DNA of 54,966 nucleotides, taken from IMG/VR virus record IMGVR_UViG_3300014208_000051, positions 1 through 54,966 of that record, one strand, 5' to 3'. Below, piece after piece: positions 1 to 54,966 of this stretch (the stretch's first letter is position 1; the number at the start of each line of letters is the position of its first letter). Below the pieces are notes generated by a model, which was given only the letters and a program-made list of their open reading frames with translations, searched no databases and had not been told where the DNA came from. The DNA comes from a virus. Lineage: Duplodnaviria; Caudoviricetes. The translations under genes were made by a program, and so were the position numbers.

Positions 1-62
1 AATGTGTATATACTTGTTCAATCATTCAGTACAAATATAATAATAATAATCGACACCACCAA

Positions 63-395
63 CTAAAGACCACGTAATTTATCAATTTCTTTCTGTCTTT
101 TTTTATCATTCTGATAACCTGGAAATCTACGATAAACTAACTCAATTGATTGAATTTTTGTTATGTGATTACAAATCAATTGCTCCATAAACTTTGACAC
201 CTTCAGGATTGCAGTGTTTACATTGATATTCTTTTCAATCTCTTTGTGAAATAAACCGATTGAATAGTTATACCGATAAACATAAATTCGTTCCTCATCG
301 GTTTTCATATATTTTAGCAAACCCTCAATTGATAATTCGACAATCGAAGATAATTTTTCTAATCTGTTTCGTTTCTTCATTACATAAACCCCCAT
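63..395 (-). CDS. hypothetical protein
   Basis: 110-aa ORF in the early-type cassette array. Confidence 0.6.
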   Translation of the reverse strand: MGVYVMKKRNRLEKLSSIVELSIEGLLKYMKTDEERIYVYRYNYSIGLFHKEIEKNINVNTAILKVSKFMEQLICNHITKIQSIELVYRRFPGYQNDKKRQKEIDKLRGL

Positions 396-415
396 TTACT
401 TTCAGATTTTTTGTC

Positions 416-610
416 TTAGACTTCTTCTAGTTTAATCATTTTAGGCTGTTCGATTGGAAAACGTTCATCCAACCACTCACGCAAATCCTTTACAGATTCA
501 GGGTTAAGATTCATATTTTTTGTGTCGCCTTCAGTTGAAGTAACCTTAAACGATGCAGGATAAACACCATCAGTTTTAACCCTGTTCAATTGGTCTTTGT
601 AGTAACTCAT
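416..610 (-). CDS. hypothetical protein
   Basis: 64-aa ORF directly behind a TATCTTTG promoter (636-643). Confidence 0.65.
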   Translation of the reverse strand: MSYYKDQLNRVKTDGVYPASFKVTSTEGDTKNMNLNPESVKDLREWLDERFPIEQPKMIKLEEV

Positions 611-635
611 TGTATTTGTTTTTTAGTTTGTACAT

Positions 636-667
636 CAAAGATAAAACTATTTTTCGACACTGCCAAA
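636..667 (-). promoter_or_regulatory. Bacteroidota sigma70-type promoter (-33 TTTG, -7 TATCTTTG), representative copy
   Basis: + strand caaagata 636-643 and ccaaa 663-667; same -7 box near 32, 1005, 2180, 2999, 3664, 4500, 4988, 6107, 6949, 12256, 34298, 37762, 38951, 51950. Confidence 0.8.
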
Positions 668-979
668 TTATCTGTCACCACATTCTAACAAATAATCCAT
701 ACCATCATCTAAATCACTCCATTCTCTGTTAGGAACAATTACATTATCATAATAACGTGCATTTGCAGGACTGATTCTGGTTGTGTTATTCCTTTTAGTT
801 GGGGTTACATTGTTCCAGTAATAGTCTTTGCACTGTGTTCCTCGTTTAGTCTTGCAAAAAACCTGTTGGTAAACTTCTTTGGTAAAGAACTCACCACACG
901 AAGGACATTGACATAAATCCCCGACCTTTTTACTCTTGTTGTCGTTGTAACCCTGTTTTAATTTACTAATTGATGACAT
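668..979 (-). CDS. Cys-rich putative zinc-binding hypothetical protein
   Basis: start re-assigned to MSSISK behind promoter at ~1005; CxxC plus further Cys. Confidence 0.65.
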   Translation of the reverse strand: MSSISKLKQGYNDNKSKKVGDLCQCPSCGEFFTKEVYQQVFCKTKRGTQCKDYYWNNVTPTKRNNTTRISPANARYYDNVIVPNREWSDLDDGMDYLLECGDR

Positions 980-1105
980 TGTGTGTGTGTTTATAATTTC
1001 TATACAAATATACAAATTAATGTAATACCATCCAAATAAAAATGAATTTATTTTTCGGTAGAGGAACTTCAGATCATCGACCCGTTCCGGTGCTCCGGAT
1101 ACAAC

Positions 1106-1162
1106 ATTTTGTTTGGCTCGAAGACAAGTTGACCTTGATAATGTCCTTGAGCCAAACAAAAT
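1106..1162. repeat. inverted-repeat element copy 1
   Basis: attttgtttggctc-29 nt-gagccaaacaaaat. Confidence 0.95.
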
Positions 1163-1258
1163 AACCCCCGTTGCCATCTCCGGGCGCAGATCACCAGCAT
1201 CGTGGGCACAAAAAACCTTCGATGTAATACCGAAGGCTTTAATACAAACTTTAAAAAA

Positions 1259-1639
1259 CTATATCAACTCTAAAATCTTTCTGTATGACTGTTTATATTT
1301 ACGATAATCTTCGATTTTCAATAACCAAAGGGCGTATCGTTTATTTTCTGGAAAGTCATAACAGATACTAATCCTTTTAACATTTGGTTTTTCAGCAACT
1401 GCACGACACCAATCTTTCATGTTCTCCAATGTACCGTATGAGAATACTGTTGTTCCCTTACCGATTCCCATTATGTATGACTGAGGAGCGTATGAACCAT
1501 TCTCGAACATAATTTTTACTATTGCGAACTTATTCGATAGGATTTTCACTATCTTGTCCGTTGGACGCTCCACCTTCAACGCCTCCTCTATTGTCTTGTA
1601 ATGTGGCCTCATGTTGTATTTTTTTAATTGATTCGACAT
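1259..1639 (-). CDS. hypothetical protein
   Basis: 126-aa ORF, start uncertain. Confidence 0.55.
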   Translation of the reverse strand: MSNQLKKYNMRPHYKTIEEALKVERPTDKIVKILSNKFAIVKIMFENGSYAPQSYIMGIGKGTTVFSYGTLENMKDWCRAVAEKPNVKRISICYDFPENKRYALWLLKIEDYRKYKQSYRKILELI

Positions 1640-1695
1640 ATTTTTTTACTTCCTGTAAATTGTACCTGCTCACAATAAGTTGACCTTCAAGTGTC

Positions 1696-1968
1696 TTAGA
1701 CTTCAACGCCTTCATGAATTGTCGATGAGTTATCATATTCGTAGATTTCAGTAAGTTTATCATAACCTTGAAAAGACACCCGAAAATCGTTAAAATCCTT
1801 TTCACTTGCTAACCGAACCGTTCCATCACTAACATAAATCGTTGAACTGTTAGATAAATAACTACCTTTTAAGATTGACGTGTGTAATATACAAACTCGT
1901 TCAGGTTGTTCAGGTAAGATATAACCTAAAGTGTGTTCGTTAAATACAACTAATTTGATTCGTTCCAT
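1696..1968 (-). CDS. hypothetical protein
   Basis: 90-aa ORF, 4 nt downstream of previous gene. Confidence 0.65.
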
Positions 1969-1972
1969 TGGT

Positions 1973-2161
1973 TTAATCTATTGTTAAGTCACCACCAAAA
2001 ACATCTATAACACCAATAGTATTATGTTCGTTGTCAAAAAATTCAACTATGTACATACATCTGTCACCATAATCATATACTATGGTTCCTTTCGTTCCTT
2101 TTTTTATTTCTTTTGTGTCAACAGTTAATGTGACACAATCCAATTCGTTTAATCCGTTCAT
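1973..2161 (-). CDS. DUF4926-like small protein
   Basis: ELDCVTL...KGTKGTIV..Y...YIVEF pattern. Confidence 0.6.
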
Positions 2162-2300
2162 TTGTCTTAGTTTGTATATCAAAGATACAAATTAATGTAA
2201 TACCAACCAAATATAAATGAAACTATTTTTAAAAATGTTTATACTACAAATATACGAATTTTTTTTGATCGATCCAAGAATTCTCCAGGCTTCCTGAAGT

Positions 2301-2354
2301 CATTTTGTTTGGCTCAATGGTAACTGTTCCTGTAAGACAGAGCCAAACAAAATG
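2301..2354. repeat. inverted-repeat element copy 2
   Basis: cattttgtttggctc-24 nt-gagccaaacaaaatg. Confidence 0.95.
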
Positions 2355-2463
2355 GTGAGGTGATCGCAGCTCCGGACGCGTGTGGATACGAAGTCCGTCT
2401 TCGTAAAAACAAAAACCCCCGATGTAATACTACACCGAGGGTTTCACAAACTATATACAAACT

Positions 2464-2823
2464 TTATAAAACACCAACTGTCACAAGGTACGGAATCGTT
2501 TGTTCGTAAGTAAAAAACTCAATCCGTTCCTTTAAGTATTCAACGGTTAACGTGGTACTTTTTGAATCCCCTGTGTTATGGTTAATACCCAACACCAAAC
2601 CGTTTCCCCCGAGTTTCATATTGTTACCCTTGAATCCAAAAAACTTTGAATTTTTGTCAATGTGCAACAACCCTTCGTCATCAACATATATGTCGTTCTT
2701 ATTGTCAACCCGAACAACATCGAACAAATCACATCCAATCTTTTTTTGAATGTCTTTATAGTCACCTACTTCGACTTCTGTAATCGTTTCAGTCTTCACG
2801 TCAATTAATATACCTTTTTTCAT
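2464..2823 (-). CDS. DUF3846-like protein
   Basis: IQKKIGC...IYVDDEGLL...GNGLVLG motif. Confidence 0.7.
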   Translation of the reverse strand: MKKGILIDVKTETITEVEVGDYKDIQKKIGCDLFDVVRVDNKNDIYVDDEGLLHIDKNSKFFGFKGNNMKLGGNGLVLGINHNTGDSKSTTLTVEYLKERIEFFTYEQTIPYLVTVGVL

Positions 2824-3109
2824 TACAATTTGATTTTACCTGTTAATACACTATAACCTAACCAAATAAAAACACACCCAATAATAAAGGGGAATAAATG
2901 GAAACTGTTTAACTGATGGTAAACAATTGATATTCCAAAATACAATCCGATTAATCCTAATACGATTTTCATTTGTCTTTGTTTTAAAGTTTGTACTTCA
3001 AAGATATAAAATAAAACAATACCAACCTACTAAAAATGAATTTATTTTCAATCTTTTTTGTATTATTTTCGCGATCCCGATGCGCCTGAAGATGCCCCGC
3101 ATCATCACC

Positions 3110-3151
3110 CATTTTGTTTGGCTCGAATTATGTTCAATAGAGCCAAACAAA
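3110..3151. repeat. inverted-repeat element copy 3
   Basis: 15-nt spacer containing TTATGTTCAAT. Confidence 0.95.
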
Positions 3152-3206
3152 TTGACGACCCTCGCAAACAGGTACGCTGGATCTTCAGTCCCAAACTTCT
3201 TGGATA

Positions 3207-3241
3207 TAAAAAAACCTCCACCGATTTCTCGATGAAGGTTT
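3207..3241 (-). terminator. intrinsic terminator (near-identical copy at 5703-5734)
   Basis: aaaaaaacctccaccgatttctcgatgaaggttt: hairpin followed by a T-tract on the - strand. Confidence 0.6.
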
Positions 3242-3259
3242 CCCCGAATTGATTTATGT

Positions 3260-3625
3260 TTATTCCATAACCACAACTGAAACCAATAACCTTTTTTTCG
3301 GTGACCAGTTTTTCATGTAGTCTTCAACGAATTGATAAAATCCATACGGTGAATCGGCCACCTTCTGACTCATTTTATCGAAACTCTTTTGTGTCTTAGG
3401 TTGTTTCAAACCCAACAATTTAACCCCTGCGAAAAGTTCACGGTCAACTGTCCGTTCGTCAACATCTTTCTGTGTACCCAAATGAATTGAATGTTCAGGG
3501 TTCATACCGATTAATTGTTGACCATCCATTTTCATCATAAATGACTGAATGAGTAACATGTCTTTACTTAACAATGTTTGTTCATCCTTTGATAACTCCT
3601 TTTGATTTTTTCCGTAATAGTTCAT
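3260..3625 (-). CDS. hypothetical protein
   Basis: 121-aa ORF with its own promoter and terminator. Confidence 0.75.
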   Translation of the reverse strand: MNYYGKNQKELSKDEQTLLSKDMLLIQSFMMKMDGQQLIGMNPEHSIHLGTQKDVDERTVDRELFAGVKLLGLKQPKTQKSFDKMSQKVADSPYGFYQFVEDYMKNWSPKKRLLVSVVVME

Positions 3626-3765
3626 GACGTTGTTGTTTTAAAGTTTGTAATTGATTAACACAACAAAGATATAAAACTATTTTGAATATACAACTATATT
3701 ATACTTTTATTTTTAAATTATTTTTAGGGTGGGCCTGTGCGAATCCACTGCACAGATCACCTAAG

Positions 3766-3815
3766 TTGTTTGGCTCATGAACATAATGGTATATATGTAA
3801 GACAGAGCCAAACAA
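3766..3815. repeat. inverted-repeat element copy 4
   Basis: 28-nt spacer; dif-like CATGAACATAA-TGGTAT-ATATGTAAGAC. Confidence 0.95.
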
Positions 3816-3911
3816 AATGACGACATCCAGCGCGTATGACCCTCTTCCAGCGCTTCTTGAGCATAAAAAAAGGTGACTGTTGCCAGCCACCCTTTAATAC
3901 AAACTTCAAAA

Positions 3912-4475
3912 CTATTTGATGTACAAACTTTCTTTATAATATAAACGGTTTGCATTGTAGTCAGCCACTTCATTATGTTTACCCACTTTACCGTACAACC
4001 TTTTTACATTTCGGTAAATATCCGAACTTGGTCGGGTTCTGTAATTCTTAACCAACTCACAAAACAATTCATTTGATTGGTCAACTTCGTATTGACTTGC
4101 CGTAATACCAAAGTAGTCGGCTTCCCCAACTTCACTAATGAACATACCTGTGTGAAACCCTTCTAATTTGAACCGATTAACATAAATGTCGGCATTACAC
4201 CAAATATATACATTGTTAGGGTTGTTACTTAATACCTTCACAAATGATTCATCAATGATATGACCCTTATAACCGATAAACCCGCCAGCAGTCAAAAGTC
4301 CATAAGGTGAACCATGACCCATTATCATAACTCTGTCGTAGTCGGGAATGATTGTACGAATTTCATCCTGTCGGATTCCGTCACCTGTTAGAACTGTTAT
4401 ACCCTTCATTCCTTTGTAGATAATACTTAAAAAATCTGTTGATTCGTCTTTTGGATGAATGATTAATGTTTTCAT
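3912..4475 (-). CDS. hypothetical protein, possible caspase/gingipain-like (His-Gly...Cys) fold
   Basis: IMGHGS...YIWCNA; fold assignment is inference. Confidence 0.7.
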   Translation of the reverse strand: MKTLIIHPKDESTDFLSIIYKGMKGITVLTGDGIRQDEIRTIIPDYDRVMIMGHGSPYGLLTAGGFIGYKGHIIDESFVKVLSNNPNNVYIWCNADIYVNRFKLEGFHTGMFISEVGEADYFGITASQYEVDQSNELFCELVKNYRTRPSSDIYRNVKRLYGKVGKHNEVADYNANRLYYKESLYIK

Positions 4476-4544
4476 TTCGTTGTTTTAAAGTTTGTACGTC
4501 AAAGATAAGCTTTTTTATAATACCAGCCAAATAAAATGAAATTA

Positions 4545-4961
4545 TTATTTATATCCGAAACAAATTGATATACCGTTGTCTTTCACATAAATGGCGTACT
4601 TTGTGTACTTAGGATTGTAGGTGAAATTTGACGCGTTAGTCTTTAAATAAGTAACAAGGTCAAAATTATTATGGTTCAATAAATTGACCCCTATAAAACA
4701 AACGTTGATGCTAATGCCACCCATCTCATTAATGATTGTCATCACGTTCGGAAATTCACCGTTTTTGTTAAAGTAATTTGTACATTTTTCACAAACTATT
4801 AACAATTCGGCATCCCATTCTAAAATTCCTACAGGAGGAGTAGCGGTAATCCTTAAATTGTTAATTGATTCAAGATATGTGTTTTTTTCTTCAGGAATAA
4901 TATCCTCTTTGGTACAAGAAACCAAAACAAGTAATACCACAAACAAATAAATCCTTTTCAT
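4545..4961 (-). CDS. putative lipoprotein
   Basis: MKRIYLFVVLLVLVS-C lipobox. Confidence 0.65.
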   Translation of the reverse strand: MKRIYLFVVLLVLVSCTKEDIIPEEKNTYLESINNLRITATPPVGILEWDAELLIVCEKCTNYFNKNGEFPNVMTIINEMGGISINVCFIGVNLLNHNNFDLVTYLKTNASNFTYNPKYTKYAIYVKDNGISICFGYK

Positions 4962-5079
4962 AACCATATACTTTAAAGATTGTATAGCAAATATACACAT
5001 TAATGTAATACCATCCAAACAAATATAGATTTATTTTCACGACCATCCTCGATGCGCCCAAAGCTGAGATCAACCGTCT

Positions 5080-5120
5080 TTTTGTTTGGCTCACGTTATG
5101 TTCAATAGAGCCAAACAAAA
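5080..5120. repeat. inverted-repeat element copy 5
   Basis: 15-nt spacer containing TTATGTTCAAT. Confidence 0.95.
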
Positions 5121-5175
5121 TGAACACCATGTCATCTAACTGTACAGGATTAACATTTATCAAAAAAAAAAGGAA

Positions 5176-5475
5176 CTAATCGTTCCCATTCTCTTTAATG
5201 ATACTTAATATCTGACCCCAATACTTTGGCAACATCTTACTTACTCTGGCCTTGTGTTTCTCGTTTAAATGATTAGATTTGTCCGTCAATAACCATTCAG
5301 CAACCCAAGTAAGATAACGACAATCAGAAGAATTGAACCCTCTATTATTTGAAACTTTTGTTTCCTTAATCTTTTTTTCATCTTCAGTTTGTCTGTGATA
5401 GAGAACAATAACACCCCTTTCCATCCACCGAGAATCATTTTTTAATTTGTCTATAATGTTGTCTTTTGTAAACAT
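5176..5475 (-). CDS. conserved-looking phage hypothetical protein
   Basis: LYHRQTEDE...NNRGFN...KYWGQ. Confidence 0.75.
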   Translation of the reverse strand: MFTKDNIIDKLKNDSRWMERGVIVLYHRQTEDEKKIKETKVSNNRGFNSSDCRYLTWVAEWLLTDKSNHLNEKHKARVSKMLPKYWGQILSIIKENGND

Positions 5476-5608
5476 AGTATAAAAATTTAAGTGATATACT
5501 TTGTATTATTACTGATATGAAGTAACTCAAATAAATCCACATTACCAAATATTTTGCCATTTATTTTTTATAACTATCCTCGGTGCATCTGGAGATGAAA
5601 TCAATCGT

Positions 5609-5653
5609 CATTTTGTTTGGCTCAATTTAACATAATCTGAGCCAAACAAAATG
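5609..5653. repeat. inverted-repeat element copy 6
   Basis: 15-nt spacer with ATTTAACATAA, the exact reverse complement of the E. coli XerD arm. Confidence 0.95.
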
Positions 5654-5757
5654 TCCCATATTTGCGCGCCCAGGCGCGCATGGATCAAACTTTATCCAAA
5701 ACAAAAAACCTCCACCGATTTCTCGATGGAGGTTAAAAATCAAAATAAAAAGTTATA

Positions 5758-6081
5758 TTACGCGTTTGAAAGATTAGAAATAAAACCGATTTTCTTAGCC
5801 GGTTCGATAGGTTCATCGTCTGTCAACAGACCCAAAAAATTATCTTCGTCAAGTTCATATGGTTCAATGTTACCATCGTTTTCTGTCAACTGAAAAACAA
5901 TATGTACTGATTCAGTATCGTTAAATTCAACATAACCAACGGTTGACTTTTCGGTGATAATCCATCCCAAATCGATAAAGGTATTAAGTAAACGATTTAC
6001 AAATTCATCCGACATATCGGTGTTGTTAACAACGTTAACCAAATTTTCACCGTCTAATACAAATTGAATGTTCTTTTTCAT
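5758..6081 (-). CDS. acidic hypothetical protein
   Basis: 107-aa ORF with its own promoter and terminator. Confidence 0.7.
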   Translation of the reverse strand: MKKNIQFVLDGENLVNVVNNTDMSDEFVNRLLNTFIDLGWIITEKSTVGYVEFNDTESVHIVFQLTENDGNIEPYELDEDNFLGLLTDDEPIEPAKKIGFISNLSNA

Positions 6082-6212
6082 TGTGTTTGTTTTAAAGTTT
6101 GTACTTCAAAGATACAAATTTATTTTTAATATCCTACAATAAAATAGATTTATTTTTAAATTATTTTCACGACCATCCTCGATACGCGCCCGGACGCATC
6201 CGGAACTCCCTT

Positions 6213-6263
6213 TTTGTTTGGCTCAATCTAACATAACTTTTATTACGTTCAGAGCCAAACAAA
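6213..6263. repeat. inverted-repeat element copy 7
   Basis: 27-nt spacer; dif-like ATCTAACATAA-CTTTTA-TTACGTTCAGA. Confidence 0.95.
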
Positions 6264-6301
6264 TTCTTCCACCTTTATCTCCGTCCCGTGTCGTCCAAAC
6301 T

Positions 6302-6329
6302 ACTTAACATAATATTATTTATACCTAAC
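6302..6329 (-). other. dif-like XerC/XerD site (11-6-11)
   Basis: - strand GTTAGGTATAA ATAATA TTATGTTAAGT versus E. coli dif GGTGCGCATAA TGTATA TTATGTTAAAT. Confidence 0.55.
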
Positions 6330-6373
6330 AAAAAAAACCCCTTTCGGGGTTCTTTTATTATGTTCGTTTGGTG

Positions 6374-6910
6374 TTATTCCACTTCGTAAACCACACCATT
6401 TAACGATAAGGTTTTGATGTTTTCAATCTTTGGGGTGATTACAGAAACAACCCTTTCTTGGTCTTGTCTTGTCGTTTCAGACGGTTTTTTTAACCAACCT
6501 GATAACAATTCCCTTTCGGGTTCGGTCATTGGTTCATCGTTTTTCAAGTATTCAACTTTCGGTTTAACTTCGTCAAAACGTTCAACCATCAAATAATATG
6601 TTAAACCTGTTTTGTCGTCAACCAAAACACATTTGGAAACGTGGGTTTTTCCACTTGGTTTCATGGATTGAAAATCCCCATCCAAACCTTCCTTTTTTTC
6701 GTTACTGTTGACCCTATCTTCGTAACCGTTACCGATTAGATAGTTACAGTTTGTTACTTTTTTAACGATACCAAAAAAAGGATTTCCCCCTTTGTTCATC
6801 GTTGGTACAGTTACCATAGTCACGTTGATAAACGTTGATTTTTCAACTTGTTTCAATACTTCAACCAATTCAGGAACTGAAACTTTTACCACTTGTTTTT
6901 CTGTTGTCAT
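6374..6910 (-). CDS. hypothetical protein
   Basis: 178-aa ORF, promoter at 6949, cUUCGg-type terminator at ~6331-6352. Confidence 0.8.
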   Translation of the reverse strand: MTTEKQVVKVSVPELVEVLKQVEKSTFINVTMVTVPTMNKGGNPFFGIVKKVTNCNYLIGNGYEDRVNSNEKKEGLDGDFQSMKPSGKTHVSKCVLVDDKTGLTYYLMVERFDEVKPKVEYLKNDEPMTEPERELLSGWLKKPSETTRQDQERVVSVITPKIENIKTLSLNGVVYEVE

Positions 6911-7031
6911 TTCGTCGTCGTTTTAAAGTTTGTAATTTGATAACACTACAAAGATAAAACAATATTTCATACCACCAAAATAAAACTACATTTATTTTTC
7001 ATGTTCGATAACATACGAAAATGTTTGGAAG

Positions 7032-7086
7032 TTATCCATAAACCCTTATCAGTTTTCTTTGAAAACTGATAAGGGTTTATGGATAA
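7032..7086. repeat. perfect 26-bp inverted repeat with 3-nt centre
   Basis: ttatccataaacccttatcagttttc-ttt-gaaaactgataagggtttatggataa. Confidence 0.95.
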
Positions 7087-7090
7087 AATA

Positions 7091-7132
7091 TTGTTTGGCT
7101 CAATGAACATAATGTAGGTGTGAGCCAAACAA
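7091..7132. repeat. inverted-repeat element copy 8
   Basis: 20-nt spacer starting AATGAACATAA. Confidence 0.95.
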
Positions 7133-7473
7133 ATTAGACCGACCCATTTTAAGACGATTTAAGACACGATAATTGTGGATGGTATTCGTTGTATGGTTTC
7201 ATGGGGTTCGTTTAAAGAACGTCACGAATGACCCACATAACGACCTACCCTACACTATCCCCACCATACCTCTGTACACCCATAGGGTACACCCCCCCCC
7301 TGCCGTATCCCCCCTTATATACCCCCATTTATCATAGTCTAAACAGGGGGTTAATGATCCGAGAGAAATATTTTGGCATTTTTTTGGTGTTTAGGGAAAG
7401 GTCAATAATATTAAAAAAAAATCTGGAAAAAATTTTGATAATTTGGAATTTTTATGTATTTTTAAATAAAAAA

Positions 7474-7806
7474 ATGAGTACAAAATTTGAAAGGACGAAT
7501 CATGATGACATTCTCAGGTCGTATAGTAAATTTCATGATTTAAAAAAAGTGTCTGATGAAATGTTAGTATCTGAGTATATTGTAAAAAAACTATTAATTA
7601 GTAGTGGGGTTGATTATGATTATACAAAAACCAAAGTAGATCGTGTTATTGGTTTATTGGATCATGATGAAGTCATAAAAAAATACCATGAAATCGGACA
7701 CACCAAATCAACGGCAAAATATTTTAATATATCAGTAACATCATTAGTAATAATTTTTGGAGTAATATTCAGCGGCTTCCTGTTGAGTAGGGAAATATTT
7801 AGGTAG
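7474..7806 (+). CDS. small protein with two HTH-like repeats (possible homing endonuclease remnant)
   Basis: start re-assigned to MSTKFE; 3' end overlaps the opposite gene. Confidence 0.45.
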   Translation: MSTKFERTNHDDILRSYSKFHDLKKVSDEMLVSEYIVKKLLISSGVDYDYTKTKVDRVIGLLDHDEVIKKYHEIGHTKSTAKYFNISVTSLVIIFGVIFSGFLLSREIFR

Positions 7807-8061
7807 TTGATGCATAACAGAAATAGGTTTCTTGAATTGAGAGTGATCAACAACACTGCATAATCTTTCTTTAGGATTAATTTCAAGGATTTGAAGACAA
7901 AATAATTCGTCCATATCCCAACCGTGTTCCATGAAGTAACCGCCAGGTTGAGCATTTTCCCATCGTTTTTGTTCTTCAATCCATTTTTCGCAAAGAAGAA
8001 TTATATCTTCGCCTGTAAGGTCTTCTGCGATGGATTTAATTTCATCTAATGTTTTAGTCAT
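7744..8061 (-). CDS. hypothetical protein
   Basis: 105-aa ORF in a tight minus-strand run. Confidence 0.6.
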   Translation of the reverse strand: MTKTLDEIKSIAEDLTGEDIILLCEKWIEEQKRWENAQPGGYFMEHGWDMDELFCLQILEINPKERLCSVVDHSQFKKPISVMHQLPKYFPTQQEAAEYYSKNYY

Positions 8062-8065
8062 AATA

Positions 8066-8281
8066 TTAATAGTTACGAGGTCTTTGGTATTTTCCTTTTT
8101 GGTAATATTTTTTAATTCCTATCATATCAAGTTGGGGGTTAATATTGGGATTAGTGCCTGATTCAACAATAATATAATTTCTGTAAGGAGTCATATAAGG
8201 TACCAAAGGGAGTTTATCATAATACGAATTGAATGGGGTAGATTTATTAACGTCATATTTTCTACCGAATTTAAAGTTCAT
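8066..8281 (-). CDS. hypothetical protein
   Basis: 71 aa; N-terminus FKFGR shared with the upstream gene. Confidence 0.5.
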   Translation of the reverse strand: MNFKFGRKYDVNKSTPFNSYYDKLPLVPYMTPYRNYIIVESGTNPNINPQLDMIGIKKYYQKGKYQRPRNY

Positions 8282-8492
8282 CTTCCCATCTAATTATTTG
8301 TTTAGAATTTATTTTCGCGGCAGGGTCAATCGAAATTATATAATTCATTGTTGTGCCGGAAACAAAAGTTTGTCTAGTAAGATAATCCATTGTTGTGCCG
8401 GAAACAAAAGTTTGTCCAGTAAGATAATCTGTTGTCATGCCAGAAATAAAACTTTCGTCATAAAGTTTATAAGGTCTACCGAATTTAAACAT
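8271..8492 (-). CDS. small protein with 14-aa tandem repeats
   Basis: 42-nt repeat encoding FVSGTTMDYLTxQT about 2.5 times. Confidence 0.55.
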   Translation of the reverse strand: MFKFGRPYKLYDESFISGMTTDYLTGQTFVSGTTMDYLTRQTFVSGTTMNYIISIDPAAKINSKQIIRWEDEL

Positions 8493-8709
8493 ACCATTTT
8501 TTGTATGATGTTTGTTCCATTTCTTCTTTCAGTATTTCATACCATAAGTCTTCCTCGTGGTAGATTCTATTTTGTTCATCTTGTAGTTGTTGGGATGATT
8601 GTTGATATATCCATAGGTCGTGAAAGTTTTGGGCTATCCTAACTTCTTCTTCGAAATCTTCGTCAGACATTCCGTATGGTTTATTAAAAGGGACAAATGG
8701 TTCTTCCAT
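8485..8709 (-). CDS. hypothetical protein
   Basis: 74-aa ORF, stop overlaps next start. Confidence 0.55.
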   Translation of the reverse strand: MEEPFVPFNKPYGMSDEDFEEEVRIAQNFHDLWIYQQSSQQLQDEQNRIYHEEDLWYEILKEEMEQTSYKKWYV

Positions 8710-8791
8710 AATTATAACTATTTATTGATTTACATAAATATAGGAAATTTTTTTGACTTTTAAAAATATTTATATATATAAAATTTGTAAA

Positions 8792-9199
8792 ATGGAACTA
8801 TTAGAACGAGCAGACGCATACATGAATATGGGTGATTTAGATCAAAATCAGCAAAGGATAACACCAGATTCGGAAATTGGTGATATAAAACCGGAGGATT
8901 ATGGATATACAGAAGAAATGTCAAGGACTAATAAGGAATTGGGGGCATTGATGTCGATGGTTGCACATGGAATATTGGGATGGTCAACAGGTCAGAAGGG
9001 GTTAGATTTGGTAATGCAGAGTGAATCGTTATCTGACAGTACGAAGCAATACATTAAGGATATGGTTGACCAGATGAGTCAAGAAAGTTCGGGTTCAGAT
9101 GACCATAGTGATTCATCTAACATAGAGTCGGATCACACATATTTACAGGAAGAAGTAAAGAAGAAGATAAGAGCAAATTTCAAGAGATTTATGTTATAA
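8792..9199 (+). CDS. hypothetical acidic protein
   Basis: TATTTATA upstream; start MELLER; terminator hairpin at ~9197-9228. Confidence 0.7.
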   Translation: MELLERADAYMNMGDLDQNQQRITPDSEIGDIKPEDYGYTEEMSRTNKELGALMSMVAHGILGWSTGQKGLDLVMQSESLSDSTKQYIKDMVDQMSQESSGSDDHSDSSNIESDHTYLQEEVKKKIRANFKRFML

Positions 9200-9227
9200 A
9201 ATAAAAGGGTGTATACACCCTTTTATT

Positions 9228-9425
9228 TTAACGTGGTCCAGTATATGGTTTTTGATGGATTGTTTTATAATAAATGGTAATTACAATATACGTACTATCA
9301 AATTTATTATAAGATGAAGATTGGGTTGTGTTAATAATTTTAATATTTTGGATTGTATTCGTCCATTCGTTGATATCGTTTTCAAGTTGTTGGATATCCG
9401 CGTTTTTAAAAATTTTTACTTTCAT
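9228..9425 (-). CDS. Cse60/DUF2758-like small protein
   Basis: MKVKIF...LENDINEW...I+Y pattern. Confidence 0.55.
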   Translation of the reverse strand: MKVKIFKNADIQQLENDINEWTNTIQNIKIINTTQSSSYNKFDSTYIVITIYYKTIHQKPYTGPR

Positions 9426-9426
9426 A

Positions 9427-9717
9427 TTAATCGTATTTAGGTGGTGTCCATTCTTTATAAGGAATTATTTTTTCTTGGTCATCATTAAGAAGGAATTCAA
9501 GAACTTCCATTACTTTAATATCTTCTTTATGGATATATCCGGTATAGTCCCATTTTTTAGGGTTAGAAATATACTCGGCAAGGGTGCGTAATTCATCTAT
9601 ATCATCTTGTTTATACTGTATTTTGTTTTTAGCATCATGGATGATTTGATTTAATAAACTTCCCCTGATTTCAGCGAGAAGTTTATAAGCTTTCAGTTCC
9701 ATTTTTTCGTTACTCAT
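9427..9717 (-). CDS. hypothetical protein
   Basis: likely start MSNEKM overlapping the upstream stop. Confidence 0.5.
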   Translation of the reverse strand: MSNEKMELKAYKLLAEIRGSLLNQIIHDAKNKIQYKQDDIDELRTLAEYISNPKKWDYTGYIHKEDIKVMEVLEFLLNDDQEKIIPYKEWTPPKYD

Positions 9718-10033
9718 GACCGCAAGGGTTTTCGTCCCAGTTCCAGTCGGGATATTGGTTATGTTGGATATTGTCGTATTTATTTTTCTTAAACCAGTTA
9801 ATACCTTCTTCGGTAATTTTATAGTCCGGGTTATCACAAGGTAAATTTAGAACTGCTTGGCAGTAGTGAGCGAAAGCGGTGACCATAATTTCCCCGCAGA
9901 ATCCGTATATTTTGGACATAGATTTCACGTATTCTATTGCGATTGGTGATATTTCGCTCATTTTAGTTTCCATCATAGTAGAAACTACGGACATAGTATC
10001 CTTTTTTTCTTCAGTATTTTTTTCCATATTCAA
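9710..10033 (-). CDS. hypothetical protein
   Basis: 107-aa ORF. Confidence 0.5.
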   Translation of the reverse strand: MNMEKNTEEKKDTMSVVSTMMETKMSEISPIAIEYVKSMSKIYGFCGEIMVTAFAHYCQAVLNLPCDNPDYKITEEGINWFKKNKYDNIQHNQYPDWNWDENPCGHE

Positions 10034-10162
10034 ATTTTGTTATAAATCCAAAAATTCCGAACATAATATACTTGCGTTCTTTCCAAGGGAACATGATTCC
10101 CTTTTTCATCCATAGACCGTTCGAGAACGCTCTTTTGTATTTCCAGTTATTAAGTGGTAGTT

Positions 10163-10387
10163 TCATAATTTTTCCCCCCATTTATCGAAGATATAAAATA
10201 TAAGACCGCCAGCGAGCATCATAAAGACCCAACCAATTGAAAGGCCAGTAAAAGTAGTCCATCCATCAGCGTCATCATATCTGACGCTGTATGGATTTCC
10301 TTTTAGTATGTAGAAAACTATTGTGTTCGAAATGAATATTACGGACAAAATGATTGCAACTAATTTACCTTTTGTTAATTCTTTCAT
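10163..10387 (-). CDS. small membrane protein
   Basis: two hydrophobic segments. Confidence 0.6.
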   Translation of the reverse strand: MKELTKGKLVAIILSVIFISNTIVFYILKGNPYSVRYDDADGWTTFTGLSIGWVFMMLAGGLIFYIFDKWGEKL

Positions 10388-10473
10388 CTAGTATTGTTTT
10401 ATAATAAACTAATAGAAGAATAGGGTGACGCTCCAGTTAACAGATTTAATATATTTGGTAAAGAACTTTTTCA

Positions 10474-11043
10474 TTACGCTAGTTTTTTACCGTTAGTAAG
10501 TTCTTTCAGGAAGGCAGTTTTTGGTCCACCGATTAGTTCTAACCATTCTTCATAATATTCAGGGAATATTCTTTTATAGTCGGAATTAGTTAAAGATTTC
10601 AGACCTTTTTCTTTTTCTTTAGAAATAGTTTTTCTAGCTTCAGGATACATTTTAATGTTCATGACGAAATCGATAAAATCGGGATACAAATCTTTATTGA
10701 AAACTTGTTCGTCACAGATGAAGCAAATGGCGGTCATTGCGTCGTTTAAATCAGGTTCGAAGAATTTTTCCACGTCAATTTTATCGTCTAGACGTGCTTC
10801 CACGTTATAGAATAAGATAGAGTCGTAGATTTGGTTTAACGATCCTTTATTTAGACCTTGGTAACCGACATTGGTAGTACCACCGTTCAGTACAATCCAT
10901 GTTTTCCAGTTGTTCACGAAATCTTGGAACAATTCCGAGTCGTGAAATCTGTTTGCGTATTCTAGGGCTGCGTGGCCGCATTGGATACCTTGTTGAATTC
11001 CCGTTAATTGGTACGGGACAAAAAAATACATTCTTTTTTCCAT
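10474..11043 (-). CDS. phage peptidyl-tRNA hydrolase 2-like protein
   Basis: QxGHA, KTWIVL and FFEPDLNDAMTAI motifs of the Pth2-like fold. Confidence 0.7.
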   Translation of the reverse strand: MEKRMYFFVPYQLTGIQQGIQCGHAALEYANRFHDSELFQDFVNNWKTWIVLNGGTTNVGYQGLNKGSLNQIYDSILFYNVEARLDDKIDVEKFFEPDLNDAMTAICFICDEQVFNKDLYPDFIDFVMNIKMYPEARKTISKEKEKGLKSLTNSDYKRIFPEYYEEWLELIGGPKTAFLKELTNGKKLA

Positions 11044-11045
11044 AA

Positions 11046-11537
11046 TTAATCTCCTACTGTAATGTTAGTACCTTCCCACACGAATTCCGATACGGGTAAA
11101 TGTTTTTGACAATGTACACAATACGTTGCTCCATAGAAACTTGGGTTTCTTGCATAAGTTTCTGACAAAGCTTGTCCCATTCTTGTTGAAGTGTTACAAC
11201 CGCCAGTTCGTTTATCAAATTGGTATGCGGTTAATTCTTCCTGTGTAACATAAGTTCCGCCTAGAAAACTTCCATCTTCTCTTGTCAACACAGTCATAAC
11301 TGCCACGTATTTTTTATCCGGATTTTCCTTTTGTTCTTCTTCAGTTAACATTCGATGAATTCCTTTGTAGTGTGAATGTGATTTACCTACGTGAACATAG
11401 GAATTTCTAACGGGACGGACAAAACCTTTAGCTCTTTCTTCTTCAGAAAGGACGAGATAGGTTTCGCATTGTGGACCAGGTTCGTCATCGACGCCACGGC
11501 ACAATCTTGGGTCATTTGGGTCTGTTGTTAAGCTCAT
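11046..11537 (-). CDS. conserved phage hypothetical protein with CxxC
   Basis: YLVLSEEERAKGFVRPVR...YGATYCVHC. Confidence 0.8.
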   Translation of the reverse strand: MSLTTDPNDPRLCRGVDDEPGPQCETYLVLSEEERAKGFVRPVRNSYVHVGKSHSHYKGIHRMLTEEEQKENPDKKYVAVMTVLTREDGSFLGGTYVTQEELTAYQFDKRTGGCNTSTRMGQALSETYARNPSFYGATYCVHCQKHLPVSEFVWEGTNITVGD

Positions 11538-11555
11538 AATATTAATTTTTATTAG

Positions 11556-11657
11556 TGATTAAGACAGGACTCGAACCTGTATGGTATCTTTTGGACTTAC
11601 ATCAGCTTTAGGCTGAAATGCGAATACCACCTGCGTCTACCCTTCCGCCACTTAATC
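11556..11657 (-). ncRNA. tRNA-like RNA with Leu-type D and T arms and an enlarged central arm
   Basis: acceptor GATTAAG/CTTAATC, TGGCGGAAGGGTAGACGC, ACAGGTTCGAGTCCTGT; no 7-nt anticodon loop. Confidence 0.6.
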
Positions 11658-11662
11658 GAAAA

Positions 11663-11775
11663 TAGTCAGAGAAGTTTTGATTCTTCATTACACCTGACGA
11701 TTGACCTGTCACAATCATCTTGTTTCCGTAGTGTATCTGTGCGTCCACAAGCGTCTAACTTTCCGCCATCTGACT
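11663..11775 (-). ncRNA. second tRNA-like RNA with an inserted domain
   Basis: acceptor AGTCAGA/TCTGACT, TGGCGGAAAGTTAGACGC, degenerate T arm. Confidence 0.5.
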
Positions 11776-11914
11776 ATATGTGCTGTCTTTCCAAGCTGTC
11801 ACGATTGTATCCGTGTCTGACAATTGTTTTGCCACTCATAGCCTCACGGGTTTCGGGGGATGTCTACCTGATTACACATCACCATTCCTACTAGCAGGGG
11901 AATATATTTTAAAA

Positions 11915-12117
11915 AACTACTTGTCCATTTCTAAGTGAAATATTTTCATTGGTTTCCTCATGAGATAAAACCCTGACGGATTAAATCACCTCCACCATTA
12001 CTTCTATCTGACCACAAACAACGTTACTTAGCTAACTAGTATTTACCAGTACATCGAAAAGATTTCGTGGCTGTTTATTTTACAACACTCATACCTGTTT
12101 GAATTCAGCAAGTAGTT
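11915..12117 (-). ncRNA. candidate ~200-nt structured RNA
   Basis: closed by aactacttg/caagtagtt, internal hairpins, boxA-like motif just upstream. Confidence 0.4.
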
Positions 12118-12385
12118 TATATTTTAAAGAACAAAAATGGTTTTTCGCTTTCACCATAAAACGGGTTACGCGACTTCCCTTGATTTCGGATGTGTAACTC
12201 CACAGGTATCCTATTAAGATGTCGTTTGAATTGGGTGTTGTTACTTTCATCGGTACAAATATAAGAATAGTTTTTGAAATAACAAAATAAAATCTAAAAA
12301 AATTATAAAGATGGAATAATAAACTTTAAGTTTTAGGAAGAAGACTTGAAATCATCTATGAATATTTTATGGCAATTGAATATTT

Positions 12386-13681
12386 ATGGTTATGAAAATA
12401 AAGTTATCAGAGTCACAAATACATCTTATAAATGAATTGGTTGGCACAAGTCATTATGAAGAACGTTATGATGAAAGGTTTAATAATATTGATGAATATA
12501 ATGTAATAATAAATGATGATATAAATAATGTTGTTGCAAAATATTACATTAGGGATAGAGAAAGGGATATAATTAATGATAATATTAATTTTGTTGAAAA
12601 GATAGATAATGTTCCTATTGATGTAAGTGCTGCTATAATTGTACATGAATTTAAATTTAATGAGAATAACATAACATTTGTTGGTTTTACGGAAGAAGAT
12701 AGAAAAGTAAATAGAAATAGATTTAACTTATCGTCATCACGTACCTTATCAGTTATGGATTCAAAAATAAAAGGTAAGGGATCAATTGGAAAATTTTTAG
12801 TTATGATAATTTATAAAAATACTATTCAAACTATATTTTTATCAAAATATGATAACGATTCATATCTTTTAAAAAGGTTAAGTGATTATAATGATAAAAA
12901 CAGATTAGTGGTTATTCATACATTGGACAGTTTTCAGGAAAAGATAAAAAATGCAAAGACTTATAATGATATTATGTCGGCATCAATTAAACAAATCAAA
13001 AATGATCCTATTAAAGATAGTGATATTAATAAACAAGACGATAAAGAGAAAAAACGTCAATATTATTTAAATTCAATAAATAAAAATATGAAAATTAAAT
13101 TAACTGAATCACAAATAATTAATATCTTATCGGAAATTTCAGATAACGATATATTGAATCATATATTGGACAAAATAAATTCAGATGGAATTGAATCGTT
13201 AAGTCCTGAAGATAAAATAAAACTAAGGCAATTATCTGGTGAAAAGGTAAAAATGCCTGAGCCTGAAGTGGTTCAGGATAAGATTATAAACAATGAGGAG
13301 AATGAAATTAGATTTGCTTCATTGAATTTCATTGATAATTTTCCGACGGATATAAATCTTAATTTTAACGGAAGGGATTTTCATGCTGAAGTTAATGATA
13401 TTGACTTCGGTGATGTTGAGGATGATTATGATCCGACTGAAAGTAATTTCATTATATTATCGGATGGTGAAACAATCGTTAAAATATATCCATTTTACAA
13501 TAATACTAGAGAATTTAGAATATTAAGCAACAACGGATATAAAAAATCAGTTAAATTTAACGCTGAAATACCTTCAAATGAAGAATCGACAAAATTATTT
13601 GTTAGATTTTTTATTAAAAAAACTTTACCTAAAACAATGCAAGATGTTATAAATCACCATGATAAAGGGGAAGTTAGATGA
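12386..13681 (+). CDS. hypothetical protein with two MKIKL(S/T)ESQI motifs
   Basis: 431-aa ORF; internal repeat of the N-terminal motif. Confidence 0.75.
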   Translation: MVMKIKLSESQIHLINELVGTSHYEERYDERFNNIDEYNVIINDDINNVVAKYYIRDRERDIINDNINFVEKIDNVPIDVSAAIIVHEFKFNENNITFVGFTEEDRKVNRNRFNLSSSRTLSVMDSKIKGKGSIGKFLVMIIYKNTIQTIFLSKYDNDSYLLKRLSDYNDKNRLVVIHTLDSFQEKIKNAKTYNDIMSASIKQIKNDPIKDSDINKQDDKEKKRQYYLNSINKNMKIKLTESQIINILSEISDNDILNHILDKINSDGIESLSPEDKIKLRQLSGEKVKMPEPEVVQDKIINNEENEIRFASLNFIDNFPTDINLNFNGRDFHAEVNDIDFGDVEDDYDPTESNFIILSDGETIVKIYPFYNNTREFRILSNNGYKKSVKFNAEIPSNEESTKLFVRFFIKKTLPKTMQDVINHHDKGEVR

Positions 13682-14076
13682 AATTAATTGATATTTTAAA
13701 CGAACAAACAATTGGATACACCCCTGAAAAAATGGATCAATTTCTTGCCGAAGCAAGGGATTACGTTGTTAAGTTTAAAAAGTTATATGATTCAACGTAT
13801 AATTTTGTGGTAAATTTGACGATAAAAGATTGTATTGACAATATGGAAGAAACTAAAGTTAAGCTTAATAGGTTAGAAGAGTTTAAAACTATTATCAACA
13901 CTAAATACGATAGATATTATCAAATTATAGACACATTTGAGGTTGGTGAATATCCACAAAATGTAACTGAATTCTCACGTTCAGTAGATGAAATAGATTC
14001 TTTAATGTCAAGTTTCGATAATTTATTGGATGCGTTGAAGGATATCATCAGTAATTCAGATTATATCAGCCGATAA
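13678..14076 (+). CDS. hypothetical helical protein
   Basis: ATGA overlap with upstream gene; MKLIDILNEQ. Confidence 0.75.
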   Translation: MKLIDILNEQTIGYTPEKMDQFLAEARDYVVKFKKLYDSTYNFVVNLTIKDCIDNMEETKVKLNRLEEFKTIINTKYDRYYQIIDTFEVGEYPQNVTEFSRSVDEIDSLMSSFDNLLDALKDIISNSDYISR

Positions 14077-14136
14077 TTTTGTTATTTCAAAAAAAAATTC
14101 ATATCTTTGCGTTTTAACACGTAAAATAGAATAGAT

Positions 14137-14814
14137 ATGAGAATTACATTCATTTCAGACAGTCACAATCAGCATAAGAAGTTAAATGAAGATTTACCAG
14201 GTGGCGATTTAATATTACATGGCGGTGACATCAGTAGTATGGGATATCAACATGAGATAAGGGAATTTTGTGCTTGGTACAATAAATTAAGTTCATATGA
14301 AAATAAGGTTTTCATTAGTGGGAATCACGATTTTGGGTTTCAAAAGGATCCAGTTAAAGCTCGTGAAATTATTGATTTCTATGAAAAAATCACATATTTA
14401 CAGGATAATTCTGTAACCATTAATGGTGTTAAGATATGGGGGAGTCCTTGGCAACCTTGGTTCTGTGATTGGGCGTTTAATTTACCAAGAGAAGGTGAAG
14501 AATTGAAAGCAAAGTGGGATATGATTCCAGAAGACACCGATATTTTAATAACTCACGGGCCTCCTTATGGTTTTAATGATGTTGTTGAACATAGATATGA
14601 TCATTTAGGGTGTGAATTACTAACTGAAAGGTTAAAGATTGTTAAACCTAAGATACATATTTTCGGTCATATACATAGTGGACGTAACATATTCGAACAA
14701 AATGGTACACTTTTCGTTAATGCTTCTGTATTAAATGAACAATATCGTTACAGTTATAAACCTTTTACTATTGATTACGATTTTGACACAAATAAATGGG
14801 AGTTTGTTGATTAA
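14137..14814 (+). CDS. metallophosphoesterase (calcineurin-like)
   Basis: DSH, GD, GNHD, THGPP, GHIH motifs. Confidence 0.92.
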   Translation: MRITFISDSHNQHKKLNEDLPGGDLILHGGDISSMGYQHEIREFCAWYNKLSSYENKVFISGNHDFGFQKDPVKAREIIDFYEKITYLQDNSVTINGVKIWGSPWQPWFCDWAFNLPREGEELKAKWDMIPEDTDILITHGPPYGFNDVVEHRYDHLGCELLTERLKIVKPKIHIFGHIHSGRNIFEQNGTLFVNASVLNEQYRYSYKPFTIDYDFDTNKWEFVD

Positions 14815-14860
14815 TAAAGCTTTTCTGTTGTATTTATAATTACAGTAAATCGTACAATAA

Positions 14861-15103
14861 ATGAGCATTATAAAAACTCCTACGTTAACAGTTTGTTCGT
14901 ATTCGTATTTAAAGGGAATGTTAGATATATTCGATGAAGCCGTATCTAAAGACCCAACTATTAGTACTGAAGAAAACAGATGTCTTCGAAAAAAATTCGA
15001 TGGTGTGTTGAATCGATCTTTTTTAAAAATATGTGTTTATAACTCACGGAAATTATTAGAAGAATGTAAACAGATTTGTAAATGTAAACCCCCCCTTGGA
15101 TAA
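14861..15103 (+). CDS. hypothetical protein
   Basis: 80 aa, TATTTATA upstream. Confidence 0.45.
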   Translation: MSIIKTPTLTVCSYSYLKGMLDIFDEAVSKDPTISTEENRCLRKKFDGVLNRSFLKICVYNSRKLLEECKQICKCKPPLG

Positions 15104-15187
15104 GGTTTTTTTTTGCAATAAAGTAGCCGAACTGTAACCGATATGTAACACCATATGTGTATATTTGTGTAATTATAAATAAAACAT

Positions 15188-15433
15188 ATGAAGTCACTTT
15201 TATTATCATTTTTAGTTTATTACACATTAAGTACAGGAGGAATTAATGGAAAAATTATTGATAAGAATACGTCAGAAGAATTAGCTGGGGTAATGGTTAT
15301 TATCAATAAACAAGACACCACTTATACGGATTTAGACGGTAAATTTCATTTCAAGAATATCGACACAATTAAAACGATTGATTTGAAGTATCCATCTTAC
15401 GAAAAAAATGACTTTATTTTATTGAATAGATAA
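15188..15433 (+). CDS. carboxypeptidase-regulatory-like domain secreted protein
   Basis: signal peptide plus GKIIDKNTSEELAGV...TDLDGKF, typical of Bacteroidota. Confidence 0.7.
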   Translation: MKSLLLSFLVYYTLSTGGINGKIIDKNTSEELAGVMVIINKQDTTYTDLDGKFHFKNIDTIKTIDLKYPSYEKNDFILLNR

Positions 15434-16003
15434 ATCGTAATTTTCTATTTTGTCATTTGGTTTAATGACAATATAGTTTACTATCTTCTTCATGTTATAT
15501 AAAACCATCATTTTTTCACCCCATCCATAAGGATTATTGACGATATCATAGTCAATATTGTTATCTACCAGGAATTGTCTTAGATGTTGTGTATATGATG
15601 GTTTTATTACATTATTATTCAATATTATATTGTTAAAAATATACGCTTTTATTTGTCTATTATTAGTAAATTTGGAAATGCGTTCGATAACTTCTTTTCT
15701 TTTTGATTTTGTAATATATGTTTTGATAAACTCCATAACAATATTAATATCAAGACTGACGGTATTAATATCGACACCGTTTTTAACTGTTACTAAGTAT
15801 AATTTACGACTTCCTTTAGAATATTTCAAAGCGGTATTGTAATGTGTTGTCAGATATAAACCAGGGCCATATTCATATCTTCCATTTTTTTGAGCAATAA
15901 TATCATTATAGTTGTCAAGATTACCACCGTGCCAAAAATTTAAACTATCAGGAATATTTGGTGGAATAATTATATTTTCGTTAAGACAATCAATTAATTT
16001 CAT
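15419..16003 (-). CDS. putative ADP-ribosyltransferase-fold protein
   Basis: FWHGG...YGPGLYLT...ALKY (H-Y-type ART motifs). Confidence 0.65.
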   Translation of the reverse strand: MKLIDCLNENIIIPPNIPDSLNFWHGGNLDNYNDIIAQKNGRYEYGPGLYLTTHYNTALKYSKGSRKLYLVTVKNGVDINTVSLDINIVMEFIKTYITKSKRKEVIERISKFTNNRQIKAYIFNNIILNNNVIKPSYTQHLRQFLVDNNIDYDIVNNPYGWGEKMMVLYNMKKIVNYIVIKPNDKIENYDLSIQ

Positions 16004-16065
16004 ATGAATTTGTAATAACATATAAATATAAATAAAAAAGAGAAATTTCTTCCTCTTTGAACCTT

Positions 16066-16123
16066 GTAATTTATCGGTATTATAACCTATAAAGGTAATT
16101 TATCGGTATTATAACCTATAAAG
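16066..16123. repeat. 29-bp direct tandem duplication
   Basis: gtaatttatcggtattataacctataaag x2. Confidence 0.9.
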
Positions 16124-16127
16124 GTTA

Positions 16128-16931
16128 TTATCCTAATTTATTACCACAATTAGAACAGAATTTGAAAGTAGATTTAATTATTTTCGTTCCACATTCCGTA
16201 CAATATTGTTGTAAATCTTTAGAAGTGATTGGTTGTTGTGATTTTGGTAGGATTTTCCATTCAACATTGTAAAATGAAGAGTATTGGAAGTTTCTACTAC
16301 TAGTTTTAAATGATTGTTTTGAAGAATCACCCTTTTCAACTGTACCAGTTTCAATTTTTCTAGATGTTTGTTCAGGTGGAAATGATTTAGGTAGTTCCAT
16401 ACTTGCCTGACTCATATCCATAATACTCATAGTATCTAAAGTAACCGATGTTTTATTACTACCTAAAACCTGATTTGAATTACAGTTATAATACACGGTA
16501 GGATTAGTTAAAGGAGGCCAAATTGTTAAAGTTGGGGGGTTAACATAAGTTACAGTTGTCCCCCAGTTATAAATTGGTTGTTGTTCATTAAAGAATTCCA
16601 CTTTCACGATACCGTTAAACGCTATTGCTTTTTGTACTTCTATATTACCCCCATTTACCTCGTAGGTTGAATAAACAAACTTGTTATTAGTGTCGATATA
16701 TCTTTCAAGAAAAACTCGTTCACCGGGTCTTAAAACGAGTCCTGCACGGGAAATTGATTTTCCGTTCATACTAACTTGAGCTAAGATGTGATTTGTGGTA
16801 GGGTTGAAGATTTCAACTTCGAAGTTATCCCCGTCATTTAGATAGACGAGTCCATTGAATTGTTTTACTCTTTGCTTACCTTTAGTAATGTAAGCTTCTG
16901 GGTTAGAGTTACCCGTTGCATAATTTTTCAT
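16128..16931 (-). CDS. hypothetical protein with C-terminal zinc ribbon
   Basis: CTECG...FCSNCG. Confidence 0.8.
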   Translation of the reverse strand: MKNYATGNSNPEAYITKGKQRVKQFNGLVYLNDGDNFEVEIFNPTTNHILAQVSMNGKSISRAGLVLRPGERVFLERYIDTNNKFVYSTYEVNGGNIEVQKAIAFNGIVKVEFFNEQQPIYNWGTTVTYVNPPTLTIWPPLTNPTVYYNCNSNQVLGSNKTSVTLDTMSIMDMSQASMELPKSFPPEQTSRKIETGTVEKGDSSKQSFKTSSRNFQYSSFYNVEWKILPKSQQPITSKDLQQYCTECGTKIIKSTFKFCSNCGNKLG

Positions 16932-17083
16932 ACTTTCCTTATTTATTTGTTATTTTAATTTTTATTTGTTGGTCTTTCTCCAACTCGAATGTCTCAAGGA
17001 CACTAAAAATTAAACCACAAGGTTCAAGAATAAATATACATATAATTTGTAATAAAGTCAATGATATTTATATTAAAAAGGAT

Positions 17084-17686
17084 ATGAGCTTAAACATTGA
17101 AAAATTAAGAGGGAAAGTTCCAGATGTTGTTTTTGGGCAAATAAACACAGTAATAACACTATTTGAAGTAAATACTTCATTAAGAATGTCACATTTTATG
17201 TCGCAATGTGCCCATGAGTCGGGGTTTTTTAAATTAACTGAGGAAAACTTGAATTATTCGGCTAAAGGACTTTTAAGCGTATTTGGAAAATATTTTGATA
17301 AGGACGACGCGCTAGAATATGAAAGACAACCTGAAAGAATAGCATCGAGAGTCTATGCTAATCGAATGGGCAACGGTGATGAGGAAAGTAAAGAAGGTTG
17401 GAAATATCGTGGTAGGGGTTACATTCAATTGACTGGTAGACATAATTACGAAACTTTAGGAAAATTATTAAATGTAGATTTAGTCGAAAGACCTGAATTT
17501 GTTGCTACGAGATACCCATTATTGTCAGCCGCTTGGTTTTGGAAAACAAATGGATTAAATGAAATTGCCGATAGAGGTGACACATTTGAAGTTGTAACAA
17601 AAATAACTAAACGTATCAATGGTGGTATACTCGGTTTAGATGATCGTTATTCATATTTTGAAAAATTCAACAATTTATTAGATTAA
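17084..17686 (+). CDS. glycoside hydrolase family 19 endolysin
   Basis: QCAHES, ENLNYS, YRGRGYIQLTG, ITKRINGG motifs. Confidence 0.93.
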   Translation: MSLNIEKLRGKVPDVVFGQINTVITLFEVNTSLRMSHFMSQCAHESGFFKLTEENLNYSAKGLLSVFGKYFDKDDALEYERQPERIASRVYANRMGNGDEESKEGWKYRGRGYIQLTGRHNYETLGKLLNVDLVERPEFVATRYPLLSAAWFWKTNGLNEIADRGDTFEVVTKITKRINGGILGLDDRYSYFEKFNNLLD

Positions 17687-17693
17687 AAAGGGG

Positions 17694-19283
17694 TTATTTA
17701 ACCCCCTTTATTTCTTTTATATCTATGTCTGAATCTGGTTGGAAGTCCTTCATTTGTTGTGCGGTTTTACCTCTATTTTGTACTTCACTCATTTTTTCGG
17801 TTAACTTTAAAAATCCGTCGTGTGATAACAAATATGATTTAGCTGAAATACCATCAACAGGAAAAACACTATAAAATGATTTATTATCTTCAGTATTTCC
17901 GATGCCAAAAATTTCAAGTAAATAAGGTTTATTGTTTTGATCAAGGATTCCTTGTGATTTTATTTTAGAATAGATCGGCTCATATACGGTTGAACCATTT
18001 TTATACCAATCTCCACGTTCTAAGTTAAAAATACCATATTTTCCATCAGTTTTACTGATATAAATTACGATATTAGGGTTACTAAGACTGATACGACCAG
18101 GTTTATAATCATTTTTAATCAAGTGAGCAAATATTGAACCTACACCATTTTCTACTCCAACATTTTTTAGCCTATTATTAAGTAATGTCCAGTCATTTCC
18201 AACCTTTCTAACTTCATTTAAGAATTGATAATTACCAAATCTTGACACTGCATTATTTGCATTGGTTGCGTTAATATAAATAGCTTTTAATTCACCATCC
18301 ATGGCGACCCATGACAAAGGATTCGTCAATACGCCACCATTATTAATGTATGATTTTTTAAGGTTTTTTTCCTGTCTTCTAAATTCAAATTGTCCTGGAG
18401 CTTCAGTAATTCTACCAATAATACTATGTTCTTTTAATTCATCTTCAGAATATGGTTTATTTCTTATTAAATCCTTAAAATCCCTTAATTTAGGATAAAT
18501 TTCAACGATTTCATTCCATGTTTTACTGTTATCACCATCATTTTTAATAGAAGTTAACACAAATTTCGAAGCACTTGTTGGCGAAAATTGTAGCGCTGAT
18601 AGGAAATATCTATTAATATCGTTGTCATCTTCAATTTCAGGGCTTTTACTTTCATCAATAACAAAATAGAAACTTCTTTGGTAACCGTTCCCACGATATG
18701 TACCCCACATATTTGTTCTACTTTGGTCTTTTCTCCATGTTACACACCAAGGAGCATTGGCGCCTCTGTATAATTTGTTCATTGCCTCCACAAAGTATCC
18801 AAATTTAACGGAGTCTGCTTGATTTTTAATATCGTAAACACGTAATCCGTCAACATTGATGATACAATCTCTTGTACCGAACCATAAGTCTTTTGACGCG
18901 ATGATTTTTTCTTCTGTTGGTTTAGTATCTTTGGGATCGAATACAGTTTGGTCTTCAACATGCTCTAGTTCTTCTAGAGGTGTGTACTCATCGATTAATG
19001 ACTTAATTTGTTTATAAGAATATTTGGTAATATCCTTTAGATTATCGGTATTAAATAGTTCATATCCAAATTGTCCGTCAAAACGATTCAAAAACGAAGA
19101 TACTTGTGGTAATTTTGGATTTAAACCGTTTTTAATTTGTTGAAATCTTTCAAATAATTTTAAGCCTAATTCTTCAGTTATATCCGGATTATCTATTTTC
19201 CATTTATTCATTAAAGAATTAAAAAGTTTTTTATTTTCAACTTGTTCATCTAATATTTTTTCAAATATTTCTTCAATTTTCAT
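17694..19283 (-). CDS. jumbo-phage hypothetical protein with WC-type motif
   Basis: 530-codon ORF; PWCVT...YFVID. Confidence 0.8.
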   Translation of the reverse strand: MKIEEIFEKILDEQVENKKLFNSLMNKWKIDNPDITEELGLKLFERFQQIKNGLNPKLPQVSSFLNRFDGQFGYELFNTDNLKDITKYSYKQIKSLIDEYTPLEELEHVEDQTVFDPKDTKPTEEKIIASKDLWFGTRDCIINVDGLRVYDIKNQADSVKFGYFVEAMNKLYRGANAPWCVTWRKDQSRTNMWGTYRGNGYQRSFYFVIDESKSPEIEDDNDINRYFLSALQFSPTSASKFVLTSIKNDGDNSKTWNEIVEIYPKLRDFKDLIRNKPYSEDELKEHSIIGRITEAPGQFEFRRQEKNLKKSYINNGGVLTNPLSWVAMDGELKAIYINATNANNAVSRFGNYQFLNEVRKVGNDWTLLNNRLKNVGVENGVGSIFAHLIKNDYKPGRISLSNPNIVIYISKTDGKYGIFNLERGDWYKNGSTVYEPIYSKIKSQGILDQNNKPYLLEIFGIGNTEDNKSFYSVFPVDGISAKSYLLSHDGFLKLTEKMSEVQNRGKTAQQMKDFQPDSDIDIKEIKGVK

Positions 19284-19326
19284 AAAACTGTATTTTAATA
19301 TATAAATATTAAAAACAATCAAAAAA

Positions 19327-19622
19327 GAAAATTAGAATCAAAATGTAAGTATTTTGGTATTAATTATATATTACAAAAAGAAAGTTATACCAGCAAATGT
19401 TCATCATTAGATTTAGAAGTTATATTCCAACATAAAGAATATTTAGGTAAAAGAATTAATCAGGGAACATATGAAACCGGAAATGGTTATATTATAAATG
19501 CTGATGTTAACGGTGCGTGTAATATAATAAGAAAATATAAATGTAAATCTGATACCGATTTATCGGTTACAGATGTAAGCGGTGTCATAAACCACACAGT
19601 TAGGATTAATCCTACAAAATAA
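19327..19622 (+). pseudogene. tnpB: IS200/IS605-family TnpB C-terminal remnant
   Basis: in-frame ESYTSKCSSLD...GKR...G...INADVNGACNIIRK with no start codon. Confidence 0.8.
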
Positions 19623-19669
19623 AATATTTTTTAAGTCTTTGATTGTTTATGATAAAGTAATTATATATT

Positions 19670-20236
19670 ATGTCTCAAAAGTTATTATTAAAGATGGGTT
19701 ATTATTCAATATATTTGAATCAGGTAACAAAAAAATATGTTATTGATAGTGGTAAAACTATAAAATTGAAAGGATTAAATAAAATAGTAGTTAATACTAA
19801 CAGGGAAGTTAAAGAATTTGACGAATTGGAAGATGCTAAGTCCTATATCACTAAAAAGTTAGATAAAAGTAAAAAAAGGAAAGTAAAAATTCTAAAAAAA
19901 CTTCCAAAATCATTATATTTGATACTGATGAAAGAGGAAAGTACAGGAAATACCTTTGTAAAGGTCGGAATTACATCAAAAAAGTATATTTCACGACGTT
20001 TTTCTAAGGAATATGGATATGAGGGGTATGAAATAGAAAAAATATTAAGAAAGGTTGATACACCGTACGCTGAAAAGTATGAAAAACAGATAAAAGACGC
20101 GTTAAACAAAAAAGGGACGATAAACAAATATCGGCCCATTTTAGAACATTTTTCTGGTTACTCAGAATGTTATAATGTGTTGAGCATAAATGAAATAATA
20201 TCAATTTTCGATCAGATAGCCAAAATAACTCTTTAA
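19670..20236 (+). CDS. GIY-YIG/T5orf172-like nuclease
   Basis: LYLI...FVKVGIT...RRF...GYSEC. Confidence 0.7.
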   Translation: MSQKLLLKMGYYSIYLNQVTKKYVIDSGKTIKLKGLNKIVVNTNREVKEFDELEDAKSYITKKLDKSKKRKVKILKKLPKSLYLILMKEESTGNTFVKVGITSKKYISRRFSKEYGYEGYEIEKILRKVDTPYAEKYEKQIKDALNKKGTINKYRPILEHFSGYSECYNVLSINEIISIFDQIAKITL

Positions 20237-20344
20237 TTATTTTTTTACCTGTTTTGTTTTAAGTGATTTTTCTTTATTTTCTTCCGAAATTACATTATTT
20301 AGTAATTTTTTGACTTGTTCCTCAGTTAAGATAATGGTTTTCAT
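20237..20344 (-). CDS. 35-aa peptide with ILTEEQ motif
   Basis: MKTIILTEEQVKKLLNNVISEE...; below the ORF-track cutoff. Confidence 0.5.
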   Translation of the reverse strand: MKTIILTEEQVKKLLNNVISEENKEKSLKTKQVKK

Positions 20345-20346
20345 AA

Positions 20347-20640
20347 TTATTTTTCTTGACGTAATTCTTTATTTTCTCTTTCAAGAAATTCAACCCTAAC
20401 TTTAAGTTCAGATACCATTGATGTTAGTCTTAAAATTTCAGATCTCATTTCTTCTTTTTCATTTGAGCTTCTCTCAAGTAAAATTTCCATTTTTATGATG
20501 CGCTCTCTACAATCATCTTTTAAAAAATTCTCAGTACGTTCTCTGTTAAGTGCTCTTTTTTCGTAATATCTCCACGCGCTCGCCGAACCTAGTACGGTTA
20601 AGAGCGTAACTAAAACAGTATAAATAGTTGCTATATCCAT
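20347..20640 (-). CDS. single-TM coiled-coil protein (holin-like candidate)
   Basis: N-terminal TM segment plus heptad repeats. Confidence 0.65.
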   Translation of the reverse strand: MDIATIYTVLVTLLTVLGSASAWRYYEKRALNRERTENFLKDDCRERIIKMEILLERSSNEKEEMRSEILRLTSMVSELKVRVEFLERENKELRQEK

Positions 20641-20660
20641 ACCAAATAAATATAATAAAA

Positions 20661-21002
20661 TTACGTATTCACCTTAACAGATGATAGATTTTTTTTATCT
20701 GGTAATTGATTAATTTCATCAAAATTAATTATAATATCTTTAAGAATTGCCGAAAATTCGTAATTTTCGGACTCTTCGTTTTTCTTTTGAAGGACTATAA
20801 CAAAAGCCTTTATTTCGGTATCATTGATTAATGCCCTTGTTTTCAGACTTTTTATCATAATAATGAGTGTTGCTTTTTGAATTTTAATTCTATTTTCAAG
20901 GGGAATATTAAAATAATTCTTAATGTCAATTTCAGAAAAAATTGTTTTAGTTACGTTATCTAAAAAAGTAATAAAAGAAGGGTGATTCACATTGATGCTC
21001 AT
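20661..21002 (-). CDS. hypothetical protein with UVR-like motif
   Basis: EESENYEFSAILKD. Confidence 0.6.
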   Translation of the reverse strand: MSINVNHPSFITFLDNVTKTIFSEIDIKNYFNIPLENRIKIQKATLIIMIKSLKTRALINDTEIKAFVIVLQKKNEESENYEFSAILKDIIINFDEINQLPDKKNLSSVKVNT

Positions 21003-21029
21003 ATCTATTCGTTTTCTTATAAATATTAT

Positions 21030-21227
21030 TCAATTTTTATTATTTTCCATCCAGATCCTTTTTTCCGCAATCAATAATGTCTTTTATTTTTCATATAGTC
21101 TAAAGTTTCCATGAGTAATTTACCCTTTTTAATATCATAAAAATGATTATACATTTGGTATTTCTGACCTTTACCAACATAAAATGGTATGCCCGACACT
21201 AGATCATTCAAAGTGTAGACATACCAT
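21030..21227 (-). pseudogene. GIY-YIG homing endonuclease remnant
   Basis: WYVYTL...PFYVGKG followed by disrupted frame. Confidence 0.5.
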
Positions 21228-21251
21228 ATTTATAGATATGGTAAATAAAAA

Positions 21252-21629
21252 TTACTTACCCCATTTTCCTCTACTAACAATTTGTGCAATAATACCGTAA
21301 ACGGACAAATCGGAATATGTATCTTGAATTGTTTCACCTACATAATCTTTTTTCGATAAAAGGACAAGTTGTTTTAAACGATTAATTTTATCATTCTGCC
21401 TGAACCAAATTCCAGTTAATGATAATGTAATTTCTTCAGGTGTTGATAATTTTGTCCCTACGGATATATTTTCAGGCCCGTAATTGTTTTGTTTAGCGCA
21501 AAACAACTCATATTGTTCACGCATAATTTTCTTGAACTCCTTTGTAGTTTCAGGATACCTATCCTCACATTCCTTAACGGCTGGGGATACTGTGTTTTTT
21601 TCTTCTGCCATAATATTACCTTTTTTCAA
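21252..21629 (-). CDS. DUF1599 (nucleotide-modification-associated) protein
   Basis: KQNNYG...RQNDKINRL...ETIQDTYSDLSVYGII. Confidence 0.8.
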   Translation of the reverse strand: MKKGNIMAEEKNTVSPAVKECEDRYPETTKEFKKIMREQYELFCAKQNNYGPENISVGTKLSTPEEITLSLTGIWFRQNDKINRLKQLVLLSKKDYVGETIQDTYSDLSVYGIIAQIVSRGKWGK

Positions 21630-21683
21630 AAGATAAAGAAAAAAACAGTAAAAACCAAATATTTATAAAGAAATATATATACT

Positions 21684-21929
21684 ATGTCATCAGATGCATA
21701 TAAAAAACTAGAAAAAGATAATAAAGCTGGTAGTGAAATGCCAAAGCATAAACAGCTAATCCAAATGTTATCATTTAGGGTAGTTCCTGCTTATTATAAG
21801 GAAATTGAAAAGGTTGCCAACCATAAGAAAGTAACCGTATCGAAATTAATCCGTGCATATATTAAAGAAGGTATGAAACGTGATAAAGAAATTACCAATC
21901 AAGAAGGTGATACCTTTAGAATAGAATAA
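21684..21929 (+). CDS. ribbon-helix-helix-like DNA-binding protein
   Basis: LSFRV...IEKVA...TVSKLIR. Confidence 0.6.
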   Translation: MSSDAYKKLEKDNKAGSEMPKHKQLIQMLSFRVVPAYYKEIEKVANHKKVTVSKLIRAYIKEGMKRDKEITNQEGDTFRIE

Positions 21930-21969
21930 AACTCTTTACATTTTTCTTATAAACCCTTACATTTTGTTC

Positions 21970-22278
21970 ATGAACAAAATTTACTTAATTAAGTCATTAA
22001 ATGAAGGGGTTTATAAGATCGGTGTATCAAAAAATCCAAACAAACGTTTATCGGAGTTACAAACTGGAAATCCTTATCCCATAGAAATTTTATATCTATA
22101 TGAATCAAATATGGCGTATAAAATTGAATCCGTTTTACACAATCGTTATTCCCACTTTAACACTCAATTAGAATGGTTTGAGCTTTCCATAAAAGAGGAG
22201 GTATCTTTCCTTGAAACCTGTGCAAGTATTGAAAATATGTTAGTCGAATTAAAAAATTCGGGAAATCCCTTCATTTAG
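21970..22278 (+). CDS. T5orf172/GIY-YIG domain protein
   Basis: IYLI...YKIGVS.NP.KRL.ELQTGNP...EWF. Confidence 0.85.
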   Translation: MNKIYLIKSLNEGVYKIGVSKNPNKRLSELQTGNPYPIEILYLYESNMAYKIESVLHNRYSHFNTQLEWFELSIKEEVSFLETCASIENMLVELKNSGNPFI

Positions 22279-22369
22279 CTTTATTTTTTTATTCAAATTG
22301 CCTATATTTATTTTAACTACAAATAGATACCTCGAATATGAAAAAGTTGACAGAAAATACCGTTGGATA

Positions 22370-22470
22370 ATGGTAAAACTGAAGATGAAATTTACAAATT
22401 ATGTCATTATACAAATTTACAACCTATGTGGTGGAATGAAAATTTATCAAAAAGTAATAAACAATAAATA
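22370..22470 (+). pseudogene. HNH (endonuclease VII-like) remnant
   Basis: EIYKLCHYTNLQPMWWNENLSKSNK fragment. Confidence 0.55.
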
Positions 22471-22481
22471 AAATCTTAAAA

Positions 22482-23732
22482 ATGAAAAATGAAACTGTAT
22501 TTATACAATTGGCGTCCTATCGTGACCCCGAATTACTACCAACATTAAGGGATTGTATTTCCAAAGCAAAATATCCTGAAAATTTAGTATTTTCTATTTC
22601 GTGGCAACATTCAAAAGATGATGCTTGGGATAATCTTGATGAATTTAAAGACGATCCACGATTTAAAATTATTGATATTGATTACCTTGATTCAAGAGGA
22701 GCTTGTTGGGCAAGAAATCTATTACAATTAAACTATGACAATGAGGAATATACATTACAATTAGATTCACATCATAGATTTGTTGAAAATTGGGATGAAG
22801 AGTGTATCGGTATGATTAAACAATTACAAAAAAAAGGGTATAAAAAACCTTTATTAACTGGTTATATTCCATCATATGATCCATCCAATGATCCTGGGGC
22901 TAGAATTAATACACCTTGGAAAATGATATTTGATAGATTTATTCCTGAAGGAGCAATTTTCTTCTTACCTGCATCGATTGATAATTATCTTGAATTAACA
23001 GAACCTATACCATCAAGATTTTATTCGGCGCATTTTTGTTTCACATTAGGACAATTCGTTAGAGAAGTTCCCCACGATCCTGATTATTATTTTCATGGTG
23101 AAGAAATTTCAATTGCTGTTAGAGCATTTACAAATGGATATGATTTGTTTCATACGCATAAAGTAGTTGCATGGCATGAGTATACAAGACGTGGTAGAAC
23201 TAAACAATGGGATGATGACCCAAAATGGGTTGAAAAAAACAATTTCTGTCATAGAAGAAATAGACAACTATTTGGAATGGATGGGGAAATTAAAAACAGT
23301 AGTTTTGGTAAATACGATCTTGGGAGTGAAAGAACTTTAAGGGAATATGAAAAATATGCAGGTATTTCATTTTCAAAACGAGGTGTAACCCAATATACTT
23401 TAGATAATAATTTACCTCAAAAATTTATAATGTCAGATGAAGAATTTGATAATTCAATTATGAGTATATTCAAACATTGTATAGATATTTATCCACATCA
23501 AGTTCCATTGAATGATTATAAATTTTGGGTAGTTGCGTTTGAAAATAAAAATGGTGAAACAATATATAGACAAGATGCAGACATTAATGAAATTAATCGT
23601 ATGAAACAAGATATTGATGGATATTCTAAAGTTTGGAGAACATTTAATATTACGGAAAAACCTACAAAATGGATTGTTTGGCCATATTCTATTAACAAAG
23701 GTTGGTGTGATAAAATTGAAGGAACAATATAA
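22482..23732 (+). CDS. GT60/Skp1-type GlcNAc transferase-like glycosyltransferase
   Basis: IFIQLASYRDPE, GACWAR, LQLDSHHRF, FHGEE motifs. Confidence 0.85.
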   Translation: MKNETVFIQLASYRDPELLPTLRDCISKAKYPENLVFSISWQHSKDDAWDNLDEFKDDPRFKIIDIDYLDSRGACWARNLLQLNYDNEEYTLQLDSHHRFVENWDEECIGMIKQLQKKGYKKPLLTGYIPSYDPSNDPGARINTPWKMIFDRFIPEGAIFFLPASIDNYLELTEPIPSRFYSAHFCFTLGQFVREVPHDPDYYFHGEEISIAVRAFTNGYDLFHTHKVVAWHEYTRRGRTKQWDDDPKWVEKNNFCHRRNRQLFGMDGEIKNSSFGKYDLGSERTLREYEKYAGISFSKRGVTQYTLDNNLPQKFIMSDEEFDNSIMSIFKHCIDIYPHQVPLNDYKFWVVAFENKNGETIYRQDADINEINRMKQDIDGYSKVWRTFNITEKPTKWIVWPYSINKGWCDKIEGTI

Positions 23733-23747
23733 TTATAAATAAAAGTT

Positions 23748-25061
23748 ATGGGTAATAAAATTGTGTTGTGTCAGTATTGGACGGATAATTTAAGTTATGG
23801 GGACTATACATTTGGAATTAATGAAAAATATTGTAATAACAATGGTTACATTTATCATGTGGAAACCAATACGGAAAAAATAATTAAAGGTGTAGGTGAT
23901 AGAGCATTTACATGGTATAAGCCAAAATTAATTATTGAAGTTTTAGAAAAGTATAATCCGGATTACATTTTATTTTTAGACGCGGACGCAATTGTTTGCG
24001 ACTTCTCTCGTAAAATAGAAGAGTTCATAGATGAAACTTTCGATATAATTTGTAATCAAGATTATGGACCCAGTAAATTAAATGCTGGGGTTTTTATTAT
24101 GAAAAATAATGATTGGGTCAAAAATTTCATACAACAATGGTGGAATATTTGTGAAGAGCCCGAATATATTTTTTATAAAAATGCGTTATGGCATGATCAG
24201 ACATGTTTTGGTATTCTAATGGATCGAACAGAAAACATAGATTTACATATTAAAATTCAAAGAGATAATGTGTTGAACAACATTTATTTTAAAAATCCAA
24301 TAGATAAAAATTTTATTTTTCATGCATTTGCGTATGGTAATATAAAAAATAGAACTATTGATAACGCATATTATACATTATTAGGTTTAAAAAAACCTAT
24401 AAAGTTCAAATTATCTGAAATTGCTGATTTTTATTCTACCGATAAAAATTATGAGCATAATTATGTAAAATTATTATATAGCGATTTGTTATATCCATTA
24501 AGGGAAACATTAAAAACTTTTATTGAAATTGGTGTTGCAAATGGCAATTCTGTTGAAATGTGGAGGGATTATTTTATTAATGGAACTATTGTTGGTGCGG
24601 ATATTGCATTAGATATTCCTAAAAATTATTTCGATAATATTGGTAGTGATAGAATAAACTTACTTAATTTAAATCAATCGAGCGAAGCTGAACTTGATGA
24701 TTTTTCCTCTTTATATTCAAACGTAGATGTTATTCTAGATGATGGTTCACATAAAATGTATGATCAACAAAAAACTTTAGCAAAACTTTTTAAAATATTA
24801 AAATCGGGTGGAATATATATTCTTGAAGATTTACATACAAGTATTGAAGTTCATATGCCAGAAAAGGCTATATTCGGTTGGGGTGATCCTAATAAAATTG
24901 ATACATTAACAATGTTAGAGAATTTCGAAAAAAATAGTATTATAAAATCTGATTATATGACAGAAGATGAAATTAGATATTTAAATGAAAATATACAATC
25001 AGTTAAAGTTCATAGAATGAGACCAGATTGGAGTATAGCTAGTGTAATAATAAAGAAATAA
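23748..25061 (+). CDS. GT34-like glycosyltransferase fused to class I SAM methyltransferase
   Basis: FLDADA, LNAGVF, WHDQ; then IEIGV, ILDDGSH, YILEDL. Confidence 0.8.
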   Translation: MGNKIVLCQYWTDNLSYGDYTFGINEKYCNNNGYIYHVETNTEKIIKGVGDRAFTWYKPKLIIEVLEKYNPDYILFLDADAIVCDFSRKIEEFIDETFDIICNQDYGPSKLNAGVFIMKNNDWVKNFIQQWWNICEEPEYIFYKNALWHDQTCFGILMDRTENIDLHIKIQRDNVLNNIYFKNPIDKNFIFHAFAYGNIKNRTIDNAYYTLLGLKKPIKFKLSEIADFYSTDKNYEHNYVKLLYSDLLYPLRETLKTFIEIGVANGNSVEMWRDYFINGTIVGADIALDIPKNYFDNIGSDRINLLNLNQSSEAELDDFSSLYSNVDVILDDGSHKMYDQQKTLAKLFKILKSGGIYILEDLHTSIEVHMPEKAIFGWGDPNKIDTLTMLENFEKNSIIKSDYMTEDEIRYLNENIQSVKVHRMRPDWSIASVIIKK

Positions 25062-25063
25062 AT

Positions 25064-26032
25064 ATGATAGGAATTGTATATCATAACTTCTTAACGGGGA
25101 ATTGGAAAACAATTGTAACGGAACAACTGAAACGTCTTAAAGATTCAGGATTATATGATAGTTGTGACATTATGTGGGCAACCGTAAATTTAAACCAACA
25201 TAAAGAAGATGAATATAAAGAACATGTGAAGGAATATGATAAAATTCAATTTGACTTTCAAGTTAATAACGGAGCAGAATATCCTGGTATAAAAAAAGTT
25301 AAAGAATTGGGTAATACATATGATGACATTAAAATTTTTTATTTTCATACAAAAGGTGTTAGTAACGACTGGACTGAATGGGAAAATAAAGAAAGAAATG
25401 AAGAAAAAGTGCGAAACGTAAGTGCTTGGAGAGAATGTTTAGAGTATTTTTTAATTGATAGATGGAAAGAATCATTGGAAAAATTAGATGAATATGATAA
25501 TGTAGGTGTTACTTGTAACGGTGGTTGGTATTGGGGAAATTTCTGGTGGTCACAATCAAAACATATTAAAAAATGTAGAGAAGTTGATTATTGGAGTAGA
25601 TGGGCATATGAAGCTTGGCTAAACGATTATGTTTCAGGACAAAAAAACTTTGAGTGGTATAAATTCACTTATAATCCTTATCTTGGGGAAATAGTTACTG
25701 ATTGGTATAAAAATCCCGAAAAATTTAAAAATTCTAAGATAATTTTACATAAAGCATTATATGGAACGTCACGATTTGCAATTGATGAAGGATATGGAAA
25801 TATCCCGCTGGGACAATTAGTTGATGTTACAGATAAAGTTAATGAATTATTATCAAGAAATAATTATGAAAAATTTGATTTATATTTAAATCATATTAGT
25901 TTGGGTATTGAGGACCCAGTTCCAGGGTTTAGAAAAGTGGCATATATTGACTTTTCATTAGATATTGACCCTAATAGAATTTATAATATTGGGGTTCATG
26001 AGGGTGGATCGATTGAGTTAAACTTTAATTAA
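25064..26032 (+). CDS. putative glycosyltransferase
   Basis: FYFHTKGV and GNFWW motifs, operonic with GT genes. Confidence 0.65.
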   Translation: MIGIVYHNFLTGNWKTIVTEQLKRLKDSGLYDSCDIMWATVNLNQHKEDEYKEHVKEYDKIQFDFQVNNGAEYPGIKKVKELGNTYDDIKIFYFHTKGVSNDWTEWENKERNEEKVRNVSAWRECLEYFLIDRWKESLEKLDEYDNVGVTCNGGWYWGNFWWSQSKHIKKCREVDYWSRWAYEAWLNDYVSGQKNFEWYKFTYNPYLGEIVTDWYKNPEKFKNSKIILHKALYGTSRFAIDEGYGNIPLGQLVDVTDKVNELLSRNNYEKFDLYLNHISLGIEDPVPGFRKVAYIDFSLDIDPNRIYNIGVHEGGSIELNFN

Positions 26033-26033
26033 T

Positions 26034-28424
26034 ATGAATGAATATACTGAACGTATAAAAAAATGGGATAAACTTTCTAGAATACATGCACAAGGAAGTG
26101 TATTCGAAATAGTGAGATTATTAGAAAATAAAAAAAAATTAACGATAATAGATGTTGGCGCAAATAGCGGAACTTTATTTGATATGCTTTGTGAGAAACT
26201 TGATATTGATAAAGCAATTTTGTTTGAACCACAACCATTATTATTTGAATATATTAAGAAAAAATATGAAAATAATGATAAAATTATTGTTGAAAACTTA
26301 GCGTTATCTGATTGTATTAAGAAGTTTAATCTAAATGATGTTGCACTTCAATATGAACTTGAACATTATGATGAAAATAATAAGGGTTACAATTTAGGAT
26401 TAACTTCAATTAATTGTAACGAAAACGGCATTTCTGAAACTACTTCATTTGACTTAATTAGAAAAAAATATAATTTAGATAAAATTGATCTAATAAAAAT
26501 TGATACCGAAACCGAAGATTTATTAGTTCTAAAAGGATTTACAGAAACAGTTAGGGAGTTGATAAATAAACCATTAATAACTTTTGAGTGTAATTGGTGG
26601 GCTAATTATACTTATGACGAGTCTAATAAAATTTTAAATGATTTTTGTAAAATTAATGGTTATGATAATAATATAAATTTAAATGTGAGAGGTGATTTTT
26701 ACATTCATCCTCCAAAGATAAAAAATATGACAAACATTAATAACAAAAACCTAACAATGGTTACAGGCTTATGGGATATGGGCAGAGGAAACATGAAAGG
26801 TTGGGGTAAACGGGATTTTCAGCAATATAAAGACAGATTTTTTGATCTTTTACAGACAGATGTTAATATGGCGATATGGATTCCAAGAGATTTGGAAGAT
26901 GAAGTATGGAAAATACGAAAAAAAGAAAATACTGTCATTTATAATAAAGAAATTATCGATTTTAAAACATGGTTCAATTTTTATGATGAAGTACAAAAAA
27001 TAAGAACCAATGAAAATTGGAGAAATTTTGCTGGATGGCTACCAGAATCACCTCAAGCGGAATTAGAATTTTATAATCCAATGATGATGTCTAAAATGTT
27101 TTTGTTAAATGACACATCAATTTACAATCCATTTAATACAGAATATTTTTATTGGATTGACGGTGGATTAACTTCAACAGTTCCAACTAGTTATTTTACA
27201 AATGAAAAAGTTTTAGATAATCTTGTTTATTATACAGAATTATATGATAAGTTTATTCATATTACCTATCCTTATACATCGAATGATGAAATACATGGGT
27301 TTGAGAGGAAAAAAATGTCTCAATATTGTGGCGTTGACTTTGTAGATTATGTTGCAAGAGGTGGTTTTTTTGGGGGTAAAAAGACTATTTTAAATGAAGT
27401 TAACGCATTGTATTATAATATCCTTGAAAAGACTTTAAAGGATGGATATATGGGCGCTGATGAGTGTCTATTTACAATTATGTGTCATCGTTATCCTAAT
27501 TTAATTCATCGATTTGAAGTTGATGGAAATGGTTTAGTTTGGCCATTCTTTGAAAATTTATCGAAAATTAAAGAAGAAATTAAGTTAAATGTACAAGGAA
27601 AGAAACCTTTTAGTGCCATTAAAACGTCATTATATGTAATTACATATAACTCACCTATACAATTTGAAAAACTTTTAGAATCATTTGAACAGGCAGATAG
27701 AGATTTCATAGATGTTCCCAGAAAAATTCTTTTAAATAATTCAACTGACAGAACAACAGATGACGAATATCGTAAATTATGTGAAAAATATAATTTCGAG
27801 GAAATAAAGAAAGATAATATTGGAATATGTGGCGGAAGACAATTAGTTGCTGAACATTTTGATGAATCTGATTCTGATTATTATATTTTCTTTGAGGATG
27901 ATATGAATTTATATACAAAATCAGGGGATTTATGTGGTATGGGGTTTCCTAGATATATTAATAATTTGTTCAAAAGAACGTTAAACATTATTCATAATGA
28001 GCAATATGATTATTTAAAATTATCATTTAGTGAATTTTTTGGCGATAATTCAGTACAATGGGCTTGGTATAATATTCCACAATCAGTTAGAGAAGAATTT
28101 TTTCCTGATAAAAAGAATTTACCAATTAGAGGCACCGATCCTAATGCGCCAAAAACATTATTTAAATACATTAAAAGATCAAATGATATAACTTATATAG
28201 AGGGAAATGTACATTATGACAATTGGCCATTGTGGTTCACAAGACAAGGTAATAAAAAAGTGTTTATTGATACAAAATGGGGAAGACCTTATGAACAAAC
28301 TTGGATGAGCCACGTATTTCAAGAACAAATGAAAAGAAATATTAATAGTGCCGTTTTACTAATGTCACCAATTAATCATCATAGATTTGATTTTTATCCT
28401 GGTAACGAGAGAAGAGAAAATTAA
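26034..28424 (+). CDS. FkbM-type methyltransferase - HtrL/YibB-like - GT-A fusion protein
   Basis: IDVGANSG...KIDTE; VTGLWD...YWIDGG...GGFFGG; FFEDD. Confidence 0.8.
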   Translation: MNEYTERIKKWDKLSRIHAQGSVFEIVRLLENKKKLTIIDVGANSGTLFDMLCEKLDIDKAILFEPQPLLFEYIKKKYENNDKIIVENLALSDCIKKFNLNDVALQYELEHYDENNKGYNLGLTSINCNENGISETTSFDLIRKKYNLDKIDLIKIDTETEDLLVLKGFTETVRELINKPLITFECNWWANYTYDESNKILNDFCKINGYDNNINLNVRGDFYIHPPKIKNMTNINNKNLTMVTGLWDMGRGNMKGWGKRDFQQYKDRFFDLLQTDVNMAIWIPRDLEDEVWKIRKKENTVIYNKEIIDFKTWFNFYDEVQKIRTNENWRNFAGWLPESPQAELEFYNPMMMSKMFLLNDTSIYNPFNTEYFYWIDGGLTSTVPTSYFTNEKVLDNLVYYTELYDKFIHITYPYTSNDEIHGFERKKMSQYCGVDFVDYVARGGFFGGKKTILNEVNALYYNILEKTLKDGYMGADECLFTIMCHRYPNLIHRFEVDGNGLVWPFFENLSKIKEEIKLNVQGKKPFSAIKTSLYVITYNSPIQFEKLLESFEQADRDFIDVPRKILLNNSTDRTTDDEYRKLCEKYNFEEIKKDNIGICGGRQLVAEHFDESDSDYYIFFEDDMNLYTKSGDLCGMGFPRYINNLFKRTLNIIHNEQYDYLKLSFSEFFGDNSVQWAWYNIPQSVREEFFPDKKNLPIRGTDPNAPKTLFKYIKRSNDITYIEGNVHYDNWPLWFTRQGNKKVFIDTKWGRPYEQTWMSHVFQEQMKRNINSAVLLMSPINHHRFDFYPGNERREN

Positions 28425-28453
28425 ACAAGAAACCTCCAATTAAGGAGGTTTTT

Positions 28454-28609
28454 TTACTTTTTCTTTTCTTCTTCTTTCTTTTCGATAGGTTTTAGTCCTT
28501 GTAAACCCTTTTTAGTTTCCTTCATTTTGTCAAAAAATTCTTTAGTGGCTTTGTCATGCTGCTCACGTATTTTTGACTTTTCTTCTTCTGACATTCCAAA
28601 TACTGACAT
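28454..28609 (-). CDS. 51-aa charged peptide
   Basis: MSVFGMSEEEKSKIREQH...; followed by terminator hairpin. Confidence 0.5.
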   Translation of the reverse strand: MSVFGMSEEEKSKIREQHDKATKEFFDKMKETKKGLQGLKPIEKKEEEKKK

Positions 28610-28612
28610 AAT

Positions 28613-28906
28613 CTAATTTATTTTATAATCGTTTATTATTTTAATGGCTTCTTCCCTTTTCAACTTTAATTTACAACACTTTTCATATTCTTCCGTTAAT
28701 TCAAACTTTTTTATAGTTTCCCCAATTACTTCGATATATACACATAAATCGTTATCATAACCATGAATAGTGTTATTCATAAAATACGAAAATAAAATTT
28801 CATAGTCAAGAAATAATAAATAATCGTAAATCATTCTAAGTTCATCGTCATTATAATTCTCTTGTTTAAGAATTAACATAGATTGTAAAATAAAATTTAT
28901 GTTCAT
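28613..28906 (-). CDS. hypothetical protein with UVR-like motif
   Basis: FELTEEYEKCCKL. Confidence 0.6.
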   Translation of the reverse strand: MNINFILQSMLILKQENYNDDELRMIYDYLLFLDYEILFSYFMNNTIHGYDNDLCVYIEVIGETIKKFELTEEYEKCCKLKLKREEAIKIINDYKIN

Positions 28907-28990
28907 CTCTTTGATATAATTATAAATATATAACTATAAATATATTACAAACATTCAGATTTTTGGAATTTTTTCTTATAATTATTGAAT

Positions 28991-29230
28991 ATGAAACTAA
29001 TAAATTATTATTATGATGATATCAATCGATTTTTATCAATTGATTTTTCTCTAAATGAAGATGGGGACGACTTTTATAGATCATTAGAAATGGAGATTGA
29101 AGACATAATTTATTACTCTCCAGATATTATCGATGATAGTGACTTATCTGACATTGATAAATCTTTTGTAAGAGATGTATTAAATGAGTATTTAAAAGAT
29201 AATGAACCGCCAGAACAATTACTTTTATAA
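28991..29230 (+). CDS. acidic hypothetical protein
   Basis: ORF track. Confidence 0.6.
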   Translation: MKLINYYYDDINRFLSIDFSLNEDGDDFYRSLEMEIEDIIYYSPDIIDDSDLSDIDKSFVRDVLNEYLKDNEPPEQLLL

Positions 29231-29241
29231 TATTTATATGT

Positions 29242-29607
29242 ATGACATTAACTGATGAAAATAAAAATAAATTAAACGAGTTTGTCAAATTCGTTAAGGA
29301 AGAATTAGGTATAAAAAAAATGCCTGAAATCCGTATCCAATACAATAGAAACGAAATTAAAACAACCGCTAATTACAACTACAATTTACCTGAAAAAGTT
29401 ATTAAAATATATGGTAAAGGTAGGGCATTGGTTGATATAATGAGAAGTTTGGGACATGAATTAAATCACCATAAACAATATGAGCAAGGTAGGTTGAAAA
29501 TTAAGCCGCCAGATATTGGAGGTGAAATTGAGGATGAAAGTAATGCTGTCGCCGGACAATTAATAAAAAAATTTGCAAAAATAAATGATTCAATATATGA
29601 CGACTAA
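29242..29607 (+). CDS. zincin-like metallopeptidase domain protein
   Basis: HELNHHKQ (HExxH) plus downstream EDESN. Confidence 0.75.
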   Translation: MTLTDENKNKLNEFVKFVKEELGIKKMPEIRIQYNRNEIKTTANYNYNLPEKVIKIYGKGRALVDIMRSLGHELNHHKQYEQGRLKIKPPDIGGEIEDESNAVAGQLIKKFAKINDSIYDD

Positions 29608-29625
29608 TGTTTATATTTATATATT

Positions 29626-29892
29626 ATGAAAATACAAGTTACCGAAGAACAAATGAAACATATTCTTTCTGATATTGAAAATGAAATTGAAGAACAATCA
29701 GAAAGTGAGCCCGTTGAACCTGAACCAGAATCAGGAACTTCAGACACACAATCTGGAGCTGAAGGATATCCGGAAGTTGGTAAATGGGAAAGTGGAGTTG
29801 AACGAGGTCCGGCAAATCAAATAGGTGTCACTAAATGGTCAGATGTTGTTGGCTCAACATTGACAAGAGGGAAAGCAAATCAATTAAAATAA
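29626..29892 (+). CDS. hypothetical protein (VTEEQ motif)
   Basis: 88 aa, TATTTATA upstream. Confidence 0.7.
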   Translation: MKIQVTEEQMKHILSDIENEIEEQSESEPVEPEPESGTSDTQSGAEGYPEVGKWESGVERGPANQIGVTKWSDVVGSTLTRGKANQLK

Positions 29893-29893
29893 C

Positions 29894-39563: not shown

Positions 39564-41004
39564 TTATGATCTTTTTTATTAACGTTTTGATTTCGTTGAT
39601 ATTGTTTTTAAGTTTGATGCTCTTAACAATTTCAAGAGCATCATCCCTAGTCATATTTGGGTTTTCATACCAAGCGTCTTGAACGGCATCCAAAATTTCC
39701 CTGAATATAGGTGACGGTTTAAATCCTAATTGGATTAAATCATTACCATCAATAGGTAATTTCATATTTTCCTTTCTAACATTAGTATTCAAAGTTTTTA
39801 ACCTTTCCCTAACGTTATTAATTTGGTTGGTCATAGCCGTATTGCCAGCATGTGAAATGTTATCAGCGTGAATGGCATCCAAAACATATTCAAGGTTATC
39901 ACCAACTGAAGCAACAAACTTTCTTAATGTTTTATCACTTAGTTTAGATGTGTCATCTTCACCATGTTTCAAATACATATGGTTTCTAACACCATTTGCA
40001 ACGGCATCGATTAAATCGTTTGGATATTTCAATCTTGTCATAACTTGTCTAACAAGTCTTTCACTTGCTTCTTCGTGACCGTAGAAATGAACTTTACCAT
40101 CAGGATCAACAGATTTCGTCACGGTTTTACCAATATCATGAAACAACGCAATTAATCTTGTTTTCAATTCAGGTGGTGTGTTCTTCAATACAGTCATTGT
40201 ATGACCGAAAACATCTTCAGTATGATAATCATTTTGTGCCATACCGATAGCGGCATTGAATTCTTCAATAACATACCTTAATAAATGTGAATCTTTTAAT
40301 AGTTGTATACCTTTTGATGGGTCAACTGTTAATAAAATTTTATTTAATTCATCGGTAATCCTTTCTCTGGAAATATCACTTATTGAATTGGCATGTTTTT
40401 TGATTCCATTTAAAACATCGTCTTCCATCTTAAAATCATATTTAACGGCAAACCTAATTGCTCTTAACATTCTAAGAGGGTCTTCCTTGAATATGATATC
40501 AGGATTAGATGTTGTCCTTATAATACCGTTTTTAATGTCATTTACACCCCTTCCACTTAAATCAAGTATTTCGTCCGTTGAAACATTTTTCATCAATGAA
40601 TTGATGGTTAAATCCCTTCTCATGGTTTCATCCATAAGGTCACCGTTCGTTACATCTGGATTTCTAGATCCTTTGGAGTAAGTTTCTTTCCTTGGGGCAA
40701 CAAACTCCAGATCAATATTTGGCAGTTTATATTTGTTATGGTTTAATGATAGTTTTGATGTTCCGTATCTTGGGTAGATTACTGGGTTACTGTTTTCTTT
40801 GTAGTTACCCAATTTTTGTCCTAACCAAGTCGAAAATATAATACCCGCGTCAATGTCACCATTTACAACAAAATCTAAATCCTTTGGTTTCTTACCCATT
40901 ATTTCGTCACGAACGTATCCACCAACGATATATAATTTTCCCTTCCATTCAGTATTTTTTATAATATCTTTTATAAAATATAAAACTTTTTCAAATTCAT
41001 TCAT
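39556..41004 (-). CDS. cca: CCA tRNA nucleotidyltransferase with HD domain
   Basis: VGGYVRD, DLD, RRDLTIN, EDPLRMLRAIRF, HD. Confidence 0.9.
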   Translation of the reverse strand: MNEFEKVLYFIKDIIKNTEWKGKLYIVGGYVRDEIMGKKPKDLDFVVNGDIDAGIIFSTWLGQKLGNYKENSNPVIYPRYGTSKLSLNHNKYKLPNIDLEFVAPRKETYSKGSRNPDVTNGDLMDETMRRDLTINSLMKNVSTDEILDLSGRGVNDIKNGIIRTTSNPDIIFKEDPLRMLRAIRFAVKYDFKMEDDVLNGIKKHANSISDISRERITDELNKILLTVDPSKGIQLLKDSHLLRYVIEEFNAAIGMAQNDYHTEDVFGHTMTVLKNTPPELKTRLIALFHDIGKTVTKSVDPDGKVHFYGHEEASERLVRQVMTRLKYPNDLIDAVANGVRNHMYLKHGEDDTSKLSDKTLRKFVASVGDNLEYVLDAIHADNISHAGNTAMTNQINNVRERLKTLNTNVRKENMKLPIDGNDLIQLGFKPSPIFREILDAVQDAWYENPNMTRDDALEIVKSIKLKNNINEIKTLIKKIINE

Positions 41005-41146
41005 TCTTTATTATATAAGATAAGTTAGTTATTAAATTTTGATCTTTACCTAAATAAAACAAATAATTAAAATTATTAATTTTACAAAATTCGATAGTAA
41101 TATTAGCCTTTTTAATGTCATTTTTTTTTATCCACCCTTTCTTATC

Positions 41147-41641
41147 TTAAACTTTCATTTTCCTATCTCGTTTTCTATTTCCTTGTCTTACAAGTTCATT
41201 TGCTGCGTATGTTGCCATAACACCATCATGTTTACATCTTGCATGGTAGCCCATACCCTCAACCATACCAATCGCTTGCCTTAAAACAGTGTTTGAACCA
41301 TATCTTGAATCAGGATTTAAGTCAATGTCAATCCATTTTGGCGCTTTGATTCCATTTTCTTTTAGAAATTCAGCAATTTCGATACCTTTCCATACTTCAG
41401 TTAACAATCTAACAGGTGTGTTTCTTTCAAAAGGAGCAACATCACGAGTACATAACACATGACCACCGTGGCCTGGATGATATAAAACTATAACAACACC
41501 ATAAATGGTTTTATGTGTTCCATAATTTTGTGAATCACATCCAATCAAAATTTCAACGTCCTTGTTTACCAATAAGTAATCCTTAATGTATTGAATTACA
41601 TTAGGAATCGGTACTTTACTAAGTGTTCTAAACTGTCTCAT
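41147..41641 (-). CDS. RNase H-like YkuK (DUF458) family protein
   Basis: IGCDSQ...RLLTEV...IDLN. Confidence 0.8.
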   Translation of the reverse strand: MRQFRTLSKVPIPNVIQYIKDYLLVNKDVEILIGCDSQNYGTHKTIYGVVIVLYHPGHGGHVLCTRDVAPFERNTPVRLLTEVWKGIEIAEFLKENGIKAPKWIDIDLNPDSRYGSNTVLRQAIGMVEGMGYHARCKHDGVMATYAANELVRQGNRKRDRKMKV

Positions 41642-41710
41642 TTTTTACTCCTTCCTTTTTACATCGTCCCTTATTTAATTGATGGTAGATGTTTTTAGAT
41701 AAATAGTTTC

Positions 41711-42262
41711 TTATAAAAAGAAACTCATAATTTTATCTTTAATACCCGTTTGTTTGATTCCTTCATAAACGTTCGGACACCACACAAAATTTTTTAAACC
41801 CCATGTACTATCTTCATTTATATCTGTCTTAGTTATTCCTAAATACATGTCATCAACGGCAACCCAATGTGTAACTTCCGGATGTTTTTCTAACCAAGCA
41901 TGGATTTCAAAACATCTTGTTTGTTCATGACCATAATTTCTATTCCATTTGAAATCTTTTGGAACTTCGATATCATTGATTGACGTTGTAAAATCAAGTG
42001 GTTTTTTTATAATCCCTTGATGTTCATAGTATTCTCCAAGCTCTTCTACGGTTGCCCATTGTTTCCAATCGGACGAAACTACAATTTCACAATCAGTTTC
42101 TTCAATAATTTTATTTAATGTATTGATAGCCTTTTTATCAAAGTCATCAAATCTGTCAAGAATGGATTTATCGGTCATCGAACCTTTTCCTTTCTTAAAT
42201 CTAGTACCGAAGTTATTCAACAAACAAATGACACCATCATGATCTAAAAATAATACTTTCAT
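41711..42262 (-). CDS. HAD-family phosphatase (RNA-repair 'Swiss army knife' type)
   Basis: FLDHDGV, IVVSSDW, WVAVDD. Confidence 0.8.
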   Translation of the reverse strand: MKVLFLDHDGVICLLNNFGTRFKKGKGSMTDKSILDRFDDFDKKAINTLNKIIEETDCEIVVSSDWKQWATVEELGEYYEHQGIIKKPLDFTTSINDIEVPKDFKWNRNYGHEQTRCFEIHAWLEKHPEVTHWVAVDDMYLGITKTDINEDSTWGLKNFVWCPNVYEGIKQTGIKDKIMSFFL

Positions 42263-42307
42263 AACAATTTTTTTAATCTCACGTAAAGATACGAAAAAAA
42301 ATTGATA

Positions 42308-42544
42308 TTACGAACTAATTTTAACTAAACTTTCACTATCAATTGCTTTACGGATATATCTCATTAAAGTGATACCACGATATTCATTAACAAAAGTAGC
42401 TGTACCTACGTCATCTTTATCGTTCATGTCAATAGAAAACTGATATACATCATCATTGACAAATAAATTGTAGTATAATACCCCTGCAATCGCGTGACTA
42501 AACTTTGCGGTTGTATTTGTTACCGCTTCTTTCAATGTTATCAT
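42308..42544 (-). CDS. hypothetical protein
   Basis: start re-assigned to MITLKE, downstream of the tRNA. Confidence 0.65.
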   Translation of the reverse strand: MITLKEAVTNTTAKFSHAIAGVLYYNLFVNDDVYQFSIDMNDKDDVGTATFVNEYRGITLMRYIRKAIDSESLVKISS

Positions 42545-42567
42545 AATAGTAAAATTTAATTGATTAG

Positions 42568-42636
42568 TACCGATAGCCAGAATCGAACTGGCCTGTTCTT
42601 CCTTATGAGAGAAGATGTTCACCTTGAACTATCGGC
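42568..42636 (-). tRNA. tRNA-Met/Ile2 (CAT), short D region
   Basis: CTTCT-CTCATAA-GGAAG. Confidence 0.65.
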
Positions 42637-42643
42637 ATTTATT

Positions 42644-42719
42644 TGGGGTGAAAGATGGGACTCGAACCCACAATTTATAGAACCACAATCTATTCGGTTA
42701 CCATTACCGCACAATCACC
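42644..42719 (-). tRNA. tRNA-His (GTG)
   Basis: ATAGA-TTGTGGT-TCTAT, encoded CCA. Confidence 0.85.
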
Positions 42720-42729
42720 ATAAAATTTG

Positions 42730-42807
42730 TCAACCAGATGGGATTCGAACCCACGTAATCGTGATTCACAGTCACGTCCCGAACTACCAATCACGGGTTG
42801 CTGGAGG
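42730..42807 (-). tRNA. tRNA (GTG), weak acceptor stem
   Basis: CGTGA-CTGTGAA-TCACG. Confidence 0.55.
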
Positions 42808-42825
42808 GATGTATTTTCATACTTG

Positions 42826-42911
42826 CGGAAGATGCTGGGATCGAACCAGCGGGCCGATTTCTCGACCACAGTTTAGCAAACTGCCCCATTAAACCACTCT
42901 GGCAATCTTCC
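42826..42911 (-). tRNA. tRNA-Ser (GCT)
   Basis: cloverleaf with long variable arm. Confidence 0.9.
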
Positions 42912-43125
42912 ATTGAAATTTTCGATTATGTTTCCAAGTTCGATACATTCTTACTTGGTAACTCATCAATTGTTTTCCCGAATTTTTGAATCCCCTTCTA
43001 TATCTTGGGTAAAGATTTAATCCTTCATCCCAATATGGATCAAAATAATCAGGTTTAGTTACTACATTGTACTCTTTTCTGCAAGTTGTAGTTTTTGCCA
43101 CTTTTGATTTCTTGTACGGTTTCAT
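42889..43125 (-). CDS. basic hypothetical protein in the tRNA array
   Basis: 78 aa ending RTWKHNRKFQWK; 3' end overlaps tRNA-Ser. Confidence 0.55.
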   Translation of the reverse strand: MKPYKKSKVAKTTTCRKEYNVVTKPDYFDPYWDEGLNLYPRYRRGFKNSGKQLMSYQVRMYRTWKHNRKFQWKIARVV

Positions 43126-43187
43126 AATATTAAGTTATTTAAACCTAATATCCATAGAATCTCCTCATATTAATCAATTTTAATTTG

Positions 43188-43260
43188 TCGGCTGACCCAG
43201 ATTCGAACTGGGATTACGAACTTATCAGATTCGCATCCTAACCTATTAGATGATCTGCCG
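43188..43260 (-). tRNA. tRNA-Ile (GAT)
   Basis: CGAAT-CTGATAA-GTTCG. Confidence 0.8.
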
Positions 43261-43269
43261 AATTGTTAT

Positions 43270-43353
43270 TGGTTGGGATGATCGGGATTGAACCGACATT
43301 TTCACTTACCAATTACCCGTAGCTATCTTATCAGGATAGAGGGTTACATCCCA
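43270..43353 (-). tRNA. non-canonical tRNA (GAT), anticodon arm nested in D-stem
   Basis: TGGGATG TA ACCC [CTATC CTGATAA GATAG] GGGT AATTGG...T arm, CCA. Confidence 0.65.
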
Positions 43354-43364
43354 GTATTAATTTG

Positions 43365-43439
43365 TAGCCGCTACTGGATTCGAACCAGTGACCTTCTGTG
43401 TGTAAAACAGATACTCTGAACCAACTGAGTTAAACAGCC
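43365..43439 (-). tRNA. tRNA-Val (TAC)
   Basis: TCTGT-TTTACAC-ACAGA. Confidence 0.9.
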
Positions 43440-43578
43440 ATAATTAAAAACCTTACTTTACTACACACTACTTGTACTTCGTAGCTAATGCCGGTTGGTT
43501 AACTGTGCGAACACAGGATTTTTATCCGATCACATCCAACGTCTTGTTTGTGACCATCACGAGCATTTCGGGTTTTCG

Positions 43579-43654
43579 TGGCTAATACCGGATTCGAACC
43601 GATGATCTTCTGTATGTAAGACAGACGCTTTAAAACCAACTAAGCGAAGAAGCC
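43579..43654 (-). tRNA. tRNA-Val (TAC)
   Basis: TCTGT-CTTACAT-ACAGA. Confidence 0.85.
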
Positions 43655-43664
43655 ATAATGTTTG

Positions 43665-43751
43665 AGGGAAGGGTGAGATTCGAACTCACGGTGGAACTTA
43701 CGTTCACTAGATTAACAGTCTAGACTTTTCGGCCTCTAAAGCAACCAACCC
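43665..43751 (-). tRNA. tRNA-Asn (GTT) with long variable arm
   Basis: CTAGA-CTGTTAA-TCTAG plus GAAC-GTAA-GTTC arm. Confidence 0.75.
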
Positions 43752-43757
43752 ATAATT

Positions 43758-43919
43758 TTAATTCAATTTCTTTCTTAAATCCGCAATCTTTGTAAGATAA
43801 TCACTAACACTAATTTCCTTTGTGTTGGATGTCTTTTGTGTTAAGTTTTTTCTCATTTCACCTTCAAGTCTATCGATTTCCTCTTGTAACTTGATTCTTT
43901 TTTTGTCAATTTTGCTCAT
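43758..43919 (-). CDS. 53-aa coiled-coil peptide
   Basis: MSKIDKKRIKLQEEIDRLE... between the two tRNA-Asn genes. Confidence 0.5.
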   Translation of the reverse strand: MSKIDKKRIKLQEEIDRLEGEMRKNLTQKTSNTKEISVSDYLTKIADLRKKLN

Positions 43920-43933
43920 AACTTAAATTTCTG

Positions 43934-44018
43934 AGGGAAGGGTGGGATTCGAACCCACGATGAGCTTACGCTACCAGATTAACAGTCTGGACTTTTCGGC
44001 CTCTAAAGCAACCTACCC
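43934..44018 (-). tRNA. tRNA-Asn (GTT) with long variable arm
   Basis: near-duplicate of 43665-43751. Confidence 0.75.
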
Positions 44019-44555
44019 ATTAATTATTGTAACACCTTCATGAATTTCCCCGTGACAATTTGAACAAACTAATACACATTTATCAACTTCATTTTTTAAT
44101 TTTTCAAAAGATAACGATTTGCCTGAAATTGAAAAATCTTTTTCATTTGAATCTCGATGATGAAAATGTAATGAAGTTGAGCATTTATCGTAACCACAGA
44201 TTTCACATTTACCACCTTTATATTCAATTAATCTTAATTTTACTCTTTTTCTCCATAAAATTACTGATTCTGAAGAAGTTTGACGTGTCTTATTTTTTAA
44301 GGTAACATATTTTTTAACAGTTTCATATGCGTGACCTTTTAATTTAGCTACTTTTTTTAAACTTCCAATTTCATCATACAATTTTTGTAATTCAATTTTA
44401 TCAGTATCATTCAATCTATCAGAACATCCACCTAATTTTTCTAAATTACAATGATATGAAACCGTTGATAATGCACATTTTAATTCTTTACTAATTGTTT
44501 TAAAGGACTTTCCTTGTTTTCTTAATTCAATAATCTTTTCGTAATATCTACTCAT
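44013..44555 (-). CDS. HNH homing endonuclease with N-terminal HTH
   Basis: CEICGY...LHFHH...CVLVCSNCHGEIH. Confidence 0.85.
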   Translation of the reverse strand: MSRYYEKIIELRKQGKSFKTISKELKCALSTVSYHCNLEKLGGCSDRLNDTDKIELQKLYDEIGSLKKVAKLKGHAYETVKKYVTLKNKTRQTSSESVILWRKRVKLRLIEYKGGKCEICGYDKCSTSLHFHHRDSNEKDFSISGKSLSFEKLKNEVDKCVLVCSNCHGEIHEGVTIING

Positions 44556-44611
44556 TATTAACATTTTTAGTTAATAATAAATATACATAAAAATAATCAA
44601 AATAAAAAATG

Positions 44612-44684
44612 TGGTCTGAAACGGGATCGAACCGCTGACGCGAGACTCTTCAGGCCTCCGCTCTACCTACTGAGCTACCAAACC
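44612..44684 (-). tRNA. tRNA-Phe (GAA)
   Basis: canonical cloverleaf. Confidence 0.9.
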
Positions 44685-44799
44685 ATAGTTTAAAGGATAT
44701 TCCCGAATAAATGTCCACCCATCATCGGCGCTAACGGCCCATAATATGTGACAAACTACCCACGCGGGAACGTGTATTGTTCCATTTACATATCCTTAG

Positions 44800-44872
44800 T
44801 GGTATTGGGTGGACTCGAACCACCAACGCGAGGCTCTTCAGGCCTCCGCTCTACCATTAGAGCTACAACACC
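44800..44872 (-). tRNA. tRNA-Phe (GAA)
   Basis: canonical cloverleaf. Confidence 0.9.
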
Positions 44873-44883
44873 ATTATTTTAAG

Positions 44884-44957
44884 TAGAGTAGACCGGACTC
44901 GAACCGACAATCCCAACGTCCCAAACGTTGTACCCTAACCAATTAGGCCACTACTCT
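44884..44957 (-). tRNA. tRNA-Pro (TGG)
   Basis: CAACG-TTTGGGA-CGTTG. Confidence 0.85.
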
Positions 44958-44970
44958 ATGTTTAATTTTG

Positions 44971-45045
44971 TCGGAATAATGAGATTCGAACTCATAATAA
45001 CCCTCATTCCAAGTGAGGTAACCACACCTAATGGATCGCATCCCG
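44971..45045 (-). tRNA. tRNA-Pro (TGG)
   Basis: CCTCA-CTTGGAA-TGAGG. Confidence 0.75.
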
Positions 45046-45060
45046 ATAATTGTTATTTTG

Positions 45061-45146
45061 CTGTCCCAGTGAGTCTCGAACTCACAAACCCTTTTGAGGC
45101 ACCAGAGTCAAAGTCTGGCGTGTCTATCCAATTCCACCACAGGACA
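45061..45146 (-). tRNA. tRNA (TTG, Gln anticodon) with Leu-like D arm and long variable arm
   Basis: CCAGA-CTTTGAC-TCTGG plus GCCTC-AAA-AGGGT. Confidence 0.7.
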
Positions 45147-45213
45147 ATCTTTAATTTAAATTTCTACGCTACCGTTTTCTGAACGGTCTATGAAATTCTA
45201 ACAGTCTAGCTCG

Positions 45214-45286
45214 TTGTTCTATTAGGGCTCGAACCTAAACTATCCTGAACCAAAATCAGACGTGTTACCGATTACACCATAGAACA
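45214..45286 (-). tRNA. tRNA-Gln (TTG)
   Basis: TCTGA-TTTTGGT-TCAGG. Confidence 0.85.
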
Positions 45287-45315
45287 ATCTTGTTGAAGGA
45301 TATTGTTTATCCTTG

Positions 45316-45404
45316 CGGAAGCCGTGAGGCTCGAACTCACACGCCGTTTCACCGACCTAATAGTTTTCAAGACTATCCTCTTAAACCAATTTGAGTAGAC
45401 TTCC
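45316..45404 (-). tRNA. tRNA-Ser (TGA)
   Basis: ATAGT-CTTGAAA-ACTAT, long variable arm. Confidence 0.9.
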
Positions 45405-45432
45405 ATTTTTTTTTATTATACTACCATCATGT

Positions 45433-45645
45433 CAAAGAACAAAAAAAAAATCCGAACATTTTGTGTCCGGACTTTCTTTTATATTGAGTAAACTTATTTA
45501 CATCATGTATAAAATATTTCCGAACACTTCACCATTGGTGATTGCACATTAATATTAATACCGTTATGACTAAACGGGTTCATAATACTAAACGATTGCG
45601 ATATGTTCATGATATTTTTCATCTTATTGTTTTTTATAAATATGT
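45433..45645 (-). promoter_or_regulatory. leader-peptide attenuator 1 upstream of tRNA operon
   Basis: TATTTATA, 39-aa uORF 45622-45503, TGTTCGGA anti-terminator, terminator 45441-45474, boxA-like motif. Confidence 0.55.
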
Positions 45646-45733
45646 TACTTTTTGTTTAATTCTTAAATACTGTACAAATATATGAATAATTTTTTAATTT
45701 GCCAAGTATTTTTCAACTTTTTTTATTTTTTTG

Positions 45734-45810
45734 TCCTCTAAGTGGGATTCGAACCCACATGTGACCAATTACCCTTTCTACGGTGTATAAGACTGAGGGG
45801 ATACTAGAGG
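45734..45810 (-). tRNA. non-canonical tRNA (TAT), anticodon arm nested in D-stem
   Basis: CCTCTAG TA TCCC [..CTTATAC..] GGGT AATTGG...GTGGGTTCGAATCCCAC. Confidence 0.65.
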
Positions 45811-45812
45811 AT

Positions 45813-46055
45813 TTACTTTCCGTTATATGGCTTTACTCCTGTTAATTGTACGGGCTTTAAACCGTCAAACTTAACCGAATACTCCATCATGTTCGGATAT
45901 TTGTTCAACACTTCTTTGGTTAACTCTTCCATTTTAAAGGCCGTTTTCCAAATTTCTGACTCGTTCAAATGTTTCCTGATGTCAGTATCATTCACAGGGG
46001 AATAAACTTTTTCATCAACTAAACTACTTCCCATCATCTTACTTAATAGTCCCAT
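45813..46055 (-). CDS. hypothetical protein
   Basis: 80 aa behind a TATCTTTG promoter. Confidence 0.6.
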   Translation of the reverse strand: MGLLSKMMGSSLVDEKVYSPVNDTDIRKHLNESEIWKTAFKMEELTKEVLNKYPNMMEYSVKFDGLKPVQLTGVKPYNGK

Positions 46056-46174
46056 AACTTCTGTTTTTTAATTACAGTACAAAGATACTACTTAATTTTG
46101 ATACTGCCAAACTTTTCAGAACTTTTTTCAAATAATTCACCTATTACAATGTTTTATAGAATTATTCGAAACAG

Positions 46175-46246
46175 AGGCTAGTACTGGAGTCAAACCAGTC
46201 TAATAGGTTTTGCAGACCCACACTTAAATCGCTCAGACAACTAGCC
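46175..46246 (-). tRNA. tRNA-Cys (GCA)
   Basis: TGGGT-CTGCAAA-ACCTA. Confidence 0.75.
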
Positions 46247-46256
46247 ATTAATTTAG

Positions 46257-46331
46257 TAGGGGAGATGGGACTCGAACCCACATCGTCCAATTACACTAAT
46301 ACAGTTTAGAAGACTGTTGTGATACACCCCC
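46257..46331 (-). tRNA. non-canonical tRNA (TCT), anticodon arm nested in D-stem
   Basis: GGGGGTG TA TCAC [ACAGT CTTCTAA ACTGT] GTGT AATTGG...T arm. Confidence 0.65.
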
Positions 46332-46338
46332 ATTTTTG

Positions 46339-46412
46339 TGATTCTGAAGAGATTCGAACTCTTAACAAACTGAATAGGAATCAGTTATTCTTTCCATTTG
46401 AATTACAGAACC
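46339..46412 (-). tRNA. tRNA-Arg (CCT)
   Basis: ACTGA-TTCCTAT-TCAGT. Confidence 0.8.
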
Positions 46413-46550
46413 AAAATTATAATTCCAAACCTACTAACTTTGTACCACACCCGAGCCGGAGTCGAACCGATTCAGTCAGGGAGCCGAACCCTTCCTAAGT
46501 TAATAATTTACTACCGTTCAATATCCTTTCAGAAGATATTGGAATTATTG

Positions 46551-46633
46551 TAGTTCAGGTGGGGGTCGAACCCACACGGATTTCTCCAATAGTGTTTGAG
46601 ACTATCGCGTACTGCCAATTTCGCCACTAAACC
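46551..46633 (-). tRNA. tRNA-Leu (CAA)
   Basis: type II cloverleaf. Confidence 0.9.
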
Positions 46634-46729
46634 ATTTAATTAATAGGAAGTCGATCTTCCCGATCAGTTCGGCATTTTAGCTGGGTCGTTATGCCAGCGT
46701 CCTAATCCTTAGTCGATCATATTAATTTG

Positions 46730-46816
46730 TACCTCTGATGGGAGTCGAACCCACACGTCCCTCACGGAACGACAGATTTTAAGTCTGTTGCGTACTGCCA
46801 ATTTCGCCACAGAGGT
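46730..46816 (-). tRNA. tRNA-Leu (TAA)
   Basis: type II cloverleaf. Confidence 0.9.
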
Positions 46817-47279
46817 ATCTTTTTTTGTTTCTAAAAGTAACAGTTTGTGAATGACAATTCGGACATAGAATTTTTAAATTTTCAATCCTATTATCATCAT
46901 TAATACCATTCATATGCTCTAATTCAAATATAATTTCTTTATTATTCCAATCAGTTAAATGACACTCTTCACACTCTTTCTTTTTTATATTTTCTTTATA
47001 TAATCTTTTTTTTAAATTATTTGTACTTTGGAAAGGTGAATTTTTTATTAGTACATCTTTTAATTCATATTTTAATCCAAAATTTTTATATCTTTCACCT
47101 TGATTCCAAGCCTTTCCCGTAAAATGTGAAGTGTCTATACTCCAATCCTTAATTTTAAAATTAAGCGTTTTATAATTACCGCCACAAGGTTTTAATCCTA
47201 ATTCTCTACAAACATTTGCAATGGAAAATGATGAAGTAACAACTTCACTTAATTTTTCCTGATTATATTGTGTTCTCAT
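46779..47279 (-). CDS. HNH homing endonuclease
   Basis: CEEC...LEHMNG...DNRIENL.ILCPNCHSQT. Confidence 0.85.
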   Translation of the reverse strand: MRTQYNQEKLSEVVTSSFSIANVCRELGLKPCGGNYKTLNFKIKDWSIDTSHFTGKAWNQGERYKNFGLKYELKDVLIKNSPFQSTNNLKKRLYKENIKKKECEECHLTDWNNKEIIFELEHMNGINDDNRIENLKILCPNCHSQTVTFRNKKRYLCGEIGSTQQT

Positions 47280-47368
47280 AATAACTAAATATATCAAAAA
47301 CACATCAAAAAGTAAAGTCGTTATAATAAATTAAAACGAGTCTACCTTTTTATCTTTATCAATAATTT

Positions 47369-47540
47369 CAATGAACTAAAAAACCCGAACTTTGTTTTAT
47401 CAAAATCCGGGTTTAAGTATATTTTTGTATAACTTTTACTCACTTCAGATTTGACATATCAATTCCTAACACCAAACATAAGTTAGGTCTTAAAGATAAT
47501 ATTGATATGTGTCTAAAGTTTTTCATCAGTTATAAATATA
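47369..47540 (-). promoter_or_regulatory. leader-peptide attenuator 2 upstream of tRNA operon
   Basis: TATTTATA, 28-aa uORF 47526-47440, terminator 47378-47414, boxA-like GTTCATTG. Confidence 0.5.
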
Positions 47541-47749
47541 TACTTTTTTGTTTTTATTCTAAACCCTTATTCTTTTTTTATTTTCGAATCATTTAAAACA
47601 TATGATTCAAGTTCTTTCGCAATATCAACCACATTTTTTTTCTCATATTCACCTGTGGTTAATGTGTTTTGTTTTAAACCAATAGCCTGTATTAAACAGG
47701 TAACTCTCATTTGTGTTTTTTCGTACTTTTTCATAAGTTAAAATTTTAG

Positions 47750-47824
47750 TACTACATACGGGAGTCGAACCCGTATTACCCAGGTTGAAAACCTGGCGTC
47801 CTATTCCAATTAGACGAAAGCAGC
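47750..47824 (-). tRNA. tRNA-Glu (TTC)
   Basis: CCAGG-TTTTCAA-CCTGG. Confidence 0.85.
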
Positions 47825-47961
47825 ATCTTTAAGTGATATTGTTTATCACCATAAAAGCTAGTCACAAATCAAAGATTTATGGTTTGATCAAAAATGTACT
47901 CAATCAGTACCTAGTGACTCCTTCCTCTTGTGTCTTCGTGACAATATTTTTCAATGAACTT

Positions 47962-48153
47962 TTAGCTATGTTTAAGCCAAATCAAAAAGAAAATCAACAA
48001 GATTATAACTCCTAAAATGAGACCAAAAATAAGAGGTGATAACACCCAAAACCAAGACCATGTAATAACGTTGGTTAATTTAAGAACAATAAATACTATT
48101 GTTAATAAACCCGTGAAACCAATACCACTTGATGAACTACTTGAATTACTCAT
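47962..48153 (-). CDS. small two-TM membrane protein common in phages
   Basis: SSGIGFTGLLTIVFIVLKL..VI.WSW.WVLSP. Confidence 0.75.
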   Translation of the reverse strand: MSNSSSSSSGIGFTGLLTIVFIVLKLTNVITWSWFWVLSPLIFGLILGVIILLIFFLIWLKHS

Positions 48154-48259
48154 ATTCGTTGTTTTTATTTGATGATACAAGTATAGATATAATTTTTGAT
48201 TCTACCAAATATTTGTATCAAAATTTTTAAATTTCTTCTTCGTCTTGTATAAAATTTTG

Positions 48260-48337
48260 TCATGTGGGTAGGACTTGAACCTACAAACTTGGCCTACGAG
48301 TACTCCGTGCCATAAGTTACCTATTATAAACCACATG
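48260..48337 (-). ncRNA. degenerate tRNA-like element
   Basis: acceptor CATGTGG/CCACATG and T arm intact, no normal anticodon arm. Confidence 0.4.
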
Positions 48338-48425
48338 ATTGATAAAACATTTAGTGGTCGCAGTCATACCATTGTTTCAGGCAGAACCCCCTTGGACAGT
48401 CTATCATAGTCCCACGTCTTAAAAG

Positions 48426-48500
48426 CGGTGAATACGGGATTCGAACCCGTGATGTCCAGCGTGACAGGCTGGCAGGGACGGCCAACTCCCCTAATCCACC
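48426..48500 (-). tRNA. tRNA-Asp (GTC)
   Basis: CCAGC-CTGTCAC-GCTGG. Confidence 0.9.
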
Positions 48501-48604
48501 AAAAAATGCCCCGGTTCAAAACCGAGGACTTCTTCACGGCCTACCATACCGTACAGTATGTTTAGTCGTAGATTTTAAAAGAAAGGGGGATAAACCCCAG
48601 TTTC

Positions 48605-54966: not shown

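Follow-up and report, generated by a model that had tools for sequence, protein, structure and literature searches.

In T4-type phages, the closest described counterparts of the locus analysed here are the PeSL modules, repeated intergenic stretches of ~100-250 nt that contain both a terminator and a strong early promoter of host type (PMC2839356, PMC4122927). In the accounts given there, the stem-loop of a PeSL doubles as terminator and either overlaps the promoter or lies next to it, the modules cluster where a T4-like myovirus has its hyperplastic region of small ORFans, and relatives differ by gene insertion, deletion and replacement at the modules, for which homologous recombination was proposed (PMC2839356, PMC4122927). 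Here, we analysed a 54,966-nt stretch of phage DNA (hereafter the window), a fragment, 19% complete, from a T4-like jumbo phage of Bacteroidota. All ORFs in positions 1-7000 are small and lie on the minus strand, and we found that eight exact inverted pairs of the form TTGTTTGGCTC–N15-29–GAGCCAAACAA are placed at 1109–7132, with none elsewhere in the window. The 11-mer TTGTTTGGCTC occurs exactly 16 times, eight times per strand, and all occurrences belong to the eight pairs, while 0.85 matches are expected by chance (sd 0.96, maximum 4 in 100 shuffles). One extra single copy with one mismatch lies within a tRNA-Tyr gene (54618-54628). Pairing of the arms is lengthened by ATT/AAT to 14-15 bp and ends 3 nt beyond the arms. 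The initial annotation had described eight paired copies with spacers of 29, 24, 15, 28, 15, 15, 27 and 20 nt and none elsewhere, all of which was reproduced exactly; its eight sites also stand, but its start coordinates were off by 0-4 nt because extra T's had been counted. The elements, E1 to E8, and a neighbouring hairpin are as follows.

1109-1159, minus strand: E1, arms TTGTTTGGCTC/GAGCCAAACAA, 29-nt loop of the GGACA/AAGACA-rich type
2305-2350, minus strand: E2, 24-nt loop beginning with TGTCTTACA on the gene-sense strand
3114-3150, minus strand: E3, 15-nt loop, in inverted orientation compared with its syntenic counterpart in 4/4 relatives
3766-3815, minus strand: E4, 28-nt loop with TGTCTTACA and ATTATGTTCA modules
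5082-5118, minus strand: E5, 15-nt loop
5613-5649, minus strand: E6, 15-nt loop in the orientation opposite to E3 and E5
6214-6262, minus strand: E7, 27-nt loop, identical in the relative L016
7091-7132, minus strand: E8, first element of the array, 20-nt loop, inverted in 2/2 relatives, without an upstream terminator
7032-7086, strand not assigned: perfect 26-bp hairpin between E8 and the first promoter

The site of this last hairpin carries another perfect hairpin of different sequence in relatives. Read on the minus strand, the module runs from an intrinsic terminator through a ~45-nt GC-rich flank, the element and a second ~45-nt GC-rich flank to a host-type promoter and a conserved leader, with the following parts in the window.

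1209-1240, minus strand: intrinsic terminator upstream of E1, loop containing GTATTACAT (read from the sequence)
2412-2445, minus strand: intrinsic terminator upstream of E2 (scan)
3206-3240, minus strand: intrinsic terminator upstream of E3 (read from the sequence)
3868-3895, minus strand: intrinsic terminator upstream of E4 (scan)
5171-5187, minus strand: intrinsic terminator upstream of E5 (scan)
5707-5734, minus strand: intrinsic terminator upstream of E6 (scan)
6336-6351, minus strand: intrinsic terminator upstream of E7, palindromic stem with a T-run on the minus strand (scan and sequence)
1003-1056, minus strand: promoter-bearing 54-nt repeat of the Bacteroidota -33/-7 type (repeat families and promoter scan)
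2178-2231, 2997-3050, 4498-4551, 4986-5039, 6105-6158 and 6947-7000: further copies of the 54-nt repeat
3664-3724: related copy of the 54-nt promoter repeat
63-6910, minus strand: fourteen small cassette ORFs (Pfam and PHROG searches)

A hairpin with a T-run precedes 7/8 elements of the window (five by scan, two read from the sequence) and 15/17 elements of the complete relative G001 (read by eye from the sequence). The 60-nt flanks have a GC content of at least 0.37 in 12 of 16 cases, compared with 0.316 for the whole window, and the strict predicted promoter TTTG-N17-21-TAnnTTTG lies downstream of 4/8 window elements and 29/49 family elements, with no case on the opposite side. This is the minus-strand order that the initial annotation had proposed. 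Among the fourteen cassette ORFs, two have a Pfam match above the curated cut-off (DUF4926, DUF3846) and seven have PHROG matches, none of them to a family of known function, with five at E <= 1e-9. Eleven -7 boxes precede ORFs in window positions 1-7200, as parts of predicted promoters. A strategy relying on the host polymerase is favoured by the canonical -33/-7 form of these promoters, and no phage RNA polymerase was recognised in G001.

Relatives, which were retrieved via protein homology and not via the motif, include two ~310-kb genomes, G001 (310,542 bp, 100% complete, a circular assembly with a 99-nt end overlap) and G002 (93% complete), both of which carry the terminator–inverted-repeat–promoter unit but with other arm sequences. 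All 17 paired elements of G001 fall within 236,426-262,064 (26 kb), in a minus-strand block of small ORFs of which 49/54 have no Pfam match, and those of G002 are grouped at 41.6-59.7 kb; the two ~310-kb genomes hold no elements outside the early block. Across the relatives this block spans 18–26 kb of small, mostly ORFan genes, and the elements are confined to it, so the motif is not scattered genome-wide. A search of 185,579 bacterial and archaeal genomes returned only seven single matches, in unrelated taxa. Lineages that keep the element design share only 28-60% identity in a marker protein. Taken together, these results show that phages of a ~310-kb clade have retained both the module and its placement, only in one block of small ORFan genes.

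The arm, of 10-14 nt, is almost invariant inside a phage lineage and differs between lineages (TTGTTTGGCTC, TTGTTTGGCA, TTGNTTGGCA, TGTTTTGGCAGTA, TTAATTGGCAA and TTTAGTCTGGA). Arms showed 2 mismatches in 1012 nt (46 elements) while the flanks had a median ungapped identity of 29-31%, an arm figure inflated by the retrieval of metagenome contigs through exact arms, a bias that only additional elements of multi-element contigs escape. Spacers in the family are mostly 11-36 nt and reach 99 nt, four G001 copies having an insert of 87-99 nt between the arms. Loops and flanks vary freely apart from one strand-polar word, GT(A/C)TTAC, which adjoins the 5' arm and was present on the sense strand in 22/46 loops and on the antisense strand in none (~0.12 expected by chance). 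The flips of short loops between syntenic elements, in E3 and E8, indicate an interaction between the arms in vivo. G002 has many single arms (32 of the 5' type and 14 of the 3' type), and position 4 of its arm is complementary in 4/11 pairs, with 0.35 expected if arms were independent.

Close relatives have a collinear gene order, yet whole cassettes were gained and lost, and L016 lacks three of the element-to-element units of the window. Some cassette junctions fall inside elements, and one, in L016, ends precisely at the border of loop and arm and leaves an orphan arm; the element junctions of L016, L037 and L044 at E3/E4 count as one shared event. Of 59 homology-block ends, 37 lay in intergenic modules, on 37% of the length, with 12 at elements, 13 elsewhere in spacers that bear an element and 12 in spacers that do not. 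The 12/59 ends within elements (±14 nt) occurred on 7.7% of the length, and the 12/59 at element-free gene boundaries on 3.8%. Block ends are enriched at both, but are no denser at elements than at gene boundaries without one, indicating that the elements are not special recombination sites. The proposal of a cassette array was borne out, with elements at transcription-unit boundaries and relatives that differ by whole cassettes.

The locus resembles PeSL, which had been named as an analogue, in its predicted host-type early promoter within a repeated module (29/49 elements), in its location in an ORFan block (17 paired elements in one 26-kb block of G001), and in indels and replacements that end at intergenic modules (37/59 block ends). 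It differs in that the inverted repeat has no T-run (U-run) and is not itself the terminator; a separate terminator precedes 7/8 elements, so that the whole module does include one, and the repeat forms a third part in the GC-rich spacer between terminator and promoter. Further differences are an arm fixed within a lineage, a loop with a polar word, and promoters of the Bacteroidota -33/-7 type. We tentatively favour the reading that the elements are an extra part of a PeSL-like composite boundary module, serving as a lineage-specific recognition site, probably for a protein.

Could the elements instead act as RNA? Transcripts reading past a leaky terminator would fold a 14-17-bp hairpin, which might serve as a 3' stabiliser, as a processing site that uncouples adjacent units in the manner of the RNase III sites of the T7 early region, or as a target bound by an antiterminator-like protein. 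The strictly gene-sense polar word (22 vs 0), the stable hairpins (z-scores of -1.6 to -8.8 in ~145-nt segments) and the excess of G-T over A-C in the inner stem on the sense strand (36 vs 8 in the window family, 8 vs 1 in G001) are consistent with this. However, the elements lie outside the predicted transcripts, after the hairpin and T-run and before the promoter. The folding advantage of the sense strand (-3.1 kcal/mol) is smaller than that of coding windows (-5.97) and of composition-matched shuffles (-4.40 ± 0.73), indicating an effect of composition, and the G-T excess may be one as well. Covariation is absent because the arm sequence itself is fixed, and the single arms of G002 are unable to fold. 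Nor did the Rfam 15 covariance models match any element at the gathering score; at E <= 5 the sole element match was a chance-level microRNA at E6 (E = 4.1). We consider a role as RNA unlikely.

Short intergenic palindromes at operon ends, sometimes arranged as inverted doublets with variable spacers, are also known as REP/REPIN and Correia-type sequences, and the elements might be selfish MITE- or REPIN-like palindromes that spread between genes and have no function for the phage. Terminal inverted arms around an unrelated interior of 11-99 nt (the four long G001 inserts included), short loops in both orientations and the existence of partial or half copies would all fit. Against such an origin, the elements are limited to one block of the phage genome, with no copies beyond the early block in the two ~310-kb genomes, keep a constant place within the regulatory unit outside the predicted transcripts, and retain their design between lineages as distant as those above. 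The scattered copies, target-site duplications and cognate transposase of a MITE or REPIN were not seen here: inspection of the printed flanks by eye revealed no flanking direct repeats, and no Y1, RAYT or DDE transposase was found among the 327 ORFs scanned in G001, whose one TnpB gene, at 106.7 kb, has no arm (<=1 mismatch) within 40 kb among the matches listed. Selfish spread is thus improbable, and we give equally little credence to the view that the arms have no function of their own and belong to a duplicated intergenic region whose copies are kept alike through gene conversion. The entire intergenic unit is indeed repeated, and concerted evolution would make arms uniform within lineages and different between them; yet flanks and loops should then homogenise too, whereas they diverge (median identity ~30%) while the arms are identical, and lineages whose arm sequences differ have the inverted-pair design and the polar loop word in common.

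Site-specific recombination, with attC-like hairpins or pdif-like sites and a dedicated recombinase moving the cassettes, is very improbable; the initial annotation had named attC cassettes and pdif modules as analogues. The elements share with integron attC sites, which have extrahelical bases and R''/R' boxes, the conserved inverted arms, a variable-length centre, cassette borders and the potential to form hairpins; elements border three cassette-sized differences that set L016 apart from the window, and the junction that leaves an orphan arm is precise. But the arms are perfect, without extrahelical bases, and their polarity is unlike that of R''/R' boxes. No IntI, attI or Pc is present, and each cassette has its own promoter and terminator rather than being promoterless under a common promoter. 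Modules of the pdif/Xer type have two 11-nt Xer-binding arms around a 6-nt spacer, whereas spacers here measure 15-29 nt within the window and 11-99 nt across the family, which does not fit crossover regions of 6-8 nt. In agreement with the initial annotation, a scan of 50 window ORFs showed no recombinase. PF00589 was found in one of five related records and in one of two near-complete relatives, namely G001, whose 267-aa tyrosine recombinase with an N-terminal SAM-like domain adjoins a SIR2 gene ~48 kb from the closest element; it is missing from G002 and three fragments, with no tblastn match in G002 or the window. Across the relatives, no recombinase is conserved. The Pfam scan of the 327 G001 ORFs gave no HUH nuclease, relaxase or serine recombinase, and no circular or joined forms were seen among the assembled contigs. 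Together with the collinear gene order and the equal enrichment of breakpoints at boundaries without an element, the spacers, the separate promoters and terminators and the distribution of the recombinase leave the integron or pdif reading unsupported. Least probable of all is a function like that of baculovirus hr, repeated imperfect palindromes among early genes that evolve along with the virus lineage and are tied to early-gene control and genome plasticity, by which an early viral factor would bind the elements as palindromic enhancers and/or replication origins: multi-copy palindromes among the early genes of a large DNA virus and a link to gene-content variation are shared, but hr form tandem clusters dispersed around genomes of another virus realm, while here single copies per unit border are all in one block and show no phasing with promoters.

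To return to the boundary module, two observations stand as counter-points to a protein-binding arm. Elements and -33 boxes are 26 to 111 nt apart, which is not the phasing expected of an operator or activator site, and the perfect complementarity of the arms (window and G001), the 11-99-nt spacers and the loop flips also fit a purely structural hairpin role. No protein binding the arm was identified; the sole ORF adjoining the array start (7474-7806) has no homologues and is missing from G001. In the reading we favour, the eight repeats would be an added component of the module that separates early transcription units, with the arm recognised in a sequence-specific manner, most likely by a DNA-binding protein that the phage (or possibly the host) specifies, and usually present as an inverted pair able to extrude as a hairpin or cruciform. 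The elements may mark or insulate the borders between units, for example by blocking read-through, by shutting off or coordinating early promoters driven by the host polymerase, or by forming a topological barrier. Because they are repeated, the modules would double as crossover points for homologous recombination, and PeSL-like cassette turnover may then arise as a by-product, with no need for a dedicated recombinase.

An exact search for the 11-mer TTGTTTGGCTC found 16 copies in the 54,966-nt window, eight on each strand, where 0.85 matches would be expected by chance. They form eight inverted pairs (elements E1-E8, each arm-loop-arm), starting at 1109, 2305, 3114, 3766, 5082, 5613, 6214 and 7091; one extra single arm with 1 mismatch lies within a tRNA-Tyr gene. 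The element array reported in the initial annotation is real, and a recount of its spacers returned the identical values of 29, 24, 15, 28, 15, 15, 27 and 20 nt. The trinucleotides ATT/AAT extend the arm complementarity to 14-15 bp, where it stops, and flank pairing more than 3 positions beyond the arms was no better than in permuted controls. A long palindrome taking in the flanks was ruled out, as in-register pairing ends at 3 nt. The dominant single-strand fold of each ~145-nt segment is the element stem, and no Rfam family matched the elements.

All ORFs in window positions 1-7000 are small and on the - strand. In the direction of the genes, a unit runs from a stop codon through a hairpin with a T-run, ~45 nt of GC-richer sequence, the element and another ~45 nt of GC-richer sequence to an A-rich stretch that holds a Bacteroidota-type promoter, then a conserved leader and 1-3 ORFs. 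The hairpin with T-run precedes seven of the eight window elements, and a strict promoter match was found at 4/8 of them and at 29/49 in the whole family (the window plus the contigs sharing its arm sequence), every one of them downstream of its element. The -33 box follows the element at anything from 26 to 111 nt, indicating a site without the phasing of a classical operator. At terminator-free junctions (668/610 and 4545/4475) there is a promoter repeat or a short spacer and the element is absent, indicating that the elements mark terminator-to-promoter boundaries. Two of the 14 cassette ORFs matched Pfam above the curated cut-off (DUF4926 and DUF3846), and seven had a PHROG match, all of unknown function and five at E <= 1e-9. 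The ORF at 7474-7806 was considered as a candidate arm binder and rejected, having no homologues.

Several other features were observed in and around the array. Between E8 and the first promoter lies a perfect hairpin (7032-7086; 26 bp, 3-nt loop), and the related contigs L016 and L044 carry a different perfect hairpin at this site, indicating that the structure was kept while its sequence was replaced. Upstream of the array start lies a non-coding C-rich stretch of ~330 nt with C runs (7133-7470); it is conserved in L044 and a contig of run X4 (77% identity). The leader word ACAAACTTTAAAA precedes start codons on the gene strand, and its reverse complement stands right after the stop codon in three cassettes (1243-1260, 2446-2475 and 3897-3915, + strand); the 5′ and 3′ mRNA ends of these cassettes could pair, or the post-stop copies may be what is left of inverted cassettes. 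At 8340-8465, overlapping ORFs on both strands contain a 42-nt repeat in three tandem copies (100%, 95% and 67% identity).

The window is the whole IMG/VR record, with a completeness of 19% (CheckV) and a GC content of 31.6%. The rest of it also encodes an RNA ligase, a CCA-adding enzyme and glycosyl- and methyltransferases, together with the following RNA genes:

51034-51448, - strand: full-length GOLLD RNA (280.7 bits, gathering score 150)
33828-34231, - strand: tmRNA
42568-54643, - strand: about 25 tRNA genes

These RNA genes stand among several HNH/homing endonuclease genes, the RNA ligase and the CCA-adding enzyme, and a PHROG 'RNA-binding protein' (phrog_850) is encoded near them.

The exact element pattern matched nothing in IMG/VR besides the window, and megablast of window positions 1-8000 against phage records gave no match. 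In metagenome contigs the pattern was found at 46 loci, 43 of them distinct after dropping three overlaps. We excluded 20 of the 43 as unrelated hairpins, judging by GC content, flanks and neighbouring genes; among them are one locus on a Bacteroidota chromosome, recovered from seven samples, and others neighbouring carotenoid or chromate-transporter genes. The remaining 23 contigs have low GC and window-like flanks and, where long enough, carry arrays of 2-5 elements; adding the window brings the total to 49 elements, of which 46 are non-redundant. Scanning IMG/VR with a 9-nt arm core added array contigs carrying 5, 3 and 3 copies. The scan also gave one exact hit in each of three contigs of 335,630, 334,492 and 356,312 bp, which are candidate members of the clade. 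Across 185,579 bacterial and archaeal genomes the pattern occurred seven times, as single copies in unrelated taxa, by which host-genome copies of the element were ruled out, indicating that the arrays are specific to these phages.

Two other hairpins came up in these searches. A Bacteroidota chromosomal locus (L012, L013, L018, L022, L034, L038, L048 and L074) has identical 11-nt arms and a GC-rich inner stem with compensatory changes between samples; it lies 4 nt after a T9SS subtilase gene, and with T's before and A's after the hairpin it is not a standard terminator. The second, of ~70 nt and unrelated to the elements, occurs in single copy with the 9-nt arm core in 19 IMG/VR contigs of 5.5-61 kb (L098, L100, L104, L110, L118-L120, L124, L127, L132, L138, L147, L148, L155, L157, L168, L171, L173 and L174). 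Its interior is conserved, its outer stem varies between contigs with complementarity kept, and it sits just upstream of an ATG; no Rfam match was found, and the hairpin may represent a cis-regulatory RNA from a different group of phages.

Relatives were also found independently of the motif. With the protein of 6374-6910 as query, seven IMG/VR loci were obtained at 28-60% identity, two of them in ~310-kb records (G001 and G002). With the exception of the most distant one (L057), these loci have repeated inverted pairs at equivalent places, with other arms:

Arm sequences of the elements in relatives of the window
G001: TTGTTTGGCA
L056: TTGTTTGGCAA
G002: TTGNTTGGCA
L052: TGTTTTGGCAGTA
L051: TTAATTGGCAA
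L053: TTTAGTCTGGA

G001 (310,542 bp) is 100% and G002 (310,691 bp) 93% complete. All 17 paired elements of G001 lie at 236,426-262,064, in a block (230-262 kb) transcribed leftward among genes that run rightward; 49 of the 54 block ORFs have no Pfam match, and the unit order is that of the window (terminator, flank, element, flank, promoter, leader). The element cluster of G002 lies at 41.6-59.7 kb. In four G001 elements (249,517; 255,455; 257,454; 259,898) an insert of 87-99 nt separates the arms. These inserts hold a TTGATnATCAA palindrome and an internal hairpin, and the same palindrome was seen in 36-37-nt loops of five further IMG/VR contigs (L101, L111, L114, L151 and L164). G001 is a T4-like myovirus, with gp23-, gp25- and gp32-like proteins, an S77 prohead protease, a tail sheath and Dam-type methylases; no phage RNA polymerase was recognised in it. 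Its ends overlap by 99 identical nt, indicating a circular assembly, so that the physical ends are not given by the sequence. Other genes of G001 are:

187,476-189,023 (L067:7476-9023): tyrosine recombinase, 267 aa, adjoining a SIR2-family gene
106,734-107,936: solitary TnpB (IS605 OrfB)
17,017-17,553: ribosomal protein bS21 (S21 domain)
114,139-114,945: sigma-70-family factor

Taken together, these results show that the element design is conserved across a clade of ~310-kb Bacteroidota phages.

The arms of the window family show 2 mismatches in 1012 nt, a figure biased by the retrieval of the contigs through exact arms, while ungapped identity between the 45-nt flanks has a median of around 30%. 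Among the further elements on multi-element contigs, which were not individually selected, only two carry a mismatch, one each. The loops are assembled from a few recurring words. In 22 of 46 loops the gene-sense strand carries GT[AC]TTAC no more than 2 nt from the 5′ arm, with ~0.12 expected by chance, and in no loop is the word on the antisense strand; a second word, TTATGTT, occurs 16 times in sense and five times in antisense. GTATTAC or a 1-mismatch variant recurs in the loops of G001, G002, L051 and L053 despite their different arms, its place or strand not being uniform in L051 and L053, and in the window lineage the GT[AC]TTAC word is also found in the promoter spacer and two terminator loops. 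GTATTAC resembles the nonanucleotide of CRESS-virus Rep proteins; a nick site for an HUH nuclease was set aside, as no HUH protein was found among the scanned G001 ORFs.

Comparison of syntenic loops between the window and its relatives revealed inversions of the 15-20-nt loops of E3 (4/4 relatives) and E8 (2/2), in which 10-13 of the 15-20 positions match once inverted, whereas the orientation is kept in E7 (2/2), E2 (4/4) and E4 (1/1). Since a stretch of 15-20 nt can hardly be inverted by duplex looping, the flips probably arose when paired arms underwent exchange or template switching, which would mean that the arms meet in vivo at least occasionally. No flipped GT[AC]TTAC loop was found among the family loops, and this absence suggests that the orientation of the word is under selection.

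The inverted pair is perfect in the window and in G001, but not in G002. The G002 block has 32 arms of 5′-type and 14 of 3′-type, many units consist of flank and one arm joined directly to the A-rich stretch of the promoter, and arm position 4 is complementary in 4/11 pairs, as for independently varying arms. Counted in the same way, G001 has 5 and 4 orphan arms, of which one 5′-type and one 3′-type look spurious on inspection, and a further orphan arm stands at a cassette junction of L016. Judged from these sequences, the pattern points to recognition of the arm itself, the inverted pair being usual and not obligatory. The arms were also considered as mimics of the -33 box: the window arm with a GGTATTACAT loop resembles the promoter's TTTGGatGGTATTACAT, but the arms of other lineages are unlike their -33 boxes, and the idea was not upheld as a general rule. 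The word TGTGGATAAC, similar to a DnaA box, was seen ~10 nt upstream of the -33 box in most early promoters of L053 and several of L052.

The window and its relatives of 77-90% identity are collinear, apart from units missing or replaced in the relatives. Three element-to-element units are missing from L016:

1259-2164
3260-3625
5176-5475

At one L016 junction, a single element links the left E5 flank to the right E6 flank; another junction consists of a full element, 52 nt and an orphan arm with the E4 flank, and is shared by L037 and L044. L043 is without 668-979, its breakpoints lying in promoter/leader repeats, and L047 is without one gene inside a unit. We then counted the 59 internal ends of homology blocks:

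Distribution of homology-block ends (share of ends; share of length)
Elements ±14 nt: 12/59; 7.7%
Rest of element-bearing spacers: 13/59; 25.9%
Spacers without element: 12/59; 3.8%
Coding sequence (several ends within 10 nt of a gene end): 22/59; 62.7%

This distribution indicates exchange at gene or unit boundaries in general, with the elements as one class of boundary, and agrees with the homologous-recombination model proposed for PeSLs, the promoter-early stem-loop cassettes of T4-type phages (PMC2839356).

The initial annotation had stated that no recombinase is encoded in the window, and none was found in the scanned window genes. The tyrosine recombinase of G001 is absent from G002 and three fragments; when the G001 recombinase, SIR2 protein and sigma factor were tested in G002, only the sigma factor was present (59% identity). 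A conserved recombinase or OmpR-like regulator was rejected, the G001 proteins having no match in G002 or the window and only the sigma factor being common. No HUH nuclease, relaxase or serine recombinase was found among 327 G001 ORFs compared with Pfam, a set made up of the block ORFs and of ORFs of at least 90 aa elsewhere, below 700 aa and within one scanned stretch; ORFs of at least 700 aa lying within one stretch were scanned against PHROGs only. Exact DNA breaks at the arms were rejected: of 40 contig ends, 14 are found at varying distances of up to 160 nt from an element and one is inside an arm, as expected from assembly breaks at repeats, in a weak test, since the search pattern cannot retrieve contigs ending inside an element. 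As to circles and non-adjacent joints, the joints seen in Logan contigs of the probable source runs fall in promoter/leader repeats.

Overall, the array behaves as PeSL arrays do and has in addition a boundary motif of lineage-fixed sequence. The literature on such an element yielded PeSL papers only, and a paper on bS21-encoding phages (PMC9723584) uses 'repeat' only in a CRISPR context, with no mention there of palindromes, hairpins, promoters, intergenic or early. The reading we tentatively prefer, at somewhat less than even confidence, is that a protein recognises the arm, which would thereby mark or insulate early transcription units, with cassette turnover arising as a by-product through homologous recombination. 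A role of the elements at the RNA level is unlikely: the sense strand does fold better, but coding windows and composition-matched shuffles show a larger bias, and the advantage, which vanished against these controls, was not accepted as evidence. It is quite unlikely that the arms are programmed sites for a lineage-specified DNA enzyme or loader that reads structure or sequence (a nickase- or resolvase-like activity on the extruded hairpin, for instance) and makes early units exchangeable and insulated. Early-gene units would then swap between co-infecting phages as a recombinase-independent 'phage integron' within terminator-promoter junctions, and the loop flips and the orphan arm at the loop/arm border would be traces of the activity. 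A selfish palindrome seems improbable, and equally so a functionless repeat whose uniformity is kept by gene conversion. We regard a dedicated recombination site as very improbable, and an hr-like enhancer or origin as the most doubtful reading.

Giant Bacteroidota phages are abundant in lakes, sediments and groundwater, and to our knowledge no member of the ~310-kb clade is in culture. For any member of this clade, the element offers a way to recognise from sequence how far the early region and its transcription units extend, and it points to a putative lineage-specific factor that reads the arm. If the arm is a protein-bound insulator or exchange site, it would be a third functional part beside the two known from the promoter-terminator cassettes of T4-like phages and would help to explain the fast turnover of blocks of ORFan and probable anti-defence genes. 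If the arm is inert, PeSL-style modular shuffling is still shown to reach phages of a distant host phylum whose promoter grammar is different.

Follow-up and report, generated by a model that had tools for sequence, protein, structure and literature searches.

What are the palindromes that separate the small genes of this phage, and are their loops recombination sites of the host XerC/XerD type? The window, that is, the whole stretch of 54,966 nucleotides that was analyzed, is a fragment of a jumbo (giant) phage with a Bacteroidota host and represents 19% of this phage's genome. The palindrome TTGTTTGGCTC-N15..29-GAGCCAAACAA occurs in it eight times, always within 1109-7132, and its arms are 13-bp perfect inverted repeats enclosing the loops. 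When up to one mismatch was allowed, 17 arm matches were found, compared with 0.85 expected. The gene array and the palindrome copies are as follows.

63..6910, minus strand: array of small genes, most without a match to any family of known function
63-395, 416-610, 668-979, 1259-1639, 1696-1968, 1973-2161, 2464-2823, minus strand: array genes, first half
2823-2972, 3260-3625, 3912-4475, 4545-4961, 5176-5475, 5758-6081, 6374-6910, minus strand: array genes, second half
1109..1159: copy 1, arms TTGTTTGGCTC/GAGCCAAACAA, loop of 29 nt without AACATAA
2305..2350: copy 2, loop of 24 nt without AACATAA; motif B' (CTGTAAGACA) adjoins the right arm
3114..3150: copy 3, loop of 15 nt, GAATTATGTTCAATA
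3766..3815: copy 4, loop of 28 nt with motif A (ATGAACATAA), 6 nt, and motif B' (ATATGTAAGACA)
5082..5118: copy 5, loop of 15 nt, ACGTTATGTTCAATA; left edge of a window-specific cassette
5613..5649: copy 6, loop of 15 nt with an exact XerD-arm 11-mer on the minus strand (TTATGTTAAAT, 15.6 bits); right edge of the same cassette
6214..6262: copy 7, loop of 27 nt holding two A-type motifs in inverted orientation, separated by 6 nt; its 28-mer scores 0.9 bits on the dif profile
7091..7132: copy 8, loop of 20 nt; first among the array's junctions in the direction of transcription (minus strand)

A sequence-only reading of this DNA had proposed that the loops hide XerD/dif-like core sites in both orientations, and an exact search located every string on which that proposal was built. 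The reverse complement of the E. coli XerD arm is present in copy 6 (ATTTAACATAA at 5625-5635); E. coli dif, in the form printed in the available text of PMC3025954, ends in TTATGTTAAAT. The string TTATGTTCAAT lies in the opposite orientation in copies 3 and 5 (3128-3138 and 5096-5106), AATGAACATAA lies in copy 8 (7102-7112), and the 28-mers of copies 7 and 4 lie at 6226-6253 and 3776-3803. The supposed enrichment of AACATAA-type matches was borne out only locally: the window as a whole is at background level (35 matches versus 30 expected, with at least 35 in 23 of 100 shuffles), and the matches are concentrated in the loops, six of the eight (173 nt in total) containing AACATAA compared with 0.11 expected. 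Since all loops belong to a single repeat family, these six amount to about one event rather than six independent ones.

We then used a dif profile built from 30 Bacteroidota genomes, the consensus of which is TTGTCCTATAA-TTTATA-TTATGTTAAAT. Scored as whole 28-mers, the eight loops reached -20.1 to +2.6 bits, more than 20 bits under the 30 real dif sites (23.1 to 39.1 bits), and a XerC-arm match of at least 8 bits was absent from all eight loops. The XerD arms of real sites score 12.4 to 16.0 bits; copy 6, whose arm is identical to the Bacteroidota consensus, is the only copy in this range. Copies 3, 5, and 7 score 10.7 bits, under the weakest real arm, and copies 1 and 2 carry no XerD-type motif. 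XerD-arm matches of at least 10 bits number 13 in the window versus 13.3 by chance, and 4 of the 13 fall in the 173 nt of loops. In the records G001 to G004, the dif-core pattern was found at control level only. The 11-6-11 geometry that had been read into copies 4 and 7 is real in the long loops (ACATAA-N6-WTAYGT) and is not dif by profile score. The identification of the loops as Xer core sites was not upheld, given scores of at most 2.6 bits versus 23.1 to 39.1, the absent XerC arm, and the use of other motifs by relatives.

The same reading had pointed to a free-standing dif-like site.

6302..6329, minus strand: free-standing dif-like 28-mer GTTAGGTATAA ATAATA TTATGTTAAGT; flanked by copy 7 and the terminator of gene 6374-6910

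This sequence (ACTTAACATAATATTATTTATACCTAAC) does resemble dif, its 20.7 bits being the best dif score in the window (next, 7.7) and as high a score being reached in 3 of 300 shuffles (P of about 0.01), but it stays below the range of real sites. Its conservation is limited to the closest relative: the 28-mer is identical in L085 and degraded in L110, and across 228 kb of relatives, no site of at least 12 bits was found beyond the L085 copy (21.3 bits). Going by its sequence, it is the sole truly dif-like element here. The exact XerD arm and this site share the same 700 nt, and together with the dif geometry of the long loops they exceed the expectation of pure coincidence, which counts against an incidental reading.

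We considered 43 copies with the window's arms, which held 36 distinct loops. What stays constant in these loops is an ACAT placed some 6 nt from the arm: it stands at offset 6 in 25 of 72 loop halves and at offsets 4 to 6 in 33 of 72, with a background of 0.0055 per position, and at least one positioned ACAT is present in 27 of the 36. The distance from ACAT to ATGT is either 1 nt or 10 to 11 nt, two classes that are one helical turn apart; arm spacing ranges from 12 to 30 nt, and the long A-B' loops all have the same orientation, without alternation. Three loop variants exist among the 36, and the XerD-like form is one of them, other same-arm loops of metagenome relatives carrying motif B (TGTCTTACAT) or C (GGTATTACAT). 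The XerD-arm likeness is most likely an incidental trait of this one variant, and the dif likeness of the loops, real but partial, is probably incidental as well. In our reading, the palindromes are not Xer sites.

On the transcribed strand, the parts follow each other as intrinsic terminator, GC-rich spacer of about 50 nt, palindrome, GC-rich spacer, host-type promoter, and conserved leader. Every cassette is equipped with a promoter and a terminator of its own.

4988..5019, minus strand: example of the Bacteroidota-type promoters (TTTG-N16..23-TAnnTTTG, by pattern match), one after each junction; repeat families D1/D3
636-667, 1005-1036, 2180-2211, 4500-4531, 6949-6979: further promoters of the same type
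5707..5734, minus strand: example of the intrinsic terminators, 43 to 67 nt ahead of the junction
2412-2445, 3868-3895, 5171-5187, 6336-6351: further intrinsic terminators ahead of junctions

The promoter pattern occurs 17 times in the window versus 6.6 expected, a count reached by none of 100 shuffles. Terminator T-runs lie 43 to 67 nt upstream of the palindrome in seven of the eight copies, and a TAnnTTTG box lies 86 to 134 nt downstream, again in seven of eight. The string GGTATTAC, which fills the loops of relatives, was found seven times in the window (1.65 expected); six of these lie inside the array, and three directly follow the -33 TTTGG of array promoters. We consider it somewhat probable that each of the eight palindromes forms the conserved core of a three-part terminator-palindrome-promoter junction module that separates small, individually transcribed early-type genes. 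Among the points against this explanation, the distance from the palindrome to the -7 box (86 to 134 nt) shows no constant phasing with the promoter, and the variable arm spacing does not readily suit a simple dimer bound to duplex DNA. No candidate regulator was found among the array genes.

Seven related loci (L031 to L037) were found through the cassette protein encoded at 6374-6910. Six of them (L031 to L036) have a recurring palindrome of their own, which is absent from L037. The arms of these palindromes (TTAATTGGCA, GTTTTGGCAG, TTAGTCTGGA, TTGATTGGCA, and TTGTTTGGCA) co-vary, being the same throughout one genome and differing from genome to genome, and the loop motif of the six more distant loci is GTAATAC, unlike that of the window. 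The order of parts was the same in the three loci viewed in full (L031, L033, and L070); in L033, the inner motif of the loops forms direct, not inverted, repeats. In all three relatives searched over the whole record, the palindromes are confined to one region, namely, 236 to 261 kb of G004 (complete), 41 to 58 kb of G003 (93% complete, with a single stray match elsewhere, at 285 kb), and 127 to 136 kb of G001 (44% complete). An exact-pattern scan of 185,579 genomes gave just 8 single, unrelated palindromes.

The proposal that cassettes are exchanged at the palindromes was supported: in a relative, a single palindrome occupies the place of copies 5 and 6 and gene 5176-5475 of the window.

5093..5638, minus strand: window-specific cassette (terminator, gene 5176-5475, promoter region), with a single palindrome at this place in relatives

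This cassette is missing from the X3 contig and from L085, in which the flanks of the single palindrome match those of copy 5 on the left (128/139) and copy 6 on the right (111/125). Two cassette indels were looked at closely, and the other one was not clean: cassette 3151-3804 is absent from L085 and L103, where a complete palindrome, some 50 nt, and a lone right arm are left. In L091, gene order is reshuffled. Past inversion of loops, also suggested earlier, is seen in copy 3, whose loop is the inverse of the orthologous L103/L110 loop at 13 of 15 positions. Furthermore, L109 has both flanks of copy 1 (a single mismatch across 70 nt of the left flank) and a loop of the copy 2 type (22 of 24 positions); a loop swap in which both flanks are kept argues for conversion rather than for reciprocal site-specific exchange.

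These traces could in principle reflect host XerC/XerD, with the loops, or at least 6302-6329, as substrates or decoys in cassette movement like that of the dif modules in Acinetobacter, in the resolution of phage genome multimers, or in XerD titration. The consensus XerD arm of copy 6, the ACATAA-N6-WTATGT of the long loops with its inner dif geometry, the 20.7-bit site, and the 4 of 13 XerD-arm matches within loops all agree with this, and they recall dif, plasmid pdif, and dif modules; in the available text of PMC3025954 and PMC13141974, modules of one or few genes are bounded by such sites, and the dif modules of PMC13141974 show that Xer sites can bound mobile modules. Likewise, the dif-like sequence at 6302-6329 is carried by a phage for which no recombinase turned up in the 19% of the genome that the window covers, although the remainder may encode one; this resembles IMEX elements (such as CTX phage and the Bacteroidetes microvirus proviruses). 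Those, as PMC3091885 describes them in the text available, are small ssDNA elements that integrate and carry one or two sites, whereas the window belongs to a jumbo dsDNA phage whose one good site is degraded in L110 and not kept beyond the closest relative. We nevertheless regard a Xer function as very doubtful. The whole-loop scores, the lack of a XerC arm, the weak or missing XerD motifs of copies 1, 2, 3, 5, and 7, the chance-level XerD-arm count in the window, and the control-level dif-core pattern in G001 to G004 all argue against it; 11-6-11 does not fit into 15-nt loops, the sites sit inside 13-bp perfect inverted arms, the long loops do not alternate, relatives use B, C, or GTAATAC motifs, and the L109 swap argues for conversion.

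Integron attC sites are imperfect palindromes in which the outer parts are conserved and the center varies; they bound same-strand cassettes and are array specific in sequence. The window palindromes share these traits and might be folded (hairpin) or core-type sites of an unrecognized phage recombinase that would take up and excise promoter-bearing cassettes, as integron integrases do at attC. This would fit the genome-specific inverted arms, the cassette present or absent exactly between arms, the variable arm spacing (which is easier to reconcile with a folded site than with a dimer site on duplex DNA), and the Xer-like tyrosine recombinase encoded by G004. That gene, however, lies about 50 kb from the array; among five records, Phage_integrase was found in one (one of two near-complete ones) and was absent from G003, Y1_Tnp (Y1 HUH) and Resolvase (serine recombinase) were found in none, and no recombinase family was common to the clade. 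Moreover, no integron integrase adjoins the window array, its cassettes have their own promoters and terminators, L033 has direct inner repeats, complementarity between flanks is not copy specific (permutation P of 0.9), one indel left a solo arm, and the arm polarity (GTTTGGC ... GCCAAAC) appears opposite to the attC R''/R' consensus, making such a system improbable. A pure operator is an unlikely alternative in which the palindrome is the predicted binding site of a regulator, for example, an early-gene shut-off protein bridging the palindrome and a promoter half-site, and recombination is an incidental effect of repeats. Its place upstream of each early promoter, kept across diverged relatives, the genome-specific arms, the helical-turn spacing classes, and the resemblance of promoter -33 regions to an arm plus GGTATTAC half-site are consistent with this; the unfixed distance to the promoter and the absence of a candidate regulator from the array are not, and an operator does not by itself account for gene gain and loss ending at arms. 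The left and right flanks do form one loosely symmetric family, as would suit a REP- or MITE-like selfish unit colonizing intergenic spaces with many short palindromic copies, but the constant place between terminator and promoter, the confinement of arrays to one phage region, the near absence of the pattern from 185,579 genomes, the lack of a transposase in the records searched, and the failure to see an empty site make this highly improbable.

For the favored terminator-palindrome-promoter module, a precedent exists in the promoter-early stem-loops (PeSLs) of T4-type phages, which the available text of PMC2839356 and PMC4122927 describes as repeated composite modules (AT-rich upstream region, host-type early promoter, and stem-loop). 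In both systems, a plastic part of the genome contains the modules, placed between small genes whose function is unknown, and genes are inserted, deleted, or replaced at them among relatives. Unlike in PeSLs, the palindrome here is a separate third part without a T-run, between a normal terminator and a promoter; its arms are constant inside each genome and co-vary from one genome to another, its center has a positioned ACAT, the promoters are of the Bacteroidota type (TTTG/TAnnTTTG), and the modules belong to unrelated jumbo phages. The half-site made up of the arm and ACAT may be recognized by a putative DNA-binding factor specific to each genome, most probably one that regulates the neighboring early promoters, although arm identity within a genome could stem from conversion alone, without a trans-acting factor. 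By analogy with PeSLs, the identical arms would provide short homology for general recombination of the phage, and loops would be copied in either orientation by conversion; because each arm occurs in both orientations, conversion can copy a loop either way, which would explain the mixed loop polarity. Together, these comparisons between genomes indicate that related phages gain, lose, and rearrange genes at the palindrome joints.

The palindrome TTGTTTGGCTC-N-GAGCCAAACAA occurred eight times in the window, always within 1109-7132, and the small cassette genes of the same array (63 to 6910) were all on the minus strand. The copies, each with the length of the centre (the loop between the arms), are as follows.

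1109-1159, palindrome copy 1, centre of 29 nt
2305-2350, palindrome copy 2, centre of 24 nt
3114-3150, palindrome copy 3, centre of 15 nt
3766-3815, palindrome copy 4, centre of 28 nt
5082-5118, palindrome copy 5, centre of 15 nt
5613-5649, palindrome copy 6, centre of 15 nt
6214-6262, palindrome copy 7, centre of 27 nt
7091-7132, palindrome copy 8, centre of 20 nt

Read on the minus strand, the parts of the junction followed a fixed order: terminator, GC-rich spacer, palindrome, GC-rich spacer, AT-rich stretch, promoter, leader and start codon. For seven of the eight copies, the T-run of an intrinsic terminator ended 43-67 nt ahead of the palindrome, and the TAnnTTTG box of a -33/-7 promoter lay 86-134 nt past it, also in seven of eight. 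Six array promoters matched the full Bacteroidota-type pattern, and the conserved leader between promoter and start codon was TACAAACTTTAAAACAA. The palindrome itself carried no T-run, a separate terminator being located upstream; given this order of parts, it therefore sits between an ordinary terminator and an ordinary promoter. The consensus fold of the eight junctions retained only a 12-bp arm helix and, the arms being identical, showed 0 compensatory pairs. Single-junction folds gave z-scores between -1.3 and -4.5 for either strand, pairing was no better for cognate flanks than for non-cognate flanks (permutation p of 0.91 and of 0.93), and Rfam gave no match on the palindromes at the gathering level. 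No family of known function was matched by the cassette genes, for which only DUF4926, DUF3846 and five unnamed PHROGs were recovered. Two further features lie near copy 8: a perfect inverted repeat of 26 nt whose centre measures 3 nt (7032-7086; TTATCCATAAACCCTTATCAGTTTTC and its complement), between this copy and the promoter of gene 6374-6910, and a C-rich tract with runs of 8 and 6 C (7290-7330), in the gene-poor stretch past the last palindrome.

The sequence-only reading had interpreted the loops as XerD/dif-like core sites. Exact searches recovered all the strings that it quoted, in place. AACATAA was not enriched across the window (35 matches against 30 expected); it was present in six of the eight centres (173 nt in total) against 0.11 expected. 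Because the centres copy one repeat, these six occurrences count as a single inherited feature rather than as six separate hits. We then scored the loops against real dif sites. A degenerate core, derived from the E. coli, B. subtilis and Frankia dif sequences given in PMC3025954, retrieved an identical 19-mer in one Hymenobacter and one Saprospiraceae genome. The refined pattern, with at most one mismatch allowed, had exactly one hit in 51 of 101 Bacteroidota genomes, compared with 5 hits for a reversed control pattern. Thirty of these sites make up our Bacteroidota dif profile (consensus TTGTCCTATAA TTTATA TTATGTTAAAT), on which they score 23.1 to 39.1 bits (n = 30). The best 28-mers of the eight palindromes scored -20.1, -18.1, -8.1, -7.9, -3.2, +2.6, +0.9 and -2.2 bits. 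As 28-bp candidates for a Xer core site (11-nt XerC arm, 6-nt spacer and 11-nt XerD arm), the loops thus do not score like dif of the host phylum: none exceeded +2.6 bits against 23.1 to 39.1 for real sites. With the XerC-arm profile, none of the eight loops contained a hit of at least 8 bits. The likeness to the XerD arm held for copy 6, whose 15.6 bits fall inside the range of real arms (12.4 to 16.0), and not for copies 3, 5 and 7 (10.7 bits, under that range) or for copies 1, 2, 4 and 8 (less than 10 bits). Window-wide, XerD-arm hits of at least 10 bits numbered 13, against 13.3 in shuffles, and 4 of the 13 were in loops. On this profile, a striking 11-mer identity to the XerD arm did not amount to a Xer site.

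A separate dif-like site had also been proposed outside the palindromes:

6302-6329, minus strand, free-standing dif-like site, GTTAGGTATAA ATAATA TTATGTTAAGT, 20.7 bits on the dif profile

Its score lies under that of the weakest real site (23.1 bits); the runner-up in the window reached 7.7 bits, and 3 of 300 first-order shuffles of the window attained 20.7 bits. The site and the surrounding 60 nt were identical in the closest metagenome contig with the window's arms (L085), and the site was degraded in a more diverged one (L110). Across 228 kb of related sequence, we detected no dif-like site of at least 12 bits except the same 28-mer in L085. In the records of related phages, the dif-core pattern occurred at the level of the reversed control; the one exact core match in the related record G001 (7265-7283) scored 9.5 bits, lies within a 216-aa open frame and was set aside as a chance match.

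The composition of the centres became apparent from the comparison with metagenome contigs. A scan for the palindrome yielded 43 contig loci with 58 palindromes. By their palindrome flanks and loop motifs, 20 of the 43 loci were taken as relatives, and for 19 of these BLAST matched at least 60 nt within the window's first 12 kb; the remaining 23 loci, unrelated single palindromes and mostly GC-rich hairpins, were dropped. Window and contig relatives together provided 43 copies with 36 distinct centres. The motif that adjoins an arm in these centres is of type A (WWTNNAACATAA), B (TGTCTTACAT) or C (GGTATTACAT), and all three have in common an ACAT at a fixed distance from the arm. Of the 72 half-centres, 25 had ACAT at offset 6 and 33 had it somewhere in offsets 4-6, against a background of 0.0055 per position, and 27 of the 36 centres contained it in position. 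Where both halves carry a motif, the gap between ACAT and ATGT is either 1 nt or 10-11 nt, and the 10-nt class accounts for the 11-6-11 look of the loops. The XerD-like sequence is motif variant A, and variant C is the motif of distant relatives. The octamer GGTATTAC, which also fills palindrome centres of relatives, occurred seven times in the window against 1.65 expected, always on the minus strand, with six occurrences in the array (1022-5012): three in promoter spacers, one in a terminator loop (1224-1231) and two within genes. It directly follows the -33 TTTGG of three array promoters, which therefore resemble an arm plus a C-type half-site. This placement hints at a link between the palindrome element and the promoters.

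Comparison of the same sites between relatives revealed rearrangements at the palindromes. Copy 5, cassette 5093-5638 and copy 6 of the window correspond to a single palindrome, its A+B' centre 29-30 nt long, in a contig of sequencing run X3 and in contig L085. This indel breaks at the inner edges of the arms, and the L085 flanks match the left flank of copy 5 (128/139) and the right flank of copy 6 (111/125). The cassette exchange envisaged by the sequence-only reading is thus supported by this indel, although not the Xer identity that it gave to the loops. Its suggestion of past spacer inversion was borne out at copy 3: the orthologous site in contigs L103 and L110, where left flanks match at 121-128 of 137-140 positions, reads TATTGAACATAATCA; inverted, this loop matches the window's GAATTATGTTCAATA at 13 of 15 positions. 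In contig L109, both flanks are those of copy 1 (the left with one mismatch in 70 nt) and the centre is of the copy 2 type (22/24), which indicates replacement of the centre alone. Gene order was reshuffled in contig L091, and the small gene 1973-2161 was precisely missing from contig L113 and from a contig of run X4. One case was untidy: cassette 3151-3804 was missing from L085, L103, L110 and L113, and what remains there in L085 and L103 is an intact palindrome, about 50 nt of sequence and a right arm on its own. All four runs were compared as contigs rather than reads, a level at which minor inverted forms or circles in the population would not show; no inversion appeared in runs X1 and X2. 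The joints 668>6920, 668>631, 670>2161 and 662>1032 in these runs were treated as repeat-graph artefacts because their sides are 35-88 nt long (three of the four at 35-40 nt) and lie within repeated promoter/leader sequence.

The window spans an entire IMG/VR virus record, linear and 54,966 bases long, with an estimated genome completeness of 19% (CheckV). Bacteroidota-type promoters (TTTG-N16..23-TAnnTTTG) occurred 17 times against 6.6 expected, a number reached in 0 of 100 shuffles. The sole DNA match to a phage database, from distant blastn of 1-8000, was 62 nt at 82% identity to the 225-kb Tenacibaculum phages PTm1/PTm5. Among the relatives reached via one window protein are two contigs of about 310 kb, of which one has terminal repeats and is complete. 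DNA of the window was present in two groundwater metagenome runs, and no RNA run was listed as containing it. We read the window as a fragment of a jumbo phage with a Bacteroidota host. Its gene content comprises 24 tRNA genes (ARAGORN), a tmRNA, a GOLLD RNA, RNA-repair genes and many homing-endonuclease genes. The GOLLD RNA match is full length (51034-51448, minus strand; 280.7 bits against a gathering score of 150) and adjoins tRNA and GIY-YIG endonuclease genes. The phage-borne tmRNA (33828-34231, minus strand; 80.4 bits) has the tag peptide ATSEVAVA according to ARAGORN, and a tRNA with anticodon CTA (37661-37732, minus strand), labeled Pyl by ARAGORN, would read the TAG stop codon. A gene cluster (22482-28424, plus strand) encodes a GlcNAc-type glycosyltransferase, a glycosyltransferase-methyltransferase fusion and an FkbM-methyltransferase/HtrL protein. 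The RNA-repair and RNA-handling set spans 35879-50167:

35879-36904, HNH-RNA ligase fusion
39556-41004, CCA-adding enzyme with HD domain
41711-42262, HAD_SAK_2 domain protein
44013-44564 and 46779-47279, HNH endonuclease genes, interleaved with the set, as are about 20 tRNA genes
48605-50167, TROVE/Ro-like protein

Seven IMG/VR loci were reached through the conserved 178-aa cassette protein (6374-6910, minus strand), which has 47-61% identity in all seven and is usually encoded at the margin of the palindrome array or close to it. This protein belongs to no known family and had no PDB sequence hit; its model was confident (pLDDT 82.7), with no Foldseek hit at E ≤ 0.001. The VIA wide search gave the model a weak likeness to small beta-barrels (Sm/Hfq, WYL, YaeO), with Z at most 6.5, under the trustworthy level. 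Searching for related loci with protein 3912-4475 gave no relatives. Six of the seven loci have their own recurring intergenic palindrome, with arms TTAATTGGCA, GTTTTGGCAG, TTAGTCTGGA, TTGATTGGCA and TTGTTTGGCA. The centres of these palindromes range from 4 to 50 nt, and their usual motif is GTAATAC or GTATTAC instead of AACATAA; in locus L033 the inner motif occurs twice per centre in direct orientation. The order of junction parts was the same in L031, L033 and L070, the three loci printed in full. In all three relatives searched over the whole record, the palindromes were confined to one region:

236-261 kb, palindrome region of G004 (complete)
41-58 kb, palindrome region of G003 (93% complete), with one stray match at 285 kb
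127-136 kb, palindrome region of G001 (44% complete)

G001 also contains a palindrome and flank in tandem duplicate, about 156 nt apart (L031, 885-1074), the second copy having one arm mismatch. The full pattern of the window's palindrome, scanned over IMG/VR, gave 0 further records; the 18 IMG/VR loci found with a looser pattern and the 8 GTDB loci found with the full one were all unrelated single palindromes.

We compared the array with known systems and weighed the possible enzymes. A Phage_integrase gene was detected in one of five records, G004, where about 50 kb separate it from the array; although Xer-like, it falls under every NCBIfam cut-off, including that for integron-integrase. The domain was found neither in G003 (93% complete) nor in the window (19% of the genome), and hence in one of the two near-complete relatives; neither Y1_Tnp nor Resolvase turned up in any of the five records. 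A Xer interpretation, applying mainly to 6302-6329 and only weakly to the long centres, appears unlikely. A bolder reading also seems improbable: the long loops would be true tyrosine-recombinase core sites (ACATAA-N6-TTATGT) between long inverted arms, at which host XerCD or an unrecognised phage enzyme captures, excises and flips promoter-equipped cassettes, the 15-nt loops being half-site scars and 6302-6329 a resident Xer site. If true, the array would be a phage-borne counterpart of integrons or dif modules. Acinetobacter-type dif modules, as described in PMC13141974, are flanked by complete, inversely oriented pdif sites, and C and D modules alternate. In contrast, the window's sites are incomplete and the long A-B' loops share one polarity (copies 4 and 8, and the single joint of X3/L085 and of L110; copy 2 is B' only). 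Whereas integrons have promoterless cassettes under a common promoter, here promoters follow and terminators precede the junctions. An integron would also have its integrase gene beside the array; Phage_integrase was not detected in the 19% of the genome that the window covers, and in G004 its gene lies about 50 kb away.

The nearest described system, by analogy, is the promoter-early stem-loop (PeSL) of T4-type phages, as PMC2839356 and PMC4122927 present it. Like PeSLs, the junctions are repeated intergenic composites of a host-type early promoter and a stem-loop in a region of small variable genes, and indels and replacements between relatives end in the modules, with one unclean case. In PeSLs the stem-loop would act as terminator and mini-circles form; the window's palindrome lacks a T-run and has its terminator separately upstream. 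On balance, we favor PeSL-like junction modules. REP or MITE-like repeats do not fit, as the arrays keep to one region of the phage and GTDB genomes gave eight unrelated single matches. We also dropped readings as sigma-54 promoters, N4-type hairpin promoters or IS200/IS605 elements, there being no matching feature or gene (Y1_Tnp, 0 of 5 records). The attC consensus, N4 hairpin promoters, XerD-dependent SMC unloading in Bacillus and IS608 target sites served as general background. Literature listings gave no earlier account of arrays of this kind, either in Bacteroidota or in jumbo phages.

The element common to the clade is a palindrome with arms and a positioned ACAT, as part of a terminator-palindrome-promoter junction. 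Within the PeSL-like interpretation, cassettes would be gained and lost by exchange between identical arms, and conversion would replace a centre while leaving both flanks in place. As each arm is present in both orientations, the centre could be flipped by conversion or by intramolecular exchange. The arms are invariant within a genome and differ between genomes, and several relatives retain the junction at its place upstream of the gene for the conserved 178-aa protein; together, these features suggest a genome-encoded factor that would read the arms.

Large phages carry many small accessory genes, the turnover of which shapes host range and counter-defence, and the experimental record of such gene swapping comes mainly from T4-type phages and their PeSLs. 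Our analysis, which also supplies a working Bacteroidota dif profile from 30 genomes, points to a comparable junction system in an unrelated clade of Bacteroidota jumbo phages. Its features are a dedicated palindrome, genome-specific arms and a positioned inner motif, and relatives provide direct comparative cases in which a cassette was gained or lost and a loop was inverted or converted.
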